Source: an uncultured Spirochaetota bacterium | GTDB lineage: Bacteria; Spirochaetota; Brevinematia; Brevinematales; JAOACQ01 | Length of the DNA stretch: 64,000 bases | Assembly: GCA_963835575.1 (NCBI GenBank) | Contig: CAWIGG010000002.1 | Coordinates: 1 to 64,000 of the forward strand | Direction: 5' to 3' | Notes under the pieces: generated by a model | The model's input: the letters and a program-made list of their open reading frames with translations, nothing else | Database searches by the model: none | What the model was told of the DNA's origin: nothing | In this document: one piece after another, positions 1-64,000 of the stretch | Position numbering within the stretch: position 1 is the first letter of the stretch | Layout of the letters: the number at the start of each line of letters is the position of its first letter | Position numbers and translations under genes: made by a program

Positions 1-470
1 GGTTCAAGCCGAAACCGATGAAATACCGGGAACACGATTTTGAAAAAAATGAAGCTGATAATACTTATATATGACCGAATGGAAAAATATTAAGCTATAA
101 GGGATACCAGAGGCAATTGAGTAATTTCGGCCATAAATATCAGGCCAGGCAGGCGGATTGTTCAAAATGCGGAAAAAGGGGACAATGCTTAAAACATCCC
201 GATAAGACAAGGCAAAGAACATTATATCTGGTAGTCAAAAGAGGGGATAAAAACTATTCAAAAGAAATGGTAAATAAAATTGATCTGCCGGAAATCAGGG
301 ATTTGTACAGCCGGAGGATGGGAATAATTGAGCCGGTATTCGGTAACATCCGTTCTTGTAAAGGTATGGACCGTTTTACGCTCAGGGGTAAGAGTAAGGT
401 TAATATCCAGTGGCTTTTGTTCTGTATAGTGCATAATATTGGTAAAATCCAGATATTTGGTAAGATTTAA
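1..470 (+). pseudogene. IS1182 transposase C-terminal part with in-frame stop
   Basis: Same C-terminus as 42361-43860, but TGA at 72-74 where the other copy has TGC. Could be an error near a contig end. Confidence 0.6.
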
Positions 471-604
471 GGGGGTGTTCATAGCCATAATACCGGCTTG
501 AAATTGGAAAAATGGCAAATCCGGATAGAGAAATGAAAAATGATACTCTATCCGGCTTTCAGAAGACAGTTTTTATTCTCGTTTTTGGCTTTTTCGACAG
601 GGTC
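1..604 (+). mobile_element. IS1182-family element, 3' part (runs off window start)
   Basis: Near-identical to 43391-43994. Ends CTTTTTCGACAGGGTC immediately before GTTGTAC (605-611). Confidence 0.9.
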
Positions 605-626
605 GTTGTACGAAGTTCGGCGGCAA

Positions 627-1229
627 TTATTTTTTCCAAGCTACTATTTTATTCAATGGATGCGTATGTTTAATACCACCTGGGTGTTCATCATCAAAAA
701 TGTAATTTTCATATAATTCAATTTTCCAATCATTATACAAAGTTTTTAATTCATCATCATTAAATAATCCTTTCATAAATTCAGCTAAATCTGGAGTAGG
801 CGCAATCTTGTTAGTAAAAACTACAACAACATTGACTCCATTATTGTTTGTATGTTGTTTCATTTCTTTAATTGATCTTTCCCATTCTTTTCTGTTTAAT
901 AAATGTAAAACACCATGAGAAATTATAAAATCATAATTTTGTTTAAATTCATAAGTTGATATATCTTGAACCCAAGCATTAATTTTAATTTTTTTATTCT
1001 TTGATATACTCTTTAATTTTTCAATTCCAGATTCAGAAATATCGAAAGCATCAACTGAAAATCCTTTTTCCGCTAAAAATAATGCATTCCTTCCTTCACC
1101 ACAGCCCATATCTAAAACCTTTATTTCTTTTGACAAAGTATTAGATAAATAAATAATTTCTTCACTTGGTTTGCCAAAAACGTTCGAATTTTTAACTTTG
1201 TAAGCTTCTTCCCAAAAAGGTTTATCCAT
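627..1229 (-). CDS. Class I SAM-dependent methyltransferase (TehB-like), cassette gene
   Basis: VLDMGCGEGRNALFLA motif I, DAFDIS. RBS GAGGT precedes the ATG at 1229. Confidence 0.85.
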   Translation of the reverse strand: MDKPFWEEAYKVKNSNVFGKPSEEIIYLSNTLSKEIKVLDMGCGEGRNALFLAEKGFSVDAFDISESGIEKLKSISKNKKIKINAWVQDISTYEFKQNYDFIISHGVLHLLNRKEWERSIKEMKQHTNNNGVNVVVVFTNKIAPTPDLAEFMKGLFNDDELKTLYNDWKIELYENYIFDDEHPGGIKHTHPLNKIVAWKK

Positions 1230-1270
1230 ATTTACCTCATTCTTCAATGAAAAGCCTGCCGCCGAATTTC

Positions 1271-1490
1271 GTACAACGGTCGGCGTTTGCGAAGTCGCTG
1301 AGGCTTAGAAAATGTTCACATTTTCAAGCCGAAGCGATTTGTCGAACCTTTTGTCCTTCTTCTCCGTCCTACCCGACAAAAGGTGAGACCGAGGAGCGCG
1401 CGCATCCAGCACCATTTTGTTCTGCTTCCTGTTTTTGCCCACAAAATGGTGCTGGAGAGCACGCACCGCAGCGCAAAAGCCGTGTTGGGC
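1271..1490 (-). repeat. attC-like site (220 bp, with extra internal hairpin)
   Basis: GTACAAC...GTTGGGC ends, complementary terminal arms, motifs shared with the other sites. Confidence 0.8.
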
Positions 1491-1510
1491 GAAGGTTTTG
1501 CCCATTATAA

Positions 1511-2254
1511 TTATTCGCCTTCTAAATGCCATTTTATAAATACAGAATTGTCATATTCATAAATTACTGTTTTACAATAAGTAATCGGACTGTTTTCATG
1601 ATATTCAATGAAATTATTTCCCGCTTTGTTGTATATGTTTAGGGAATAATCAATTTTAGTATTATCAGAAAAATATGTTCCTGATGAATTATTTGATGGA
1701 TATTCTTTTAATTGTCCGTCTCCATAAAATATATTAAAAATAATTAAATATGCTTGCTCAATTCTAATATCTTTTAATTGAATAAAATCTTCATCGTATG
1801 ATGATTCATTATCATGATGTGAATAAATAATTAAATTGCTATAATTAAAAGCATTAGTTTCAAAACCAGTGAATATTTGATCTTTATTTAATGAAAGATT
1901 ATTTTTGGCCCATTCAGGAAAAATTGAGATAAATTTATTTGTATTTGGATATTTGAGAAGATATCCATCAAATAAATATCCTATAATATTACTTATTTTT
2001 GTTGAAATCCAATAACCTTTCATTCCATCTATTTTATCAATTTTATCGATGCTATCTATTTTTATCTGTGTTGAAAATAAGACTTTTGATAGTATTTTTG
2101 AATTAATTGAAGGCTTTTCTCTTAGGAATAAGCCATTTTTGGCCCAAACATATAAATAATCATTAATTTTATAAAATAATTTTGGACTTCCTTTTGAAAA
2201 TAAAAAAGGAAAGGTGATAATTAGTAATAAAAATATTATTATAGATATTTTCAT
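1511..2254 (-). CDS. Exported SH3b-domain protein, cassette gene
   Basis: Signal peptide; YVWAKNGLFLREKPS...GYW...GYLFDGYL SH3b pattern. Confidence 0.7.
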   Translation of the reverse strand: MKISIIIFLLLIITFPFLFSKGSPKLFYKINDYLYVWAKNGLFLREKPSINSKILSKVLFSTQIKIDSIDKIDKIDGMKGYWISTKISNIIGYLFDGYLLKYPNTNKFISIFPEWAKNNLSLNKDQIFTGFETNAFNYSNLIIYSHHDNESSYDEDFIQLKDIRIEQAYLIIFNIFYGDGQLKEYPSNNSSGTYFSDNTKIDYSLNIYNKAGNNFIEYHENSPITYCKTVIYEYDNSVFIKWHLEGE

Positions 2255-2272
2255 CTTTTACCTCCAAGATGG

Positions 2273-3611
2273 CGGTCCGACTTCAAGACATAGGTTACAC
2301 TTTAGCTTCAGGACATCGGTAACCCTTTTTGAGTACAAAATGCCCTTGAATTACTATTTCAGTATAGACCTAAATATAAAAGTATTCAAGTCCATACTAC
2401 CTATCAGATTATTTTCAAACCACACATCCATAAAAGCTTTGCTTTTACTTTTTAAACCAATATGATAACCATCCAACGCATTTGTAATAAATACACGCCG
2501 ACCTTTATAATAAATGTAACCTCTGTTATTAACCTTTCTGCTGATGTATCCCTTGGGATATACAACCCAATCGGCTATCCCATCATAACTCCTAACCGAT
2601 TTTATATAGACCATTGCTGGTGTTTTCATTCCAAGGCTTTCATGCGGTCTTTCCTCGTTGAACTCTTTTCTCCATTCGTTGAATACTGCCTGGTGCAGCT
2701 TCAGGCTACCGCTGATTTTGTTTTCCAGTTCCTTTTTCATATCCAGGTGCATCCTTTCATGTGCTCCGTTCTGATAGGGAGAGCCGGGATCAATTCTGTC
2801 CAGCTTTATGCCCAGAGACAACCACCATGCTGATAGTCTGGTTAAACCAAGTAAACCCTGTGTACTGGCAAACGGCGGCCCATTATCGGATTTTATCATA
2901 CTCGGTAATCCATATTGCTTGAAGAGTCTGTCAAATTCAAATTTGACGGAACTAATATCACCTTTTTGCAGTATGGCTATGGATAAAATATATTTGGAAT
3001 AATCATCACGTACTGTAAGTGGTTCGCATCTTTCCTGCTCGGAGGTATACCACCAGCCTTTGAAATCCACTGTCCAGATATCATTTGGTTTTTTCGGTGC
3101 TACCCTGTTCTGTATTCTTTCCGGATGTATGTGTCGTCTTCTTTTCCTTAATTCTACAAATCCGGCCTTTTTCAATATCCTTTCGACAGTGCTTAATGAA
3201 GGAATTTTATTATCCGGGTGGTTCCTGACATAAACCGACCTGATTTTCTTAGGTCCCCAATTCTGCTTCGTTTGCTTGATACGGATGATCTCGCAGATTA
3301 TTTCTTCAGAAAGTTGATTAGGGCTTGAAAGCGGTTTCCTAGATTTTTCTTGAAGACCGGACAACCCTTCTTCATAAAACCTTTCTTTCCACTTATAACC
3401 GGTTTTTGTGCTGATCCCATATTCAGTACAAAGCTCGGTAAAGTTCACACCTTTTTGGAATGACTTTTCAATAAAAGCTAATTTCAGCTTCATGATATTA
3501 ACCTCCTTCCAGGGCATTGTCAGCCTCCTTAATGAGATCTGACCTAATTATACCTGGAAAGTGTTACCTATGTCCTGAAGCTTTTCCGTTACCTATGTCC
3601 TGATTTCACCA
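2273..3611 (-). mobile_element. IS481-family element
   Basis: Repeated subterminal TCA(A/G)GACATAGGT(T/A)AC motifs inverted at both ends. Exact ends are approximate; removing 2273-3611 restores the cassette-end inverted repeat. Confidence 0.8.
2354..3517 (-). CDS. IS481-family transposase
   Basis: MPWKE start, HTH, WTVDFKG, SDNGPPF, NGAHERMH (rve DDE core). Confidence 0.9.
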   Translation of the reverse strand: MPWKEVNIMKLKLAFIEKSFQKGVNFTELCTEYGISTKTGYKWKERFYEEGLSGLQEKSRKPLSSPNQLSEEIICEIIRIKQTKQNWGPKKIRSVYVRNHPDNKIPSLSTVERILKKAGFVELRKRRRHIHPERIQNRVAPKKPNDIWTVDFKGWWYTSEQERCEPLTVRDDYSKYILSIAILQKGDISSVKFEFDRLFKQYGLPSMIKSDNGPPFASTQGLLGLTRLSAWWLSLGIKLDRIDPGSPYQNGAHERMHLDMKKELENKISGSLKLHQAVFNEWRKEFNEERPHESLGMKTPAMVYIKSVRSYDGIADWVVYPKGYISRKVNNRGYIYYKGRRVFITNALDGYHIGLKSKSKAFMDVWFENNLIGSMDLNTFIFRSILK

Positions 3612-3621
3612 GCAAAATGGC

Positions 3622-3781
3622 GCCTAACGGTGCGGCTATACGACGTTTTGCGTCCCGTAGGGTTGGCGCGGCTTTTGCATCCCACGCAGCAAAAGACGTG
3701 ACAAAGCAAAATGTGTCCGCAGGACCGAGGAGCGCCCGGAGCCGCGCGAGGACGGAGCGGAACGTGTACGCCTTGTTGTAC
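3622..3781 (-). repeat. attC-like site (160 bp)
   Basis: GCCTAAC...GTTGTAC; very similar to 17730-17888. Confidence 0.85.
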
Positions 3782-3838
3782 GAAGTTTTCCGGGCCGAAT
3801 GTTTTACCAAAAAGCCGTAGCCAGGACGGCGGAGGCTT

Positions 3839-4129
3839 TTATCTGTTTTTTCTTTTTGGGTTCATAGGATACCATCCTTTTTCAACCCTCTTTCTCTGTT
3901 CGAAAATTTCTAATATACTCCATAAAGAGGAAAAGCCCGCCACGCTCAGGACGGCCCTAATGATATTATTAGGAATAAAAACAGAAGCTCCGCAAAGAAT
4001 TAAACCAAGACCTAATAATAAAGGCCAGATGGACACACTGAAATAGTATTCACCCCAAATTACTAATGGATGAAATAATCCGATGATTAAAAAAGCTGCT
4101 ATTCCAATTATTAATCCATCAAAAAACAT
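3839..4129 (-). CDS. Small membrane protein (DUF4491-like)
   Basis: GLIIG...IGLFHPLVI.GEYYF...KRVEKGWYP.NPKR pattern; three hydrophobic segments. Confidence 0.7.
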   Translation of the reverse strand: MFFDGLIIGIAAFLIIGLFHPLVIWGEYYFSVSIWPLLLGLGLILCGASVFIPNNIIRAVLSVAGFSSLWSILEIFEQRKRVEKGWYPMNPKRKNR

Positions 4130-4160
4130 AAAATCCTCATTTTTAATAATATTTGAATAA

Positions 4161-4195
4161 AACAACTGCGGCAGAATTACCTACCGCAGTTTGTT
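4161..4195 (-). terminator. Hairpin after katG
   Basis: AACTGCGG...CCGCAGTT stem just past the katG stop. Confidence 0.5.
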
Positions 4196-4216
4196 CTTAA
4201 TAAAATGTCCTTAATG

Positions 4217-6920
<2,704 letters not shown>

Positions 6921-6924
6921 AATG

Positions 6925-7326
6925 CTACTCCTTATCCTTTATATTTTTGCATTTTTCACAAAAACCATAAAAATTAATGGTGTGTCCGGTTATTATATTA
7001 TTTGTGTTTTCTTTTGCAATTATTTCAATATTATTTTGTAGCGGAATGTTAAAATCTTGAATAATTCCGCATTTTTCACAAACAAAATGATAATGCAAAT
7101 CGGTAATAGCATCATAATGTTCCACTCCATCACCAAATTCCCTGCATTTAACGAGCTTTTCTTCAATTAAAATCCTAATATTTCTGTAAACATTACCCAT
7201 ACTGACAGTAGGATTCTCTTTTCTTAAAACATCATAAATCCTTAATGCCGTTGGGTGATCAGAACTGCTTTTAATAATTTTTAAGATTTGATCTCTTTGC
7301 AAGCTTTTTCGTCTTTTTATCTCCAT
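6925..7326 (-). CDS. perR: Fur-family regulator, probably PerR
   Basis: HPTA, VYRN, HYHFVCEKCG and C-terminal CEKC; directly upstream of bfr-katG. Confidence 0.8.
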   Translation of the reverse strand: MEIKRRKSLQRDQILKIIKSSSDHPTALRIYDVLRKENPTVSMGNVYRNIRILIEEKLVKCREFGDGVEHYDAITDLHYHFVCEKCGIIQDFNIPLQNNIEIIAKENTNNIITGHTINFYGFCEKCKNIKDKE

Positions 7327-7335
7327 AAACTTCCT

Positions 7336-7382
7336 TATTAATAATCGTTACTAATATTAATACAATTAGTTTTTCCTGTCAA
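7336..7382 (-). promoter_or_regulatory. Sigma70 promoter with adjacent Per/Fur-type box
   Basis: Minus strand reads TTGACA-17-TAATAT, then imperfect palindrome TAGTAAC-G-ATTATTA, then RBS. Confidence 0.65.
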
Positions 7383-7455
7383 TATTATTTGAATATTTTT
7401 AGCCAGCCAAGGAAGGCTGGCGAATTTAATCACCAGCTTCGGCCCGGAAAATTTC

Positions 7456-7619
7456 GTACAACGGTACAGACAGACGACGTTTTGCGGCCCGTCAGGGTTG
7501 GCGCATTTTTTGCTTCCCCGTGCAAAAAATGTGACAAAGCAAAATGTGGCGCAGCCTGAGCACCGCAGCCCGTAGCTTCAGCGGAGGGCGAGGAGCGCAA
7601 CGTCTGTCTGTTGTTGGGC
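7456..7619 (-). repeat. attC-like site (164 bp)
   Basis: GTACAAC-GGT-ACAGACAGACG ... CGTCTGTCTGT-T-GTTGGGC. Confidence 0.85.
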
Positions 7620-7672
7620 GATGGACAGTCCGAATTTATAACAAAAGATAGGAGCCAAGGATGGCGATGATT

Positions 7673-7831
7673 TTAAATATCTTTTTTAGATACAAATTTC
7701 CATCCTTGTTTTTCTAATTCTTTTTCTTTTAATCTAAGCATATCCGCGAATTTTTTTATATCATTATCACATTCTTCAGATATTTTTTTTCCTGCTTCTC
7801 TTACTTCTTCAACAATTGGATCTGTATTCAT
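7673..7831 (-). CDS. Small 52-aa protein, probable antitoxin partner of PIN protein
   Basis: Read by hand: MNTDPIVEEVREAGKKISEECDNDIKK..., RBS GGAGG; below the ORF-track cutoff. Confidence 0.65.
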   Translation of the reverse strand: MNTDPIVEEVREAGKKISEECDNDIKKFADMLRLKEKELEKQGWKFVSKKDI

Positions 7832-7846
7832 ATTTTTCCTCCATTA

Positions 7847-8314
7847 TTATTTCAATTCTTCTGGAGTACAAATTTCAGGAGTTTTATACCCTTTTTGATT
7901 ATTCAATTTTAATAGTTGCTTTTTAAAATGTGCATTTGCCAAATGAGAACAATTCCAAGATAATAAATAATCCATTTCGTAATAAACACTATATGATACA
8001 TGATAAATATCTCTCACTATTTTTTCTGGAAAATTAAACTGTTTCATATAAAATTCAGCTATTATATCAATATTTTCGTCTTCTCTTAATACCTTCAAAT
8101 TTTTAATTTCATTTTGCCTTTTAACAGCATAATGCTTATCACCATTCGCTATTTCCTCTATTACAATAGGTGATACAAATAGTTCATATTTTTTGCGTTC
8201 AATATTCCACCAATCTTTAGTTATTATCTGCCTACTTAAAATGATTATATTTTCACTCTGTTCAGATACAAGATAGCTTGGAATTGTTGTTTCAATATAA
8301 ACCTTTTCTATCAT
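7847..8314 (-). CDS. PIN-domain (VapC-like) protein
   Basis: VYIETTIPSYL, VIEEI, DIYH, LLSWNCSHLAN, CTPEEL. Confidence 0.85.
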   Translation of the reverse strand: MIEKVYIETTIPSYLVSEQSENIIILSRQIITKDWWNIERKKYELFVSPIVIEEIANGDKHYAVKRQNEIKNLKVLREDENIDIIAEFYMKQFNFPEKIVRDIYHVSYSVYYEMDYLLSWNCSHLANAHFKKQLLKLNNQKGYKTPEICTPEELK

Positions 8315-8347
8315 TAATAAAACCCCAATACTGTTTAATTATATATT

Positions 8348-8376
8348 ATTATAATCTTTTTATTATTTTCCGGCAA
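8348..8376 (-). promoter_or_regulatory. Cassette-borne sigma70 promoter
   Basis: TTGCCG-17-TATAAT; same layout at 17656-17684 and 26431-26459. Confidence 0.7.
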
Positions 8377-8420
8377 GGATGCCGGATTATCTTTAAAAAA
8401 TAAGCTTCGGACTGTCTTTC

Positions 8421-8598
8421 GCCCAACGGTCGGCGTTTGCGAAGCCGGCGAGGCTTAGAGCTTTGCTCTTGCCGAGCCGGTTTGGTGAGCCCTGCGTTGC
8501 GCTACTTCCGGCCTACCCACGGGAGGGCGAACCCGAGCACCGCAGGCCGTAGCGACTGAGCGGAGGCCGAGGAGCGGAGCGCAAACGCCGAGTTGTAC
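8421..8598 (-). repeat. attC-like site (178 bp)
   Basis: GCCCAAC-GG-TCGGCGTTTGCG ... CGCAAACGCCGA-GTTGTAC. Confidence 0.85.
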
Positions 8599-8695
8599 GC
8601 AGTTGCACAAACTGTTTTATTATATTTCTTTCTTTTCTATAATTTCTTTGTATTTTAATTCTTCATTATCAGTTGTAATTTTAATATTTGCTTCA

Positions 8696-10091
8696 GAGTT
8701 ATAATAGAAAGTTGTGTATAGGAATAAATATTATAAAAAAGATGGCGTACCCTCTATAATTTATTTACGACAATAAACAAAAGGAGGAATACGCCATATG
8801 CCGAAGCACAACGAAGATTTTAAGCTCTTACAGGCTTTTAATCAAGATGAAACAGTAGAATTTTTATGTCTTGAAGAATTGGCAAGGATCGGGGCCAGGG
8901 AAATAATCAAGAAGGCTCTGGAAGATGAAATTAATGGGTTTCTTCAGGAGAGAGAGCATTTAACTATCGAAGACGGGAGAAAGGCAATAGTAAGAAATGG
9001 GTATCATAAAGCCCGTCAGATTCTCATTGGTGGAGGGGCTATTGATGTATGTATTCCGAGAACAAGGAACCGACTCGGAGGCGACAATTTTCAAAGCCTA
9101 ATAGTACCGCCGTATATGAGAAAAAGCCTGAGAATTGAGGAAGCCATTCCATTGTTGTATCTCTATGGAGTCTCAGAGATGGATATGGAGAATGCCTTGA
9201 GAGGATTGCTTGGTGAAGAAGCGAAAGGATTATCAGCCTCAAGTATAAGCAGAATGAAACAAGGATGGGGTAAAGAATATGATGAGTGGCGGACATCCGA
9301 TTTAAGCGATAAAAAGTATTGCTATATATGGGTTGACGGCATTTACTTCAATGTACAGGGCAGCGAAGACCGTTTATGCACTCTTGTAATGATCGGAGCC
9401 AATGAGAATGGTGAAAAGGAGATTATTCTTGTTGAAGAAGGTTACAGAGAGAATTCCGAGACTTGGTTAGGGATATTAAGAAACCTAAAAGAAAAAGGTT
9501 TGAAAGGTCCTATTCTTTTTATCGGAGACGGAAGCCTTGGATTCTGGAAAGCAGCCAAAGAAGTATATCCTGAATCCAGATGGCAGAGATGCTGGGTTCA
9601 TAAGATAAAGAACATTCTAAACAAGCTGCCCAAAGTATTACAGTCAAAGGCAAAAGAGATGCTTCATGAGATATGCAATGCTCCTGATAAGGATAATGCT
9701 ATCAAAGCTTTTGAATTATTCCAGGCGGTTTTTAATCCTAAATATCCAGCAGCTGTCGAATGTTTAGAAAAGGATTGGGAGCTTATGATCGAATTTTATA
9801 ACTGTCCGGCGGAACATTGGGTACATATCCGTACGACAAACGTAATAGAATCTACCTTCTCTACAGTTCGATTAAGAACTAAAAAGATGAGAGGCTGCGG
9901 AACCAGGGAAACGATTCTAATAATGGTCTATAAATTACTGGATAAGGCATCCAGGCGATGGAGAAAATTAAGAGGTTATGAAAAGATTTGCCTTGTATTG
10001 GAAGGCGCTGTTTTTGAGAACGGAGAGCTTGTAAAAAAGGCAGCATAAAAAAATGAGAGGGTATGTCATACACAACATTTGACAAAAACTC
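8696..10091 (+). mobile_element. IS256-family element
   Basis: IRs GAGTT...GTTGTGTAT; 9-bp TSD TTTGCTTCA at 8687-8695 and 10092-10100. Confidence 0.93.
8798..10048 (+). CDS. IS256-family transposase
   Basis: RNGY, WVDGIY, IGDGSLGFW, QRCWVHK, IRTTNVIES. Confidence 0.95.
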   Translation: MPKHNEDFKLLQAFNQDETVEFLCLEELARIGAREIIKKALEDEINGFLQEREHLTIEDGRKAIVRNGYHKARQILIGGGAIDVCIPRTRNRLGGDNFQSLIVPPYMRKSLRIEEAIPLLYLYGVSEMDMENALRGLLGEEAKGLSASSISRMKQGWGKEYDEWRTSDLSDKKYCYIWVDGIYFNVQGSEDRLCTLVMIGANENGEKEIILVEEGYRENSETWLGILRNLKEKGLKGPILFIGDGSLGFWKAAKEVYPESRWQRCWVHKIKNILNKLPKVLQSKAKEMLHEICNAPDKDNAIKAFELFQAVFNPKYPAAVECLEKDWELMIEFYNCPAEHWVHIRTTNVIESTFSTVRLRTKKMRGCGTRETILIMVYKLLDKASRRWRKLRGYEKICLVLEGAVFENGELVKKAA

Positions 10092-10724
10092 TTTGCTTCA
10101 ATTAAGTTTTCATTAACTATATTACCAATTAAATTAAATTGGAATAGTGATTCCTTTTTATAAATATTTATTTTTTTGTCTGTTATTAATATTTCATCAG
10201 AGTAATATTTTGTGTAATGAAGTTTATTTGAATTTATATCGATTATAAATGAAGATCTGTTACTAAGCATTGAATCTTTATTTGTTATTTTTGAAAGATC
10301 ATCTGAGATGTTTAAAAGTATAGAGTTACCTTTCCAGCCTATTCTTTTTACTTTGTTGGCTTCATTTGAAATTCTATCATCTATTTGTTTTTTCTCAACT
10401 CTTTTTAAGAATTTATTAAGTAAAATAGAACAACTTATGATAGCGATAACAATGCTGGCAAGTGATACAAGAATATTTATCAGATTAGACTTAAAATATT
10501 CAATTTCTACAAATTGTCTAATTATTAAAAAAATAATGAACTGTGATATAAAAACTGATAAAAAATAAGTTAATAAGAATTTTAATGCCCAACTCCACCC
10601 TTTCATGTTATTCTCTTTTGCTTTGTTGTAAAACCAAATAGAAATAACAGCTAATGCTACTACTACAATAATAATTCCCATAATTACCTCTTAAATTTAT
10701 TACAAAAATTGTTTGTGCAATTGC

Positions 10725-10899
10725 GTACAACGGTGCGGGCAAGCGACGTTTGCGAGCCTTAGAACTGCTCAGCAGTTCTAGGCGAGCAAATGTGGTGAGC
10801 CCTGCGTATTCTTCTGCGGCCTACCCCACGCAGGGCGAATCCTGAGCACCGCAGGCCGTCGCAACGGCCGAGGAGCGGAACGTTTGCCCGCTGTTGGGC
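10725..10899 (-). repeat. attC-like site (175 bp)
   Basis: GTACAAC-GGT-GCGGGCAAGCG ... CGTTTGCCCGC-T-GTTGGGC. Confidence 0.85.
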
Positions 10900-10922
10900 G
10901 ATGAAGCACCGCCAATTTAGTT

Positions 10923-11099
10923 TTAAGCTTCCATTAAATTACATATTTCTTTTATTAGTACATCCAATTTAATATTTGAAATATTTTTATTATAAGGATT
11001 ATTTTTACCATTTTTTGTCTCATTATATAATTTAATTATGTCTTTTTTTGTCCATTTTTTCATTAAAAAACCTGGAGCAATCATATTAGTACCATTATT
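10923..11099 (-). pseudogene. 3' remnant of a cassette gene truncated by IS21
   Basis: Open frame from the IS21 end to a stop just before the attC. Confidence 0.55.
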
Positions 11100-11281
11100 T
11101 GGAAAATCCGGACGAAACATGCCGGGGTTCCGGGTGAAACATGCCACCCAATCCGTGTGAAACATGCCGGGTAATCCGGATGAAATGTTACCACCTACCA
11201 TAAGAAAAAGCGAATCAAACACGAAGAATTCCTCCGAGAATGTTAAGCTAATCCTTCTTGAAAAAATAAGAAGGAGTTGGT

Positions 11282-12838
11282 ATGCCGAACAGGAGGAAGC
11301 CTATGAAGAAAATCCGGGAAGTGATCCGGATGATCAAAGAAAACGGCCTGAGCTGCCGTGTGACATCAAAGGCCCTGGATATTTCCAGGCCAACCGTGCA
11401 AAGATATATATCCAGGTTTGAAAAAAGCGGCCTAACCATCGCGGAAATTTATGAAATGAGCGATTCTGCTTTAATTGAAATTTTCGAATCGATGGCAGAA
11501 GGTGACAGTCAGGAAGAAACCGAAAAGGATAATCTGTACAATGAATTCCCCGAATACAGTAAGGAACTACTGCGTACAGGCGTCAATCTGAGATTGCTTT
11601 GGGAAGAATACCTGAGAAAATATCCAGGAGGCTATCGCTATTCTCAATTCTGCTATCACTACGGCATCTGGAAAGGTTCTCTTGAAATATCCATGCACCA
11701 GGAATACAAGGCCGGAGACAAGCTTTTTGTTGATTTTACCGGCGCGAAATTTCCGATTGTAGACCGTTCCACAGGAGAAGTTATAGAGAAAGAGGTATTC
11801 GTAGCCATTCTTGGAGCAAGCCAGTATACATATGTGGAAGCGACGGATAGCCAGAAGAAAGAAGACTTAATCAGGGCTATCGAGAACGCGTTGTATTACT
11901 TCGGAGGATCACCAAGAGCCATAATACCCGATTGTTTAAAAAGCGCTGTAACGTTGGGCAATAAATATGAACCTGCAATTAATTCTGAATTTCAGAATTT
12001 TTGCAGACATTATTCTATGTGTCCCCTCCCTGCAAGACCATATAAACCGCGAGATAAAGCACACGTTGAAAACGCCGTAAAAATCACCTACAGCTGGATA
12101 TTTGCCGTTCTCAGGAATAGAGTTTTTTATACTCTGGGAGAATTGAATATTGCTATACGGGAACAATTGGGAATCTATAATTCAAAGAAGATGCAGAAGC
12201 TCAAAGTCAGCAGGCGGGAATTTTTCGAGGAAACAGAACGGAAAGAGTTAAAACCGCTTCCGAAGGAAAGATACAGTTTTAAAAGCTTCTCAAAAGCTAA
12301 GATCCAATTCAACTATCATGTCTGTCTCAAAGAAGATTCTCATTACTACAGCGTTCCATATCGATATAGAGGCAAAATGGCAGATATTGTTACTTCCGAT
12401 CGGACAGTGGAAATATTTGTTGATAATATCCGCATTGCAGCCTATCCACGGGACCGTAGAAAGCAAGTTTATACAACCACACATGAACATATGCCGCCCC
12501 ATCACAGGTGGGTCGGAGACTGGAATCCGGAGAAGTTAACACATTGGGGTAAGTCGCTTGGTCCGGATGTTGAAGAAATGATAAAGAGAGTCCTGCAAAG
12601 CAGGGATTATCCAGAACAGGCATATAAGGTCTGTCTGGGCATCTTAAGCCTGGCCAAAAAACTCGGAAAAGAAAGGCTCGATAAAGCCTGTAAACGGGCG
12701 CTTGATTTTCAGTATTATTCATATCAGGGAATAAAGCGGATTCTGGAGAAAGGCCTGGATAATTTTGAGGAAGAATCGGTACTGTTTCCGGCCGTTAAGA
12801 TGCATGAAAATATCCGCGGAAGAGAATATTTTGAATAG
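11282..12838 (+). CDS. istA: IS21 transposase IstA
   Basis: LFVDFTG, IIPDCLKSAV, PRDKAHVE, YYSVPY. Confidence 0.93.
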   Translation: MPNRRKPMKKIREVIRMIKENGLSCRVTSKALDISRPTVQRYISRFEKSGLTIAEIYEMSDSALIEIFESMAEGDSQEETEKDNLYNEFPEYSKELLRTGVNLRLLWEEYLRKYPGGYRYSQFCYHYGIWKGSLEISMHQEYKAGDKLFVDFTGAKFPIVDRSTGEVIEKEVFVAILGASQYTYVEATDSQKKEDLIRAIENALYYFGGSPRAIIPDCLKSAVTLGNKYEPAINSEFQNFCRHYSMCPLPARPYKPRDKAHVENAVKITYSWIFAVLRNRVFYTLGELNIAIREQLGIYNSKKMQKLKVSRREFFEETERKELKPLPKERYSFKSFSKAKIQFNYHVCLKEDSHYYSVPYRYRGKMADIVTSDRTVEIFVDNIRIAAYPRDRRKQVYTTTHEHMPPHHRWVGDWNPEKLTHWGKSLGPDVEEMIKRVLQSRDYPEQAYKVCLGILSLAKKLGKERLDKACKRALDFQYYSYQGIKRILEKGLDNFEEESVLFPAVKMHENIRGREYFE

Positions 12839-12850
12839 GAGGAACTGAAT

Positions 12851-13594
12851 ATGACCAATGAAGCAACTATTGAAAAAATGCAGAAGATGAAACTGCATGG
12901 GATGTCCAGGGCGTTTGAGGATATCATTGCCGGTAAAACGCCTGACGGCCTGACTGCCGATGAAACAATTGCGCATCTTGTGGATTCGGAATGGGACGAA
13001 AGGTATAATCGGAAACTGTCATCTTTAATCAAAAGAGGGCGTTTCAGATATCAGGCTGGTCTGGAGAATCTTTCTTACCGTGCGGATAGAGAACTGGATA
13101 AAAATCTGATATTGAGGCTTTCGAATTGTGATTGGATACGAAAGAAAGAAAATATGATTATTACAGGCGCTACCGGCAGCGGGAAAAGCTATCTTGCATC
13201 AGCTTTCGGTAATCAGGCTTGCCGGCAGGGCTACAGGACCCTTTATTTCAACTGTTTGAAGATTTTTACCCGGTTAAAATTCGCAAAAGCGGAAGGTAGT
13301 TACTCAAAAGAAATGAATTTTATCCAGAAGCAGGATTTATTGATACTGGATGATTTTGGTCTTGAAATTCTTGATACACCCTCAAGATTGTCTCTTCTGG
13401 AAATGCTTGAGGACCGGCATGGTAAAAACTCTACTTTGATAACTTCTCAGCTGCCGGTAAAAGATTGGTTTGAAAAAATCGGTGATCCTACGATAGCTGA
13501 CGCAATCTGTGACAGGATAAATCATTCTGCTATTAAAATCGAATTGAAGGGGGTTGATTCTATGCGTAAAATTTATGCTAAAGATTCTGGATGA
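12851..13594 (+). CDS. istB: IS21 helper ATPase IstB
   Basis: GATGSGKS, LLILDDFG, TSQLP, ADAICDR. Confidence 0.95.
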   Translation: MTNEATIEKMQKMKLHGMSRAFEDIIAGKTPDGLTADETIAHLVDSEWDERYNRKLSSLIKRGRFRYQAGLENLSYRADRELDKNLILRLSNCDWIRKKENMIITGATGSGKSYLASAFGNQACRQGYRTLYFNCLKIFTRLKFAKAEGSYSKEMNFIQKQDLLILDDFGLEILDTPSRLSLLEMLEDRHGKNSTLITSQLPVKDWFEKIGDPTIADAICDRINHSAIKIELKGVDSMRKIYAKDSG

Positions 13595-13691
13595 AACATG
13601 CCACCTGCCTTAAAATGTTTTGGGAATTTTAGTGTTTTGAAAAGTGGTAACATTTCGCCCGGAACCCCGGCACATTTCACCGGAATACGCA

Positions 13692-14560
13692 AAACTGTTG
13701 TTATCTGAAATAACGGAAGAATATAATATATATAAAGGAGGACAATCATCATAAAGTTTTAACCAATTATTAAATAATTGTTTAATATTTTGTTCAATAG
13801 AATAAAAATAAACAAAATAAAAAGTTTCAAATTTATAATAAGAACTGGATTCATTTTGTTTATTTCTATTATGAAGAAATACAATTTCATGCGGATATTT
13901 TTCATTATTTATAAAACCTGATAAAATATTTCTATTAATTTCTTTCCTTATAAAAAACTGAAAAAAAATTGAAGTCATATTAATGTACGAATCAAGTTGA
14001 TTTAATGTAATTCCTTCTTTTGCTTTAAAAACTATAAATGCTTTTTCTGTAATTTTAAATTCATAATACATCTGGATAATTAAGGGATAATACAATTTAA
14101 AAAGAATAAATATATGCATTTTAACATTATCTAAAATATCAATATTCTGTCTTTTATTATATTTTATTGTTATGTCAGTTTCATTTTCATCTTGGCTAAA
14201 TTTATTATTTTGTAATGTTAACCAATGATATAAATTATCACTTCTTATATATAATTCATTAAATAGGATATTTTCATCTTCAAGATGAGCGCCTAAATAA
14301 CCTTGATAACATTGATAAGTAACTGTTTCATATCCACTGTTTGAAAAAGTATTTTTAATTCTATAGCAATTGAATAAAGTAATTTTATCCCCATTATTTA
14401 AAAGACCATGTATTATTTTGAAATTAAAATCTTTGATAAAAGGTTGAAATCTGCCATTTAAATGAAGATTTAGGTTATCTGAAACTTCTAACTCTCCAGA
14501 AATTGTATTTTCAATGTTTTCAATAATCCACCACTTACCTAAATAAATTTCTTCTTCCAA
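13692..14560 (-). pseudogene. ApeA-N-terminal-domain-like protein truncated by IS21 (HEPN part missing)
   Basis: GKWW...ISGEL...IIHG...G.KITLFNC N-terminal pattern; frame runs into the IS end. Confidence 0.55.
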
Positions 14561-14642
14561 TTATTATATCCTCTTATAATATTTTATTGTTCCCTAATAT
14601 ATTTCATTCCTTCCCCACCACAACCTTTATCTCTTCCACCGT

Positions 14643-17624
14643 TCAACCTAAATAAATCTTCTCAACCATCTCATCAATCTTCTTTTCAAGAAATTCAGCG
14701 TCCTTTAAATGTTTTTCATCTTTCTTGAATTCTATAATCTGTTTGACCATTTCCTCAATCTTCTGACATAGAGCGAATTTTTCTTTATTCTGGTGATCAG
14801 GCAGATAAATAGGTAATTGTTTGATATATTTGTTTTCATAAGAGTAAAAACCGCCACGTAAAGCTGTTGAAATAGTTTTTAGAAATTTATCTATTAAAGA
14901 TGAGTTTAATAAGCCAAGCAGATAAAAATAGTTAATTTTAATTTCTTCTTTAAGCAAAATACCATAAGCACCGGAAACTCCGGCACTGAATATAAAATCC
15001 CCTTCAGAATCATAAGCAAATGAACTATGAAAAGCATTAAATGGAGTTAATATTTTATATTTATTTAAAATCTGCATATTTTGCGGGCGGCTGTATGACC
15101 ACCAAATTTTTTTAAATCTCCCTTCTTCTCTTTCCAATAAAATACTTTTATTTTCTTTTTCTGAAAGGTAACTATAAGCTAAAGGATACATATCTTCTAA
15201 GGTCTTTTCAGAAATCAATTTCCCAAGATTATCATAAGGAAATATGATATATTCATTGTTTCTTTCGATTGAATATCTTTTTATGTTTTTTCCTTTTACA
15301 TAAGGTTTTATAATATCTTTTTCAATATCAAATTCTTTTGATAAAGAAGATGAATAACATTTACATTTTTTGCTGCCATTTTCAATAAGTTTTACAATAA
15401 AAACTGGGTCTGCTCCTGCTTTAGGACCTTGAAATATATTTGTAGTTATATCTTCAAGAATAGGTTTATTTTTTCTTATTTTATCTAAAAAAGCTTCGTT
15501 TTCCGTATTTACAAAAATCCAATTTTCAGAGTTAATTTTATTAGAATCAACTCGATAAAAGCTTAAGCCATTATTTATTTCTTGTTCTATATTATCAACT
15601 TCGTTCTTAAATTCGAAATATTCAAAACTGTCTTTGTATTGACCGCTTAAAAAAAGAAGACATGTATATGTAGTTGCATTTTCAAACACTTGATTTATGC
15701 CAAAGTGCAGAATTTTATTGATGTTCTTCTTTTCAGAAATCAACTCTCTAACATTGAGGCCGTAATTAGAATTAAAAAACTTATGCGGGCAAATATAACC
15801 AACTAAACCGTCTGTCTTTAGCAATTCTAATGCTTTTTCAATGAATATGATATAAATATCAAAATTACCCTGACTGCCTGATTTATATAATTTCTTATAA
15901 AGCTCTGTGGCTTGTGGTTGAAAACTTTGCAATTCCTGGGTTTTTATATACGGAGGATTCCCTATAATACAGTCAAAGCCGCCTTTATTAAAAATATCTG
16001 AAAATTCTGTTTTCCAATCGAAAGGTTTAATGTCCTCCGCTCCAAACATATCATTGGAAAACAATTGCTCCCGGTCAATCAGCGAATTTCCGCACTTCAC
16101 ATTCGCCGTCATATCTGGCAGAATATGTCCTTTCATAAATAGCATTGCCTGGCCCTTGTCAAAGCCTTCGTCCAGTAGTTTTAAATAGAGGCTCATAATC
16201 GCCACTTCGGTGGCTTCCCTGTCGATATCCACGCCGAATATGTTGTTTTTAAGGATTCTGGCTTTTTTCTGCAAAGTAAGATGGATTTCACCGTCCGGGG
16301 TTTCAAAAAAGTCGTTTTTATAATTCTTCCGGACGGTTTTAGAAAGTCGGGAATAATAATCTTGATGGTATTTTATCAGATAATCAAAAGCCCCAAGCAG
16401 GAAACTGCCCGAACCACAGGCGGGGTCTAATATTTTAAGTTGTTCAATTTCTTCAGAGGTTTTACCTTTGATTTTCTCTCCTACTGTATTTTCGACTATG
16501 TATTTGACGATATATTCAGGAGTATAAAAAACACCACCAGCATGATTTACTTCTGGCTTCATTTCAACCTTTGCATGGTGATCTTCTGTTAACCGAATTT
16601 TTGAACCGAGAAATCTTTCATAAATTCGGCCCAATATTTCGGGCTCTATTTTATCAAACCTGAAAGGAGAAACTTCTGAACTCATACTTTTTATAATATC
16701 CTTTATGATTTTATTATCAATTTCAAGTTCTTCACTAAAATGTTTTTTGAAAAGAAGACCGTTATAATCAATATCGAATTTGCGGAATAAGGGAATTATG
16801 CATTTATAAAAATGCGCGTCCTCATCATCTTGGCGGTCAACAAGATTCATAAGAAGATTCTCATCCTCAATGTTTCTATCCTCAAGGTTCCTGATAAAGA
16901 CAAGACGATCAAGAATTCTTTGAACAGCTTCATTGATTTCATCGACGGTTAAGTTTTTATTTCTGTTAGCAACATTCCGGGCGAGTATTTCTCTCCAGTC
17001 AATAATATCATTTAAAAATTCATCATCTAATGTTTTTGTATTTCTTGAAACTTTTCCTGCAAGATTTTCAATACTACCGTCATAAACTGCTTCTTTTGAA
17101 AAGTTAGTCCAAATTATATCCCATTTATCTAAATAATCGGTATATTTTAAATCCAGTTCTTTAATTAATCCTTGCAGAGGATTTTCAAAACGTGGTCTTT
17201 CTAGGCCATTAAAAACCCGGAATTCCTGAAAGTCGGTGAGAATGACTATAGGGGCTTTACCATGAGATGAAAAGGCATACCTTTTAGCCTGAAAGACAGG
17301 TTTTGCGTCGGTAAGAGAAACCCACGGGGCTTTTGCTTCCACAAAGAATTTTTCTTTAAATTTATTGTTATCTTTTACTCTGAAAGCATAATCTGGTTTT
17401 TTTGTAGAAGAATCATCCCTCTGCGAAAATTCACGGTGAACATCCCAGACTTGACGGTTTAAATTGGTTTGTTCCAGTTCCCAACCAAGAGCGGTAAAAA
17501 GCGGGTCAATAAAACGGTTTCTGGTTTCTGTTTCCTGAAAAGCTTTTGAAAGATAAATACTTTCGTTTTTGTTAAAATCATCAACTTTTTGTTCAACTAA
17601 CAAAAGCCCCTCTTGTTTTTTCAT
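14643..17624 (-). CDS. Type IIG-like fused restriction-modification enzyme (N6-adenine MTase)
   Basis: KPDY...VEAK nuclease, ILDPACGSGSFL, IGNPPY, C-terminal TRD. Confidence 0.9.
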   Translation of the reverse strand: MKKQEGLLLVEQKVDDFNKNESIYLSKAFQETETRNRFIDPLFTALGWELEQTNLNRQVWDVHREFSQRDDSSTKKPDYAFRVKDNNKFKEKFFVEAKAPWVSLTDAKPVFQAKRYAFSSHGKAPIVILTDFQEFRVFNGLERPRFENPLQGLIKELDLKYTDYLDKWDIIWTNFSKEAVYDGSIENLAGKVSRNTKTLDDEFLNDIIDWREILARNVANRNKNLTVDEINEAVQRILDRLVFIRNLEDRNIEDENLLMNLVDRQDDEDAHFYKCIIPLFRKFDIDYNGLLFKKHFSEELEIDNKIIKDIIKSMSSEVSPFRFDKIEPEILGRIYERFLGSKIRLTEDHHAKVEMKPEVNHAGGVFYTPEYIVKYIVENTVGEKIKGKTSEEIEQLKILDPACGSGSFLLGAFDYLIKYHQDYYSRLSKTVRKNYKNDFFETPDGEIHLTLQKKARILKNNIFGVDIDREATEVAIMSLYLKLLDEGFDKGQAMLFMKGHILPDMTANVKCGNSLIDREQLFSNDMFGAEDIKPFDWKTEFSDIFNKGGFDCIIGNPPYIKTQELQSFQPQATELYKKLYKSGSQGNFDIYIIFIEKALELLKTDGLVGYICPHKFFNSNYGLNVRELISEKKNINKILHFGINQVFENATTYTCLLFLSGQYKDSFEYFEFKNEVDNIEQEINNGLSFYRVDSNKINSENWIFVNTENEAFLDKIRKNKPILEDITTNIFQGPKAGADPVFIVKLIENGSKKCKCYSSSLSKEFDIEKDIIKPYVKGKNIKRYSIERNNEYIIFPYDNLGKLISEKTLEDMYPLAYSYLSEKENKSILLEREEGRFKKIWWSYSRPQNMQILNKYKILTPFNAFHSSFAYDSEGDFIFSAGVSGAYGILLKEEIKINYFYLLGLLNSSLIDKFLKTISTALRGGFYSYENKYIKQLPIYLPDHQNKEKFALCQKIEEMVKQIIEFKKDEKHLKDAEFLEKKIDEMVEKIYLG

Positions 17625-17655
17625 TCGTTATTTCCTTTGGTTTATTTAGAGATTG

Positions 17656-17684
17656 ATTATACACCCCACGCCGTTTTCCGGCAA
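17656..17684 (-). promoter_or_regulatory. Cassette-borne sigma70 promoter
   Basis: TTGCCG-17-TATAAT upstream of the R-M gene. Confidence 0.7.
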
Positions 17685-17729
17685 GGATGCCGGAAAAATT
17701 TAATTACCAGCTTCGGCCCGGAAAATTTC

Positions 17730-17888
17730 GTACAACGGTGCGGCTATACGACGTTTTGCGGCCCGTAGGGTTGGCGTCTTTTTTGCATCCCACGCGCAAA
17801 AAAGATGACAAAGCAAAATGTGGGCGAAGCCCTGAGCACCGCCCGGAGCCGCGCGAGGACGGAGCGGAACGTATAGCCGTTGTTGTGC
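17730..17888 (-). repeat. attC-like site (159 bp)
   Basis: GTACAAC-GGT-GCGGCTATACG ... CGTATAGCCGT-T-GTTGTGC. Confidence 0.85.
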
Positions 17889-17952
17889 GAAGTTTTCCGG
17901 GTCGAATGTCGTACCAGAAAGCCGTAGCCACGATGGCGAAGGCTTTCCGTCG

Positions 17953-18504
17953 TTATTTCCCATAAACTATAGAAATTATAAAAGACACTATTAATACAAG
18001 ATAAGCTATAAAAAATATTTGAAAATTAAATTTTATCTTGAATAATAGCGAGTATTTTTTATTCATTTTATCTAAGTTTTCTTTGATAATATATTTGTAA
18101 TCAGCGACAATCGTATCAACAGCTTGAGCCTTTTTATTCTCAAGGTATAAATCAATAGCTTCATAATCATATTCTGTCAATGTAATTGGTTCAAGACCGT
18201 TTAATATTTCTTTAAAAAGTAATATAAAAGATATTCCTATCATTAGAGTACAAATAGAAATAAATGAAGATAATATTATATGTATGGTTAATACGTCAGG
18301 ACTCAATTTATCAAAGATGAAAACGTGTTTAATATTATTAATTTGTTCCTTAAAAATTAGTATTAATGTCGATAATAATATTGAAATAATTGTCAGATAA
18401 AAACTTATTTTTTGATTAAAACTCTGGTATCTATCCAAAATTCCATCATTTTTATATTTTAAATAACTTATCGGGTCAAATTTTATTTCTTTATTTTTTG
18501 CCAT
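17953..18504 (-). CDS. 3-TM membrane protein, topology reminiscent of Pycsar/DUF5706-type effectors
   Basis: Helix, two TM segments, soluble loop, N...KK helix, C-terminal TM; start overlaps the ligase stop. Confidence 0.6.
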   Translation of the reverse strand: MAKNKEIKFDPISYLKYKNDGILDRYQSFNQKISFYLTIISILLSTLILIFKEQINNIKHVFIFDKLSPDVLTIHIILSSFISICTLMIGISFILLFKEILNGLEPITLTEYDYEAIDLYLENKKAQAVDTIVADYKYIIKENLDKMNKKYSLLFKIKFNFQIFFIAYLVLIVSFIISIVYGK

Positions 18505-19426
18505 AAAAAAATTCCCCTATACTTTTACTGATATTGAGATTTAAAATTTCATCAATCCAAGCCCATTGACCATTAGGATTCAAGTCTAAAAAATAATAAT
18601 CACCTGTTTTGCTATAAATAAGATCCATTGAAGAAAAATTTAAGTTAAATTGTTCGACTATTTTCTTACACCTGACTTTTATTTCTTCTGGAAGTTCTAT
18701 TAAAGAATAAGGCACTGACAAACAATTATTTACCCGCCAATCTTCCTGAGTGTCTATATTGTTCTGAGAATCTATTTTAATTGCAAATAAGTCATTACCG
18801 ACTACAATTATTCTTAGCTCATATTCTTTTTCAATATATTCTTGTATCAATGCAGGGAAATTATTTACTAAAGTCAAATCATCGCTTTTCTCTAATTTAC
18901 TATTGTATGGTATAAAATTATTTCCGTTTATTTCGTGAACACCCAAATATAGTGGTTTTATACAATATGGTTTATCATTCTGGATGAAACTGACCAGTTC
19001 ATTATGGCTATTAGTAATGATGGTATCCGGCACATTGAAGCCAATTGTTTTAGCGGTTTTTAATTGTAGAATTTTATCTTCAGCTATCCTTGTATTGTTC
19101 GGGTGACTCATCCATTTAACATTTAGATTATTAATACTATATTCATAAAATAGTCTGGCTTCAATTGCTAATTCATCACTTAATGTTTGATTGTTTTCTA
19201 TATTTACTTTGGGATTAACAGGTCTTCGATATAAAATACCGGATAATTCATTGTTATTAATTCGGCACTGGTTTACTTTATTCTTAATAGTGAAATTATC
19301 TAAAGTATATTTTATTTCATAATCAGTTATAAAATTATCAGTATCGAAACGAAAAGATGGAACATTTAACCGGGAATTAAGATAATCAACTGTTTTATCT
19401 TCGGAATTAGTAATTATTAAAATCAT
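18491..19426 (-). CDS. ATP-grasp RiPP maturase (MvdC/MvdD/RimK-like)
   Basis: YRRP, AEDKILQL..A..IGF.VPDT.ITN, IKPL, QEYIEKEYELRI, DWR, LDLNPNGQWAW. Confidence 0.9.
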   Translation of the reverse strand: MILIITNSEDKTVDYLNSRLNVPSFRFDTDNFITDYEIKYTLDNFTIKNKVNQCRINNNELSGILYRRPVNPKVNIENNQTLSDELAIEARLFYEYSINNLNVKWMSHPNNTRIAEDKILQLKTAKTIGFNVPDTIITNSHNELVSFIQNDKPYCIKPLYLGVHEINGNNFIPYNSKLEKSDDLTLVNNFPALIQEYIEKEYELRIIVVGNDLFAIKIDSQNNIDTQEDWRVNNCLSVPYSLIELPEEIKVRCKKIVEQFNLNFSSMDLIYSKTGDYYFLDLNPNGQWAWIDEILNLNISKSIGEFFYGKK

Positions 19427-19707
19427 ATATTATCGCTATCGGTTTCTTCAATTCTTGTTTTAGTTATTGTTTGAGTGCCAAGATTGCTTAAATTATATAA
19501 TGCTGAAGGGTCTCTATCTGTTACTTCTGATTTAACATCAGTACATGTTTGAGTCCCTAAATTATTATTATGAGAATCATGAATTACTCGGTCTTTGTCA
19601 GTAGTTTCAGATTTAACTTCTGTAAAAGTTTGAGTGCCAAGAAAAATTTTATTACTCTGCCGAATCATTTTTGATTTTCTTAAAACTAAAATATCATTTA
19701 CTTTCAT
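19423..19707 (-). CDS. Tri-core graspetide (omega-ester peptide) precursor, 94 aa
   Basis: RBS GGAGGT; three LGTQTxTxxxxExTDxD repeats; ATGA overlap with the ligase. Confidence 0.85.
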   Translation of the reverse strand: MKVNDILVLRKSKMIRQSNKIFLGTQTFTEVKSETTDKDRVIHDSHNNNLGTQTCTDVKSEVTDRDPSALYNLSNLGTQTITKTRIEETDSDNI

Positions 19708-19753
19708 AAGTTTACCTCCCATTATAAAAAACATTTTACAAGCATCCACTTCC

Positions 19754-19956
19754 TCTCTCAAAGTTCCGGCTCCGACTCTAAAAGAATCCAATTACTCTCT
19801 TTTAGACCCGGTTTGGATTCTCAAAGAGTCTAATTACTCTCTCAAAGAGTCCAATTGGTTTCTAAAAGACCCGGCTTCGACTCTAAAAGAGTCTAATTGC
19901 TCTCTCAAAGAATCTAATTTGTTTCTTTAAGAATCGGACTGGTTTCTAAAAGAATC
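19754..19956. repeat. Degenerate 21-bp tandem repeat, about 10 units
   Basis: Units such as TCTCTCAAAGAGTCCAATTGG and ACTCTAAAAGAGTCTAATTGC at 21-bp period. Confidence 0.85.
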
Positions 19957-19974
19957 AAAAAGCCATTTCGGATA

Positions 19975-20007
19975 AAAATAAACAGGGGGAACCGCTAAGG
20001 CTCCCCC
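19975..20007 (-). terminator. Rho-independent terminator
   Basis: GGGGGAGCC-ttagc-GGTTCCCCC followed by T-rich tail on the minus strand. Confidence 0.75.
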
Positions 20008-20018
20008 ATCCATAACAT

Positions 20019-20513
20019 TTACTTCGCTTGTGTTGCTGCCGCATTTGCGGGTGTTCCTTTTGGTCTGCCGGGAAAACGGGCGGAAAGATCGTCATAAACA
20101 TTCTTTGCCCCTGAAATATTCGACTTTGCGGCACTTTTGGCGGCGTTATAAAGAATCAATGCGCCTGCGTAAGCTTCGCTTCCTGAAAGCAGCATTGTGT
20201 CGTTCAATGCGTCCGTAATCTGAGAAAGCGGCTGAAAAATAGAACGGATGGAAACCACTGCGTTAACATCGGTTTTAAATGCGTCCACATCAAGAAACGG
20301 CGGAACGATGTCAGCGTTAGATTTACAGTACTCCAACGCCTTCTGTACAAAGGGAACCGTTTTGTCGCCCATTTTGGGCATTTCATGCCGTTCATCGGCG
20401 GAAAGGGTTTTGAGGTTAGGCAAAAGTTTAGCTTTCAGAGTCGCAATTGCTGCCGTTACCTCGGCCATGTCACTTTCGGGTAGCTGGAATGAAACGAGAT
20501 TCTGTTGAGCCAT
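20019..20513 (-). CDS. Conserved-looking helical hypothetical protein (164 aa), in frame with the end of the KAP ORF
   Basis: Own RBS AAAGGAGG-ATG; GC-richer codon usage; KMGDK..FVQKA, DTMLLSGSEAY motifs. Confidence 0.7.
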   Translation of the reverse strand: MAQQNLVSFQLPESDMAEVTAAIATLKAKLLPNLKTLSADERHEMPKMGDKTVPFVQKALEYCKSNADIVPPFLDVDAFKTDVNAVVSIRSIFQPLSQITDALNDTMLLSGSEAYAGALILYNAAKSAAKSNISGAKNVYDDLSARFPGRPKGTPANAAATQAK

Positions 20514-23500
20514 TTTTTCCTCCTTTATAATTGGTGTCATTTTAACCTCCGTTATTACTAAGTTATTTTCTAAATTTATTGTAACTGGTTTATATTTTTT
20601 TAAGTTATCAATTATCTGCTCTAATGTTATCTCTTTTTTATTTAAACTCTTTATCAAATCAGAAGGAATGACTTCAGTATAATTTTGTTTTCTTATTTCA
20701 TCCTCAAAGAGAAGTTTATGTATTTTGTTAAATTTAAGATAAATATTATCTATTAGGCGATAATATTCATCAAAAGAGCTGATTAATTGTTTGTGTTTTA
20801 AATTATAAACTGCATCAATTGATATAATTAAAAGATCGGTAAAATTTTGAGGGTATGTTTTATAATTTTCAGGAATTTCACTATAAATATTCACAAAATA
20901 TTCATAAGCACTATTCAAAGATTCAAAAAGATTTGTTTCATCAATACAATGTTCCACATCCTTTTTAAAATATCCATTTAAAAGCCTACATAAACTTAAA
21001 ATTACATCATGAGATAGGCGGAGGTAGCTACCTTGATATTCATTCCATGTACTGTATGTAAAAGAAAATTTATTGTTTAATATAAAATTAAGACAATAAT
21101 TTATTTTTTCTTGTTCTAATTTTCTTTTTTCATCATTTATTGTTATACCTATTAATTCATATAAAAATAAAAGTAAAATTGATTTTATTTCTCGATTTTC
21201 AGTTTCTTCAAAATATTTTATTGTAAGACTAATTACTTCGTCAATTTGAACTTTAGTAAATTTACTATCATAATAAAAAATCATTTTTATAATCTCATTT
21301 ACTTTATGTGAATCAGACTTATAATATTTCGGGTCAACCTGATAAACAGGGAATATTTCCTTAATGAAACTAGAATTGATATATATCGAAGCCCAATCAG
21401 TAGAATAAAAGGACCTTGGTTGCCAGAGAAGTTTGCTCATAAAATCATCTGAGTCTCTATCAAATTTAATCTTACCTTCTGAGATATAATGAAGAGTCCC
21501 AAGTATCACTTTTTTTATTAAATCAAAATCCTTAAAATCATGCTCATTGCCTCCAACAATAGTATTATAAATCTTTTCAAAATAATTCATAATCAACACT
21601 TTATGTTCACGAGAACCGGGTAAACTATTGAATAGAACGATTTTTAATTTAAATAAGCTCATTGTTGCGTCTATACAATCTGTTTCTTGCAATTCTTTTA
21701 TTTTATTGATATGTTCATTAATCATTTTGTTACTAAACTCATATTTACGCAATATGGGATTAATATAATAAAGAATAGAATTTTTATTAAGAATGGAAAG
21801 ATCATCAATGACAAGACGTTTATCTTTAATACCTACTTTATCATTTGGAACTAATTCAAAACCGATTAACTCAAATATTTTGAATATCCGGTTAGATTTT
21901 GCATTTTTTAACATAAATATTTCATTATCTCTGGGTTTTAATAACAAATCTTTTAGATATTTAATAATTTCATTTTTTGTTCCCGCATATTCAGCATTAT
22001 CTAACGGATGATCCAATTCTTTTTTCATATGGTATAAAAAGTCGAAGTAAAACTCAACATTAATATTTTTCAAAGCACTCATCAAGAAAATATCTCTAGG
22101 AATTATTAAATCTATGATATGTGCGTTTTCTGTCAATTTCGTCATTTTCAGGATAGTTTGAAAGAAATCATTGAAAGTGAGTTTAACTTCTCTATATGAA
22201 TGAAATAAATCATATAATTCTCCATTGTCGATAAGAGAATCAAGCATCTTTATGATTTCTTCTTTGTCTTTATCGGCAATTTCAAACATCGTATTTTTAT
22301 TATTCAAATATTCTTTGATTCTGTTCCATTCTTCTTTTAAAAATTTTACTATTTCGTTTTGATTACCTTCTGTATTGATTTCAATTACTGTATTAAATAT
22401 TTTATAAATAAATGAAGAATCCGCTTCATTCATTACAGAGGATATGACTTTATTTACGATGTTGACATCCATTCCGGAAATGGAAACCACATTTTGGAAT
22501 CCAGTAATATACCGGATTGTTTTCAATAACGAAATACATTCTTGACTATCAATGACTCTATCAATATCATCAAATATGACAACAAGTTTTTTTTTATTTT
22601 GGTGCCTTAAGGCTATGAAAATTAATTCATTTATAGATTCTCGATCTATTTCAATGTTATTTTTTTTAATAAAAATATTAAACGATTTAGAAATGTCTTT
22701 AATCAATGTATTATCAGTGGCATTTACCAGCCATTCGAAATAATTATAAAAATCATCGGGAATAGTAATTATTGATTTCTTTAAAAAATTCAAAATACCC
22801 ATTTCTAGTTCTTTAATTATCTTTGTATGATCTTTTAACTTCCAAGCATTAATCCATAATACCTCATATTCATTTTTGTTTTTCAGCCTTTTACCCAATG
22901 TGTTTAATATGCTCGTTTTCCCAGAACCCCATTTCCCGTTTAGTAAAACGGAAAAATAATTTCGGTTTTTGTCTATTAGTGAAATAGTAGTTTCAAGTTG
23001 TTTAACATAAAAAAATTCAGAACTTTCTTCTGTAATTTCTTCTAATGGTTCATCATCAAATAGAAATGTATGATCATTATTTTTTTTCTTTGAAAGCGAT
23101 TTGATAGTTAAAAATATAAAATTTATTGTTAAACAAATAACCAAGATTAATTCTGGCATTGTCGAATATTGTTTATAATTATTATGCAAATAGTTTATAG
23201 GAAGTATAAAAGAATTTACTATAATAAATAACAACACAATATTAACGAATATCTGCATGAATTTTTTATGTACAAAGAATGTTTGTATAATTTTTCCGAT
23301 TTGGTTCCATTGTCTGTTAAACAGATTGTTTAAAAGAATCGATAAGATGCCGAATTGAACAAATATAAATGCGAAGTAAATGATTTCTTTAAAAGAGTGG
23401 TATTTACCAATGGCATTTAATAAGTCAGAGGGAATAAAAGATTTTTCAATATCATAAATACTGATTAATATATTTCTAATTCCTAATATATCAACAGAGA

Positions 23501-23585
23501 TAAATGATAATATTGTTAACAATAATAACAGCAAGAACAAAACGATGTCAAAAAGAATGGGCATTGTTTTTTTAAAACAAATCAA
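20019..23585 (-). CDS. KAP-family P-loop NTPase with N-terminal TM helices (read-through fusion at C-terminus)
   Basis: GKWGSGKTS Walker A, INAW, VVIFDDIDR Walker B. Confidence 0.8.
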   Translation of the reverse strand: MICFKKTMPILFDIVLFLLLLLLTILSFISVDILGIRNILISIYDIEKSFIPSDLLNAIGKYHSFKEIIYFAFIFVQFGILSILLNNLFNRQWNQIGKIIQTFFVHKKFMQIFVNIVLLFIIVNSFILPINYLHNNYKQYSTMPELILVICLTINFIFLTIKSLSKKKNNDHTFLFDDEPLEEITEESSEFFYVKQLETTISLIDKNRNYFSVLLNGKWGSGKTSILNTLGKRLKNKNEYEVLWINAWKLKDHTKIIKELEMGILNFLKKSIITIPDDFYNYFEWLVNATDNTLIKDISKSFNIFIKKNNIEIDRESINELIFIALRHQNKKKLVVIFDDIDRVIDSQECISLLKTIRYITGFQNVVSISGMDVNIVNKVISSVMNEADSSFIYKIFNTVIEINTEGNQNEIVKFLKEEWNRIKEYLNNKNTMFEIADKDKEEIIKMLDSLIDNGELYDLFHSYREVKLTFNDFFQTILKMTKLTENAHIIDLIIPRDIFLMSALKNINVEFYFDFLYHMKKELDHPLDNAEYAGTKNEIIKYLKDLLLKPRDNEIFMLKNAKSNRIFKIFELIGFELVPNDKVGIKDKRLVIDDLSILNKNSILYYINPILRKYEFSNKMINEHINKIKELQETDCIDATMSLFKLKIVLFNSLPGSREHKVLIMNYFEKIYNTIVGGNEHDFKDFDLIKKVILGTLHYISEGKIKFDRDSDDFMSKLLWQPRSFYSTDWASIYINSSFIKEIFPVYQVDPKYYKSDSHKVNEIIKMIFYYDSKFTKVQIDEVISLTIKYFEETENREIKSILLLFLYELIGITINDEKRKLEQEKINYCLNFILNNKFSFTYSTWNEYQGSYLRLSHDVILSLCRLLNGYFKKDVEHCIDETNLFESLNSAYEYFVNIYSEIPENYKTYPQNFTDLLIISIDAVYNLKHKQLISSFDEYYRLIDNIYLKFNKIHKLLFEDEIRKQNYTEVIPSDLIKSLNKKEITLEQIIDNLKKYKPVTINLENNLVITEVKMTPIIKEEKMAQQNLVSFQLPESDMAEVTAAIATLKAKLLPNLKTLSADERHEMPKMGDKTVPFVQKALEYCKSNADIVPPFLDVDAFKTDVNAVVSIRSIFQPLSQITDALNDTMLLSGSEAYAGALILYNAAKSAAKSNISGAKNVYDDLSARFPGRPKGTPANAAATQAK

Positions 23586-26401
23586 ACCTTTGCCTCCACC
23601 ATGTTAATTTCTTCCTCTGTCAGTCCATATAACTCATAAACCAGTTTATCAATCTTTCTATCCAGAATTTCAATTTGCTGGTTTGATAATGCTATATCCT
23701 GTTCGGTTTTGGCGGCTTGAAGACCTTTTTTTGCGGTTATTATTTTATCAGTCAATTCGATCAATTTATCTTGACTTTGAATAGTATTTTCAAGAACAGG
23801 GAAAGGTAATGCTAAAACATCCTTGATAGTTACCTGGGGAAAATCATCTTTAGTGGCTTGTGTAACTTGTTTTAGATATAAAAATGATAAAAGTTTGCTG
23901 TTTAAAATAGCCAATAATACTTTAATATCCAATTTTGATTCACTTTTTAATATAACAGAGTATAAATTCTTATTAGTAATGAAAGACTCCATTACAATCA
24001 TGGACATTAGCCTTTGCTGGCGGTTAACAAGTCTACGCAATAATATTCTATTTGAAGTAAACCAGAAAATTTCTTTTGGTCTTTCTTTCATTTTATCATT
24101 AAATTCAACCCATTGATCTGCTTTTATATTAATTGCATATCTATAAACATCACCTTCAAAATATTTGTAAGAAATATCCGAAAGCTTTGTTTGGGTTAAT
24201 AATGTTTTGCTAAATAAAACACCTCTTTTTATTAATGTGATATCATTTAAAGTAAATTGGGTATTTCGTTTTATTGATTCAATAAGATTATTAGCACCAG
24301 ACTCGAAAATAAATTTTAAATCATTATTATTGCGCCAAACATTTTGATTAATCTTATTGTAATCTAATAATTCAATTTCTTTTATCTTTGATTTTTTTGG
24401 ATATTCAAATGTTCTTACATAATTAACTGATTGAAATATTTTGTTTCTAACTTTGAAAATTAGCGTATCAATATATGCATCAGAAAAGACATTAAAAGGA
24501 AGTAAAATTAAAACATCTATTTCATAATTTAATAGAAAATCTCTCAATTCTTTATATTTTGGGCCACCTGTCCATGCAGAGGGAACAATAAAAGAAATTA
24601 ATCCTTTTTGTTTTAACAAGCTAAAACTATTCTGGATAAAACTAATATAGACATCTTTTATTTTAGAAAATATTGAATATTTCTTAGATAAATATTTGTC
24701 CTCACTTTCTTTAAACCAAGCACCATACGGTGGGTTACCAATTAAACAATCAAAGCCACCACTTTTTATTATTTCCGAAAATTGCTTTTCCCAATCAAAA
24801 GCATTTATAGACCTTATTGTTTCTTTATCAAAAAGGTTATTTTCATTTTCAAAAAAGTCGCTTCCGATCAGAGAATTACCGCACTTAATATTATTAGAAA
24901 GGTTTGGAAGATATTTTAAATCGCTATGTTTAAAAAGTAAACCTGCGCTTTCAGTGCTTTCATTTTCCATCAGTTTCAGAAGTAATGACAATTTTGTTAC
25001 TTCAACAGCCTGCGGGTCTATATCCACACCGTAAATATTATTGAGAAGGATTTTTTGCTTTTCCTGAATGGTAAGATGGTAATGCTTTTCGTTCAATTGG
25101 TAAATACGCCCTTCTTTCAGGGCTTTTTTCAACTGCTTTTCTTCAATATAGAAACTCAAATGATAATTTAAAAGATAAGTATAAGCTCCAATTAGAAATG
25201 AACCGGAACCACAAGCGGGATCGAGAACTTTTATTTTTTCTATTTCAGATGGTAATAACCCTTTTATTTTTTCACCGACAGTATTTTCAACTATATAATT
25301 AACTATATATCGGGGTGTATAAAAAACACCACCAGCTTTCTGTACTTCCGGCTTTTTCTCTATTCTTACTTGATGGGTTGGAGTTAACCGGATAGTTTCA
25401 CCAAGAAATTGTTCATAAATATTGCCAAGAACTTCAATCGGCAAAACGGAAAATTCATAAGGACAATCGGGATAATACATTTCTGTAATAATTGTTTTTA
25501 AAATATTGTCATCAATATTTAGATTGATTAAGAAATCATCTATCTTAAAAAGGTCGCTGTTATATTTATCATTGCCTTTAATAAAAAGCTTGTTTAGTTC
25601 CTGATAAGCATTTTTTCTATGAACCGCTTCAAATAAAAGGGCGTATTCTTCTGTCCCTCTATCTTCAGCAATCCGCAGGAATATAATTCTGTCCATAATC
25701 TTCTGAACTGCATAATTAAGCTGGTAAACATCGTCAAGGTTTAAATTTCTGATTGATATATTATTAGCAAGAGTTTGACGCCACTCGGATATGAGTTTTA
25801 AAAATTCCTTATCTACTTCGGAAGAACCTTTTTTGCTCTTATTGTCTTCAATGTAACGGTCAAAGCTGCCTTTGAGTATGGCGTTTTTTGAAAATGTATT
25901 AGTGATAAATTCAAAATGTTTTTCATAATCTTCAAAAGTGCAATAGAATATTCTGGCTACACTTGCTTTATCTGTTTTGTCGGGTTTAATGCGTGTGTCA
26001 TAAACGGCGATTTCTTCAAAATCAGTCAAAATGGATAATGGTAACTTTGCTGTGTAAGCATAACGTCTGATTTGATAAGCCGGGTCAATGTCCTCTTTAA
26101 TGTTGACGGAAGGTTTTTTAGCTTCAACGAAAAATTTACGGGTTCCGCCAATCCTGAAAGAATAATCAGGGGCTTTTGGTTTTCCTTGAATAACAACTTT
26201 ATCTTCTCTTACTACTTCCCGGTAATCTTCTGAATATTCTTGGGTATTGCGTACATCCCAATCAAGAAGCTCGAAGAATTTATCAATAAAATCAACTCTA
26301 GTATTCGCTTCATCGTAAGAAAGGCTTTTATATTGTTTGATATTCGTTTTAAAATGTTCTACTAATTGCTTTAATTTCATAAGTTTTTCATTCATTTCCA
26401 T
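23582..26401 (-). CDS. Type IIG-like fused restriction-modification enzyme
   Basis: APDY...VEAKKP, VLDPACGSGSFL, IGNPPY, TaqI-C-like TRD. Confidence 0.9.
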   Translation of the reverse strand: MEMNEKLMKLKQLVEHFKTNIKQYKSLSYDEANTRVDFIDKFFELLDWDVRNTQEYSEDYREVVREDKVVIQGKPKAPDYSFRIGGTRKFFVEAKKPSVNIKEDIDPAYQIRRYAYTAKLPLSILTDFEEIAVYDTRIKPDKTDKASVARIFYCTFEDYEKHFEFITNTFSKNAILKGSFDRYIEDNKSKKGSSEVDKEFLKLISEWRQTLANNISIRNLNLDDVYQLNYAVQKIMDRIIFLRIAEDRGTEEYALLFEAVHRKNAYQELNKLFIKGNDKYNSDLFKIDDFLINLNIDDNILKTIITEMYYPDCPYEFSVLPIEVLGNIYEQFLGETIRLTPTHQVRIEKKPEVQKAGGVFYTPRYIVNYIVENTVGEKIKGLLPSEIEKIKVLDPACGSGSFLIGAYTYLLNYHLSFYIEEKQLKKALKEGRIYQLNEKHYHLTIQEKQKILLNNIYGVDIDPQAVEVTKLSLLLKLMENESTESAGLLFKHSDLKYLPNLSNNIKCGNSLIGSDFFENENNLFDKETIRSINAFDWEKQFSEIIKSGGFDCLIGNPPYGAWFKESEDKYLSKKYSIFSKIKDVYISFIQNSFSLLKQKGLISFIVPSAWTGGPKYKELRDFLLNYEIDVLILLPFNVFSDAYIDTLIFKVRNKIFQSVNYVRTFEYPKKSKIKEIELLDYNKINQNVWRNNNDLKFIFESGANNLIESIKRNTQFTLNDITLIKRGVLFSKTLLTQTKLSDISYKYFEGDVYRYAINIKADQWVEFNDKMKERPKEIFWFTSNRILLRRLVNRQQRLMSMIVMESFITNKNLYSVILKSESKLDIKVLLAILNSKLLSFLYLKQVTQATKDDFPQVTIKDVLALPFPVLENTIQSQDKLIELTDKIITAKKGLQAAKTEQDIALSNQQIEILDRKIDKLVYELYGLTEEEINMVEAKV

Positions 26402-26430
26402 CGTCGTATCCTTTGTTTATTTAAAAAGAG

Positions 26431-26459
26431 ATTATACACCTTACGCCGTTTTCCGGCAA
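26431..26459 (-). promoter_or_regulatory. Cassette-borne sigma70 promoter
   Basis: TTGCCG-17-TATAAT; leader nearly identical to 17656-17736. Confidence 0.7.
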
Positions 26460-26504
26460 GGATGCCGGAAAAATTTAAGAACCAGCTTCGGCCCGGAAAA
26501 TTTC

Positions 26505-26592
26505 GTACAACGTGGGGTGTAAACGACGTTTTGCGGTTGCGACCGAAGGGAGCAATTGGCGCAGTTTTTGCTTTCCTGGCAAAAACTGTGAC
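26505..26592 (-). repeat. Left part of split attC-like site (attL side)
   Basis: GTACAAC-GTG-GGGTGTAAACG arm pairs with CGTTTACACCG at about 41491-41501. Confidence 0.85.
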
Positions 26593-26769
26593 TTTTTACA
26601 TAGCATAAAACATAAGAAAATATAAGATAATAAAAGTAATATATCTTACATTGCATCAATGAATTAGTCAATATTATTATTTCCTATCTTTTCCTTTACT
26701 TTTCATAAATTTGTTACTATAATGTTACTACAAAATATGAGTAACAAAGTAACAAAAAGGGAGTATAAA

Positions 26770-27816
26770 ATGAGTGTAACATTAAGAGAAAAAAAACTCA
26801 ACGAAAACAGAATTTCTTTATACCTTGATATTTACTATAACGGTCAAAGGAAATATGAATTCCTGAATATCTATTTAGGTAAGGATAAAAATGTGAATAA
26901 AGAAAATATAAGAGTTGCAGAAAGCATAAGAGCTAACAGAGAAATTGAAATTAATAATAATCAGTATGGAATGGTTCCGGCCTTTAAAAGTAAAACCGAT
27001 TTTGTTACTTACTTCGAACAAAAAGCAGGTAATAAAGAATCCTGGCAACCACCGCTTTATCAATTGAAAAGTTTTACAAAAGGCATAATACTTTCAGCTA
27101 TCAACGAACAATGGCTTAAATCATTTCAGGATTATTTATTAACCAATGTATCAAATAACACGGCCCATAATTATTTTATCTATATAAACAATGTTTTAAA
27201 TCAGGCAGTAAAAGAAAAGCTCATTCCCGATAATCCTTGTAAATATATCGAGAAGATAAGGAAAACGGAAGTCGAAAAGAGTTATTTAACCTTTGAAGAA
27301 ATACAAAAACTGGCGAAAGCCGATTGTATAGACCAGGAAACAAAAAGAGCTTTTCTCTTTTCATGTTATACTGGATTAAGAATAAGCGATGTAAAAAAAT
27401 TAACTTACTCAGATATTCAAGGTGATAGATTGCAATTCAGGCAAAAGAAAACCGGCCAATTTGAATATATGCCTTTATCCGATATGGCGATGAGATTACT
27501 GGAAAATCCAGATTCAAAAATAATTCCATTAAAGAAAAGCTCTGTCTTTAATTTAAAACGTCATGAAACAATAAGGCAGCAATTAAAAAAATGGTGTAAA
27601 AATGCGGGTATTGATAAACCGGTTACTTTTCATACTTCAAGACACAGCTTTGCAACCGTTGCTTTAACTCAGGGAGTAGACATTTACACTGTATCAAAAC
27701 TTTTAGGACATAGAGACTTGGCGACCACTCAAATTTATGCAAAGATAGTAAATGAAAAAATGAGGGATGCGGTTAATAAACTTCCAAAGATAGAAATTGA
27801 AACAAAGCAGGCATAA
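26770..27816 (+). CDS. Tyrosine integrase with arm-binding and SAM-like domains
   Basis: SLYLDIY..G.RKYEFL N-terminus; YTGLRISD, FHTSRHSFA, LLGH, TQIYAK. Confidence 0.92.
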   Translation: MSVTLREKKLNENRISLYLDIYYNGQRKYEFLNIYLGKDKNVNKENIRVAESIRANREIEINNNQYGMVPAFKSKTDFVTYFEQKAGNKESWQPPLYQLKSFTKGIILSAINEQWLKSFQDYLLTNVSNNTAHNYFIYINNVLNQAVKEKLIPDNPCKYIEKIRKTEVEKSYLTFEEIQKLAKADCIDQETKRAFLFSCYTGLRISDVKKLTYSDIQGDRLQFRQKKTGQFEYMPLSDMAMRLLENPDSKIIPLKKSSVFNLKRHETIRQQLKKWCKNAGIDKPVTFHTSRHSFATVALTQGVDIYTVSKLLGHRDLATTQIYAKIVNEKMRDAVNKLPKIEIETKQA

Positions 27817-27974
27817 AAGGTTTTAAATAATGCCATTTTACCCTATTGTAGGGCTTTCAATTTGTAATTTATTATAAAAATATTATCTGAAAATAATAAA
27901 ACCCCTTATAATAAGCAAAACAAAAAAAGGAATATATAGTCAAAAGAATAGAAAGCATTTAAGGATTAATATTT

Positions 27975-29336
27975 ATGGCTATAATTGATGGGAGTGCTTT
28001 TTTTAGTAATAAAGCCTATTATAAGCGGAATGAGTTTGAACTTTCTAAAAATGGGATTCAATTATTTATTAATGAATTTTCCATAAAAGATAAAATTGAA
28101 TTTTTTGATTGGCTAATCCATATGTTTAAAAATAAAATTGAAGCTGAATTAAATCATAAAAAAGGGCGGCCTAACGATCCATTATATCTAAATTCTTATG
28201 ATAAACATACACAAAAAACAATAATTGAAAGCCTGTATCCAGAATACAAAGACTTAATAGAATGGATGGAAAATATATTTGAAGAAGTGAATAGAGAAAC
28301 CGTTTTATCAGATATGGATATTAAAAAAAATTTAAAACAATCAAATAGCAATGATATTGATATTATTAAAAAAGAATATGAATCGATTGAATCAATACCT
28401 GAAAGAATTGAATTTTTAATTAAAGCAAAAAGAGACTTTATAAATGCTAATGAAAAACATAGAATTGAACTTAAGATAAATGCTGAAAAAGAACATGAGG
28501 ATAATGTATTTGATAAATTTTATAATCAAATTTATTCTAAAGTGGAAGCAGAATTCAATTGGTTTGATAATGAATTGGAATATCTAAATAGGAGAAATGA
28601 ATTGCTAAAAGAAAATAAACAGATAATCCCGGATTTTAATTATCAAGAAACTAAAATTATTTGGAACTATAATGAAATTATGGCATATTCAGATAGTTTG
28701 CAGGATAATCAAGCAAAACATATCTTTTTATCTTATGTTCTTAAAGAACTAAAAGTTAATAAAAATAATATTATTGAAATTTATGTTACAGGACACCCGC
28801 GTTACTTAAACGCCCCTACTAATTATAAAATGGCTAATGAAATATACAATGATTTAAAAAGCAATTATAAAAATGTAATAGAAGATTTGATAAATCGTCT
28901 TGAATTGGAAAAAGAATTTTTAATTAATAATAATCTTAAACAGTTTAATGCTTTATCACCTGAAGAACAACAAAAACTTTATGATAATGCTTTGAAAGAA
29001 AAAATAAAAGGATTTTCTAAAGAAGAAAATACAGTCATTGCTAAACAATCAAAAAACAATAAAAAAATTCATTGGAAAGGAAATGAAGAATCGATAATAT
29101 ACCTCTTTATGAGTTTAAAAAATATGGGGCTTATTGAAGAAATAAGTTTTACTTATATTCAATCTATTATTCCCCAATTTTTCTATGATGGAAAAAACAA
29201 TAAGGAATATACTAATACTCAATTAAATAAGGTAAAGCAACGTTTACAAGATAAATTAGAAAAAAATCTTATCAAGTATCCAGACAATAAAAAAATCGCA
29301 GATTTAATAGAAGAACTAAAACTAATGACAGACTAA
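27975..29336 (+). CDS. Hypothetical protein with RteC-like C-terminal segment
   Basis: KIHWKGNEESIIYLFMSLKNMGLI resembles RteC-type wHTH; position between int and xis. Confidence 0.45.
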   Translation: MAIIDGSAFFSNKAYYKRNEFELSKNGIQLFINEFSIKDKIEFFDWLIHMFKNKIEAELNHKKGRPNDPLYLNSYDKHTQKTIIESLYPEYKDLIEWMENIFEEVNRETVLSDMDIKKNLKQSNSNDIDIIKKEYESIESIPERIEFLIKAKRDFINANEKHRIELKINAEKEHEDNVFDKFYNQIYSKVEAEFNWFDNELEYLNRRNELLKENKQIIPDFNYQETKIIWNYNEIMAYSDSLQDNQAKHIFLSYVLKELKVNKNNIIEIYVTGHPRYLNAPTNYKMANEIYNDLKSNYKNVIEDLINRLELEKEFLINNNLKQFNALSPEEQQKLYDNALKEKIKGFSKEENTVIAKQSKNNKKIHWKGNEESIIYLFMSLKNMGLIEEISFTYIQSIIPQFFYDGKNNKEYTNTQLNKVKQRLQDKLEKNLIKYPDNKKIADLIEELKLMTD

Positions 29337-29419
29337 GGACAATCTGGGAATAAACTATACTACTTTTTTTATCTATAATTTCCTTAGAATAGATTTTACT
29401 TTATTCTAAGGAGATAGAA

Positions 29420-29713
29420 ATGGACAAAGCAATTCAAGAACAACTGGACAGAATCGAAGCAATTCTCAAAGAACAGAAAGAAAAACCCCTGACCTTCGAA
29501 GATGCCTGTAAATATACAGGACTGAGTAAATCATATCTTTACAAATTAACCTTTCAAGGGTTAATTCCCCATTACAAGCCAAACGGCAAGATGCTTTATT
29601 TCACAAAACAAGACCTTGATACCTGGCTTTTAAGAAACCGTATAGAATCCAAAGAAAATATCGACCAGCAAGCAATTGATTATGTCACCAGGAAGGCGGT
29701 GTCTGGTTTATGA
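29420..29713 (+). CDS. Excisionase-like HTH protein
   Basis: LTFEDACKYTGLSKSYLYKLT...IPHYKP.GK.LYF...L..WL. Confidence 0.88.
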   Translation: MDKAIQEQLDRIEAILKEQKEKPLTFEDACKYTGLSKSYLYKLTFQGLIPHYKPNGKMLYFTKQDLDTWLLRNRIESKENIDQQAIDYVTRKAVSGL

Positions 29714-29796
29714 ATTTCATCTTATTAAATTCCAAAAGTATCATTATAGTAAATCTGTTACTTTATGATAAAACTTTTATCATTATAAATTAAAAA

Positions 29797-30840
29797 ATGG
29801 TCAGATTAGACAGTATAAAAATACAGGTTCGTGATGACTGTATTGATAGAATTGATAATAATTTTATAAAAGATGAGATTGACCGGCATAATATTAACGG
29901 TGAAATATTTGATCAGATAAAGGTTAAACGTATTATCCCTGAAAGTAAGATTTTAGGCTTAAAGGATATTAAATTCTTAAATACCGGCTTAATTAATATC
30001 GAGCTTTCAGCAAAAATTTTTAAAGAGAACTATCCCGGTTTGATCAACCAAAATAATATTGAATATATGGTGGATTGTCTGAATAAAAACAAAGCCGTTC
30101 AATTTAACAAGCGAAGATTAATTGAAACCGCCTCAGTGCTGTATTGTGACTGTACCCAAAATCTGGAAGTAAGCAGAAACAAACAGGAATATTTTAAGGC
30201 TTTATTCGAATTAAAAACAAACACGAAATATAACGTTATCCCTTACATAAAGAAAGGTATTTTTGAAACCATCATTTTTGAAAAAAATATAAGAAATAAA
30301 AGATCGAATTCATTTGAAAGATTGATAGTTTATGACAAGTATCAAGAGCTTGTAAATTCTATCAATAAAAATAAACAGGATGAAAATAAAGAGCTGGTAA
30401 ATAAATATTTAAAAATGAACGGTCTTGATTGGTTCGCAAATAAATTAAGATTTGAAAGGCGATTTAATCATTTTGAAAATATCAGAAAATCATTTTTAAT
30501 TAATGATAATTATTTAAATAGTGTATTAACCAGCCCGGAGAATGTTATTTTAAAATTATTTGAAGAAATCAATCGGGGTTCTAAAACTGGACTTTTCGAT
30601 ATATGGAAAAATGAAGATAAATTTTATTCTATTATAAAAACTGAAGGGTTTGATAACATTATTGAAAAATGTAATTATGATATAGAAATTATTAAACATT
30701 TTATTAAGCAAAAAGTTAAAGGAAACAGTTCTGCATATGTAAGAAAATTTAAGGATAGGATAAACTTTTTGATGAATAAAAGCGGCAATATTAGCAACAA
30801 CTATATTGATGAAATCATTGAATTAATTAAAGCGGCTTAA
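29797..30840 (+). CDS. Putative replication initiator (phage/plasmid gpII/X / Rep_trans-like)
   Basis: LDSIKI, D.TQN, LIVYDKYQE, LRFERR motifs; follows xis. Confidence 0.55.
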   Translation: MVRLDSIKIQVRDDCIDRIDNNFIKDEIDRHNINGEIFDQIKVKRIIPESKILGLKDIKFLNTGLINIELSAKIFKENYPGLINQNNIEYMVDCLNKNKAVQFNKRRLIETASVLYCDCTQNLEVSRNKQEYFKALFELKTNTKYNVIPYIKKGIFETIIFEKNIRNKRSNSFERLIVYDKYQELVNSINKNKQDENKELVNKYLKMNGLDWFANKLRFERRFNHFENIRKSFLINDNYLNSVLTSPENVILKLFEEINRGSKTGLFDIWKNEDKFYSIIKTEGFDNIIEKCNYDIEIIKHFIKQKVKGNSSAYVRKFKDRINFLMNKSGNISNNYIDEIIELIKAA

Positions 30841-30854
30841 CATAAATTCTTTTA

Positions 30855-31211
30855 TTGGACGGTTTTAGTTTTGTGAATAGTGAATTTGAAATTTTAAAAT
30901 ATGACAGAAACTTCAAAGAAATCCCTATGTCACCTTCTTCAATGGATGCCTTTTTTACAAGCGATAAAGCACTCTGGAAAGGGACTGATTCTTTCTTGGG
31001 GACAAGGCTCAAATTAAAAGAAAAAAAGATTGTAGAAGTAAAAACGTTTATGGCAGAATTCCTAACCCAAAGACAGCAAGAAGTCATCAGTCTGTATTAC
31101 TTCAATGGCAAGACTCAAACAGATATAGGTGTAATATTGGGCATACATCAAACAACTGTATCCCAGCATCTTAGATATGGTATTAAAAAATTGAGAATAG
31201 CCTTTAAATGA
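30855..31211 (+). CDS. Sigma70 region-4-type HTH protein
   Basis: LTQRQQEVISLYYFNGKTQTDIGVILGIHQTTVSQHL; start uncertain. Confidence 0.7.
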   Translation: MDGFSFVNSEFEILKYDRNFKEIPMSPSSMDAFFTSDKALWKGTDSFLGTRLKLKEKKIVEVKTFMAEFLTQRQQEVISLYYFNGKTQTDIGVILGIHQTTVSQHLRYGIKKLRIAFK

Positions 31212-31512
31212 AAAGGAAATCATTTTTATAATTGATTCTGATCTTTCATATATTTTCTTGTAAATAAAATATTATAGTAGATTATGGCATTTCCATATAT
31301 GTTATTATTTTTGATTTGACTTTATTGTAATTATGGAGATATAATATTTTTGTAATATGTAAATAATTGAATATTTTATAACTCTATAAATATAAAAGTC
31401 TAATATGTCAAAAAAATAGTTAGGCATAAGTAGGATAGTCAATCTTCTGCCGGAAAAATCGTTAGAATTATTTAGATGTATAATGATTAATTAAAAATAG
31501 AAGGAAACGGGG

Positions 31513-34467
31513 ATGACAAGAAAGGAAGGGCTTTTAATAGTTGAACAAAAAGTTGAGGATTTTCAAAAAGGTGAGGCTGGTTTTTTATTAAAGTCATTTC
31601 AAGAAACGGAAACCAGAGATCGCTTTATCGACCCATTTTTTGAAGCCCTTGGGTGGGAAATGAAGCAGACTGGTGTATCGCGTCAATACTGGGATGTTCA
31701 TCGTGAATTTTCACTGAAAGATGATTCCTCTACAAAAAAACCGGATTATGCTTTCAGAGTAAAAGATATAGGTGTGCCTCACGATAAATTTAAAGAAAAA
31801 TTCTTTGTGGAAGCAAAAGCCCCGTGGGTTTCTCTTACCGACGCAAAACCTGTCTTTCAGGCTAAAAGGTATGCCTTTTCATCTCATGGTAAAGCCCCTA
31901 TAGCCATTCTCACAGACTTTCAGGAATTCCGGGTTTTTAATGGTCTTGAAAGACCACGTTTTGAAAATCCTCTGCAAGGATTAATTAAAGAACTGGATTT
32001 AAAATATACCGATTATTTAGCCAAGTGGGAAATACTTTGGGCTAACTTTTCAAAAGAAGCCGTTTATGACGGAAGTATTGAAAACCTCGCTGGAAAAGTT
32101 TCCAGAAACACAAAAACATTAGACGATGAATTTTTAAATGATATTATTGAATGGCGAGAAACGCTCGCCCGGAATGTCGCTATCCGAAATAAAAACTTAT
32201 CCGTCGATGAAATAAATGAAGCTGTTCAAAGAATTCTTGACCGTCTTGTCTTTATCAGAAATCTTGAGGACAGAAACATTGAAGATGAGAATCTTCTTAT
32301 GAATCTTGTTGACCGCCAGGATTATGAGGACGCGCATTTTTATAAATGCATAATTCCCTTATTTCGCAAATTCGATATTGATTATAACGGCCTTCTTTTT
32401 AAAAAGCATTTCAGCGAAGAATTGGAGATTGATAATAAAATCATCAAGGATATTATTAAAAGTATGAGTTCAGAAGTTTCTCCTTTCCGGTTTGATATAA
32501 TTGAACCTGAAATATTAGGGCATATTTATGAGCGCTTTCTCGGTTCAAAAATCCGGTTGACTGAAGATCACCGGGCTAAAGTTGAAATGAAACCGGAAGT
32601 GAATCATGCCGGCGGTGTTTTTTATACTCCTGAATATATCGTCAAATACATTGTTGAAAATACTGTAGGTGAAAAAGTAAAAGATAAAACACCGGAAGAA
32701 ATCGAACAACTCAAAATATTAGACCCGGCTTGCGGTTCGGGTAGTTTCTTACTCGGAGCTTTTGATTATCTGATAAAATACCATCAGGATTATTACTCTA
32801 AACTTTCCAAGACCGCCCGGAAAAAATACAAAGATTACTTTTTTGAAACCCCTGACGGTGAAATCCGGCTGACTTTGCAGAAGAAAGGCCGAATCCTCAA
32901 AAATAATATTTTCGGCGTGGATATCGACCGTGAAGCTACTGAAGTATCTATTATGAGCCTATATTTAAAACTTCTAGACGAAGGCTTTGACAAAGGGCAA
33001 GCATTACTATTTATGCGAGGGCATATTTTGCCGGATATGACAGCCAATATTAAATGTGGAAATAGTTTGATTGACCGTGAGCAATTATTTTCTAATGACC
33101 TTTTCGGTGATGAAGATATTAAACCTTTTGATTGGGATACTGAATTTTGGATAGGTGGCTTTGACTGTATTATCGGCAATCCTCCGTATATCAGAATTCA
33201 GGAAATGCAAAAATGGGCGCCTAAAACAGTTTCTATTTACAAAAATATATATAAATCCGGCAGTTCAAATAATTTTGATATTTTCGTGTTATTCCTTGAA
33301 AAAGCCTTGATGCTTTTGAATCAAAAAGGGCTTTACGGTTTTATCGTACCAAACAAATTTATGCAGCAGGAATATGGTCAAAATATTCGAGAAATATTAA
33401 GCAGTGGAAAGCATATATTTCAGATCATTAATTTTAAAGATTTTCAGGTCTTTAAAAACGCTACTACTTATACTTCTCTAGTTTTTGCCTCAAAAAACCC
33501 AAACATTTCATTTAACTATGCTGAGGTCAAGAACGAATTGGTTAACTTTCATCTTACACAAAAAGACTTTTCTTCTATTACAGCAGATCCCTGGCTTCTA
33601 CATGATGAAAAAGATGAATTGTTAATTAAATCTCTGTCAAAATACCCTATCCTTGCCGATCTGTCCACCAATATCTTTGTCGGTGTTCAGACCAGTGCTG
33701 ATAAAATATTTATTCTTGATTTCATTGAAGAAAAGGAAAACTCCTATGTTCTTTATTCAAAATCTGTTGAACGTCAGATTGAATTGGAAAAGACTTATGT
33801 AAAACATGTTATCAGCGGTCTGGATGTAAAACGTTATTTAATTCCGCCAAAAAGACAATATATTATTTTTCCTTATAAGATTGAGAACGAAAAAGCAATT
33901 CTACTTTCTAAAGCCGATCTGGAAAACAACAGCCCGAAACTGTGGGAATATTTATTTGAAAACAAAAAAGTCCTTGAAGATAGGGAGAATGGACGTTTAA
34001 AAGGCAAAGGCTGGTATGGTTACATATACCTAAAAAATATGTCTTTACAAGATAAACCTAAATTATGTGTGCCTCGTTTAGTACAGAAAATTCAATGCAC
34101 TTTTGATGCTAATGGTTCTTATTGTCTTGATAATGTGGATGTCGGCGGAGTTATACTTAAAGAAGAATACAATCATTTATATTATTATATTATGGGGCTT
34201 TTGAATTCTTCCCTGCTCAGTTTTTATCTAACCAAAATAAGCACACCATTTCGGGGTGGCTTTTGGTCGTGTAATAAGCAATATCTTGAAAAACTGCCAA
34301 TTTATCTTCATTACCCGCAAGATAAAGATAAGTATGCTCTCTGTCAGAAGATTGAAGAAATGGTTAAACAGATTATAGAACTCAAGAAAGATGAAAAACG
34401 TTTGAAGGATGCTGAATTTCTTGAAAGAAAGATTGATGAGATGGTTGAGAAAATTTATTTGGAGTGA
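31513..34467 (+). CDS. Type IIG-like fused restriction-modification enzyme, paralog of 14643-17624
   Basis: Near-identical REase/MTase part and C-terminal helix, different TRD. Confidence 0.9.
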   Translation: MTRKEGLLIVEQKVEDFQKGEAGFLLKSFQETETRDRFIDPFFEALGWEMKQTGVSRQYWDVHREFSLKDDSSTKKPDYAFRVKDIGVPHDKFKEKFFVEAKAPWVSLTDAKPVFQAKRYAFSSHGKAPIAILTDFQEFRVFNGLERPRFENPLQGLIKELDLKYTDYLAKWEILWANFSKEAVYDGSIENLAGKVSRNTKTLDDEFLNDIIEWRETLARNVAIRNKNLSVDEINEAVQRILDRLVFIRNLEDRNIEDENLLMNLVDRQDYEDAHFYKCIIPLFRKFDIDYNGLLFKKHFSEELEIDNKIIKDIIKSMSSEVSPFRFDIIEPEILGHIYERFLGSKIRLTEDHRAKVEMKPEVNHAGGVFYTPEYIVKYIVENTVGEKVKDKTPEEIEQLKILDPACGSGSFLLGAFDYLIKYHQDYYSKLSKTARKKYKDYFFETPDGEIRLTLQKKGRILKNNIFGVDIDREATEVSIMSLYLKLLDEGFDKGQALLFMRGHILPDMTANIKCGNSLIDREQLFSNDLFGDEDIKPFDWDTEFWIGGFDCIIGNPPYIRIQEMQKWAPKTVSIYKNIYKSGSSNNFDIFVLFLEKALMLLNQKGLYGFIVPNKFMQQEYGQNIREILSSGKHIFQIINFKDFQVFKNATTYTSLVFASKNPNISFNYAEVKNELVNFHLTQKDFSSITADPWLLHDEKDELLIKSLSKYPILADLSTNIFVGVQTSADKIFILDFIEEKENSYVLYSKSVERQIELEKTYVKHVISGLDVKRYLIPPKRQYIIFPYKIENEKAILLSKADLENNSPKLWEYLFENKKVLEDRENGRLKGKGWYGYIYLKNMSLQDKPKLCVPRLVQKIQCTFDANGSYCLDNVDVGGVILKEEYNHLYYYIMGLLNSSLLSFYLTKISTPFRGGFWSCNKQYLEKLPIYLHYPQDKDKYALCQKIEEMVKQIIELKKDEKRLKDAEFLERKIDEMVEKIYLE

Positions 34468-34500
34468 TTGGATTAGAAAAAAGTTAATTGAGGTTATTAT

Positions 34501-35736
34501 ATGAATGGAAAAAAAAACGATCAAAACGATTTTATCTGTTATATAGGTAATAAGAAAGAAATATCCTTAGAGAAAATACGCTTAAGAATAAAAAATTATC
34601 TGGAACTGGATAATGTTAGTATTCTTGCCGGTGCAGGTACAAGTTTTCATATTGGCGCGCCTATAATAAGAGTAATTCCAAAAGAAATAAATGACTCATT
34701 ATTAAGCGATAAAGAAATAAAAGATTTTTACAAAATTAAAATAGATGAAATCAGTAAAGATAAAAATAACAACAAGGGTATATCTCTCGAAGATTTTCTC
34801 AATTATTTACAGGCAGATAGATTTTGTGCAATAACAAGATCAGAAGACATAACTAATTATGACATTTTAATTAAAAAAATTCAAAGTGAATTATTTTTAC
34901 GATGTAATACTCAGAATACAAACTTACATAATGATTACAAAGAAGATTCTAATTTAAAGGAAAATAGATATTTTTATCATGAGAAATTAATCAAAAAAAT
35001 ACTCCTAAGACCAATTAATCTGAGACGTGTCAATCTTTTTACTTCTAATTATGATTTGGCTTTTGAATATAGTTTTGATAATACAGGAATATATTATATA
35101 AATGGTTTTTCTGGTTTTCAGAGACGATTTTTTCATCCTGAATCCTATGATTATGACGTTTATTATCCTGGTCAAACTACAAGCGGAAAAGTGCATCGTG
35201 CTGAAAAAGTTTTACGTTATTATAAATTACATGGTTCTTTATCTTGGATTTTTACTGAACAAAATGCAAGAAATTTATATGGAATTGAAGAAATTTATAT
35301 TGATAAAAAACCAGAAAACGAATTAGTAATATATCCATGTGTAACAAAAAAAAGATTTACTCTCGATTTGCCTTATTCCGAATTATTCAGACATTTCTCA
35401 AATTCTATTAAACTAAACCAGTCAGTATTGTTTTGTATTGGTTATTCTTTTAATGACGAACATATAAATGATATAATCTATCAGGCTCTTTCAATTCCTT
35501 CTTTTACTCTTTTTGTAATTGATTATAAAGCTACGGATAATAAAGAAATTAATAAATTAAAATCTCTCAATGATCCACGTATTTTAATAATTGAAGGTAA
35601 ATATGCGAAATTCACTAAATTTGTTACTGATGTTTTACCTGATATATATGATGAAAAAGATGAAATCAAGATTACTGAAACAATGAATAAATTATATAAT
35701 ACTGATAATAATGATGAGGAAATTTCAGATGTCTGA
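34501..35736 (+). CDS. SIR2-like NADase of Sir2-HerA defence system
   Basis: LAGAGTS, FTSNYD, KLHGSLSW, IGYSFNDEHIN. Confidence 0.9.
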   Translation: MNGKKNDQNDFICYIGNKKEISLEKIRLRIKNYLELDNVSILAGAGTSFHIGAPIIRVIPKEINDSLLSDKEIKDFYKIKIDEISKDKNNNKGISLEDFLNYLQADRFCAITRSEDITNYDILIKKIQSELFLRCNTQNTNLHNDYKEDSNLKENRYFYHEKLIKKILLRPINLRRVNLFTSNYDLAFEYSFDNTGIYYINGFSGFQRRFFHPESYDYDVYYPGQTTSGKVHRAEKVLRYYKLHGSLSWIFTEQNARNLYGIEEIYIDKKPENELVIYPCVTKKRFTLDLPYSELFRHFSNSIKLNQSVLFCIGYSFNDEHINDIIYQALSIPSFTLFVIDYKATDNKEINKLKSLNDPRILIIEGKYAKFTKFVTDVLPDIYDEKDEIKITETMNKLYNTDNNDEEISDV

Positions 35737-37852
35737 TCGTCAAATAGGCCGTGTTGTATCTGTAGATAATTTTCGTGTTTTTGTAAAGCTTGATGATGAT
35801 CTAACAAGTACACATAAAAGCGGTTTTAATGACATTTACGAAGTTGCACGCATCAATTCTTATCTTATCATACCTGTGGGTTCAGATAGAATAGTAGCTT
35901 TAATTACAAGGGTCAAAATGCAGGAAGAACCCGAATTCGATAAAAATAAACAATCTATTTCACTGCCTTCTTCTTCCAGATATATTACCGCAACTATGCT
36001 AGGCACAATTGAAACAAGAAATAATAAAGAAATATTTATTCAAGGCGTATATAATTTTCCGGTTCTCGATAATGTAGTCTGGTTCATTACCGCGGATGAT
36101 TTAAATAAAATATTCGATTATAATGAATCTTCCGAGATAGATTATTCTAAAGACTTTTATCTTCCTATCGGTAATTCTCCAGCTTTTCCGGATTATGATG
36201 TGAAAATCTGCCCTGACCAACTTTTCGTAAAACATACGGCAATTTTAGGAAATACCGGGTCTGGTAAATCGTGTACGCTTACTTCCATATTGAAATCCAT
36301 TTTTAACTATAAATTTAAGACAAAAGTTGCTGGTCAAACGGAACAAAGTGAAGAATGTTATTTGAAGAATGCCCATTTTATTATATTTGATACTAATGGA
36401 GAATATAAAAATGCTTTTATTTCTGAAGGTGAACAATTCGAAAGAATAAATACCCTGGTTATTGATGATAAAGGTCTAAAAGTACCTTACTGGTTTATGA
36501 ATTGGGATGATTTTGATTATTTGTTTGAGCCGGGTTCTGGCACACAAGCTCCAATTTTGAAAAGAGCAATAGGATTGGCTAAAAATATTACAGAAGCTAA
36601 AACAAATAATTTGCTTAATAAAGTTTTGGAAGGATGCCTCGTAGAAATTATAAATTCTGCTTGCGGTTGTGAAGAATGGAAATTCAAAGCTAAAAGAGAA
36701 AAAGATAAAAATTTTGATTGTAATAATCAAATACTTCAATTATCAAAAGAACTGGAAAAGTATTCTGAACTGAATTTAAGAAATATTTCAGAGAAATTAA
36801 AAATTTTAGGTAAAAAAGATTTAACATTAACTGAAAAAACACAATCAATTAATGAAATTGAATTAAGTTATAAAAAATATAAAGAAAGTTTGATTGATCA
36901 ACAAATAATGACAGAAAAGAATATTGATCTTCCAGTATGGTTTAAGTATCAAGAATTAATTACAAAGTACATTGATTCCGCTATTGAAGAACATGAGGGT
37001 TCTTCTTCAAAAATTAGTGAATATGTCTCAACACTTAGATTGCGTTTGGAAGGCTTTTTTAATGACCGGCGTATTGCCGATCCTTTATTATTAAATATTG
37101 AAGCAGAATTTACAGAATCTTTAATAAAATTCATTTCATTTATCTTTGGCGATTTCTACCGATCCTTAAATAATAATGAAACCGATGTTTATTCAGAATA
37201 TTATAATCAATTAAAATATGATCAATTTGAAAATATACCAAATAAAGGAAAAGCAAACCAGATCACAATTCTTGATATGTCACTTATCCCTTTTGATGTA
37301 CTTGAAAATTTGACTGGACTTATAGGTAGACTGATAATTGAATTTGTGGAGCATTTTAAACCTGAGGAAAGAGGTCGGTATCCAATAGTAATTGTATTAG
37401 AGGAAGCTCAAAATTATATACCGGAAAAGAACAGGAAGGACCGGGAATCCATAGCAAAGAAAGTTTTTGAAAGAATAGCCCGTGAAGGACGTAAATATGG
37501 TATTTCATTAATAGTATCCAGCCAAAGACCTTCGGAATTATCAAAAACTGTGTTGTCTCAATGCAATTCATTTATCATTCATCGGCTACAAAACCCTGAC
37601 GACCAAAAATATATAAAAGGACTTGTTTCCAGCGCCAATAGTGATATTTTAGATCAGCTACCGATACTCCCGCAACAGCATGCAATAATCATGGGTGATT
37701 GCGTCCGTACCCCTGTACAAATGAGAATAAATGATATATCACCCAAACCAAATAGTGACAACCCAAGATTTATTGAAAAATGGCTTGAAAGTAATAATGA
37801 TTTTCCTGATTACAAAGAAATTTGTGACAGATGGGAAGAAGGTAAAAAATAA
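35729..37852 (+). CDS. HerA/DUF87 ATPase of Sir2-HerA defence system
   Basis: N-terminal HAS-like barrel, GNTGSGKS, LEEAQNY, REGRKYG, SQRPSE; overlaps SIR2 stop. Confidence 0.9.
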   Translation: MSDRQIGRVVSVDNFRVFVKLDDDLTSTHKSGFNDIYEVARINSYLIIPVGSDRIVALITRVKMQEEPEFDKNKQSISLPSSSRYITATMLGTIETRNNKEIFIQGVYNFPVLDNVVWFITADDLNKIFDYNESSEIDYSKDFYLPIGNSPAFPDYDVKICPDQLFVKHTAILGNTGSGKSCTLTSILKSIFNYKFKTKVAGQTEQSEECYLKNAHFIIFDTNGEYKNAFISEGEQFERINTLVIDDKGLKVPYWFMNWDDFDYLFEPGSGTQAPILKRAIGLAKNITEAKTNNLLNKVLEGCLVEIINSACGCEEWKFKAKREKDKNFDCNNQILQLSKELEKYSELNLRNISEKLKILGKKDLTLTEKTQSINEIELSYKKYKESLIDQQIMTEKNIDLPVWFKYQELITKYIDSAIEEHEGSSSKISEYVSTLRLRLEGFFNDRRIADPLLLNIEAEFTESLIKFISFIFGDFYRSLNNNETDVYSEYYNQLKYDQFENIPNKGKANQITILDMSLIPFDVLENLTGLIGRLIIEFVEHFKPEERGRYPIVIVLEEAQNYIPEKNRKDRESIAKKVFERIAREGRKYGISLIVSSQRPSELSKTVLSQCNSFIIHRLQNPDDQKYIKGLVSSANSDILDQLPILPQQHAIIMGDCVRTPVQMRINDISPKPNSDNPRFIEKWLESNNDFPDYKEICDRWEEGKK

Positions 37853-37987
37853 ATATAAATTTAAAACATAAAAAGCCACTTTTTTAAAATATTTTAAGGA
37901 AGTATTAAAAATGGCAGCGCTAACTCTAATCTCCGCAGTTATTCCGGCGGAGACAAAGATGGGATTCTTTTTCCAAGCCATATATTA

Positions 37988-38762
37988 AGCTTTCCTCGGG
38001 CACTCCCGAAAACTCCGGCGCGGTCGCCGTCCTTCCACTGCCTGCGTTTTCGGGAGTGCCCTCGTCAAGCTTCCTGTTTTCAACCCTTTGAGCACTGCCT
38101 CACTCTTAACATAATTTTTCTTATGGTCAAGCAAGCGAATTAATCGCACTTTTTTATACTGATATTCCTCTATTTTTTTATAAAGTTATTTTATAATTTA
38201 TTCTTTTTTCTACCGATGGCTCAATGGAGTAAACGCCTGCCCATAAGAAGAAATTATGTTAAGTAGCAAAGGATTTAATAATTTTTATATCCTGCATCTT
38301 TCTTATTCTCTAAAATCTTTTCTTTATTGTTGCTTTCTCAACCTTTGCTAACGTTCGGCGCGCTCAAAGGGTTGAAAACAGGGCTGGCGCATTTCGTTAT
38401 TATTTTCCACCCTGCCCGCCCGTATAGAATGAAGCAAAAAGCATAGCTTTTTTTATGAGCTGTCCCGTCCGTCCCGTAGATATTCTTTTTCTCTTTCAGG
38501 TTCCAATTTCGGGACTCCCCTTTGTCCTTTTTCACTTGTCAGTACCGTTTTAAAACCGTGCTCTTTAAATATTTTCACCCTGCCTTTTTTATTATACCGT
38601 GAGAAAAATAAAATAGTCCACTTCGCCAAGGGTAAAGTCGCAAGCTCCCGATTTAAAAATATTTTATTGTCTTAAAAACAGAAATGCTTTTTTTAAAAAC
38701 CAAGGGTCTTTATTACAGGTTAAAATATTTTTAAATCGCCCTTGCTATTTTATTTTTCTCGC
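37988..38762. other. Non-coding region with several long nested inverted repeats
   Basis: GGGCACTCCCGAAAAC/GTTTTCGGGAGTGCCC; GTTTTCAACCCTTTGAGC/GCTCAAAGGGTTGAAAAC; GAGAAAAATAAAATAG/CTATTTTATTTTTCTC. Confidence 0.75.
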
Positions 38763-38822
38763 TGGTGTTGTATTTAGTCAGGGTTAGAAATTTTATTATA
38801 ACTCAAATTTTAGGAGGTATTT

Positions 38823-39203
38823 ATGTCAGCTTATATTGTCAGCAAAGATCACATTTCTGCGTTAGTCAGTTTTTGTAATGCGAAAAATGTTTATGTGTAT
38901 TATGATGGGAAAAAGTTTGATGTCACGAATCTTGACGCTATTGGTCAGATTCTCGTGAATGAAAACTACCGTTCAGTTAATACCCGGTATAGTTCAAACG
39001 ATGCCCCATTTGTTTACGAGTTTCAATATCTGCAACGGCATTTTACGCTTATTCAGATTATTAAACTATGTCATTGCTATAATTATCAGTCATGTGAAAC
39101 GGAAGATTATTATGAATCTCTTGCCTATGCGATTGTGAGAGGTATCGAATCTCATGCTGTCCGGTTATTACCTGGCTATGAAGAAGCGGAATGGGGTTTA
39201 TAG
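38823..39203 (+). CDS. Hypothetical protein of phage/plasmid type
   Basis: Strong RBS AGGAGGT; EN.RSVN.RY, YQSCE, LPGYE.A.W motifs. Confidence 0.7.
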   Translation: MSAYIVSKDHISALVSFCNAKNVYVYYDGKKFDVTNLDAIGQILVNENYRSVNTRYSSNDAPFVYEFQYLQRHFTLIQIIKLCHCYNYQSCETEDYYESLAYAIVRGIESHAVRLLPGYEEAEWGL

Positions 39204-39256
39204 TTTTGAAGCGTTATTGAAACGGAATTGAAGCGGAGAAGGTCTCCTTAAGAAAT

Positions 39257-39298
39257 AAAAAAGCCCCTGCATTTTATAGATTTATGCAGGGGTTTTAG
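39257..39298. terminator. Bidirectional terminator between convergent genes
   Basis: AAAAAAGCCCCTGCAT...ATGCAGGGGTTTT. Confidence 0.7.
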
Positions 39299-39321
39299 TT
39301 TGCGATATCCGGCCGGGATTA

Positions 39322-39651
39322 TCAGCTCGGCATAAACGGAGTTGTAGGAGCTGTCCCATTGTTTGCGTTTTTGTAGTTTATATATCCGCTCACATACAGG
39401 TTAAAACCGCTCATCTGCTGACCACTTGCAGCACTATTCCAGGCGTCTTTTGTCGCCTGTGTTTCCGCCTGCCAGGCCGCTACCGCCGCCGTAAAATAGT
39501 CCCTGACTTTAAGCTGATTTTCAGTCTGGGGATTTGAAGGTACAGTATACTGCCTGCTATAGTTGATCCCCTTCCATTTTGCGAAAACCATCGTATCGGC
39601 AAATGTGCCGCTTGCGTCAAGGGACATCAAAGGCCCTGTTACTTTTGCCAT
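39322..39651 (-). CDS. Hypothetical protein (SG...WKG..Y.R...NP.T..Q..R..F family)
   Basis: RBS AAGGAGGT; coherent GC-richer ORF. Confidence 0.7.
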   Translation of the reverse strand: MAKVTGPLMSLDASGTFADTMVFAKWKGINYSRQYTVPSNPQTENQLKVRDYFTAAVAAWQAETQATKDAWNSAASGQQMSGFNLYVSGYINYKNANNGTAPTTPFMPS

Positions 39652-40159
39652 AGTATTTCCACCTCCTTAAAGGATATAATTTTAAACAAATATTTTTTAC
39701 CCTTTATTAATAGTCATTTTTAAGGGTATCGAAATGAAATAAATGGTTGAATTTAATCGGCAGGGAAGAATGACTGAATAAAACAAACAGGTTACATACG
39801 GAAAGTTAATAAATATTATCGGAAAGCAAGATATTATGGAGATCAATGCTGGGGAATAATAGGTTAAAAAACCTATTACGAACTATTTAAAACCCTTAAA
39901 AACTATTTGTAAAGCTCATTGGAAGTTTTTAAAACCATAAAAATATTTATGGTATTATTTATGATTATATTTATATTCTCTGTTTTCCTTGACAGTACCT
40001 TAAATTTGTCTTAATATTTAGGCATACTGTTAACAATACTATTCAAATACTTGACGGAGAGAATTTTCCGTGAAATCGATTTTGAAATAGAAATATCTGT
40101 TCTATTTATCATATTCTTAATTAGAATTCCGAATATTAAATATGAAGGGGGCGTAGCTT

Positions 40160-40708
40160 ATGATTAGTTATAAATTTAATGAAACAAAAGCAATTCAGTT
40201 AATCGCTTTTCTTCTTAAGCAAGATAATACAAAAGATTATAATAATTATACAAAAATTATCAAACTTTTATACTTGGCAGATAGAGAAGCATTAAATAGG
40301 TGGGGAAGATCAATAACAAAAGATATTTATGCAAATCTTCCAGCGGGGCCGATTGTAAGTGAAACTTATGATTTAATTAAGGAAATGAAAAAAGGGGCTA
40401 ATGAATTTATTTGTTCTAAAAATGAATATGATTTGGCATTAGTAAGTGATCCTGGTGATGATGAATTAAGTAATGCAGAAATTAAGCTACTTAGAGAAAT
40501 ATCTGAAAAATATAAGGATAAAACATATCAAAAAATGGTTGATGAGGTTCATCGTCTTCCTGAATGGGTTGATCCAAGACCTAGAGGGAAAAAATCATTA
40601 TCAGTTGAAAATATTTTAGAAGTGTTAAATAAAACAGATGATGAAATTAAAGAAATTGAAGTATCAAACAAAGAAGAAAACTATATAATTAATGTCTTAG
40701 GTTTATAA
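40160..40708 (+). CDS. Panacea (DUF4065/SocA-like) antitoxin
   Basis: KIIKLLYLADRE.L..WGRSIT.D.Y..LP.GP, H.LPEW.DP. Confidence 0.8.
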   Translation: MISYKFNETKAIQLIAFLLKQDNTKDYNNYTKIIKLLYLADREALNRWGRSITKDIYANLPAGPIVSETYDLIKEMKKGANEFICSKNEYDLALVSDPGDDELSNAEIKLLREISEKYKDKTYQKMVDEVHRLPEWVDPRPRGKKSLSVENILEVLNKTDDEIKEIEVSNKEENYIINVLGL

Positions 40709-40709
40709 G

Positions 40710-41087
40710 ATGAAAAAAGGGGGGACATTCTACGGCAACCCAGAAGGAGCCTCTCAACCCCATCTACACTGTATAATTACAGACTCATCCGAGCATAAAG
40801 AAAAAGGTAAATGTCTTTTTGTTCATATGATTTCATATAATGAAGGTAATCCGTATTCAGACCGTTCTTGTATTTTAAATAAAGGTGATCACCCATTTAT
40901 TACACGTCCAACTTGCATAAATTATGCTGCTGCAACGGAAATAGATTTAGAGAATCTTGAATTTGCTGTTAGTCGATGTTTGTGTGAAGAAAATGCCCCT
41001 CTATCCTTAGAAATCTTAGAGAGAATACGTGAAGGGGCAAGACTTTCTGATCATTTACCTAGAAAATATAAATACTTATTCGAATAA
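40710..41087 (+). CDS. Probable toxin paired with Panacea antitoxin (PemK/MazF-like fold suspected)
   Basis: Starts 1 bp after the antitoxin stop; HL..II, D.SC.L.KGDHPFI motif. Confidence 0.55.
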   Translation: MKKGGTFYGNPEGASQPHLHCIITDSSEHKEKGKCLFVHMISYNEGNPYSDRSCILNKGDHPFITRPTCINYAAATEIDLENLEFAVSRCLCEENAPLSLEILERIREGARLSDHLPRKYKYLFE

Positions 41088-41431
41088 AATAAAGAAATTT
41101 AATCATTCAAAGAAAGAATTATGAATTTTCATCATAATAAAATAAGCAATAATTATTATTTCTAAATATTGTGTTAATTTTTCGACACTATAAAAAGGAT
41201 TAAACAGAGTTTTTAGAGTCCGTAAAAAAGGCATTGAATATATTAAAATTAATAGTAAAACAATAAAATAACTATAAGGTTCCATTGTAAAACAAAAAAA
41301 TAACAAAAAAGTAAACGATATTAGAAATCTTATAATAATTACTTTTCCCTAAAAATGTTATTGTTTTGTTACCAAATAGGTTTTATAATTCACTTATCTT
41401 ATTGCTATTATATATATTAACAACTCTATAA

Positions 41432-41509
41432 GCAAAAACTGTGACAAAGCAAAATGTGGGCGCATCCCCGCAGGGCCGATAGGCCCGTAGCGTTTACACC
41501 GGGTTGTAC
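41432..41509 (-). repeat. Right part of split attC-like site (attR side)
   Basis: GCAAAAACTGTGACAAAGCAAAATGTGG...GTTGTAC continues the 26505-26592 half. Confidence 0.85.
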
Positions 41510-41530
41510 GAAGTTTGCCGGGCCGAATTT

Positions 41531-42058
41531 CTATTTAAATATTTCATTAGCATCAATTTCAGCTGGCAGATTATCTTTTGTTAAATATCCTGGTAATCCC
41601 CACCATTGATTATAGTTATCATCATAATAATTAATAATTATTCTAATCTGTTCGTTATACAATTTTAATGAATCTAATAAATTCTGATAAATATATTTCT
41701 TTTCTTCAATTGATTTAACTTGAGCAAATCCAGCATCTTCTGGTGCAGGTTGAGGCATAACTATGGATTTTTGGGAAATATTCTCTTTAATATTATTATA
41801 ATAATTTTTTTCTATTGTTGATCTTTCATTTACAAATTTGTCTAATTCTTTAATATAAAGTGTATAAAATACAAATGAATGCTTCAGATTTTCCTCCCTT
41901 TTAACCAATTCCCTATAGAATTTAATACACATTTCATAGTTATATCTATAATTATTGAATGAAAATATAGTTGGTTTCTTTAAAGATTTAAAACATTTAT
42001 TATTTAGGTTGAGAATATCATAAAATTTTGGAATTAAATTACTATTTTCTTTTTCCAT
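41531..42058 (-). CDS. Hypothetical cassette protein
   Basis: Single ORF filling the cassette; ATG at 42058 after GGGGA. Confidence 0.7.
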   Translation of the reverse strand: MEKENSNLIPKFYDILNLNNKCFKSLKKPTIFSFNNYRYNYEMCIKFYRELVKREENLKHSFVFYTLYIKELDKFVNERSTIEKNYYNNIKENISQKSIVMPQPAPEDAGFAQVKSIEEKKYIYQNLLDSLKLYNEQIRIIINYYDDNYNQWWGLPGYLTKDNLPAEIDANEIFK

Positions 42059-42118
42059 AAATGTTCCCCTTATATAACAATTTAAAATCGAATAACCAGC
42101 TTCGGCCCGGCAAATTTC

Positions 42119-42276
42119 GTACAACGGTGCGCGTAGAAGAAGTTTGGCGGCCCGTCAGGGTTGGCGTCTTTTTTGCATCCCACGCGCAAAAAAGATGACA
42201 AAGCCAAATTTGCCGCAGGCCGAGCACCGCCCGGAGCCGCGCGAGGACGGAGCGGAGCTTCTACGCGTTGTTGAGT
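42119..42276 (-). repeat. attC-like site with IS1182 inserted at its GTT end
   Basis: GTACAAC-GGT-GCGCGTAGAAG ... CTTCTACGCGT-T-GTT|GAGT. Confidence 0.85.
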
Positions 42277-43994
42277 CTGTCGAAAAAGTGATATTTAATG
42301 TAAATTATTATCGATATAGCTTAAAATAATGAATGAAATAAATCAATAGCGGAAGGTTATATGGCAAGATACAAGACAGTTAATTATGAGCAGATGGAAA
42401 TGATACCGCTCAATTTTTCAGATCAGCTGATCGAAGGAACATATGAACACACACTCAATTTCCTAATCGAGGAAAAGGCTGACCTTTCCTGTTTTGATAT
42501 AAATTATAAAAATGATAAAACAGGCTCGAAAGCGATTTCTCCGGCAATTCTTCTGAAAATAATCCTTTTTGCCTATTCGAAAGGTATTACTACATCACGC
42601 AGGATTGAGGAAGCTTGCCGGGTGAATGTCATCTTCAAAGCCCTGTCCGGGAATACCGTTCCAGACCATTCCACTATAGCCGCTTTTGTTACCGGTATGA
42701 AAGACCGGATTAAAATAGTATTTCAGTTTGTGCTGATGGTCTGTTCTTCTGCGGGATTGATCGGCGGGGACATGTTCGCCGTTGACGGCTGTAAATTGCC
42801 TTCAAACGCTTCTAAAGAATGGAGCGGTACATTCAAAGACCTGAAAAAGAAACAGGAAAAGTTTGAAAAGCTGGCGGCATTTCTACTGGAAAAACACGCG
42901 CAAGCTGACTGCTCCGGCGAAAATGAAAAGTCTAAAGCGCTTCAAAAAAGATCGGAAAAAATACGGAAGAAAGCGGAGAAAATCGATGCCTTTCTCAAAT
43001 CCCAGAATCCCAAATACGGCAAGCGGGGACGTGAAAACCAATCGAATATTACCGATAACGAAAGCGCGAAAATCAAGAGTTCCCACGGTGTGATACAAGG
43101 TTATAATGGACTTGCGGTAGTGGATTCAAAGCATCAGGTGATTACCGCGGCGGAAGCTTTTGGTTTAGGCCAGGAAGGGGAAGTATTGAAGCCGATGGTT
43201 GAAATAACGGAGGAAAATTTAAGCGTGATAAAAGGAGAAACAAATCCGCTGGAAGGAAAAACAATACTGGGGGACACGAATTATTTCAGCGAAGAAAATC
43301 TAAAATATCTGGCGGAAGAAAAGAAGATGGAAGCTGTGATACCGGACAATCAATTTCGAGGGAGGGATGAACGGTTTACCGATCGGGGAAGGTTCAAGCC
43401 GAAACCGATGAAATACCGGGAACACGATTTTGAAAAAAATGAAGCTGATAATACTTATATATGCCCGAATGGAAAAATATTAAGCTATAAGGGATACCAG
43501 AGGCAATTGAGTAATTTCGGCCATAAATATCAGGCCAGGCAGGCGGATTGTTCAAAATGCGGGAAAAGGGGACAATGCTTAAAACATCCCGATAAGACAA
43601 GGCAAAGAACATTATATCTGGTGGACAAAAGAGGGGATAAAAACTATTCAAAAGAAATGGTAAATAAAATTGATCTGCCGGAAATCAGGGATTTGTACAG
43701 CCGGAGGATGGGAATAATTGAGCCGGTATTCGGTAACATCCGTTCTTGTAAAGGTATGGACCGTTTTACGCTCAGGGGTAAGAGTAAGGTTAATATCCAG
43801 TGGCTTTTGTTCTGTATAGTGCATAATATTGGTAAAATCCAGATATTTGGTAAGATTTAAGGGGGTGTTCATAGCCATAATACCGGCTTGAAATTGGAAA
43901 AATGGAAAATCCGGATAGAGAAATGAAAAATGATACTCTATCCGGCTTTCAGAAGACAGTTTTTATTCTCGTTTTTGGCTTTTTCGACAGGGTC
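42273..43994 (+). mobile_element. IS1182-family element, complete
   Basis: IRs GAGTCTGTCGAAAAAG / CTTTTTCGACAGGGTC; GTT on both flanks. Confidence 0.9.
42361..43860 (+). CDS. IS1182-family transposase
   Basis: LLKIILFAYSKGI.TSR.IE, PDHSTIA, AVDGCK, QGYN, YICP.GK, IEPVFG.I. Confidence 0.92.
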   Translation: MARYKTVNYEQMEMIPLNFSDQLIEGTYEHTLNFLIEEKADLSCFDINYKNDKTGSKAISPAILLKIILFAYSKGITTSRRIEEACRVNVIFKALSGNTVPDHSTIAAFVTGMKDRIKIVFQFVLMVCSSAGLIGGDMFAVDGCKLPSNASKEWSGTFKDLKKKQEKFEKLAAFLLEKHAQADCSGENEKSKALQKRSEKIRKKAEKIDAFLKSQNPKYGKRGRENQSNITDNESAKIKSSHGVIQGYNGLAVVDSKHQVITAAEAFGLGQEGEVLKPMVEITEENLSVIKGETNPLEGKTILGDTNYFSEENLKYLAEEKKMEAVIPDNQFRGRDERFTDRGRFKPKPMKYREHDFEKNEADNTYICPNGKILSYKGYQRQLSNFGHKYQARQADCSKCGKRGQCLKHPDKTRQRTLYLVDKRGDKNYSKEMVNKIDLPEIRDLYSRRMGIIEPVFGNIRSCKGMDRFTLRGKSKVNIQWLLFCIVHNIGKIQIFGKI

Positions 43995-44013
43995 GTTATA
44001 TGCCGTTGCCCAA

Positions 44014-45054
44014 TCATTCTTTTAACCCGCTTTCTGTAATTTTTAATATTACCGATTTAACAATGTCCAAGAATACAGATATTTCTTTTTCAGAATATGA
44101 CTTACTAATTACCCACTTTAGATTTGATTGAGCATTAACAAAATAACCTGTCTTTACAAGATTCTCTTTATAGTAATCTATAATAATTTCAGGATTATTG
44201 ATTTTCTTTTGAATTTCTTCAAAACCGGAATAAATACTTTGTTTAAAAACTGATTTTGGAGGATAACCAAATAATAATGCGATTTTTTTATCACTTATAT
44301 TTAGATTTAAAGAATATCCTTTTGAACCCCAAATAAACATTAAGGTATTGACTTTTGCAAACTCGATAATTTTATTGAAAACCAATTTTCCATTTTCATC
44401 TAAAGATTCTAAAAAGTCTTTCTGATTTACTTTTGGTAATGAAGCAGATTGAACATTTTGTTTTTTATATTCTTCATCGCCTATTATCATATCTGAAGAA
44501 ACGACTTTTTCTCCATTTTTTGATTCAAAATATTTAAATTCTAAACAATTAATATCAATTCCTTTTTGTCTTAAGAAAACAGCAGTTTGTTTAATTTCTT
44601 TGCTAATTTCCTGAGCGATAATTAGTAAACGCATATTTTTATTAAATGATACTTGTTGATCCGGTTCTTGAATAAAATATTGATTGTGATAATCTTCTAA
44701 ATTTGATTCTTCTCCATAATATTCTTTAAATATTTCATTTAATTGCTCATAATTCAAATTTTCAATAAATGATGCATATTCAAGTATTTGTGCGATGGTT
44801 TCTCTGGGTGTTTTATCTCTTTTTAGTTCAATGACAACAACATTGCCAATTTTATCTATTCCCAATAAGTCAATATAAGCATTGAAATTAGTTGATACCT
44901 GTCTTCCAATAATTAATATTTTTGTATTTTCAAAGAAATAATCCGGATTCTTTTCCAGTAAAATTTCTAAATCTTTTTCTATATTATTAATTTTGAAATT
45001 TTGTTCTTTGTAAGGAGTGAAATTTCCTTCATTGTTTATTGTAAATAATTTCAT
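44014..45054 (-). CDS. NucS/DUF91-like PD-(D/E)xK endonuclease, cassette gene
   Basis: EKDLE, IGRQ, IDLLGID..G.VVVIELKR, AQILEYA. Confidence 0.75.
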   Translation of the reverse strand: MKLFTINNEGNFTPYKEQNFKINNIEKDLEILLEKNPDYFFENTKILIIGRQVSTNFNAYIDLLGIDKIGNVVVIELKRDKTPRETIAQILEYASFIENLNYEQLNEIFKEYYGEESNLEDYHNQYFIQEPDQQVSFNKNMRLLIIAQEISKEIKQTAVFLRQKGIDINCLEFKYFESKNGEKVVSSDMIIGDEEYKKQNVQSASLPKVNQKDFLESLDENGKLVFNKIIEFAKVNTLMFIWGSKGYSLNLNISDKKIALLFGYPPKSVFKQSIYSGFEEIQKKINNPEIIIDYYKENLVKTGYFVNAQSNLKWVISKSYSEKEISVFLDIVKSVILKITESGLKE

Positions 45055-45086
45055 TTGTTTCCTCCAAAAGCTGATTGGGCAATGGC

Positions 45087-45272
45087 ATATAACGGCACAG
45101 ACAAGCCGACGTTTTTTCGGCTTAGAGCCAGGCTTGCCGCTCTTAGCCGAAAAAATGTGGTGAACTTTTTGTCCTTCTCCTCCGGCCTACTTCTCAAAAA
45201 GTGAACCTGAGGAACGGAACCCGGAGCGACTGAGCGTAGGGTGAGTACCGGAACGTTTGTCTGTTGTTAGCT
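45087..45272 (-). repeat. attC-like site (186 bp)
   Basis: ATATAAC-GGC-ACAGACAA ... TTGTCTGT-T-GTTAGCT. Confidence 0.85.
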
Positions 45273-45447
45273 GCTGTGCCGGTTGCCGTGTATCATGAGC
45301 ATATTTTATTTTTATTCCAAGTTTTTTTGATAGTTTTTCAACATAATTATGAGTTTCTTTAACAATTTTTAATAAGTCATAATCATTTTCAGCAGACATT
45401 TTTCTTTGAACAATTTCTTTATTTTTGATAATTTCATCTAAAATCAT
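45187..45447 (-). CDS. Small partner of PIN protein (stop lies inside attC)
   Basis: Same position as 7673-7831 relative to a PIN gene; RBS GGAGG. Confidence 0.6.
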   Translation of the reverse strand: MILDEIIKNKEIVQRKMSAENDYDLLKIVKETHNYVEKLSKKLGIKIKYAHDTRQPAQQLTTDKRSGTHPTLSRSGFRSSGSLFEK

Positions 45448-45451
45448 AAAT

Positions 45452-45931
45452 TTATTCCTCCTTATTTAGTAATTCTAAAGGTGTGATAATTTCAGGTATA
45501 TACAATCCCAATCTAGTATTAATAATTCTGATGTGTTGTTTTTTATTTCCATTTGCCAAATGAGTACAATTCCAGGTCAATAAAAAATCGATTTTATAAT
45601 AAGACGCATAAGATAAATGAAGTGCATCTCCACCTAATTCTTTAGGCATTAAATAATTGTCAATATAAATCTGTGCGATATCAAGAACATCTTTATTTGG
45701 AGGTAAAACGGTAAGTTTCAAAGCGTTTTGAAGAACTTGTTCTTTTCTTGGATAATTACTTTCTCCAAGCTCTTTTAATGTTTCTTCTGATAAGGATACT
45801 TTATAAAATTTCTTTTCTTCTTTCCACCATTTTTTTGTGATATCAATAAGAAATTGAATCTCTTCCCTTTCATCATAAAGAAAACTCAGAACTGTAGAAT
45901 CTAAATAAACAGATTTCATAAAATATCCCAC
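45452..45931 (-). CDS. PIN-domain (VapC-like) protein
   Basis: VYLDSTVLS, DALHL, LLTWNCTHLAN, ITPLEL. Confidence 0.85.
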   Translation of the reverse strand: MGYFMKSVYLDSTVLSFLYDEREEIQFLIDITKKWWKEEKKFYKVSLSEETLKELGESNYPRKEQVLQNALKLTVLPPNKDVLDIAQIYIDNYLMPKELGGDALHLSYASYYKIDFLLTWNCTHLANGNKKQHIRIINTRLGLYIPEIITPLELLNKEE

Positions 45932-46024
45932 TTATTTTTTATTAATTATAATACTAAAATGAAATTATCACACTTTTTTTATTGCGTTTTTTGTTTTATA
46001 ACAAAGCCAGGCAACCGGCATTTC

Positions 46025-46200
46025 AGCTAACGGTGGCGGACAAACGACGTTTGCAAGCCTTAGAGCCAGGCTTGCCGCTCTTAGGCTTGCAAATGTGGTG
46101 AACCTTTTGTCTTTCTCCTCCGTCCTACCCAACAAAAGGTGAACCCGAGGAGCGCAGGCGTCGCAACGCCGAGCACCGCAGCGTTTGTCCGCTGTTGGGC
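46025..46200 (-). repeat. attC-like site (176 bp)
   Basis: AGCTAAC-GGTG-GCGGACAAACG ... CGTTTGTCCGC-T-GTTGGGC. Confidence 0.85.
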
Positions 46201-46588
46201 GATGGCGGCCAATTCTCTGAATGAATAAGATTTTCCGCAGGCAATTATTTCGCTGAATTTCTCAGTCTTTCTATAAATATCATTACTTGACAACGGCACT
46301 TATTTTCTTACATATGCCTGCGACCATAACCCTTCTCTTTATTCATTATAATCAAAAATGCCCATAATAATTTTATCAAACAGCCTTTATTTTTTCAAAT
46401 AAGAATTCTTAAAAAATAATATTTTCAAGTAAAAAAAACAACATAAAAATAATTTTATTTCTATTATAACTAATTTATAAGCCAAATATCTAAATTATCT
46501 CTTACAACCTGAACTACGCAGAGAAATATCCGTCCTTCCCGGGCATTTTTGAATGTTTATTATACAGCATTGGCCGCTTTCGCCCAAC
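46194..46588 (-). other. First cassette, ORF-less, with candidate promoter
   Basis: Bounded by GTTGGGCGAnnGCGGCCAAT inverted repeats; no credible ORF; TTGGGC-17-TATAAT at 46587-46559. Confidence 0.7.
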
Positions 46589-46655
46589 TCTATATAAAAG
46601 AATTTCGTTTTTTATGAAAATAATTACTACGATTTATTGTATAAAATACGAAATT
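46582..46655 (-). promoter_or_regulatory. attI-like site
   Basis: Cassette end GCCCAAC is followed by AT-rich non-attC sequence 95 bp from the integrase stop. Confidence 0.7.
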
Positions 46656-46683
46656 GAATCAGATTATTTTAATAAGCTAATAT

Positions 46684-47745
46684 TTAAGTGTCAAGATTAG
46701 TTTTTTTTAAGCTTAGAGTTACATCAAGGGGGCTGATAATATTTTTAACTATGTTTTTTGAAATATGGGTATAGATCTCTGTCGTTTTTAGACTTTTGTG
46801 CCCCAGAAAGGTCTGGATATACCGGATATCTGTTCCATTTTCCAGAAGGTGTGTCGCGAATGAATGCCTCAGACAGTGAATACTGCATTTTTTATTGATC
46901 CCGGTTTTTATAACGGCATTTTCAAATACTTTTTCCGCTGTTCTTATCGTTATGTGGCTGTTTATGTCATAACTTGGAAAAAGCCAGATGAGAGTATTGT
47001 AATGTTTGGTATAATCATCCATCAATGAAAGGATGATATCCGAAAGTATGGTGATCCTGTCTTTATTCCCTTTGGCCTTCCTGATAAATATCTGCTTTCT
47101 TTCACGGTCAAGGTCTTCAATTTTTAGTTTGACAGCTTCGCTGACCCTTAATCCGGCCGAATATATAATGGAGATTAAAAGTTTGTGTTTTAAATTATCG
47201 ATACCGGATAGTAATTTTATGATTTCCCCTGTATTTAAAATCACAGGAAGCTTTTTGTCTTTTTTTGCCCTGGGTATGTATACCGTAAAATCCTTCTTCA
47301 ATATTTTACCATAGAAATATTTAATCGCGTTAACGGCGCAATTAATAGTTGACGAGGACAGGTTTTCTTCATCCGCGAGATAATAAAGGTATTCCATAAT
47401 TTCAGGCCTGGTTATTAATTCCGGTTTTTTCCCATGATATTCAAGCATATTTTTATTGTAATAAAGATATGAGGCTATTGTCTGAGAACTGTATTTTCTG
47501 ATCTTAAGCTCTTTCTCCAATACGGTCAGATAATGATCGTAAGAGAATAATTCGTGATAACTTTCCGGGAATAATTCCTTTAGCCGGATAATATTTTCTT
47601 TTTTCGGGTTTATTAACCAGCATTTATTCTGCTTGTCCCATTTGCTTCCGGAAATTGTATGCATTTTCTCAATTAAATCTATGTCATAAAGGAAACACAC
47701 CTCAATTTCCCCGCTATTATTATATCGCATCTTCACATCTTTCAT
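46684..47745 (-). CDS. Integron-associated tyrosine recombinase (Xer/IntI-like, no IntI-specific insertion visible)
   Basis: SAM-like YS.QT..SY domain, SAGLRVSE, KAKGNKDR, HCLRHSFATHLLE.GTDIR.IQ..LGH....TEIYTH; extra N-terminal domain. Confidence 0.85.
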   Translation of the reverse strand: MKDVKMRYNNSGEIEVCFLYDIDLIEKMHTISGSKWDKQNKCWLINPKKENIIRLKELFPESYHELFSYDHYLTVLEKELKIRKYSSQTIASYLYYNKNMLEYHGKKPELITRPEIMEYLYYLADEENLSSSTINCAVNAIKYFYGKILKKDFTVYIPRAKKDKKLPVILNTGEIIKLLSGIDNLKHKLLISIIYSAGLRVSEAVKLKIEDLDRERKQIFIRKAKGNKDRITILSDIILSLMDDYTKHYNTLIWLFPSYDINSHITIRTAEKVFENAVIKTGINKKCSIHCLRHSFATHLLENGTDIRYIQTFLGHKSLKTTEIYTHISKNIVKNIISPLDVTLSLKKTNLDT

Positions 47746-48086
47746 ATTTTTCTCCTCTTTTACCTTAATACCTGAAACTTGTTAAATGGTATGTAGATTA
47801 TGTTTTATTGTTGTAAATAAATATTAACATTTAGCTCAATATTAAGAATATAAATCGAATTTCGTTAATTAATTACGAAATATGGATTGCTGTCTTCCCG
47901 GGTTGAAGGCGGCTGATTACGGCTTTAATATGGAAGGAGTGTATTTGCCGCATGGGAAGGAGTATAATACTGTCAGCGCAAAAAAAGTTTTTTTATTAAA
48001 ATGTATTATTATCGCCTGAAATTTATTACTCTTTGATAAATAACCTGTCTTCTATTATAATACTATAGTGTAAATTTGGAGTGAAT

Positions 48087-49895
48087 ATGTCTTACAGGGA
48101 TCAGATCAGGAATTTTTCCATCATCGCTCATATCGACCATGGCAAGTCGACGCTGGCCGACAGGATCCTGGAAAAGACCGGCATCATTGATAAAGCGAAA
48201 GGCGGGGAGCAGGTCCTCGATTCCATGACGGTTAAGAAGGATCATGGCATTACCGTCAAGGCGCATACGGTTTCCGTGCCGTACAAAGCGAAAGACGGGA
48301 TTGATTACACGCTGAACCTGATCGATACGCCGGGCCATGTCGATTTTTCCTACGAAGTTTCCCGGAGCCTCGGCGCGTGCGAGGGCGTTCTTCTTTTGAT
48401 CGACGCCTCGCAGGGCGTTCAGGCGCAGACGCTCTCCAATTTTTATCTTGCCTTCGAGCAGAACCTGGAGATCATTCCTGTGATCAATAAAATCGACCTG
48501 CCCAGCGCCCATATCGATATGGTAAACGAACAGATCGAAAAAGACCTCGGCCTTTCTCCGGAAAGCGCGCTCAAGATCAGCGCCAAGGCGGGCATCGGCA
48601 TCGAGGAAGTTCTGGAAGCGCTTGTCACTAAAATCCCGCCGCCGAAGGGCGACGAAAACGCCCCGCTCAAGGCCCTTGTTTTCGATTCTTATTACGACAT
48701 CTACCGCGGTGTGATCGTCAAGGTGCGGGTTTATGAAGGGAGCGTCAGGCATGGCGACCAGATTTCCTTTATGCTTTCCAACCGCGAGTACCAGGTGGAG
48801 GAAGTCGGGCTCATGCGGATGAGCCTGCTGAAAAGGGACGAGCTCCGTGCCGGCGAGGTTGGTTACATCATCGCCGGGATCAAGTCCATCTCGGAATTCG
48901 GCGTCGGCGATACGATCACAACGAAGATTCATCCCTGTGATAAGCCGCTGGCCGGCTACAAGCCGCCCAAGCAGTATGTTTTCGCCGGGCTTTTTCCCAT
49001 CGAGGGCGAGCAGTTTGATGAGCTTCATGAAGCGCTTTATAAGCTCAAGCTGAACGACGCCTCTCTCTCATTCATAAAGTGGAATTCCGGCGCCCTGGGC
49101 ATGGGCTTCAAGTGCGGCTTCCTGGGCCTTCTGCATCTTCAGATCATCCAGGAGCGGCTGGAAAGCGAGTTCAACCTTAGTATCATCTCCACAGTACCGT
49201 CTGTTGAATACCGGATCAAGCTGACGAACGGTAACACTATTTTTATAGAGAACGCCACGGAACTTCCTGAGAACAGCAGCGTCTCCCAGATTGAGGAGCC
49301 GTGGGTGACAGCTCGGATCATACTGCCGAACGATTTTCTCGGCACGGTCCTCGACCTGATCCAGAAAAGGCGCGGCATCCAGAAGAACATGCTCTATATC
49401 GATTCCACACGTGTCGAGGTCAAGTGCGAGCTGCCGCTGGCGGAGATCATCTACGATTTTTACGACAAGCTGAAATCCTTCTCGAAAGGCTACGCCTCCT
49501 TCGATTACGAATTCCTCGAGTTCCGCCGCGGCAAAGTTGTCAGGATGGACATCCTTGTGAACGGCAAGCCCGTGGACGCGCTGGCCCAAATGGTCCATGA
49601 GGACAATGCCTACGCCCGCGCGCGTTCCGTCTGCGAAAAGCTCCGCGAGCTCATTCCCCAGCATCTCTTTCAGATCCCGGTCCAGGCTGCGATGGGAGGC
49701 AAGATCATCGCGCGCGAGACGATCAAGGCACTGCGCAAGGACGTGACGGCCAAATGCTACGGCGGCGACATCACCCGGAAGCGCAAGCTCCTCGAGAAGC
49801 AGAAGGAAGGCAAAAAGCGGATGAAGACCATCGGCAATGTGGACATTCCGCAGGAAGCCTTTATCGAAGTCCTCAAACGGGGCGACGATGAATAG
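48087..49895 (+). CDS. lepA: Elongation factor 4
   Basis: IRNFSIIAHIDHGKSTLADR; KCYGGDITRKRKLLEKQKEGKKRMK. Confidence 0.98.
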   Translation: MSYRDQIRNFSIIAHIDHGKSTLADRILEKTGIIDKAKGGEQVLDSMTVKKDHGITVKAHTVSVPYKAKDGIDYTLNLIDTPGHVDFSYEVSRSLGACEGVLLLIDASQGVQAQTLSNFYLAFEQNLEIIPVINKIDLPSAHIDMVNEQIEKDLGLSPESALKISAKAGIGIEEVLEALVTKIPPPKGDENAPLKALVFDSYYDIYRGVIVKVRVYEGSVRHGDQISFMLSNREYQVEEVGLMRMSLLKRDELRAGEVGYIIAGIKSISEFGVGDTITTKIHPCDKPLAGYKPPKQYVFAGLFPIEGEQFDELHEALYKLKLNDASLSFIKWNSGALGMGFKCGFLGLLHLQIIQERLESEFNLSIISTVPSVEYRIKLTNGNTIFIENATELPENSSVSQIEEPWVTARIILPNDFLGTVLDLIQKRRGIQKNMLYIDSTRVEVKCELPLAEIIYDFYDKLKSFSKGYASFDYEFLEFRRGKVVRMDILVNGKPVDALAQMVHEDNAYARARSVCEKLRELIPQHLFQIPVQAAMGGKIIARETIKALRKDVTAKCYGGDITRKRKLLEKQKEGKKRMKTIGNVDIPQEAFIEVLKRGDDE

Positions 49896-50541
49896 GATCA
49901 TCCTGGCCAGCGCCTCTATCGGCCGGAAAAGGCTCTTTGAAAAATATTTTACGGAATTTACAGTCTGCGTGTCAGACTTTGATGAAAGCTCGGTTCAAAA
50001 CAGCAGTCCTTCCGAACTGACGCGGCTTCTGGCGCTTTACAAATCAGGAAGTGTTGCCGAAAAGTTTCCCTCCGATTTTGTTGTCGGCTTTGATACAGTT
50101 GTCGTGTGCGAAGGTAAAATTCTGGGGAAGCCGGCTGATTTGAATGAAGCCCGAAAAATCCTGCGTTTTCTCAGCGGAAAAAAGCAGTCCGTCCTCAGCG
50201 GCTACGCGGTGATCCTCCGCGGCAAAGGCATTGAGATTTCAGGGGTAGGGGAAACGGTGCTTCTCTTTAAAAAATTGACTGATGAATTTATAGAAAACTA
50301 TATCAGGGAGCATCCTGTCACAAAATACGCCGGCGCGTACGGCGTTCAGGACAAGGACGAGTTGATCCAGATCATAAAGGGCGGTTTTGATAATGTCATC
50401 GGCGCGCCGATGGATGAAATAATCGCGCATCTCAAAAAAGCGGGCGCTCCGGAAGGGCTTTTTAAAAAGATATATACCGGATTTTCCGCGAATGCACATA
50501 AGGATTTCATTTCACAGGAAGACACGAAGACGGGAAGATAA
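49888..50541 (+). CDS. maf: Maf-family nucleotide pyrophosphatase
   Basis: IILASAS, FDE, DTVV...ILGKP, AGAYG.Q, NVIG.P. Confidence 0.85.
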   Translation: MNRIILASASIGRKRLFEKYFTEFTVCVSDFDESSVQNSSPSELTRLLALYKSGSVAEKFPSDFVVGFDTVVVCEGKILGKPADLNEARKILRFLSGKKQSVLSGYAVILRGKGIEISGVGETVLLFKKLTDEFIENYIREHPVTKYAGAYGVQDKDELIQIIKGGFDNVIGAPMDEIIAHLKKAGAPEGLFKKIYTGFSANAHKDFISQEDTKTGR

Positions 50542-50795
50542 TATTGTCTTTCAATCCCTTATCATGCTGTTAAACATTATTAATCAAATAAATAACCTCA
50601 GGGATTGGTAAATAATATGATAATGTTTCTTCCAAATATATTTCCTATTTCTTTCAAATAATGAAATGGATGTTTATTTATATATAAACGACATAATTCA
50701 ATCAGCTTTCGCCTTATACTCTTCCCGGCTTCGTGCCTTCCTGTTAAAATTCCCAAATTCGCGTCCATTCGCGTGAATTAGCGGATTATCCGTTC

Positions 50796-52202
50796 TCAAA
50801 TCCTGAATCCCGCGCCGATACCGTAGGAAACGCCGATATTCCCCTGATCCCAGTACAGGTAAAGCGTCGGTTTCAGAATGATGAATTTCCATTCGAGCTG
50901 TCCGAATATTCCGAGGTTCGGCATATAATTTTGAATGGAAGGATCTATCTGGCGCACGGGATTTTCTGGGAAATACATATTGACCCTGCCCTGAATTCCA
51001 GCTCCGATCCGGAAATCATAGTTTATATCTCCCAGGAAGTAATAGCCGGCTTCAACGTATGGGGAAATGAAATAGACAGTGCCTGTGCTCAGGGTCGAAT
51101 AGGAAGCTCCTGCTCCGACGCCGAACCAGAAATATCTTCCCCAGAATAAATCGGCCCCTAAAGTCGCGAAGCTTCTGTCCAGCGCTATCGCCTTTATATG
51201 GAAAATCCCTGAACTTTTTTCAGAAGGCGTGACATCCCTGTTCTCGCCGTCCTTGACATAAAAAGTCTGGTTTTCAACGACGCCTTCATTGGTTTCCGTA
51301 AGCTTCAGGACATGGTTCCTTCCGGCAGGCATGTTGGTAATGATATCGTTTTCATTAACGGGTTTATTATCCAGGAATAGCTGGTAATTCTTATTCCTGT
51401 CTTTATAGGCTATGCCGTTCACCTTGACCGTGGCCAGCCCGGCATAGCTGATAGTGATCGATTTATAGCTTTTTAAATTCGCCAGGGCTTCCAGAACAAA
51501 CTTCTGGTCCCAGAGACGCTTGATCTGGACTTTGTAATCATTGTCCGGAAGGATTTTCAGGTTATAATTGAAGCCGTCATTGGTTATCGGGGAGATAAGT
51601 TTTCCATTGACATAAAGCTCGTATTGGTCCCTGCCGGTTTTGAATTTTTCAAAGAATATGTTGGCGATATTCACTTCGATGTTCAGTGCGGACTTAACGC
51701 TGTCGGAGATCATTTCGTCAATTGTATCGAAGATTTCCGCTCCGGTTGAGGCGACAAGGTATTCTTTTTTCAGGATATTGGTATTGCCGTTCCTCGAATA
51801 AATTCTTAATTCCGTTTTAATGCTGGGGTTCGCGCGTGTGCCTTTGAACTGATAATCGCCGTAGATGATGATATCCGCGTTTTCTTCTTCAGCCAGCTTT
51901 GAAACATTCTTTTCATCGGCGGTTAAATTTAACATATTTGTATCATCGGGGACGTTAACGCTGGGAATGATGCCGATGAATGTATAAAACGAATGGAAAA
52001 TGATGGCGCGGACAAGGCCTGAACTCACAAACACTCTTTCATTAGACTTGTTTTTTAAAGGCAGGATCAGGACCTTCGCTTTTTTATTTGTCTCGCTTCC
52101 GCCGGTGCTGACGCTGACCTCCTGCGCAAAGGTAAATGACGCGGCTGTAATAAGTATGAAAAATACCAGAAGTCCTTTCATAAACGCCTCCGATAAAAAC
52201 AA
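50796..52202 (-). CDS. Exported hypothetical protein with beta-rich, OM-barrel-like C-terminus
   Basis: Signal peptide (start probably 52181); ends GIGAGFRI. Confidence 0.65.
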   Translation of the reverse strand: MFLSEAFMKGLLVFFILITAASFTFAQEVSVSTGGSETNKKAKVLILPLKNKSNERVFVSSGLVRAIIFHSFYTFIGIIPSVNVPDDTNMLNLTADEKNVSKLAEEENADIIIYGDYQFKGTRANPSIKTELRIYSRNGNTNILKKEYLVASTGAEIFDTIDEMISDSVKSALNIEVNIANIFFEKFKTGRDQYELYVNGKLISPITNDGFNYNLKILPDNDYKVQIKRLWDQKFVLEALANLKSYKSITISYAGLATVKVNGIAYKDRNKNYQLFLDNKPVNENDIITNMPAGRNHVLKLTETNEGVVENQTFYVKDGENRDVTPSEKSSGIFHIKAIALDRSFATLGADLFWGRYFWFGVGAGASYSTLSTGTVYFISPYVEAGYYFLGDINYDFRIGAGIQGRVNMYFPENPVRQIDPSIQNYMPNLGIFGQLEWKFIILKPTLYLYWDQGNIGVSYGIGAGFRI

Positions 52203-52332
52203 AACAATTTTATACGGGGATCAGCGAATAAAATTCTTAATTTTTATTGACCGGAGATATCTAATTATTTATATTTTAATGTGCAGTCCTGAAAATCCAG
52301 GTTTTTGGAATTATGACTTTGTTCTGTATTTT

Positions 52333-52393
52333 GCTGTCCCTCACCATTTTGTAAGCTCCACCGGCGCAGCCTGACAAAATGGTGAGGGACAGC
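52333..52393. repeat. 20-bp perfect inverted repeat hairpin
   Basis: GCTGTCCCTCACCATTTTGT / ACAAAATGGTGAGGGACAGC. Confidence 0.8.
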
Positions 52394-52621
52394 GGCATTT
52401 TTTTAAAAAAAAAGTTTATTAAACCCGGGCACTTCCAAAAACTATAAGTTTTTTAAAGCGCCTTAAATCAATTATAAACCCTGAGAATAAAAGTTTCAAG
52501 AGTAATTTGTAATTTTCACCAAAAAAAAGTATAGTATATGAAACTTGGGAAAGAGGCTTTAATTGACCGGATTTATGGGAAAAAGTCTTATTTGCCGGAC
52601 GGAAAATTATTGGAGGAATGG

Positions 52622-53602
52622 ATGTTGACGCTTGATATAGATAAAGGAGTTCAGAAAGGGCCTGAGAAAAATCTTAATTTTGACGTGATAATTATCGGCG
52701 CCGGTCCCGCCGGACTGACCGCCGCGATTTACGCTTCGCGCGCGCTTTTGAAAACACTCGTGATTGAAAAGCTCGGTTCGGGCGGCCAGGCGGCCGTTTC
52801 CGACCTGATAGAGAATTATCCCGGCTTTCCGGACGGCATCAACGGCTTTGAGCTTTCACAGAGGATGGAACAGCAGGCCAAAAAATTCGGCGCTCTCTTT
52901 GAGAACGATGAGATAAAGTCTGTAGAAAAACCCGAGGGTTCGGATTATTTTATCATAAAGGGCGAATCGGCAGTGTACCAGGCCGGCGCCGTTCTGATTT
53001 CGACGGGGTCCAATCCGCGCCTCTTGAATGTGAAGGGCGAATCGGCCTATATGGGCAGGGGGATTTCGACCTGCGCGACATGCGACGCGGCCCTTTACAG
53101 GGAGAAGATCGTCGCAGTTGTCGGCGGCGGGGACTCGGCGATGGACGAAGGCATGTTCCTCACGCGGTTCGCGAAAAAGGTGATCATCATACACAGGCGC
53201 AACGAGCTCCGCGCGGAGAAAATACTCCGGCAGAAAGCCTTGGCAAACCCGAAAATGGAGTTTGTCTGGGACAGTGTTGTGGAAGAAGTGATGGGAGACG
53301 AGAAGATCCGCCGTGTCCTTATCAGGAATGTTAAAACAAATGAGACAAAAGAGATTGAGATCGACGGGCTTTTTATATACATCGGCCATATACCTAATAC
53401 GGCCTGGATTAAAGTGGAAAAAGACCCGGAAGGCTATATCATCACCGATGAAATGATGAAGACAAACATACCGGGAATTTTCGCGGCCGGCGACTGCCGT
53501 AAAACGCCCCTCAGGCAGATTTCAACCGCAATCAGGGACGGGGCCATAGCGGGCTGTATGGCGGAAAAGTACCTTGAAGATATAAAGTGCAAAGAAAAAT
53601 AA
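52622..53602 (+). CDS. trxB: Thioredoxin reductase
   Basis: IIGAGPAGLTAAIY, CATCD, GGGDSA, FAAGD; RBS GGAGG before 52622. Confidence 0.95.
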   Translation: MLTLDIDKGVQKGPEKNLNFDVIIIGAGPAGLTAAIYASRALLKTLVIEKLGSGGQAAVSDLIENYPGFPDGINGFELSQRMEQQAKKFGALFENDEIKSVEKPEGSDYFIIKGESAVYQAGAVLISTGSNPRLLNVKGESAYMGRGISTCATCDAALYREKIVAVVGGGDSAMDEGMFLTRFAKKVIIIHRRNELRAEKILRQKALANPKMEFVWDSVVEEVMGDEKIRRVLIRNVKTNETKEIEIDGLFIYIGHIPNTAWIKVEKDPEGYIITDEMMKTNIPGIFAAGDCRKTPLRQISTAIRDGAIAGCMAEKYLEDIKCKEK

Positions 53603-53616
53603 TACAATTCCGGGTA

Positions 53617-53853
53617 ATCCGCTAATGCACGCGAATGAAGTGGATTTTTTTTAGAAAAAGCCGTCATTGCGAGGGAAGGGATATCTGCTGTGCCGGAAGG
53701 CATTGCCCGAACCCCCGATTAGATCGGGGGCTGTCGGGACAAGAAGATTACTTTATGTACAGACAGATTGCTTCGCGCTAAAGTCAGTGGCGAAGGACAA
53801 AGCATAGTGCTCGCAAAGACGCTTTTCTGCGCATATTTGCGTGGCTTAGCGGA
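53617..53853. repeat. Cluster of REP-like palindromic elements
   Basis: TCCGCTAATGCACGCGAAT arm (also near 50770, 61497 and 61630) enclosing GTCATTGCGAG...CTCGCAAAGAC. Confidence 0.6.
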
Positions 53854-53899
53854 AGACCTGCTGATCCTGTGTAATTGGATTCAACAAATCAAGAGAATT

Positions 53900-54487
53900 T
53901 TATTTCACAATTCCGAGAAAGCCGTACATAGCCAGGGCCATCAGCGCCGCGGAGATGAAGGCGATCGGCAGGTCCTGAAAGGCCTTCGGAACTTTGGCGC
54001 GCGCGAGCCTTTCGCGCACGCCGGCCATCATCACAAGGGCCAGCGTAAAGCCCACGCCCGCGGCGAATGAAAACACGACGCTCTGGATAAAATCATATCT
54101 TTCGCGGATGACGATAAACGCGGCGCCGAGGATGGCGCAATTGGTCGTGATCAGCGGCAGGTATATCCCCAGCGAATGATAAAGGGCCGGAGTCAGTTTT
54201 TTCATAACGCTTTCCACAAGCTGGACGAACGCGGCGATCACAAAAATGAAAACGATGATCTGCAGGAATTTATCCAGTTTCCATGGGACAAGGAGATAAT
54301 AATTGACCGGGTAGATAGCGATAGTGGACATCGTCATGACAAAGATCACGGCAAAACCCATGCCGAGGGCGGAATCGAGCTTTTTCGAAACGCCGAAAAA
54401 CGGGCATAAACCCAGGAAGCGTGAAAAAATGAAGTTATTGATAAAAATGGCGCTGAACATGATCACCATCAGTTTTCCTAAGTCCAT
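53900..54487 (-). CDS. rnfA: Rnf complex subunit A
   Basis: NN....FLGLCPF.GVSKK, LPLITTNCAILG. Confidence 0.93.
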   Translation of the reverse strand: MDLGKLMVIMFSAIFINNFIFSRFLGLCPFFGVSKKLDSALGMGFAVIFVMTMSTIAIYPVNYYLLVPWKLDKFLQIIVFIFVIAAFVQLVESVMKKLTPALYHSLGIYLPLITTNCAILGAAFIVIRERYDFIQSVVFSFAAGVGFTLALVMMAGVRERLARAKVPKAFQDLPIAFISAALMALAMYGFLGIVK

Positions 54488-54519
54488 ATCTGCCTCCGGT
54501 AATTTTTAATTATGAATGA

Positions 54520-55986
54520 TCAAGCCTTTTTTCTACGGATAAAATACACACCAGTCAAAGCGATAAAGCCTGCCGCGCAGAGCCATGCGAAAAGATCGCC
54601 TGTATAAGAGTAGATTGTCCTGACGCCTTTTGTGGGCAGGTCGGCGATCATGATACTATATCCGTTTTTATAATCGCTTTTTGCCGCCTGAACCCGGCCC
54701 AGGTAGTCAGCCGCGATGGATAATCCGCTTCCAGCCGCCCGGAACATGGAAAAGCCGTTCTCCACAGCCCTGAAGACCGACATATACGAGTGAAAAGGGG
54801 TAATCTCATCCCAGTCTAAGGAAGGAATGAGGAAGATATCAGTCCGGTTTCTGCCGGCCTGCTGAATATATTGCGGAAAATCGTTATCATAACAGATGGC
54901 GGAGGAAAGCTTTCCATACGGCGTTTGAAGGTAAGGAATAACGGCGGCTCCCGGAGTAAACCTGAATGATTCGACCCCCACGAGAAGATAATGCTTGATG
55001 TATTCCCATCGCATAACACCCTCAGGGTCGAAGAGGTAAGTTTTATTCTGCGCCCTGCCGCTTAAATCTTTCTGATAGACGGAAGCCGTGACGGAAAGAT
55101 AGACTTTATTTTTGAGCGCGGCTTGACTGCAGTCTTTCAATAAAGCCGCTTCTTCATCATGGGAAATGAGAAATCCGTATTCCTGCCATACAATGATTTT
55201 AGCTCCGCTGGATGCCGCGATGGATGTCAGATCATTCAATTTCTTCATGGCCTCTTCAGGGGAGATGAAATTTTTATACTTGTAAACGTTTTTAAATTCC
55301 TCATTTCTGCTTATTTCTGTAACGGAGGCAAGCCGGATGGTTTCTGACTTCGGCTGTGAAAATACGATCCTTGTTCCGCCGTAAAGAAGGACGAGAATTA
55401 ATATTGTGGAAAAAAGCACGGCAGTCTTTTTTATTTTCTGCATGGAAAAACCGTTTTCCCAGGCCAGGTTGACAACCGGGGCGAACCAGGCTATCAGGAA
55501 AGAGAGGCCCCATATTCCTGTTACGGAAACAATCTGGATGAGAGCCATGCTGCCGTATTGGGAGTAGGCCAGGGATCCGATACTGGCCGAACCGGGAATG
55601 AAAGATTGAATGAACTCCTTGGTTGTCCAAAACAATGGAAATGCAAGCGTGGAGAGAAGTCCTTTCAAGCGCTTTGAGAAAATCCAGTCGATATAATATA
55701 CCAGAAAATTGGCCAGGCTTAGAGAGACTATCATGAAAATACTGATAAAGAGAGGGATCATTTTCAACATGGGACTAAGCATGATATAATCCGCCGCCAG
55801 AATAGCGATACCGCCGGCAAGTATACCGGGGAATGATTTCTCTGACCGCATAAAGCGCAGGATAAAAACAGGGGCAAGCCATGCCGCCGCGGGTATTGCA
55901 AGGTTAAAGTTAGAAAAGATCATCAGCACAATACCGGCCAGGAGATAAAGATAATTCTTTAATAAATCCGCGGTTTTTGCAGTCAT
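54520..55986 (-). CDS. Nitrilase-fold membrane protein (Lnt-like)
   Basis: Multiple TM helices; IVWQE, Y.KH.L, ICYD triad motifs; RAVENG. Confidence 0.75.
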   Translation of the reverse strand: MTAKTADLLKNYLYLLAGIVLMIFSNFNLAIPAAAWLAPVFILRFMRSEKSFPGILAGGIAILAADYIMLSPMLKMIPLFISIFMIVSLSLANFLVYYIDWIFSKRLKGLLSTLAFPLFWTTKEFIQSFIPGSASIGSLAYSQYGSMALIQIVSVTGIWGLSFLIAWFAPVVNLAWENGFSMQKIKKTAVLFSTILILVLLYGGTRIVFSQPKSETIRLASVTEISRNEEFKNVYKYKNFISPEEAMKKLNDLTSIAASSGAKIIVWQEYGFLISHDEEAALLKDCSQAALKNKVYLSVTASVYQKDLSGRAQNKTYLFDPEGVMRWEYIKHYLLVGVESFRFTPGAAVIPYLQTPYGKLSSAICYDNDFPQYIQQAGRNRTDIFLIPSLDWDEITPFHSYMSVFRAVENGFSMFRAAGSGLSIAADYLGRVQAAKSDYKNGYSIMIADLPTKGVRTIYSYTGDLFAWLCAAGFIALTGVYFIRRKKA

Positions 55987-56041
55987 TTTATAATCCTCAT
56001 TTACAATTTATTCTTTTATCTGATCAATAATGCCGGGGCTT

Positions 56042-56755
56042 TTATTCCGCTGTTTTTTTCTCCTCAAGGGCCCGCATTTTGATTTTACTTTCCTTTTCCC
56101 GGCGCTTGATTTTCAAGCGCTGTAAGAAAGCGAGCAGAAGCCCCATAACGATAAAACCGCCGGGCGGCATCATCATGACGACTGCCGATTTCGGCAGAAT
56201 GTTCTGCCGGCTTAAATCGGGCAGTGCCTGCCGGATATACGCGCCTATGTCGAATACAGGGCCTACGCCCGCCAGCCGCAGGGTGATTGTTCCATTCCCG
56301 GCCACTTCACGGATCGCTCCGATAAGCGTGAGGGCCAGCGTAAAGCCGATCCCCATCCCGATACCGTCCAGTACGGAGTCCATAATGGTGTTTTTTGCGG
56401 CGAACGCCTCGGCGCGTCCGAGGATGATGCAGTTAACGACGATCAGGGGAATGAAGATACCGAGCGCCCTGTTCAGATCCGGTGTGAACGCCTCCATAAA
56501 AATCTGAACGATTGTGACGAATGAGGCTATCACGATTATATAGCAGGGTATCCGCACTTCATTCGGGATAAAATTTCTTAAAAGCGATATAAAGAGATTT
56601 GAAAAAGTCAGGACGAAAATAACGGCCAGGCCCATGCCCAGGCCGTTGATCGTCAGGTTTGTTACCGCAAGGGTGGGGCAGAGCCCGAGCACGATCACGA
56701 ATATGGGATTTTCCTTGAAAATGCCTTTTGTCAATTCTTTCCAATTTATTTTCAT
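56042..56755 (-). CDS. rnfE: Rnf complex subunit E
   Basis: ENP....LGLCPTLAVT, IPLIVVNCIILGRAEAFA. Confidence 0.93.
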   Translation of the reverse strand: MKINWKELTKGIFKENPIFVIVLGLCPTLAVTNLTINGLGMGLAVIFVLTFSNLFISLLRNFIPNEVRIPCYIIVIASFVTIVQIFMEAFTPDLNRALGIFIPLIVVNCIILGRAEAFAAKNTIMDSVLDGIGMGIGFTLALTLIGAIREVAGNGTITLRLAGVGPVFDIGAYIRQALPDLSRQNILPKSAVVMMMPPGGFIVMGLLLAFLQRLKIKRREKESKIKMRALEEKKTAE

Positions 56756-57351
56756 CGCGGCTTCTCCTCTACTGAGGCTGATGTATCCGCGTCCGTATTC
56801 GAGAGTTCCGTATGATTGATGATGCTGTTGTACAGCGCGAAGGATTTGCGGATGTCATTCGCCACGGCCATGGATGTGAGCGTCGCGCCGGTTATAGCGT
56901 CCAGGCCTTTATTTTTAAAATCCTCTTTTGACGCCGGGATCCCGCCTGCCGTCAGGCCTTTGAATTGCTTGAGCCATGAATCTTCTTTTGTCTTTGTTCC
57001 CAGTCCCGGTGTTTCGGCCGGCATGCTGAGAATAAAAACGGAGTCGACCGCGCCGTTGGTGATGCCGGTGAGGGTTTCGATCATCCCGCCGTAACCCAAA
57101 CTTCTTTCCTTAAAAATATAGCCGGCCATATTGCGCGACGCGTCATACGCCACGTAGTATTCTCTGCCGGAATTTGTCAGGAGGACAAAACTGGTGGCCG
57201 GTCCGATCGCGTTGGTAAGGGCGTTCTTTTCATCCTTCATCCGGACTTCCGCCAGCTTATTTTCAAGCAGCTGGTAGGTAAGCCCCATGGCCAGGCCGGC
57301 GCAGGTCGCGATAACGACCAGAGGATATATGATTTTAAAAAAATATTTCAT
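56752..57351 (-). CDS. rnfG: Rnf complex subunit G
   Basis: GYGG, ETPGLG, DAITGATLTS FMN-attachment motif. Confidence 0.9.
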   Translation of the reverse strand: MKYFFKIIYPLVVIATCAGLAMGLTYQLLENKLAEVRMKDEKNALTNAIGPATSFVLLTNSGREYYVAYDASRNMAGYIFKERSLGYGGMIETLTGITNGAVDSVFILSMPAETPGLGTKTKEDSWLKQFKGLTAGGIPASKEDFKNKGLDAITGATLTSMAVANDIRKSFALYNSIINHTELSNTDADTSASVEEKPR

Positions 57352-58407
57352 GCCCCGGCCCCCGGATTTCTCGTTTTACTATACCCGTAAATCCTGTCTT
57401 TGACATAACGGTCGATCAGCGGGACAAATATATTCATAAAGACAATGGCGTAACTGACGCCCTCGGGATAACCGCCCCATAAGCGGATGATGACGGTCAA
57501 TACTCCCAGGCAGACGGCGAAAATGATCTTGCCCTTAAGCCCGATGGGAGATGTGACATAGTCTGTTGCCATAAAGCAGGCGCCCAGAAAAAGCCCGCCG
57601 GATAGTATATGATAAAGCGCGTTGCCTGTAAAAAGCCCGGTGCCCAGCGGAAGACCGCCGAATACCCATGCGAGGAGGGCGGCCGTCCCGATATAAATGA
57701 CCGGTATGACAGGAACGATGACGCCTCTCACAACCAGATAAATTAATCCGATCAGGATGGCCAGTTTTGATGTTTCGCCGATGCATCCGGGAATATCGCC
57801 TATAAAGAGGTTCCAGTAATTATCGAATTTCATGGAATGGACAGCCTGCCATCCGCCGGTCTTTAATGTATTCAGCGGCGAAGCTGTGCTGACGGCGTCC
57901 AGGATTTTCTGTGAAGCTGTTGCGAAGTTAAACCATGGATTCACGATCCCGCGTATGGTGGGCGACCAGTTCCCGACCATCACATTGGTCCACGCGGCCA
58001 GGACGAAAATACGCCCGCCAAGGGCGGGGTTCATAAAGTTATAGCCCAGACCTCCGAAGGCCCATTTCACTATCGCGATGGAAAAAGCGCTGCCGGCGGC
58101 TACGACATACCAGGGGCAGGACGGCGGCATATTATAGGCGAATAAAAGCGATGTGATGACGGCGCTGCCGTTCAGGATCGTGATACCGCTTCTGGTGAAT
58201 AAGTTCATCAGGAGCTCGGTTAAAACTCCCGTAATGAGGCTTATAGCCATGATATTAATAGCGTTCATGCCCGAAGAAATAAACCGCGGCAAGACCCGAT
58301 GGAATAAGCGCTATGACCACGTCCCACATGATCTTTTCGATACTCTTCGGGCCATGAATATGCGGTGAAAAAAGAACTGAGCCGGCCTTGCCTTGCGCCC
58401 TGGCCAT
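57348..58407 (-). pseudogene. rnfD: Rnf subunit D with a +1 frameshift (possible sequencing error)
   Basis: SPHIH...IMWDVVIALIP in one frame; FGGLG.N..NPA, DAVSTASPL, GETS in another; extra C in CCC at 58270-58272. Confidence 0.8.
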
Positions 58408-58421
58408 CAAACACCTCCAAG

Positions 58422-58540
58422 ACACCGTTGCAATCAATATAGAGCAACTTTTTTGTGCGGAACCCGGCTGTGACTCCCGAAAGTCTATCTTTGCCGGGGG
58501 AAGAGCACAAAAATTAGTTGCTCTTTGATTGCAACGGTGT
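58422..58540. repeat. MITE-like inverted repeat between rnfC and rnfD
   Basis: ACACCGTTGCAATCAA..AGAGCAACT / AGTTGCTCT-TTGATTGCAACGGTGT. Confidence 0.65.
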
Positions 58541-58576
58541 TTCAATTAATTTATTACAATTCTATCCAAACTAGTG

Positions 58577-59917
58577 TTAAGTCAGATTCTTGCCTTGTTT
58601 CCTCTTCCAGAATTCCTTTCCGTAGCGGATCAGCCCGACGATCGGAATGGATGACGGACAGACATAAGCGCAGCAGCCGCATTCGATGCAGTCCAGAAGC
58701 CCCATTTCATTAACGGCCTCTTCCACCAGCAATTGGTCGCAGAGCTTGGCGAGTTCCGTCGGCTGAAGCTTTATCGGGCAGACAAAGAGGCAGTATGAAC
58801 AGCGGATGCATGTTTTATTTTTGACTTTATAATCCTTTGCTTTTGGAATGATAATCAAGCCGGTCGTCCCTTTGATGACAGGCATGTTCAAGTCAGCGAC
58901 TTCTGTGCCCATCATCAGGCCTCCGGCCGCCATTGCCCCGAATTTATCAGGAATTCCGAATTCCTCGATGATATGGGTAATAGGAGTACCGATCTTGACT
59001 TTATAATTACCGCGGTTTTTTAAATTATCGCCCGTATAGGTGATGCCGCGTTCGATCAACGGCTTATGATAGACAACGGCCTCGTAAACAGCGAAAACAG
59101 TCGAGACGTTTTCCACCAGGACGCCGATATCGATGGGAAGCCCTTTTGACGGCACTTCCTTTTCCAGCAGGGCTTCTATCAGCTGTTTCTCACCGCCCTG
59201 GGGATATTTTGACCGCACAACTTCCACGCGGACGGACGGATCGCCGGCAAGCTTTCCGGCGAATAATTCCGCGGCGTCCAGTTTATTGTCCTCAATAGCG
59301 ATAATGACTTCTTTGACCGGCAGTATTTTCATGACAATGCGGGCCCCTTCCAGGATTTCGTCGGTTTTATCCAGCATCATCCTGTGGTCGATTGTCAGGT
59401 ACGGCTCGCATTCGGCGCCGTTAATAATCAGGGTGTTTATTTTTTTATCCGGGGGAGGCGAAAGTTTGACATGGGTCGGGAAACAGGCCCCGCCGAGGCC
59501 CACGACGCCCGCCTTTTTAATTTCCTGAATCAGCTGTTCGGGAGATAAACCGGAATAGGGGAATTTTTTTTCATACCAGTTTTTGATGGTGCCGCCCGTT
59601 TCAATTGTGACGATGTCAACATTCCTGGCGGTAAAGGTGTTTCCCTTTTCCACGGAAACTACTTTTCCTGAAACGCTGGCATGGATATTGGCTGAAATAA
59701 ACCCGGAGGCCTCGCCGATCAGCTGGCCTTCTTCCACAACCTGGCCCGCCTTAACAAGCGTCTTTGCCGGGGCGCCGGTGTGCTGGGACATCGGAATCCT
59801 GACCAGCCTCGGCATATGGGATTTGATGATGGGCTCCGCCGCGGTCAGCTTGGCTTCGTCGGGACGGACCCCGCCGGAAGCGAAGGATTTTTTTTTAAAT
59901 TCCATTGAAAACCCCAT
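58577..59917 (-). CDS. rnfC: Rnf complex subunit C
   Basis: QHTGAPA, GLGGACFPTHVK, NGAECEPYLT.D, two CxxCxxCxxxCP motifs. Confidence 0.95.
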   Translation of the reverse strand: MGFSMEFKKKSFASGGVRPDEAKLTAAEPIIKSHMPRLVRIPMSQHTGAPAKTLVKAGQVVEEGQLIGEASGFISANIHASVSGKVVSVEKGNTFTARNVDIVTIETGGTIKNWYEKKFPYSGLSPEQLIQEIKKAGVVGLGGACFPTHVKLSPPPDKKINTLIINGAECEPYLTIDHRMMLDKTDEILEGARIVMKILPVKEVIIAIEDNKLDAAELFAGKLAGDPSVRVEVVRSKYPQGGEKQLIEALLEKEVPSKGLPIDIGVLVENVSTVFAVYEAVVYHKPLIERGITYTGDNLKNRGNYKVKIGTPITHIIEEFGIPDKFGAMAAGGLMMGTEVADLNMPVIKGTTGLIIIPKAKDYKVKNKTCIRCSYCLFVCPIKLQPTELAKLCDQLLVEEAVNEMGLLDCIECGCCAYVCPSSIPIVGLIRYGKEFWKRKQGKNLT

Positions 59918-60028
59918 AGGATGCGGATTGGATCATGTTGATTTTTTTATCCCTTATGTTAGTTTAAAAAAACCATTTAGTCAATTAATAGGAATGACAC
60001 ACATTCAAACAACATTCAAAGTAATAAA

Positions 60029-60057
60029 TTGACAAAAAGCGCTTCGCTCTTTAAAAT
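60029..60057 (+). promoter_or_regulatory. Sigma70 promoter for tRNA-Thr
   Basis: TTGACA-17-TAAAAT. Confidence 0.7.
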
Positions 60058-60154
60058 TTTTATCCTGTTTAATGCCAATACGAGTGTTTTTTAGCAACAG
60101 CTTATTAATAGGCAATTACTTATGCTTTAAATAAAAAAAAACGCTCATTTAAAT

Positions 60155-60227
60155 GCCACTTTAGCTCAATTGGTAGAGCAGCTGATTTGTAATCAGCAGG
60201 TTGTGGGTTCAAGTCCCACAGGTGGCT
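60155..60227 (+). tRNA. tRNA-Thr(UGU)
   Basis: Cloverleaf, anticodon arm GCTGA-TTTGTAA-TCAGC, TTCAA T-loop; no encoded CCA. Confidence 0.95.
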
Positions 60228-60232
60228 GATTT

Positions 60233-60261
60233 TTGACAGAGTATAGAAAATAAGATAGAAT
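60233..60261 (+). promoter_or_regulatory. Sigma70 promoter for tRNA-Phe
   Basis: TTGACA-17-TAGAAT. Confidence 0.7.
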
Positions 60262-60277
60262 ACTTTCACTTAAAATT

Positions 60278-60350
<73 letters not shown>

Positions 60351-60487
60351 TTTTAATTAAGAATATTTCCAAAAACCTTTGGTTTTTGGAAATATTCCGA
60401 TTATAATGATTTTTGTATATTTAAATGCGCTGCTGCGGGGAGTTCGCAACCTGTAGTGTTCCTCGACAGGCTTGGTTGGTGAGCTTG

Positions 60488-60586
60488 CAGACTGTGTGAA
60501 AACTATTTTTCGCCACGTATTTATTGAAGTTACGGAACGAAAAATATAGAATTACGATGCAAAACACCGATTTTTCACACAGTCTG
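60488..60586. mobile_element. 99-bp MITE inside a larger palindromic element
   Basis: 15-bp IR CAGACTGTGTGAAAA / TTTTCACACAGTCTG; TTG on both flanks. Confidence 0.6.
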
Positions 60587-60698
60587 TTGCCGAACCACGG
60601 GGACCAAGCCTGTCGAACCAAGCGAACTCAGCAGCTGCAAAATTCGGAACAATGGCGTCGGCATTAACCGGGCCAGAGCCGTAAGGAGAAAATAAACT

Positions 60699-60842
60699 AT
60701 GAAAAGGACTTATCAACCCAGTAATGTTAAAAGGGCGAGAACGCATGGATTCCGGAGCAGAATGAAAACTAAAGACGGAAGACAAATTTTAAGCCGCCGG
60801 AGAGCAAAAGGCAGGAAGAAACTGACCGTTTCTGATGAATAA
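60699..60842 (+). CDS. rpmH: 50S ribosomal protein L34
   Basis: Read by hand: [47 protein letters not shown]. Confidence 0.97.
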
Positions 60843-61191
60843 ACCCTTCTCATTCACAAAAGAGAACCATCTCAGGAAAAGGTCTGACTTTCAGGCTGTA
60901 TATGAAAAGGGAAAGCAATTCAAGTCTTCTTTTTATGCCTCCTACTATCTGCCTTCGGCGGAATTGAGGCTGGGCATAGCCGTCCCGAAAAGGTTCGGCA
61001 ATGCCGTTTTCAGGAACAGGGAAAAAAGGATCATCCGCGAATTTTTCAGGAAAGAAAAAGCCGAGATACTTATGCCTCTTGATATTGTTCTTGTCTTGAT
61101 TAAAAAGCCGCCCGACAGGGCTTCCCGGCAGGGCGACTTGAAGAGGATCATTCAATGCCTTTCTCAATTAAAACCGCCTTCAGGAAAGTAG
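60835..61191 (+). CDS. rnpA: RNase P protein component
   Basis: [21 protein letters not shown]; follows rpmH. Confidence 0.92.
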
Positions 61192-61442
61192 CCGCTTTTC
61201 CATTTATACTTTATAAAAAAATAATTTCCCCTCTGCTTCCAAAGGCATGCCTCTATGAGCCGAGCTGTTCGGTATACTTCAAGGAATCGATATTGCGGTT
61301 CGGTATTTTCAAGGGATTTGTTCTTGGGACAGCCAGACTTATCCGCTGCAACGGCTGGTTTTTTGAAGGCGGTGATGATCCCGTGCCGGAACAATTCAGC
61401 TGGAAGTATATAAAGGAATCTTACAAAAAATTCAGGAAATAA
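61155..61442 (+). CDS. yidD: Membrane protein insertion efficiency factor
   Basis: YKKIISP...CLYEPSCS.Y...RLIRCN...GG.DPVP. Confidence 0.9.
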   Translation: MPFSIKTAFRKVAAFPFILYKKIISPLLPKACLYEPSCSVYFKESILRFGIFKGFVLGTARLIRCNGWFFEGGDDPVPEQFSWKYIKESYKKFRK

Positions 61443-61661
61443 TTCGTGGATATTCCAAAAACCGGAATTTTATTATTGGTACTGCACATCGGAAAATCCG
61501 CTAATGCACGCGAATAGACGCGAAAGGAATCGGGAATTAATAAAGCAAATAAAAATAAATAGGAAAAAAGAATCAGTGAACCTATCAGAATTCGAGAAAA
61601 TCATGAAACAAGTTTAAATTAGCGTGTCTTCGCGTGGCTTAGCGGAAGATTTTTTGAATTT

Positions 61662-62291
61662 TTATATCCCGTAAGCGAAAGAGATATAAAACCTCACGCC
61701 GAATGTGTAATTAGGGTCGGCGGTTATAATGCCGTAGATGGCCTTGATCCCGACCCGAGTATAGAGGTCGGAAGATATCTGCGCCGTTAATTCTGGTCCT
61801 AAAAAAACCGAAAAGAAATTGATTTCCTGATCGGACATCGGGACATAAGTGTTGACCGTTTTATCAATAATATAACCTGATATGAAATCATTATAGGAAA
61901 TCCCCAGGGCGACGGAAAATCCTTTGATATAAAACTTGAGGGCGCCGCTCATTTCGATATAATCCCTTTTACCCTGCCCGTAATAATTAACAGTTGTTCC
62001 GAGTATCTGCTGTGAATAATTTGTAACCGGTATAGAGGACTTCGCCATTTCAATTTCCAGGCCGAACCATGGCGCGATGACATTCTCAAAGAAAACACCG
62101 GTGGACCAGTCGCTCAGAAAATTATTGACAAAAAACTCTCCGCCGGCTTTGAAGCCGATCAGTTGTGTATAGGGATTGGCCGGGGAATCCTCCGCGTATG
62201 CCGAAAATAAAATTAAAAATAAAAAAACAGATATGATCCCTGTTCTTTTCATACAGCCTCCTCTCTCAATTGCCTGATAACAAGATACCAT
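61662..62291 (-). CDS. Exported beta-barrel-like hypothetical protein
   Basis: Signal peptide from MKRTG (about 62252); alternating beta pattern, aromatic C-terminus. Confidence 0.6.
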   Translation of the reverse strand: MVSCYQAIERGGCMKRTGIISVFLFLILFSAYAEDSPANPYTQLIGFKAGGEFFVNNFLSDWSTGVFFENVIAPWFGLEIEMAKSSIPVTNYSQQILGTTVNYYGQGKRDYIEMSGALKFYIKGFSVALGISYNDFISGYIIDKTVNTYVPMSDQEINFFSVFLGPELTAQISSDLYTRVGIKAIYGIITADPNYTFGVRFYISFAYGI

Positions 62292-62313
62292 TAGTATTCT
62301 CGGATTTCAATTT

Positions 62314-64000
62314 CTATAACTTAATGACTATCAATGTCATATCATCGAAAGGCTCAGCCGAATCTGAGAAATTTTCAACGGCCGAGATGATTTCATCCGC
62401 TATTTCGCGGCTTGTCTTCAATTCATACTGACGGATGAGCGCCTGGAGCTTTTCAACGCCGAATTCCTCCTCTTTTGAGTTAATGGTTTCGGTGATGCCG
62501 TCTGAGTAGAGCACAAATATTTTGCCTTTTTTGTAATGAAAGATCCTGGAAAGATATGACTCTTCCTGGAAAATCCCGACAGGTTTGGCGTTTGCCTTGA
62601 TGAACTCAAAGTCTCCGGAGGCTGTGTCATACACGATAATCGGATGATGTCCGGCATTGGTATAAAACAAAGTCCTCAGCGCGTTGTCAAAAAATCCGCA
62701 GAAGACGGTGGCAAAGCTCATGGTCTTCGTCAGGCGGCTGTAATTCTGGCTGGATGTCATAACCTCGTTTATCTTGGATACAATGGCATTGGTTGAAGTG
62801 GAAGAAAACTCCTGGCTTTTTGTGATGGTATGGATCACCATGGAAACCAGCGCCGCTGAAAATCCTTTTCCCGAAACATCCGCTATCAATACGCCCAGCG
62901 ATTCATTTGATACTTTCTCTATAAGAAAGTAGTCCCCGCTGACGCCTTTGGCCGGTTTCTGATAGGCATAAATATCAATATGGGAAAAAGTCGGAATTGT
63001 GCTCTGGAAAATGGACTCCTGGATATTGGAAGCGAGCAGCAGGTCCCTTTTTGTTAATTTCGCTTCTTCTTCTTTGTCGAATAAAATTATATTATGAAGA
63101 ATAATCTGCGAAATTTTTTTTAATTTTGTTATGAGAGCTAATTCCCGTGATATATAAGAGGTATTATCCAGCTTGCCGGATATGGGAAGCAGGGCGATCA
63201 ATTCGTTTTCATAAAAGAAAGGGACAAACAGGGCCGCCTCATGTTTTTTAAAATACCGCTCGGCGCTGTCTTTAATGCCGGAAAAGCGAGGGTCAAAATT
63301 AATCAATTCCCTGTCGTAAACATCAATCTTGCCGGAAATATGCCTGAAAAAAGGCTCTATGGCGGAAATGTTGTAATCCCTGCCGTTCGAGGAGTACAGG
63401 ACCTTGAAAATCTCTTTTCCGCCGTCGAAGATCAGGAAGTCGGCATTCCTGCAGTTAATATGGTCTGTCAGGGCCTCAACCGTATTTCTGGCCAGCTCGG
63501 ATATGGTGTAAGACTTGCCGATTTTATCAAGAAAGATTTCGGTCATATCCTTATTTAAATAATCAATCTGAAGGATCTTTCTGATGAGATTTCCTGCCAG
63601 CTGGTAAATCCAGAAAAAGAAAACGATGCCGGGGACCATAATGACAAAGAACAGAAGCATGGGGGTCCGGTCAAGCCAGCTCCTGAATATAAATATTAAA
63701 AAAATAATCGGCAGGGCCACAATTATGCCTATGATAAAATCCCGTATTAGAGAAACAAGGTTTCTTCTGAGATTTACAAAACGGTAGGTGATAACAGAGT
63801 ACATGAGCATGCCGCCCGCGGCTACAAAAGAAAGGGAACTGAGGAAATAACTGATAAACGGCAGTAATGAATCCCTGATCAAGAAAAGTAAAGTCTGGAC
63901 CAGGACTAAAAAAGCGAGGCCGCTCAGAAAATAGCGGATCTGCTTTTTCTGGTAAATTAAATGAGTATTGTGGTACTTGATCACAATGAGCAGGATGGAA
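62314..64000 (-). CDS. Membrane-anchored SpoIIE/RsbU-type PP2C phosphatase (5' end outside window)
   Basis: VSGDYF, IADVSGKG, NAGH, YSDGITE, DDMTL. Confidence 0.88.
   Translation of the reverse strand, partial: SILLIVIKYHNTHLIYQKKQIRYFLSGLAFLVLVQTLLFLIRDSLLPFISYFLSSLSFVAAGGMLMYSVITYRFVNLRRNLVSLIRDFIIGIIVALPIIFLIFIFRSWLDRTPMLLFFVIMVPGIVFFFWIYQLAGNLIRKILQIDYLNKDMTEIFLDKIGKSYTISELARNTVEALTDHINCRNADFLIFDGGKEIFKVLYSSNGRDYNISAIEPFFRHISGKIDVYDRELINFDPRFSGIKDSAERYFKKHEAALFVPFFYENELIALLPISGKLDNTSYISRELALITKLKKISQIILHNIILFDKEEEAKLTKRDLLLASNIQESIFQSTIPTFSHIDIYAYQKPAKGVSGDYFLIEKVSNESLGVLIADVSGKGFSAALVSMVIHTITKSQEFSSTSTNAIVSKINEVMTSSQNYSRLTKTMSFATVFCGFFDNALRTLFYTNAGHHPIIVYDTASGDFEFIKANAKPVGIFQEESYLSRIFHYKKGKIFVLYSDGITETINSKEEEFGVEKLQALIRQYELKTSREIADEIISAVENFSDSAEPFDDMTLIVIKL

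Follow-up and report, generated by a model that had tools for sequence, protein, structure and literature searches.

Within the window, the 64,000-nucleotide stretch of DNA analysed here, three overlapping genes lie on the minus strand: a putative graspetide precursor of 94 aa (19423-19707, with the ATG at 19707 and the stop at 19423), an MvdD/MdnC-type ATP-grasp peptide ligase of 311 aa (18491-19426) and a three-helix membrane protein of 183 aa (17953-18504). The plus-strand bases 19423-19426 read tcat, an ATGA overlap of the precursor stop with the ligase start, and the ligase stop falls inside the membrane protein gene with an overlap of 14 nt. Both couplings had been described in an earlier note on this DNA and are borne out by the bases themselves. 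The same holds for its account of the gene products and surroundings: all three precursor cores are present as quoted there, with the pattern LGTQTxTxxxxExTDxD, the Kyte-Doolittle profile of the membrane protein displays three hydrophobic segments, and beside the triad there is no gene for a protease, a transporter or a tailoring enzyme. The composition of the operon, a graspetide precursor, an ATP-grasp ligase and a conserved small membrane protein, is thus confirmed at the level of sequence. A GGAGG motif is positioned 8 nt 5' of the precursor ATG, and the mechanical list of open reading frames gives an earlier TTG start at 19791, which would extend the product to 122 aa. A promoter-like site (19733-19761, minus strand; TTGAGA, a 17-nt spacer and TAAAAT) lies upstream at a distance of 26 nt from the ATG and agrees with the consensus at 10 of 12 positions, a call made by consensus match only in a region that holds 21 such sites where 12.1 are expected. 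Directly after the stop of the preceding KAP gene, a terminator-like hairpin (19985-20007, minus strand) with nine pairs, seven of them G-C, and a following T run parts the upstream unit from the triad, which is predicted to form an operon with its own promoter. Between terminator and promoter, a 21-nt unit recurs about 7-8 times as an array (19776-19956). The array was rejected as a feature of the family, since none of 27 other upstream regions carries a comparable multi-copy array; short repeats of about two copies occur in five of those regions.

The precursor consists of a short leader (MKVNDILVLRKSKMI...) followed by the three cores, in each of which the spacing T-x-T-x-T-x4-E-x2-D-x-D is repeated, so that hydroxyl donors precede acidic acceptors in a leader-and-core peptide encoded next to its ligase. 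An alignment of eight precursors from different loci displays Thr-25, Thr-27, Thr-29, Glu-34, Asp-37 and Asp-39 as invariant, together with Asn-4 of the leader, and this conservation indicates that the repeat is not due to chance. The window leader is about half the length of those of its Bacteroidota relatives. No Pfam or NCBIfam family matches the precursor, and no signal peptide is present.

The ligase, a single-copy gene in the genome, scores above the cut-offs of both Pfam PF21068 (ATPgraspMvdD; 37.2 bits, cut-off 27) and PF08443 (RimK; 31.1 bits, cut-off 21), as is expected of the enzymes that modify graspetides, and it matches NCBIfam TIGR04187 at 7.8e-57 with 192.8 bits, under the curated cut-off of 350. 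Identity to seven relatives is 37-39%, and the motifs QEYIEKEYE.R and NPNGQW are invariant. A quick tree places 27 ligases in a clade with 99% support, every member of which is either linked to the membrane protein gene or on a sequence too short to judge. The window ligase sits on a long branch (1.37) within a group that the tree does not resolve and that also contains phage-borne ligases and that of L103, a plasmid locus of Bacillus thuringiensis discussed below. The closest relatives of the triad are found in Bacteroidota and in Leptospira phage-like elements.

The AlphaFold2 model of the membrane protein (mean pLDDT 78.2) comprises helices at residues 11-61, 69-104, 114-123 and 127-182. 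The earlier note had proposed checking whether this gene is conserved beside homologous precursor-ligase pairs, and it is: downstream of the ligase, a family member is encoded at 26 of 26 related loci, the window included, that have a ligase score of at least 345 bits and at least 887 nt of sequence beyond it (4 more loci break off too soon for a judgement). In addition, a natural fusion of 482 aa (P0123) carries the membrane part at the C-terminus of the ligase; its cluster at 90% comprises 20 members, and 14 of the 15 listed, from several assemblies, share the length of 482 aa. The fusion implies a cytoplasmic N-terminus for the membrane protein and links it to the ligase. The family numbers 656 cluster representatives at E<=1e-3. 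The window protein was missed at E<=0.01 by a family HMM built without it; a profile of the protein with its one close homologue aligns with six relatives at a hhalign probability of 87.1% (E 4e-6, 137 columns), and its gene shares the position and overlap of the family as well as the conserved residues Arg-25, Lys-32, Tyr-114, Lys-150 and Leu-154. By these measures the 183-aa protein is a divergent member of the ligase-associated family. The near-invariant residues Arg-25, Lys-32, Tyr-114, Lys-150, Leu-154 and Phe-161 are all located outside the hydrophobic segments. Two family members (L107 and L109) stand without any ligase, and a fragment of the family (L108) lies beside a HicA/HicB-like pair, as judged from the translation alone.

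Structure and motif searches with the membrane protein returned little. Foldseek, also called for in the earlier note, gave nothing against the PDB at E<=0.001, a sequence search of the PDB gave nothing, and VIA-align wide gave generic long-helix bundles only, with a best Z of 11.8, where values below about 13 are uninformative for helical models. In Pfam, NCBIfam and PADLOC the family has weak generic membrane matches only (DUF2207_C, DUF3784, HemJ, MreD, SLATT_1 and 8xMP), the best SLATT_1 match being 0.055. The 8xMP match (3.3) was followed as a lead and dropped, the papers found for it being unrelated.

The triad is best explained, with about an even chance of being right, as an autonomous three-gene operon for a graspetide, laid out like the thuringinin and plesiocin clusters, in which a peptide factory is combined with a dock at the membrane and an exit pore. 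The ligase would bind the leader and, at the expense of ATP, form omega-ester rings from Thr to Asp/Glu, up to three in each core and about nine altogether. The membrane protein, with its N-terminus and conserved helices in the cytoplasm, would dock the ligase at the membrane and oligomerise into a gated pore through which the uncut multi-core peptide would leave; a leader protease would not be required. Outside the cell the peptide may inhibit proteases in multi-headed fashion or be a conflict molecule of another kind. The family of the ligase, the conservation of the cores, the strict linkage of the membrane gene, the well-supported clade, the ligase fusion and the near-invariant residues outside the hydrophobic segments all argue for this export route, as do the promoter-like site, the preceding terminator-like hairpin and the fact that neither a recurrent protease nor an ABC exporter occurs in 150 flank ORFs of the relatives. 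The accessible part of Makarova et al. 2022 adds a published proposal of transport for a thuringinin-specific membrane family at loci lacking transport systems, and the statement that every graspetide characterised inhibits proteases. Against export stand the shortness of the window leader, the oddity of a three-helix protein as exporter of a 94-aa cross-linked peptide and the family members that lack a ligase.

A further argument against export comes from the only relatives detectable beyond the family, which are Pycsar death effectors and not transporters. Compared profile against profile, the family aligns with Pfam PycTM (PF18967) at a hhalign probability of 88.4% (E 2.8e-6, 152 columns) and, in a second comparison, of 91.4% (E 9e-7, 151 columns); reversed controls give 0.3-0.4% and ten block shuffles 2.8-11.6%. 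The near-invariant residues of the two families fall into register: E/D-x-K in the N-helix and, ahead of the last helix, K-x3-L-x2-[AS]-x-R-x-F. When PycTM proteins are scored with the family HMM, 62 of 80 exceed the best of 80 reversed decoys, the top score being 32.0 bits and that of the decoys 5.6, and in the ESM Atlas the cluster at rank 3 has a score of 0.92, with PycTM present on 10% of its members. By profile comparison the family is a remote, collinear relative of PycTM at the superfamily level. Direct comparison is negative: PF18967 gives no match for 8 family members at E<=10 and is missing from the 25 families most often matched by 136 members at E<=1, NCBIfam and PADLOC give no direct PycTM match for the family or the window protein, and the latter scores -8.9 bits against an HMM of the 80 PycTM proteins.

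This kinship opens a second, more tentative reading, which we regard as possible: peptide-gated abortive infection, analogous to Pycsar but based on a ribosomal peptide. The ligase would stand where Pycsar has its cyclase, and the macrocyclised cores where it has the cyclic nucleotide. PycTM is described, in the portion of the literature accessible to us, as a membrane pore in abortive infection, and the PycTM-like protein would here be the gated pore. The multivalent peptide would act on the cytoplasmic helices to assemble or open it, and the infected cell would die before phage release; alternatively, the pore would open when the peptide is lost once the phage shuts off host synthesis. The profile alignments with their controls, the HMM scores and the ESM Atlas cluster favour this possibility, while the missing direct matches and the negative score of the window protein weigh on the other side. 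In one family of the window's phylum, moreover, PF18967 genes commonly occur on their own (28 of 75 genomes), so that the fold does not necessarily imply suicide. The tight coupling and the ligase fusion also suit an assembly line better than a signal that is separate from its effector, and the published record of characterised graspetides as inhibitors of proteases speaks against a signalling role. The earlier note had spoken of a 'Pycsar-like membrane effector'; the remote homology of the family to PycTM lends this guess unexpected support, but the triad is not a Pycsar system, as no nucleotide cyclase (PycC) is encoded among the scanned window genes or the 150 flank ORFs.

Upstream of the triad lies a gene for a P-loop NTPase of the KAP family whose N-terminal part is a membrane region (20019-23585, minus strand; PF07693 at 2.3e-21, with matches to the PADLOC PifA and QatA models), coupled by a 4-nt overlap to an upstream type IIG restriction-modification (R-M) gene (23582-26401). 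Downstream, a second type IIG R-M gene (14643-17624, minus strand; PADLOC PDLC03604, 4.8e-226) is followed by one for a protein with an ApeA N-terminal domain by Pfam (13610-14560, minus strand), the PADLOC candidate PDC-S58. A GC-rich repeat element separates the membrane protein gene from the R-M gene (17637-17885); further copies occur at 26412-26536 and at 42026-42273, the latter just upstream of a DDE transposase gene (42361-43860), and the element is probably an IS end or a MITE. In all, the island of the window contains three type IIG R-M genes, the KAP NTPase, ApeA/PDC-S58, SIR2-HerA, PDC-S11 and a SocA-like antitoxin; PADLOC has no match for the precursor, the ligase or the membrane protein. 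The cassette shared with a type IIG R-M enzyme and a KAP NTPase, as previously noted, is real, and the defence setting recurs in relatives. In one locus (L004) a gene of the PDLC03604 model lies downstream of the triad and is followed by an ApeA/PDC-S58-family gene, and pairs of a caspase-like and a TIR gene, which the literature available to us names type IV Thoeris, lie 63 bp from the triad in L003 and 4.3 kb from it in L051. At L054, too, the triad has a KAP NTPase gene directly beside it; a conserved KAP-triad module was rejected, the two KAP proteins sharing only 22% identity over the P-loop region.

Counted against 15 other ATP-grasp loci fetched in the same way, the enrichment in defence islands that the earlier note had proposed to check does not reach significance. 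Defence genes lie within 7 kb of 10 of 22 triad loci and of 4 (clear) to 7 of the 15 controls (p 0.31-1.0), and the difference remains non-significant when matches to ABC-ATPases and HTH proteins are set aside. Taking any PADLOC match at E<=1e-8, the controls (10 of 15) are at least as rich as the triads. A defence gene directly abutting (<=350 bp) occurs at 6 of 22 triad loci and at none of the 15 controls (p=0.06), with a threshold chosen post hoc and loci that are not independent. The defence-rich island and the abutting genes are in favour of abortive infection, and the 7-kb count, together with the post-hoc nature of the abutment test, is against it.

The triad is always located on mobile or foreign DNA. 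Relatives occupy cargo positions in tailed prophages (L130, L133 and L134) and one is found in a Leptospira phage record (KF114876). Occurrence in the spirochaete phylum of the window is patchy, at 4 of 401 genomes and none of 4 of the same genus. A search of sequencing runs listed no RNA runs, and DNA runs with small shares only. The operon would be cargo of a mobile, AT-rich defence island. Prophage cargo positions and patchy occurrence again lend weight to abortive infection, and the cargo position in defence islands and prophages fits an immune role at least as well as the export of a peptide.

Two further explanations are much less probable. An intracellular protease inhibitor, in which the cross-linked peptide is tethered by the membrane protein and blocks a phage maturation protease or restrains a neighbouring protease-type effector, appears unlikely: the inhibitory record of graspetides, the lack of a signal peptide and exporter and the caspase-like and TIR pairs beside two triads agree with it, but a protease neighbour of that kind is present at only 2 of 22 loci, the target protease is not identifiable and the strictly conserved PycTM-like protein is left without a role. 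Similarly improbable is an addiction module, with a PycTM-like membrane toxin and a short-lived modified peptide as antidote that stabilises the island or prophage and has no anti-phage role, which accords with the constant presence on mobile DNA, with near-identical ligases (branch lengths up to 0.03) in differing flanks (L056, L058/L059 and L060) and with the fragment beside the HicA/HicB-like pair (L108), but against which stand the elaborateness, for an antidote, of a three-ring chemistry that consumes ATP on 3-7 cores and the existence of family members that stand alone without antidote genes.

New here are the membrane protein gene after the ligase at all 26 loci, the ligase fusion, the remote kinship to PycTM and the relatives carried as tailed-prophage cargo. 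In the available literature the membrane protein of thuringinin- and plesiocin-type clusters is given as of 'unknown function' or as 'probably transport', and the PycTM link is the first concrete, testable handle on it. No published link between a graspetide membrane protein and PycTM was found in a search that left subscription journals and bioRxiv supplements outside its reach; the NAR paper on PycTM does not mention 'ATP-grasp', and searches on DUF5706 returned nothing. Those on ATP-grasp RiPPs in defence islands returned a different cluster type only, and those on ATP-grasp, antiphage and precursor peptide returned, in the texts accessible, no claim of graspetide defence. The accessible main text of Makarova et al. 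2022 lacks the words 'defense' and 'restriction', and its supplement contains none of the relatives' loci, only one Mucilaginibacter entry of another branch. The link also raises the question of whether an entire RiPP branch, frequently found in defence islands and prophages, serves phage-host conflict and not the production of secreted natural products. Were abortive infection true, the ligase would be a signal synthase and the multi-core precursor a genetically encoded multivalent pro-signal, and thuringinin- and plesiocin-type clusters with such a partner would be immune modules and not secreted protease-inhibitor pathways.

The layout of the triad is already in print. A precursor, a single ligase and a membrane protein whose function is not known, with neither protease nor ABC exporter, are described for the thuringinin and plesiocin clusters in the published sources as far as accessible, and the window operon has the same composition. 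The accessible part of Makarova et al. 2022 further describes a precursor cluster 13, which unites the multi-core groups 3, 5 and 6 with a shared leader, and a 'cluster 18' of uncharacterised membrane proteins, which may correspond to the window family. Thuringinin is an omega-ester peptide of B. thuringiensis, counted as a group 3 graspetide. The thuringinin-like locus L103, on the B. thuringiensis plasmid pHS18-2, may not be the published thuringinin cluster itself. It has a multi-core precursor, with four cores, and a three-TM protein, as in the window, but the gene order is ligase, membrane protein, precursor in place of precursor, ligase, membrane protein, the cores are TTxxTxxxENxDxDE-like in place of TxTxTx4Ex2DxD, and the ligase has an extra N-terminal domain. 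Its 361-aa membrane protein is only weakly similar to the window family (hhalign 31.6%, E 5e-4, 76 columns), which also counts against export, since the published statements may concern a different membrane family. The core motif of plesiocin, a group 2 graspetide, is reportedly TTxxxxEE and thus unlike that of the window. Its psnA2 precursor is described, in the source as accessible, as distal from the cluster. The microviridin pathway (MdnA-E) shares leader-guided ATP-grasp macrocyclisation with the triad; in the accessible descriptions it employs two ligases, an acetyltransferase and an ABC transporter/protease on single-core TxKxPSD precursors, and a membrane protein scaffold has been reported. 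Pycsar and the triad are both located in defence islands, and PycTM and the window family display the same order of elements: an N-terminal helix, two transmembrane helices, a helical insert and a last transmembrane helix. In contrast, Pycsar has a cyclase, whereas the triad pairs its membrane protein with a peptide ligase that has an encoded substrate of its own, and no nucleotide signal is implied.

The triad lies on the minus strand and comprises a 94-residue graspetide precursor (ATG at 19707, stop at 19423), an ATP-grasp ligase of 311 residues (18491-19426) and a membrane (TM) protein of 183 residues with three hydrophobic segments (17953-18504). A GGAGG motif is located 8 nt upstream of the precursor, which displays three cores of the pattern LGTQTxTxxxxExTDxD; the ligase starts within the ATGA that ends the precursor and its gene overlaps that of the TM protein by 14 nt. 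In Pfam, the ligase scores above the thresholds of the MvdD pre-ATP-grasp and RimK models, and NCBIfam graspetide maturase models match it at 7.8e-57 to 1.3e-30, each under its curated cut-off, while the precursor and the TM protein have no matches in Pfam, NCBIfam or PADLOC. The triad is present once in the 4.39-Mb, 7-contig assembly. Since a terminator-like hairpin is found 3' of the upstream KAP gene and a promoter-like site 26 nt before the precursor, both recognised only by consensus match, the triad looks like a separate transcription unit. The gap between hairpin and promoter-like site is filled by an array (19776-19956) of about 7-8 imperfect 21-nt units, alternatively units of 42 or 63 nt. 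Such an array is missing from the regions upstream of 27 related triads, five of which display only short repeats of about two copies.

Related loci were collected from species-representative genomes (n=21), a metagenome scan (n=80) and a viral-contig scan (n=21), and their ligases were scored with a profile built from the window ligase and seven relatives. The earlier note had made its proposal depend on the TM gene being kept beside homologous pairs, and it is: at a threshold of at least 345 bits and with at least 887 nt available downstream, a TM-family gene lies directly 3' of the ligase, mostly overlapping it, in 26 of 26 loci, window counted; four more loci at this threshold end within 600 nt of the ligase and stand outside the count. 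The precursors of the relatives contain three to seven matches to the core pattern, and in an alignment of eight precursors T, T, T, E, D and D are invariant. Ring formation on these cores, like the function of the triad, is predicted. The window TM protein is divergent, with a single close homologue (57%) and 12-25% identity to the rest of its family, which it joins at hhalign 87.1% (E 4e-6); a family profile made without it fails to find it. The family numbers 656, 209 and 84 cluster representatives at E-values of at most 1e-3, 1e-10 and 1e-30, respectively, and includes a ligase::TM fusion of 482 residues (P0123). The fusion is natural, since its 90%-identity cluster contains 20 members, of which 14 of the 15 listed are 482 residues long, and derives from several independent assemblies. 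It would place the N-terminus of the TM protein in the cytoplasm. Ligase-free occurrences of the family are observed at two loci (L107 and L109).

A probable remote relationship connects the TM family to PycTM (PF18967), the Pycsar membrane effector, described as a pore former activated by cyclic pyrimidines in abortive infection. In the ESM Atlas the window TM protein lies near a cluster with PF18967 on 10% of its members (score 0.92). Comparison of a 160-sequence TM-family alignment with 20 PF18967 ORFs from genomes of the window's phylum gave hhalign 88.4% (E 2.8e-6, 152 collinear columns), against 0.3-0.4% when either alignment was reversed and 2.8-11.6%, over at most 42 columns, for ten 20-column block shuffles. 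Similarly, 136 TM-family members and 80 proteins named by NCBI as Pycsar system effector family proteins aligned at 91.4% (E 9e-7, 151 columns), with the near-invariant residues of both families in register. With the TM-family HMM, 62 of these 80 PycTM proteins outscore every one of 80 reversed decoys (highest score 32.0 versus 5.6 bits, median 12.8 versus -2.0). The reverse search is weak, with 10 of 160 TM-family members over the best decoy and the window protein itself at -8.9 bits, and no member directly matches PF18967, an NCBIfam Pycsar model or PADLOC. Homology at the superfamily level is probable, not certain. PF18967 genes are also common as apparently stand-alone genes within a single family of the phylum, where 28 of 75 genomes carry them (33 of 401 across the phylum); those at L110-L129 encode 173-204 residues and carry the NCBI name of Pycsar effectors.

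Triads whose TM proteins belong to this family (hhalign 95-97%) are found in a Leptospira phage record and on viral contigs, where they adjoin baseplate, tail-fibre and P2-like tail genes, as well as an integrase and a CII-like gene; all of these are cargo positions. At L056, L058/L059 and L060 the triads are near-identical, with ligase branches no longer than 0.03, but their neighbours differ, which suggests that the triad recently moved as a unit. One has a transglutaminase-like gene beside it, another SH3, SIR2-HerA, AbiH and integrase genes, and the third a HipA-like gene and a type I restriction subunit. Of 401 genomes scanned in the phylum, 4 yielded the family, and four congeners of the window genome yielded no copy.

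The translational coupling and the ligase::TM fusion lead us to favour, at roughly even chances, a biosynthetic assembly line in which the PycTM-like protein would dock the ligase and the multi-core peptide would exit through it. A peptide-gated abortive-infection module, to which the homology with a PycTM effector and the cargo positions point and against which the same coupling and fusion weigh, is a tentative possibility. Every characterised graspetide is a protease inhibitor according to Makarova et al. 2022; an intracellular protease inhibitor and an addiction module each receive small weight here.

The earlier note, which proposed RiPP-based immunity, looked to defence-island enrichment, and no significant enrichment emerged. 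Pfam and PADLOC scans covered 150 of 162 flank ORFs of the relatives' triad loci, the 12 shortest being left out, and, by the same procedure, 150 ORFs flanking 15 further ATP-grasp loci taken from the scans that had supplied the relatives. A non-generic PADLOC defence match lies within 7 kb in 10 of 22 non-redundant triad loci, window counted, versus 4 clear and 3 doubtful positives among the 15 controls, a difference that is not significant (p 0.31 to 1.0). The types comprise type IIG, II or I R-M, KAP/PifA-like, caspase with TIR, SIR2-HerA, PDC-M68, PDC-M66A and ApeA; one extra locus has a Pfam MmeI_N match only. Defence genes abut within 350 bp, a post hoc threshold applied to non-independent loci, in 6 of 22 triad loci and in none of the 15 controls (p 0.06). 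The window order of triad, type IIG R-M and ApeA recurs in L004, and KAP followed by triad in L054. Caspase-like genes paired with ThsB-type TIR genes, a pairing named type IV Thoeris in a 2026 paper, are located 63 bp (L003:2533-3889) and 4.3 kb (L051:16002-17380) from their triads.

The triad block is AT-rich (25-30% G+C versus 44-54% at the window's right-hand end) and forms a mobile setting rich in defence genes; the earlier note described this neighbourhood correctly. Between 13.6 and 47.7 kb are found ApeA/PDC-S58, a KAP NTPase, three type IIG R-M paralogues matching one PADLOC model (14643-17624, 23582-26401 and 31513-34467), a SIR2-HerA pair (34501-37852), a SocA/Panacea-domain antitoxin with a small ORF downstream (40160-41087) and a PDC-S11 candidate (44014-45054), together with a Phage_CRI-like Rep, IS elements and two integrases. 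Inverted repeats, 77-88% identical along most of the gene, are formed by the first and third R-M genes, and the 14 kb between them contain the second R-M gene and the KAP gene as well as the triad, together with genes for an integrase and a Rep-like protein, a layout that could allow inversion or specificity shuffling. A GC-rich repeat, probably an IS end or MITE, is present three times (17637-17885, 26412-26536 and 42026-42273), with segments of the copies sharing 61-96% identity. Two copies immediately precede type IIG R-M genes, and the third immediately precedes the gene for a DDE transposase (42361-43860). In the KAP ORF (20019-23585, 1188 residues) the last ~180 codons (20019-20560) are G+C-richer (36% in 20001-21000 versus 25-27% upstream) and read as though a distinct soluble protein had been appended in frame, which may reflect a fusion or a stop lost at a cassette junction.

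The architecture of the triad is not new, having been published for thuringinin and plesiocin clusters. Makarova et al. 2022 report multi-core precursors in graspetide groups 3, 5 and 6 and propose transport for an uncharacterised family of membrane proteins that occurs specifically at thuringinin loci. The thuringinin-like cluster of B. thuringiensis plasmid pHS18-2 (L103:5668-8326) differs from the window in gene order, with the ligase followed by a 361-residue TM protein and then the precursor, and in core spacing; its precursor has four cores. Unlike the window ligase, the L103 ligase has an extra N-terminal domain, owing to which it is annotated merely as a PH domain-containing protein, while the L103 TM protein, also with three TM segments, only weakly resembles the TM family of the window (31.6%).

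Follow-up and report, generated by a model that had tools for sequence, protein, structure and literature searches.

A tyrosine-integrase defence island interrupts an attC-like site in a spirochaete cassette array

In the genome of an uncultured bacterium of the phylum Spirochaetota, an integrative defence island of 14,839 bp interrupts an attC-like site of a cassette array. Coordinates refer to the window, that is, the whole stretch of 64,000 nucleotides that was analysed. The island was probably inserted by its own tyrosine integrase through a sequence match, the choice of site being specific to this element and not the mark of an attC specialist; a single sequence-matched insertion is preferred to an attC-specialised lineage because related elements insert elsewhere. 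On present evidence it adds to the known integrative defence islands, and its landing place is unusual: a folded cassette site can be struck by an unrelated integrase, and neighbouring cassettes are thereby fused into one unit.

The island and the two halves of the site that it separates are arranged as follows:
26501 to 26592, + strand: left half of the split attC-like site (profile positions 1-94, alignment and fold)
26579 to 26592, + strand: left core copy (attL), GCAAAAACTGTGAC (motif search of window and genome)
26593 to 41431, + strand: integrative defence island, 14,839 bp, bounded by the two core copies
41432 to 41445, + strand: right core copy (attR), GCAAAAACTGTGAC (motif search of window and genome)
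41446 to 41514, + strand: right half of the split attC-like site (profile positions 81-179, alignment)

The preliminary description of this DNA proposed that an attC is split by the island and that a motif is duplicated at both junctions, and both proposals are borne out. The 14-bp core GCAAAAACTGTGAC is present in exact copies at 26579-26592 and 41432-41445, the only perfect matches in the whole 4,386,260-bp genome, among 30 matches with up to two mismatches. Using a site profile built from the window's own attC-like sites, the left half is found to contain the R''-type box GTACAAC, the 5' arms of the outer and inner stems, and the full apical hairpin, while the right half contains the 3' arm of the inner stem (AAAGCAAAATGT), a GC-rich hairpin, and the R'-type box GTTGTAC. 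In silico removal of the element leaves one core copy and re-forms the site: the rejoined flanks correspond, column for column in the alignment, to the intact sites at 3620, 7452, 10721, 17726, and 42115. Folded as DNA, the rejoined 152-nt site (26505-26592 plus 41446-41509) reaches -44.2 kcal/mol, as low as none of 300 dinucleotide shuffles (mean -24.3, z = -6.8), whereas the present-day, unjoined junctions reach only -21.3 and -16.1. The intact sites display z values of -6.6, -6.2, -4.8, and -1.5, so that a strong fold (z = -4.8 to -6.8) is observed in four of five attC-like sites, and in all eight compared the fold of the + strand is more stable than that of the - strand. The termini of attC sites follow the inverse-core and core consensus RYYYAAC ... 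GTTRRRY. The end boxes of the split site, GTACAAC (26505-26511) and GTTGTAC (41503-41509), agree with it, and their AAC and GTT are conserved across the attC-like sites of the window. The fold of these sites is branched and spans 152-190 nt; classical attC sites are shorter.

The insertion point lies in the 3' arm of the apical hairpin, which covaries across 19 sites from 9 genomes: compensatory changes are found at 18 of the 31 consensus pairs of its stem. This covariation suggests that the hairpin is conserved because it is under structural constraint, and the sites are, as in attC, imperfect palindromes in which structure is kept over sequence. Close variants of GCAAAAACTGTGAC, anticipated in the preliminary description, are found with one to three mismatches at 3689, 7522, 17796, and 42186. 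AT-rich inserts of 65-75 bp, which three other sites have in this hairpin loop, were considered as scars of the island and rejected: they have no bounding core repeat, and no relation to the island ends was found. A core formed by both hairpin arms and the 7-nt loop was also discarded, the orientation of the arms being wrong relative to attP.

The array to which the site belongs is delimited here by the following features:
17726 to 17893, + strand: nearest intact attC-like site left of the island (site profile)
42115 to 42276, + strand: nearest intact attC-like site right of the island (site profile)
46684 to 47745, - strand: array-associated IntI-like tyrosine recombinase without the IntI-specific insert (profile and structure-reference alignment)

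Ten attC-like sites separate cassettes between position 1267 and the recombinase gene, and genome-wide there are about 45, their arrays lying next to four recombinase paralogues. The array recombinase scores 213.7 bits against TIGR02249 (cut-off 265), its match broken into two segments with model positions ~173-234 left out; it aligns to VchIntIA (2a3v) over residues 7-170 and 240-318 only, and to XerA from end to end. The same gap occurs in all four paralogues. As judged from sequence, the array is attC-like and not a canonical integron, because its recombinase does not have the IntI-specific insert. The earlier naming of the array sites as attCs is thus upheld by their boxes, fold, and cassette spacing, but not by the recombinase.

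The island itself contains the following features:
26711 to 26784, strand not assigned: arm-type-like TGTTAC cluster (five copies) directly before the integrase start and running over it (motif count)
26770 to 27816, + strand: tyrosine integrase, 348 aa, ATG at 26770 (longest ORF from 26722; domains)
27975 to 29336, + strand: 453-aa backbone protein, N-terminal ~100 aa common to both related elements
29420 to 29713, + strand: 97-aa HTH_17 protein, candidate excisionase or regulator (phrog_66 excisionase, E = 3.6e-7)
29797 to 30840, + strand: 347-aa Rep-like protein, weak rolling-circle initiator match (Phage_CRI / phrog_702)
30855 to 31211, + strand: 118-aa sigma-70 region 4 / LuxR-type DNA-binding protein (domain match)
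31513 to 34467, + strand: type IIG restriction-modification enzyme, 984 aa (PDLC03604, 701 bits)
34501 to 37852, + strand: anti-phage pair SIR2 (34501-35736; PDLC04084, 309 bits) and HerA (35711-37852; PDLC04102, 573 bits)
40160 to 41087, + strand: SocA/Panacea-domain antitoxin-like protein (40160-40708) and adjacent 125-aa partner (40710-41087)
41355 to 41372, + strand: arm-type-like repeats of the right end (TGTTAT and TGTTAC), some 60 bp in from the right junction

That the island encodes an integrase, as first described, is confirmed: an intact enzyme is located at one end, as in site-specific integrative elements, and possesses arm-binding, core-binding, and catalytic domains (Arm-DNA-bind_5, Phage_int_SAM_5, and Phage_integrase). 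The catalytic residues R204, K227, H288, R291, H314, and Y323 do not vary among 21 aligned homologues, the present protein included. The suggestion that motifs near both ends may be arm-type sites gains weight from the distribution of TGTTAC: six of its 12 island copies lie in the terminal 250 bp, a number reached by none of 2000 shuffled ends (mean 0.26). The Rep-like protein scores 27.5 bits in its domain match (cut-off 21.7) and has no match among plasmids; a DUF6043-like nature of the 453-aa protein is a lead from language-model features only. As annotated from sequence, the cargo consists of SIR2-HerA, a type IIG restriction enzyme, and a toxin-antitoxin pair of the Panacea type; the first 1.8 kb of the type IIG gene shares 84% DNA identity with a cassette-borne paralogue at 14643-17624. 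No relaxase or oriT was recognised in the island, and no second copy of it was seen. Rfam and tRNA scans of the window return two tRNAs, at 60 kb, and none in the island.

Insertion sites were compared for two related elements, whose integrases are a 58% identical paralogue and a 73% identical homologue from a congener. The first is located at the 3' end of an AAA-ATPase gene and flanked by a 13-bp repeat; the second interrupts a small ORF in AT-rich DNA and is flanked by a 6-bp repeat. Both share the backbone of the island (integrase, conserved protein of the 453-aa type, and small HTH_17 protein, the latter with 77% and 47% identity) and both harbor paired repeats at their two ends. At the DNA level, the island resembles the congener's element precisely from 26593 onwards. 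The island belongs to a family of small elements typical of Bacteroidota, in which a shared backbone carries variable cargo. The closest integrase homologue (P0002, 82% identity) is located on a 12-kb contig. Used as a single-protein query, the integrase finds no relative in metagenome contigs or viral contigs, and phage records give only matches of 33-40% identity, on unannotated records.

The integrase would act on double-stranded DNA and recombine attP with one chromosomal attC-like site, through 14 bp that are identical in the two. When the attPs are registered by their conserved left ends, the flanking repeats of the three elements all overlap one inferred 7-bp segment, and strand exchange would most likely occur within it, in CTGTGAC (26586-26592); this crossover model is drawn from the sequences of three elements only. 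In attP, GCAAAAA and TTTTTAC would flank CTGTGAC as imperfect inverted arms. The attB arm right of the core (AAAGCAA) bears no resemblance to its attP counterpart. The TGTTAC repeats near both ends may be the arm-type sites bound by the N-terminal domain of the integrase, the HTH_17 protein probably acts as excision factor, and the Rep-like protein may replicate the excised circle. The site would be chosen for its sequence match and not for being an attC, the choice being a property of this element's core. All 14 bp match though strand exchange forces identity only within the ~7-bp overlap, as expected of a cognate site. The island may still be mobile at present.

It has also to be considered that the lineage could be a specialised attC parasite, using the conserved hairpin arm as its regular attB and finding many safe landing sites in arrays. 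The perfect 14/14 match between attP and site, in excess of what strand exchange needs, would fit such a habit, as would the structural constraint on the hairpin, the presence of GCAAAA..GTGAC in about 15 sites of the genome, and the inner-stem motif adjoining the core, of which up to 51 copies per genome occur in another family of the phylum. However, a single one of the about 15 hairpin-bearing sites is occupied, sites with one or two mismatches in the same genome are empty, and the 58% and 73% relatives are located at non-attC sites. Among 24 genomes carrying the site family, most with many site copies, none has an integrase homologue at E <= 1e-30, and their arrays (273 site matches in 244,603 bp) have no gap larger than 5,052 bp; none of 80 metagenomic relatives of the integrase lies within 2.5 kb of such a site. 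Independent insertions of the kind made by dedicated attC-targeting elements are thus not observed, and this explanation is unlikely. The preliminary description had the island target a multicopy array motif, and had itself named insertion of homologues at unrelated sites as grounds for giving that up; the occupancy and the two relatives go against it. Were the hairpin arm the cognate attB after all, which is doubtful, this would be the first known case of cassette-array sites being parasitised by a tyrosine-integrase island, which would be able to ride in a composite cassette moved by the array's domain-less IntI-like recombinase. If close relatives land repeatedly in such sites, they would form a third, integrase-based class of attC parasites and link defence islands with cassette arrays.

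Conversely, the insertion could be a fortuitous secondary one, the preferred attB residing in another host or gene and the hairpin being merely similar. The unrelated sites of the relatives, the 6-bp repeat of one of them, which suggests tolerance of imperfect sites, and the mismatched attB arm right of the core point in this direction, but a 14/14 match is unlike a sloppy secondary site, and the core has no other perfect copy in the genome and not one in 34 further genomes of the order, which makes this account improbable. One-mismatch core matches in these 34 genomes are roughly at the level of a reversed-pattern control, apart from two unrelated repeat families. In viral contigs, TGACAAAGCRAAATGTG has 15 matches, about the chance estimate, and none fits the site profile. 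Secondary-site capture by the array's IntI-like recombinase, encoded 5 kb away, or an assembly or rearrangement artefact is hardly credible: the junctions show a 14-bp repeat within the hairpin in place of G|TT exchange in the R' box, the profile finds no attC-like site between 26593 and 41431, an integrase and arm repeats belong to the island itself, homologous elements have the same layout, and the sequence is unbroken within a 2-Mb contig.

As long as the island is present, the cassette ORF 41531-42124 to its right has no intact site of its own. For this reason it could move only as a ~24-kb unit (17726 to 42115), flanked by the sites 17726-17893 and 42115-42276 and comprising the island, the five-gene cassette on its left, and the ORF itself. 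The idea that two cassettes are locked together therefore holds for the missing site, while the effect on cassette movement would follow from it. No empty-site orthologue of the right-hand cassette is found in 34 related genomes of the order, and a search for sequencing runs that contain window positions 22000-31000 listed none.

NBU1, NBU2, and CTnDOT are small integrative (mobilisable) elements of Bacteroidota with tyrosine integrases of the IntDOT/IntN1 type. By their general description, they resemble the island in an integrase with N-terminal arm-binding, SAM-like, and catalytic domains, located at one end and reading inwards, in arm-type repeats at both ends, in a small HTH excision or regulatory protein, and in a short attP-attB identity of about 13-14 bp. 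Two further traits are presumably reminiscent of CTnDOT: the ...TTGC/GCAA... word by the crossover, and a tolerance of heterology, as in the 6-bp repeat of the congener. In contrast, the island targets a hairpin arm in an attC-like site instead of the 3' end of a tRNA or a GTANNTTTGC site, has no recognised relaxase or oriT, resides in a host of the spirochaete phylum, and carries anti-phage cargo. IMEX elements, for example the CTX phage, integrate at dif via the host XerCD. They too land in the site of another recombinase system, but use the host recombinase, whereas the island encodes its own integrase and ignores the site's own crossover point.

According to excerpts of two papers, IS1111-attC insertion sequences and group IIC-attC introns target attC (PMC3001079, PMC11187229). 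Like the island, they interrupt attC-type sites; as these excerpts present them, they rely on a DEDD transposase or a reverse transcriptase/ribozyme and occur repeatedly in many attCs, whereas the island has a tyrosine integrase, a 14-bp core, one occurrence, and relatives elsewhere. Sedentary chromosomal integrons, in the portion consulted of a preprint (bioRxiv 10.1101/2024.07.02.601686), carry defence cassettes or islands, and here too anti-phage systems are gathered in a cassette array (type IIG RM, KAP NTPase, ApeA-like, and PDC-S11-like); further RM, SIR2-HerA, and a toxin-antitoxin pair come with the island. Compared with what that portion describes, the island, which encodes an integrase itself and brings no attC, is not a cassette, and the array's recombinase is devoid of the IntI insert.

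The surroundings of the island may matter more than the island itself. An excerpt of PMC3607928 named Treponema, in 2013, as the sole spirochaete clade found with integrons. IntI relatives without the signature domain serve large attC-like arrays in two families of the spirochaete phylum. The multicopy attC-associated element of the present genome is an IS1182-family IS, inserted exactly at the crossover triplet (R' GTT).

The 14-mer GCAAAAACTGTGAC occurs as exact copies at 26579-26592 (attL) and 41432-41445 (attR), on either side of the island; nowhere else in the 4,386,260-bp genome is there a perfect copy, among 30 matches with up to two mismatches. With a profile derived from the attC-like repeats of the window, segment 26501-26592 matches positions 1-94 and segment 41432-41514 matches positions 81-179: the two are the halves of a single attC-like site. 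Rejoined by script, they fall into the same alignment columns as the intact sites at 3620, 7452, 10721, 17726 and 42115. Folded as DNA, the rejoined 152-nt site reaches -44.2 kcal/mol (z = -6.8), dinucleotide shuffles having a mean of -24.3 and none of 300 being as low; the unjoined junctions, as present, fold to -21.3 and -16.1, and the z values of intact sites are -6.6, -6.2, -4.8 and -1.5. Core matches, profile, alignment and fold thus bear out every detail of the preliminary description of an attC split by insertion, with a 152-bp rejoined site and a duplicated core. The island comprises the following features.

26593-41431, the whole island (14,839 bp)
26770-27816, tyrosine integrase with Arm-DNA-bind_5, SAM_5 and catalytic domains
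27975-29336, 453-aa protein with no assigned function
29420-29713, 97-aa HTH_17 protein matching an excisionase-family PHROG
29797-30840, rolling-circle Rep-like protein (weak match)
30855-31211, sigma-70 region 4 protein
31513-34467, type IIG restriction-modification enzyme
34501-37852, SIR2 and HerA
39322-39651, - strand, DUF6266 fragment
40160-41087, Panacea-domain antitoxin-like gene and its partner

On the points examined, the island has the properties of a tyrosine-integrase integrative element. The integrase residues R, K, H, R, H and Y are invariant among 21 homologues. Of the 12 TGTTAC copies of the island, six fall in the terminal 250 bp, and five of these either overlap the integrase start or lie immediately upstream; a count of six at the ends was reached in none of 2000 shuffles. 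The island presumably works like the small Bacteroidota integrative elements with IntDOT/IntN1-type integrases. Between 37870 and 38820 (~0.95 kb), neither an ORF longer than 65 aa nor an Rfam match was found; a 67-bp piece of this segment is 85% identical to C6:5513-5578, on a contig of the same genome.

The first 1.8 kb of the island type IIG gene (31513-33320) displays 84% DNA identity with a cassette-borne paralogue (15829-17624), the similarity beginning exactly at the ATG. A third copy, at C2:249432-251052 beside a solitary attC-like site, is 81-83% identical to the island gene, while the 3' specificity parts differ between copies. This pattern suggests that restriction-gene modules may have been exchanged between island and cassettes.

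Relatives of the integrase head two comparable elements. In the same genome, a 58%-identical paralogue heads a 7.06-kb element (C2:395703-402763) that shares the backbone of the island: integrase, a related 453-aa-type protein of no assigned function, and HTH_17. Bordered by a 13-bp repeat, it sits at the 3' terminus of an AAA-ATPase gene and carries paired CGTTACT repeats at both ends. In the congener genome G020, an element headed by a 73%-identical integrase displays DNA similarity to the window that begins exactly at 26593. It lies within a small AT-rich gene (G020:C1 ~1371700-1383550, locus L016); when 10,950 bp are taken out at the 6-bp repeat GCAATT, an uninterrupted 117-codon frame is regained. 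The interrupted gene is bracketed by CACAGA/TCTGTG-type inverted words and located between two conserved genes; the orthologous intergenic region of the window's genome is only ~72 bp long and lacks the element. No attC-like site was found within 40 kb of the G020 element. A second homologue of 72-73% identity is encoded on a 2.1-kb contig ending short of the junction, and the closest one, P0002, encoded on a 12-kb contig, exhibits 82% identity.

The three attP sequences (window, C2 and G020 elements) were registered by their conserved left ends. Once in register, all three flanking repeats overlap one 7-bp segment between imperfect inverted arms, the window version being GCAAAAA, CTGTGAC and TTTTTAC, contiguous at attL. 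From these three elements, strand exchange would occur within the 7-bp segment, CTGTGAC in the window. The window attP and attB are identical over the overlap and the left arm, beyond what strand exchange needs; the right arm of attB has no match to attP.

It had been proposed that the island lineage targets a multicopy attC motif. This is not borne out, as a single site is occupied and the 58% and 73% relatives are elsewhere: the insertion sites checked for close integrase homologues, the AAA-ATPase 3' end and the small AT-rich gene, leave specialisation unsupported under the refuting condition set in the preliminary description. The hairpin hit by the island is present in ~15 of the ~45 sites of the genome, and only the perfect-match one is occupied. 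In the others the 3' arm departs from the core by 1-3 or more mismatches, with 1-2 in the hairpin types at 7452, C2:2031198 and C6:412010. Another 34 genomes from the order gave no perfect core match; there was no integrase homologue at E <= 1e-30 in 24 genomes of genus g37, in which the site family is abundant, and no member of the site family within 2.5 kb of 80 metagenomic integrase relatives (34-51% identity), one of which lies 2 kb from a tRNA gene. Evidence on attC specialisation has so far been negative. Conversely, the perfect 14-bp match argues that this one element has a suitable, possibly cognate, site in the hairpin. The element itself is a genuine integrative defence island with clear limits, lodged in an unusual target. 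It differs in enzyme and recurrence from IS1111-attC elements and group IIC-attC introns (PMC3001079 and PMC11187229). Full-text literature searches yielded no account of an attC that contains a tyrosine-integrase island.

The insertion also affects the neighbouring cassettes. For the right-hand one (ORF 41531-42124), no intact site is left. The closest unbroken attC-like sites are at 17726-17893 and 42115-42276, and therefore site-by-site excision would carry the island, the right cassette and the left five-gene cassette as one composite unit of ~24 kb.

The window covers the initial 64 kb of a contig of 2 Mb, in a genome with ~45 attC-like sites (49 profile matches, four pairs being halves of one site). 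Several contigs end in arrays of these sites, and arrays also adjoin four paralogous genes for tyrosine recombinases. The sites are 152-190 nt long with a branched fold, and their end boxes are AAC/GTT, of attC type. The + strand folds more stably in all eight sites compared; cassette genes are on the - strand. A consensus fold built from 19 sites of the relevant subtype in nine genomes exhibits compensatory change in 18 of 31 pairs, including the apical hairpin hit by the island. Window cassettes frequently hold several genes and are well supplied with defence functions, namely two type IIG restriction enzymes, a KAP NTPase, and ApeA-like and PDC-S11-like genes.

At some sites, the loop of this hairpin holds a 65-85-bp AT-rich insert with no repeat at its borders; a promoter, a scar or mere loop variation are candidate explanations.

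C6:411885-412099, site with loop insert
C6:422131-422362, site with loop insert
C2:2033458-2033688, site with loop insert
G024 L096:5322-5557, site with loop insert, in another genome

At each of the two cassette restriction genes, a conserved leader of ~75 bp (17625-17700 and 26402-26480) lies between the attC-like site and the gene start. In the - strand direction it contains a small hairpin, then TGTATAAT, and it looks like a cassette-borne promoter.

Each of the four paralogous recombinases adjoins arrays of these long, branched sites.

46684-47745, - strand, IntI-like array recombinase (TIGR02249 and structure alignment)
C6:427159-427956, paralogue
C7:4737-5534, paralogue
C1:10257-11024, paralogue

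The window recombinase, in the same orientation as the cassette genes, matches TIGR02249 at 213.7 bits (cut-off 265) in two stretches, skipping the IntI-specific insert. It aligns with a solved Vibrio IntI over residues 7-170 and 240-318 only, and with XerA end to end. The insert is likewise missing in all four paralogues; therefore, the sites are termed attC-like and the array integron-like.

According to a 2013 abstract (PMC3607928), Treponema is the sole spirochaete clade found with integrons. The inner-stem motif adjoining the core reaches up to 51 copies per genome in one genus (g37) of another family (f15) of the same phylum, the reversed-pattern control giving 0-1 per genome. In 13 g37 genomes, 244,603 bp of arrays (L077-L095, e.g. 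G368:C2:218001-238000) contain 273 site matches: 262 span the full site and 11 a part of it, three of the partial ones being located where a locus or contig ends. Sites are spaced by a median of 672 bp, with no gap above 5,052 bp. Homologues of the insert-less recombinase (40% identity) were found in both genomes checked.

It is an IS1182-family IS, not the island, that is multicopy and attC-associated in this genome.

42273-43994, IS1182-family element in the window (1,722 bp; transposase 277.4 bits, cut-off 270)
C6:168906-170627, further copy
C6:412096-413817, further copy
C2:1628826-1630547, further copy
C2:2042221-2043942, further copy
C2:1831104-1832825, further copy
C2:1-604, copy at contig edge
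C5:1-160, copy at contig edge
C3:1-387, copy at contig edge

The terminal inverted repeats of this IS are 16 bp long, and it probably duplicates a 3-bp GTT. In seven of the nine copies examined, it lies precisely on the R'-box GTT, the edge of the attC-like site; a tenth, partial copy is at C5:422718-423679. Since the IS begins with GAGT, a GTTGAGT box is formed anew at its left junction. Several contigs end at this element.

Follow-up and report, generated by a model that had tools for sequence, protein, structure and literature searches.

IS1182-family insertion sequences at the conserved GTT triplet of attC hairpins in a spirochaete cassette array

The cassette array and its features

The window, that is, the whole stretch of 64,000 nucleotides that was analysed, is the start of contig C2 in a genome assembly of 4.39 Mb and 7 contigs. 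From position 1 to about 46,600 it is occupied by an array of AT-rich genes, between which lie GC-rich imperfect palindromes of 150-180 nt with the plus-strand layout RYYYAAC-GG(T)-stem ... stem-(T)-GTTRRRY. An imperfect palindrome bounded by RYYYAAC ... GTTRRRY and having paired inner L boxes was counted as an attC site. Seven sites of the window fit this description, with AAC...GTT, stems of at least 8 nt and a length of 150-178 nt. The following features are relevant here:

1..604, plus strand: 3' part of a second copy of IS-A, an insertion sequence, truncated where the contig begins; GTTGTAC comes next at 605-611
42119..42272, minus strand: attC-like hairpin of the cassette, recognised by arm pairing, with the crossover box GTTGTAC (minus strand, 42119-42125), then 10-bp L stems and a variable centre
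42125..45092, minus strand: complete cassette with its IS load, measured between the two crossover boxes; the IS plus one GTT account for 1725 of its 2968 bp; boundaries deduced from the unit structure
42270..42272, plus strand: left GTT copy of the probable target duplication; with the start of the IS it reads GTTGAGT (ACTCAAC on the cassette strand)
42273..43994, plus strand: IS-A, complete IS1182-family insertion sequence of 1722 bp, found through its blastn copies; ends placed by comparison of the copies and by terminus homology with IS-B and IS-C
42273..42288, plus strand: left terminal inverted repeat GAGTCTGTCGAAAAAG, with 14 of its 16 positions matched in the right repeat
42361..43860, plus strand: gene of the transposase (499 aa), in antisense orientation relative to the genes of the cassettes, matching NF033551, PF13751, PF05598 and PF01609
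43979..43994, plus strand: right terminal inverted repeat, reverse complement GACCCTGTCGAAAAAG, from end-to-end comparison
43995..43997, plus strand: right GTT copy; on the minus strand it is the AAC that belonged to the cassette's R'' box (ATATAAC) before the insertion
43995..44016, plus strand: extended inverted repeat of the cassette end, 22 nt, with a 21/22 match, now 1.7 kb from the hairpin
44014..45054, minus strand: cassette gene, 346 aa, with a weak NucS-like match
46594..46613, minus strand: putative attI junction (plus strand GCCCAAC TCTATATAAA)
46684..47745, minus strand: tyrosine recombinase of 353 aa next to the array, with transcription towards the cassettes

The hairpin at 42119..42272 shares 83-88% identity with attC-like sites elsewhere in the array. 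The L stems of the window pair perfectly over 10 bp, and their sole asymmetry is a spacer that is 2-3 nt longer on the crossover side. When folded, the bottom (plus) strand of the reconstructed empty site reaches -38.7 kcal/mol, compared with -34.2 kcal/mol for the top strand. A "mirror-image attC", in which the 2-3 extra bases on the crossover side would be misplaced extrahelical bases, was considered and rejected. The attC sites of genome G174, one of the genomes with relatives of IS-A, contain the canonical extra base and share the same long spacer, and a better fold of the bottom strand is what is expected of an attC.

The cassette strand is the minus strand of the window, and crossovers take place at the box beside the GG spacer. 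Three lines of evidence show both points. The array genes lie on the minus strand. In three of three arrays, the gene of a tyrosine recombinase is found at one and the same end of the cassettes, likewise on the minus strand, with the array beyond its 3' end. The same layout of recombinase and array is described for Treponema integrons (PMC3607928, PMC4889954). In contig C7, a repeated ORF-less cassette always keeps its left hairpin and the partner beyond ...CGCTTAAC varies, being another hairpin type or an attI-like sequence. Both the C7 units and a 99.3% identical duplicate of 46029-46613 break at this one box only, at the AAC beside the GG spacer; in the duplicate, the break is exactly at AAC 46029-46031. 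The plus strand was considered as cassette strand and rejected, since the orientation of the genes, the side on which the recombinase lies and the structure of the units all speak against it.

Because the cassette strand is the minus strand, IS-A lies at the non-crossover box, R'', which is found 16 nt past the stop codon of the gene on the cassette strand. IS-A thus forms part of the cassette 45092-42125, where it separates the NucS-like gene from the cassette's own hairpin. An earlier, sequence-only reading of this DNA had placed the element inside the cassette and held that it displaces the extended inverted repeat, and both statements are correct.

The recombinase beside the array scores 213.7 bits against TIGR02249, below the cut-off of 265, and so does not pass the IntI model. 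Positions of about 181-234 of the model are unmatched in every array-adjacent paralogue, and no protein of the genome passes the cut-off. In comparison with structure 2A3V, 27 aa stand in place of the 69 of IntI4. Judged from these alignments, the recombinase appears to be an IntI-like enzyme without the domain thought to define integron integrases. The attI junction is proposed because a similar AACTCT(T)TATATA adjoins a paralogous recombinase in C7; it is also found in the 99.3% duplicate at C2:2028328.

The insertion sequence IS-A

IS-A is an intact DDE insertion sequence of the IS1182 family. The transposase gene is the sole ORF of the element, and its product passes the model "IS1182 family transposase" (NF033551) with 277.4 bits at a cut-off of 270. 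It has an N-terminal DUF772 domain (PF05598, 1.8e-14) and a C-terminal DDE_Tnp_1_6 domain (PF13751, 5.7e-23). The only models matched are IS1182 and IS5-type DDE models, and the features of a DEDD transposase of the IS110/IS1111 type are not found. The terminal core CTGT(C/A)GAAAAA is common to IS-A and all of its relatives.

By blastn, the genome holds six complete copies of IS-A, as well as partial copies at contig ends. Five of the complete copies are identical to each other, and the sixth has 2 differences. The five identical copies, with their intact ORF, speak for activity of the element.

GTT on both sides of the element

With slashes marking the ends of the element, the junctions of IS-A read ...CGCGTT GTT/GAGTCTGTCGAAAAAG...CTTTTTCGACAGGGTC/GTT ATATGCC. 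Both copies in the window end immediately before a cassette-end GTT (604 is followed by GTTGTAC at 605-611, and 43994 by GTT at 43995-43997), and the complete copy has GTT on its left side as well (42270-42272), as the sequence-only reading had stated. That reading proposed a tabulation of the flanks of all genomic copies and relatives. All six complete copies of IS-A have GTT on the left and on the right. The tabulation was extended to the 81% and 57% variants of IS-A and to relatives of 54-57% in two genomes of a sister genus (G006 and G009). Once these are pooled with the source genome (G000), GTT is the last triplet of every distinct left junction (19 of 19) and the first of every distinct right junction (20 of 20).

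Rather than lying mostly outside attC sites or at varied positions, the distinct left junctions of the source genome fall within attC-like hairpins in eight of ten cases, always at the same position of the hairpin. One of the two others interrupts a 343-aa lipoprotein-like ORF at the box-like sequence GTTAGCGG, and the other adjoins 290 bp left over from the end of a related IS. In the left flanks, one reads the inner, GC-rich arm of an attC-like hairpin (...TAGCCGCT-GTT), and in 17 of 19 of them GTT is preceded by T. No left flank located in an attC has the CC by which the crossover box is recognised. The right flanks read GTTRKRCG..G, with the box on the cassette side. Under a criterion of exact 7-nt stems, a closing hairpin is present at six of the nine left flanks from G006 and G009, which is a lower bound since this detector is insensitive; a generic end motif matched many random places.

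The source genome contains 120,727 GTT triplets on both strands. Of these, 3,923 are in the array regions, whose share of the genome is 2.9%, and 97% lie outside. The extended motif TGTTRKRCGNNG is rare, with 23 sites in the genome, 14 of which are inside arrays. In contigs of three other sediment-metagenome runs, loose ends read as an attC arm before 42269 and as GTACGAAG after 43997, which lends weak independent support to the junctions. The tabulated flanks confirm that the targeting of GTT in attC sites by IS-A is real and far beyond chance. The earlier description of a DDE element specialised for attC hairpins is thereby upheld in a sharper form: the element is specific for site and orientation at the attC triplet.

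GTT as a probable target duplication

The length of the target duplication varies among members of the IS1182 family. For IS-A, homology to relatives makes a 3-bp duplication of the target, outside the element, the best reading of the GTT. In IS-A, IS-B, IS-C and metagenome relatives, the element starts 4 nt before CTGT(C/A)G, and IS-A should therefore start at GAGT, the GTT being target DNA. Metagenome relatives at 41-46% identity have TGA or CCA duplicated. IS-C, a third element of the genome that is 30% identical and was tabulated in 24 copies, has 4-bp repeats and often lies in the loops of small hairpins.

IS-B, the second IS1182-family element of the genome, is similarly informative. Its transposase is 27% identical to that of IS-A, and its termini, GAGTCTGTCGCAAAAG at both ends, are nearly identical to those of IS-A (GAGTCTGTCG being common to both). 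Like IS-A, it uses the attC box, with five of seven copies adjoining an attC-type GTT. In contrast to what is probable for IS-A, it does not duplicate the GTT itself; its variable 4-bp repeats (CGCT, CCGT, ACGT) stand directly before, i.e., 5' of, the same GTT. It also differs in its perfectly symmetrical ends and in having one copy in reverse orientation.

The sequence at 43995-44016 is the reverse complement of 45072-45093, the other end of the cassette, at 21 of 22 nt. This match implies a simple insertion in which no target sequence was lost. An empty target site was not recovered among the other array sites of the genome or in metagenome contigs, none of which spans IS-A. Four metagenome runs were compared as contigs, and as none joins across the element, they are uninformative on an empty site or a circle junction.

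Relatives and breadth of the habit

Among 401 Spirochaetota genomes searched, 10 contain relatives at E <=1e-80. A scan of genome contigs with a single protein query gave no relative, and an alignment-based scan gave only G006 and G009. Within the source genome, two more elements lie in attC sites with GTT on both sides:

C2:2045113-2045219: 107-bp miniature derivative
C3:1652-3368: 57% variant of IS-A

Relatives at 44-52% identity, from other Spirochaetota families and from metagenomes, use the same attC triplet. The three copies in G174 have the ends CTGG...CTAC and lie between GTT and GTT at attC arms, at the gene-proximal box. The elements of G331 (three copies) and G379 have the ends GAGG...CCTC, likewise between GTT and GTT, and are judged by gene orientation and bulges to use the crossover box. 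The flanks read in G351, G175 and G309 are AAC, which corresponds to the opposite orientation. Among the metagenome loci, L039 has its element on the crossover GTT of an attC of the classical kind, about 70 nt long, and the neighbouring genes end in the R'' box. L041 and L042 (AAC/AAC) and L043 (GAC/GAC) show the reversed orientation, and in L042 and L043 the body of the hairpin is on the side of the right end. L044, L045, L048 and L053 have other targets, which in L044 and L053 lie in palindromes.

In a quick and effectively unrooted tree, users of GTT or AAC form several well-supported clades that are interleaved with clades using other targets. The backbone is open, so that one or several origins are both possible. 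From this distribution, a whole subfamily of IS1182 appears to target the attC triplet. Each lineage keeps to one orientation and one box, but these differ between lineages, and there is no single rule for the subfamily.

A model of target selection and its alternatives

We consider it most likely that a transposase of this IS1182 subfamily selects the GTT/AAC triplet of attC sites, duplicates it and, in the lineage of IS-A, lands at R''. The DDE transposase, rather than the recombinase, would choose the conserved triplet at the foot of the attC hairpin. Recognition would be mainly by sequence (T-GTT-RKRCG..G), helped by the context of the hairpin. The enzyme would cut on either side of the triplet with a 3-bp stagger, leading to a duplicated GTT. 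The difference between the two ends of the element (GAGT and GACC) and that between the two sides of the target would account for the single orientation, in this lineage with the left end always towards the hairpin and with R'', just after the cassette gene, as the box used. The IS would thereby become an internal passenger of the cassette, and the hairpin would keep an R''-like box composed of AAC and the IS terminus.

IS1182-family elements are known to favour palindromes. Such a pattern might also come about without any specialisation, if IS-A merely shares a general liking of the family for palindromes or hairpins and attC sites are the commonest strong hairpins of the genome. IS1272 and TnSha1 are described as targeting hairpins with little sequence preference (PMC5678879, PMC4923244). 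The presence of IS-C in small-hairpin loops and of L044 and L053 in palindromes agrees with such a liking. IS-A, however, occupies one exact triplet of one arm, in a fixed orientation and with a duplication, whereas IS1272 is described in these sources as deleting stem-loops, without duplication and in both orientations. Moreover, the one site of IS-A that is clearly not a hairpin resembles an attC box (GTTAGCGG), and the motif TGTTRKRCGNNG is rare. A general hairpin liking is thus improbable.

Retention bias, i.e., insertion at many GTTs with survival only of the harmless copies in attC sites, is still less probable. Arrays do tolerate insertions, including IS256-, IS21- and IS481-like elements, and one copy of IS-A inside a gene exists. 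But with 97% of the GTTs outside arrays, many of these must be neutral, and survival cannot put eight of ten sites at one nucleotide, in one arm and one orientation, or repeat this in other genomes. It is hardly to be expected, finally, that the integron recombinase places the element by recombining a circular IS with the junction GGTC-GTT-GAGT into the attC triplet, as it would a cassette. GTT is the crossover triplet of integrons, the IS junction would hold a GTTRRRY-like word, and the elements of G331, G379 and L039 are at the crossover box. Against this stand the use of the non-crossover box in the source genome, the existence of insertions outside arrays, and relatives with the same termini that duplicate TGA, CCA or 4-bp words. 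The ordinary IS1182 inverted repeats and the intact DDE transposase also count against placement by the recombinase.

The regenerated core site and the fate of the modified attC

The sequence-only reading had also claimed that the insertion regenerates a consensus core site. This is true of the letters, as GTT and the GAGT of the IS give GTTGAGT, or ACTCAAC on the cassette strand, which fits RYYYAAC; the box so restored is, however, the non-crossover R'' and not the crossover core. GTTRRRY is likewise obtained with the GAGC of the G006 and G009 elements and the GAAT of the variants. A hairpin with the IS-derived box ACTCAAC folds at -40.8 kcal/mol, compared with -38.7 kcal/mol for the reconstructed empty site, with the same stems.

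The GAG terminus is also found on relatives that do not target attC, and two lineages that use attC sites lack the consensus, with GTTCTGG in G174 and GTTGAGG in G331 and G379. Because the terminus is family-wide and two lineages fail, the match looks like a by-product and not a design. It would be a consequence of the family termini that may make the insertion harmless.

It is conceivable, though on balance unlikely, that the modified attC stays recombinogenic and that the recombinase excises and re-inserts IS-loaded cassettes. IS-A and its 107-bp miniature would then use cassettes as vehicles, with the IS terminus doubling as the R'' box. In its boldest form, this idea has the recombinase bind the R box and lead the transposase to the triplet. 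No duplication of the unit of IS and cassette was found elsewhere in the genome at >=93% identity, and hence no direct sign that such cassettes move.

Significance and comparison with known systems

The attC site is the currency of integrons, and elements that home to it shape the storage, expression and movement of cassettes. In the source genome, 5 of 35 detected target arms are occupied (about one in seven, one of them a duplicate locus), a rough figure as the nhmmer arm models miss several known sites. Since roughly one in seven arms is occupied, the IS1182 attC elements can be regarded as a major force in these arrays; they break contigs, probably break arrays, and may ride in cassettes. 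The habit occurs in several lineages, in several spirochaete families and in metagenomes, and provides a tractable system for studying how a DDE enzyme reads a recombination hairpin. No report of an IS1182-type element targeting attC was found in the literature searched, which did not extend to the IS catalogues ISfinder and TnPedia. These elements are a new family of attC-hunting insertion sequences, and attC is a new target for IS1182.

IS1272/TnSha1 of staphylococci shares with IS-A the transposase family and a hairpin or palindrome as target. It is described as having no sequence preference and no duplication, as inserting in both orientations and as deleting the stem-loop partly or wholly (PMC5678879, PMC4923244). 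Stem-loop replacement of this type does not fit IS-A, whose hairpin is intact, whose repeat is kept at 21/22 nt and which has GTT on both sides. Members of the IS1202 family of the ISAjo2 type in Acinetobacter resemble IS-A in being DDE elements that insert in one orientation, at a fixed distance from a tyrosine-recombinase site and with a short duplication. They differ in their TnsB-like transposase, their XerC/XerD pdif/dif sites 5 bp away, their 5-bp duplication and the lack of a hairpin (PMC10132070).

The attC hunters known so far are IS1111-type elements, with an RNA-guided DEDD enzyme, and group II introns. Group IIC-attC introns are, like IS-A, specialised on the attC sites of cassettes, but they are retroelements that insert by reverse splicing and not DNA transposons (PMC3001079). 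The IS1111-attC group (ISKpn4, ISPst6 and their relatives, of the IS1111/IS110 families) has, like IS-A, a fixed position at one end of the attC (PMC11187229, PMC3971601). It differs in its DEDD transposase and subterminal repeats and in the seeker RNA that finds the target (PMC11187229), whereas in IS-A the transposase is a DDE enzyme of the IS1182 family, the inverted repeats are terminal and a 3-bp duplication is probable. A classical DDE transposase acting on one exact triplet at the foot of the attC would thus be a third and mechanistically different solution to the same task.

Other IS1182-family elements

Besides IS-A, the IS1182-family insertion sequence (IS) located in an attC-like hairpin of the window, the same genome harbours further elements of this type (C1 to C7 are its contigs; the window is the start of C2):

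C5:344049-345726, C3:5074-6751, C4:971941-973616, C5:2065-3742, C5:160684-162360, C6:417245-421528, C7:1-1678: IS-B, second IS1182-family element
C2:2045113-2045219, minus strand: miniature inverted-repeat element, 107 bp; same locus at the start of C5
C2:373467-375141, as one example of 24 copies: IS-C, third IS1182-family element

IS-B is 27% identical to IS-A and has symmetrical ends (GAGTCTGTCGCAAAAG). In five of the seven copies, its 4-bp duplication lies directly 5' of the attC GTT that IS-A also targets, and an IS21-type element sits within one copy. The miniature, with its IS-A-type ends (GAATCTGTAGAAAAAG ... CTTTTTCTACAGTCTC), lies within an attC-like site and has GTT on either side. 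IS-C, 30% identical to IS-A and ending in TTGCCTGTCGG, makes 4-bp duplications, often GCTG; many of its insertions fall within the loops of small hairpins resembling terminators.

Relatives of IS-A are also present in a genome of the sister genus (G006), with five copies at C5:475039-481337 and C10:76146-82498 of that assembly. All five carry an identical internal TAA stop and occupy different attC-like sites in consecutive cassettes, which suggests that a defective copy was mobilised by activity supplied from elsewhere.

A second attC-associated family

An IS481-like element of 1345 bp recurs in the window's genome:

Window 2270-3613; C6:414407-415751; C6:167500-168893; C2:1246726-1248070; C2:2040423-2041728: IS481-like element

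Its ORF encodes 387 aa and matches NF033577 at 215 bits, slightly below the cut-off of 224. Each of the five copies has an attC-like site beside it, with 16-18 nt separating the element's right end from the crossover box (AAC), on the outer side of that box; the orientation relative to this site is likewise identical (5/5). Judging by these placements, it is a second family whose position is tied to attC.

Contents of the array

Window 4217-6418, minus strand: katG-type catalase-peroxidase gene, full-length, 733 aa
Window 8683-10098: IS256-family element, about 35 copies in the genome
Window 11094-13693: IS21-family element with IstB helper, 8 copies
Window 19734-19964: degenerate 21-nt tandem repeats (CTCTMAAAGARTCYAATT-like), from a repeat scan
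Window 46031-46600; C7:1975-4636; C6:424444-425648; C2:2031346-2034265: ORF-less cassette, about 590 bp

The IS256- and IS21-family elements are likewise part of the array; IS are highly abundant throughout this genome, and its contigs break at them. The katG-type gene, with a G+C content of about 54%, is located within the array of cassettes, and the attC-like sites that bound it span roughly 3626-3780 and 7460-7615.

The ORF-less cassette consists of a hairpin and about 420 bp of AT-rich DNA; promoters or a regulatory RNA are possible contents. Tandem copies adjoin the putative attI-like junction in several arrays, and the first cassette of the window is built in the same way. Together with its junction (46029-46613), this first cassette has a 99.3% duplicate at the opposite end of C2 (C2:2028328-2028912), followed by unrelated DNA, with no adjoining recombinase gene.

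Array-adjacent recombinases

Window 46684-47745, minus strand: array-adjacent recombinase
C6:427165-428184; C7:4743-5762; C1:10029-11015: array-adjacent recombinases elsewhere

These recombinases score under the cut-offs of both IntI and XerA; the TIGR02249 threshold is not reached by any sequence of this genome. They lack the IntI-specific insert, having 27 aa where IntI4 has 69. On this sequence evidence, the platform is integron-like, its integrase being without the defining IntI domain; the nearest solved structure is VchIntIA (2A3V, 3.6e-43).
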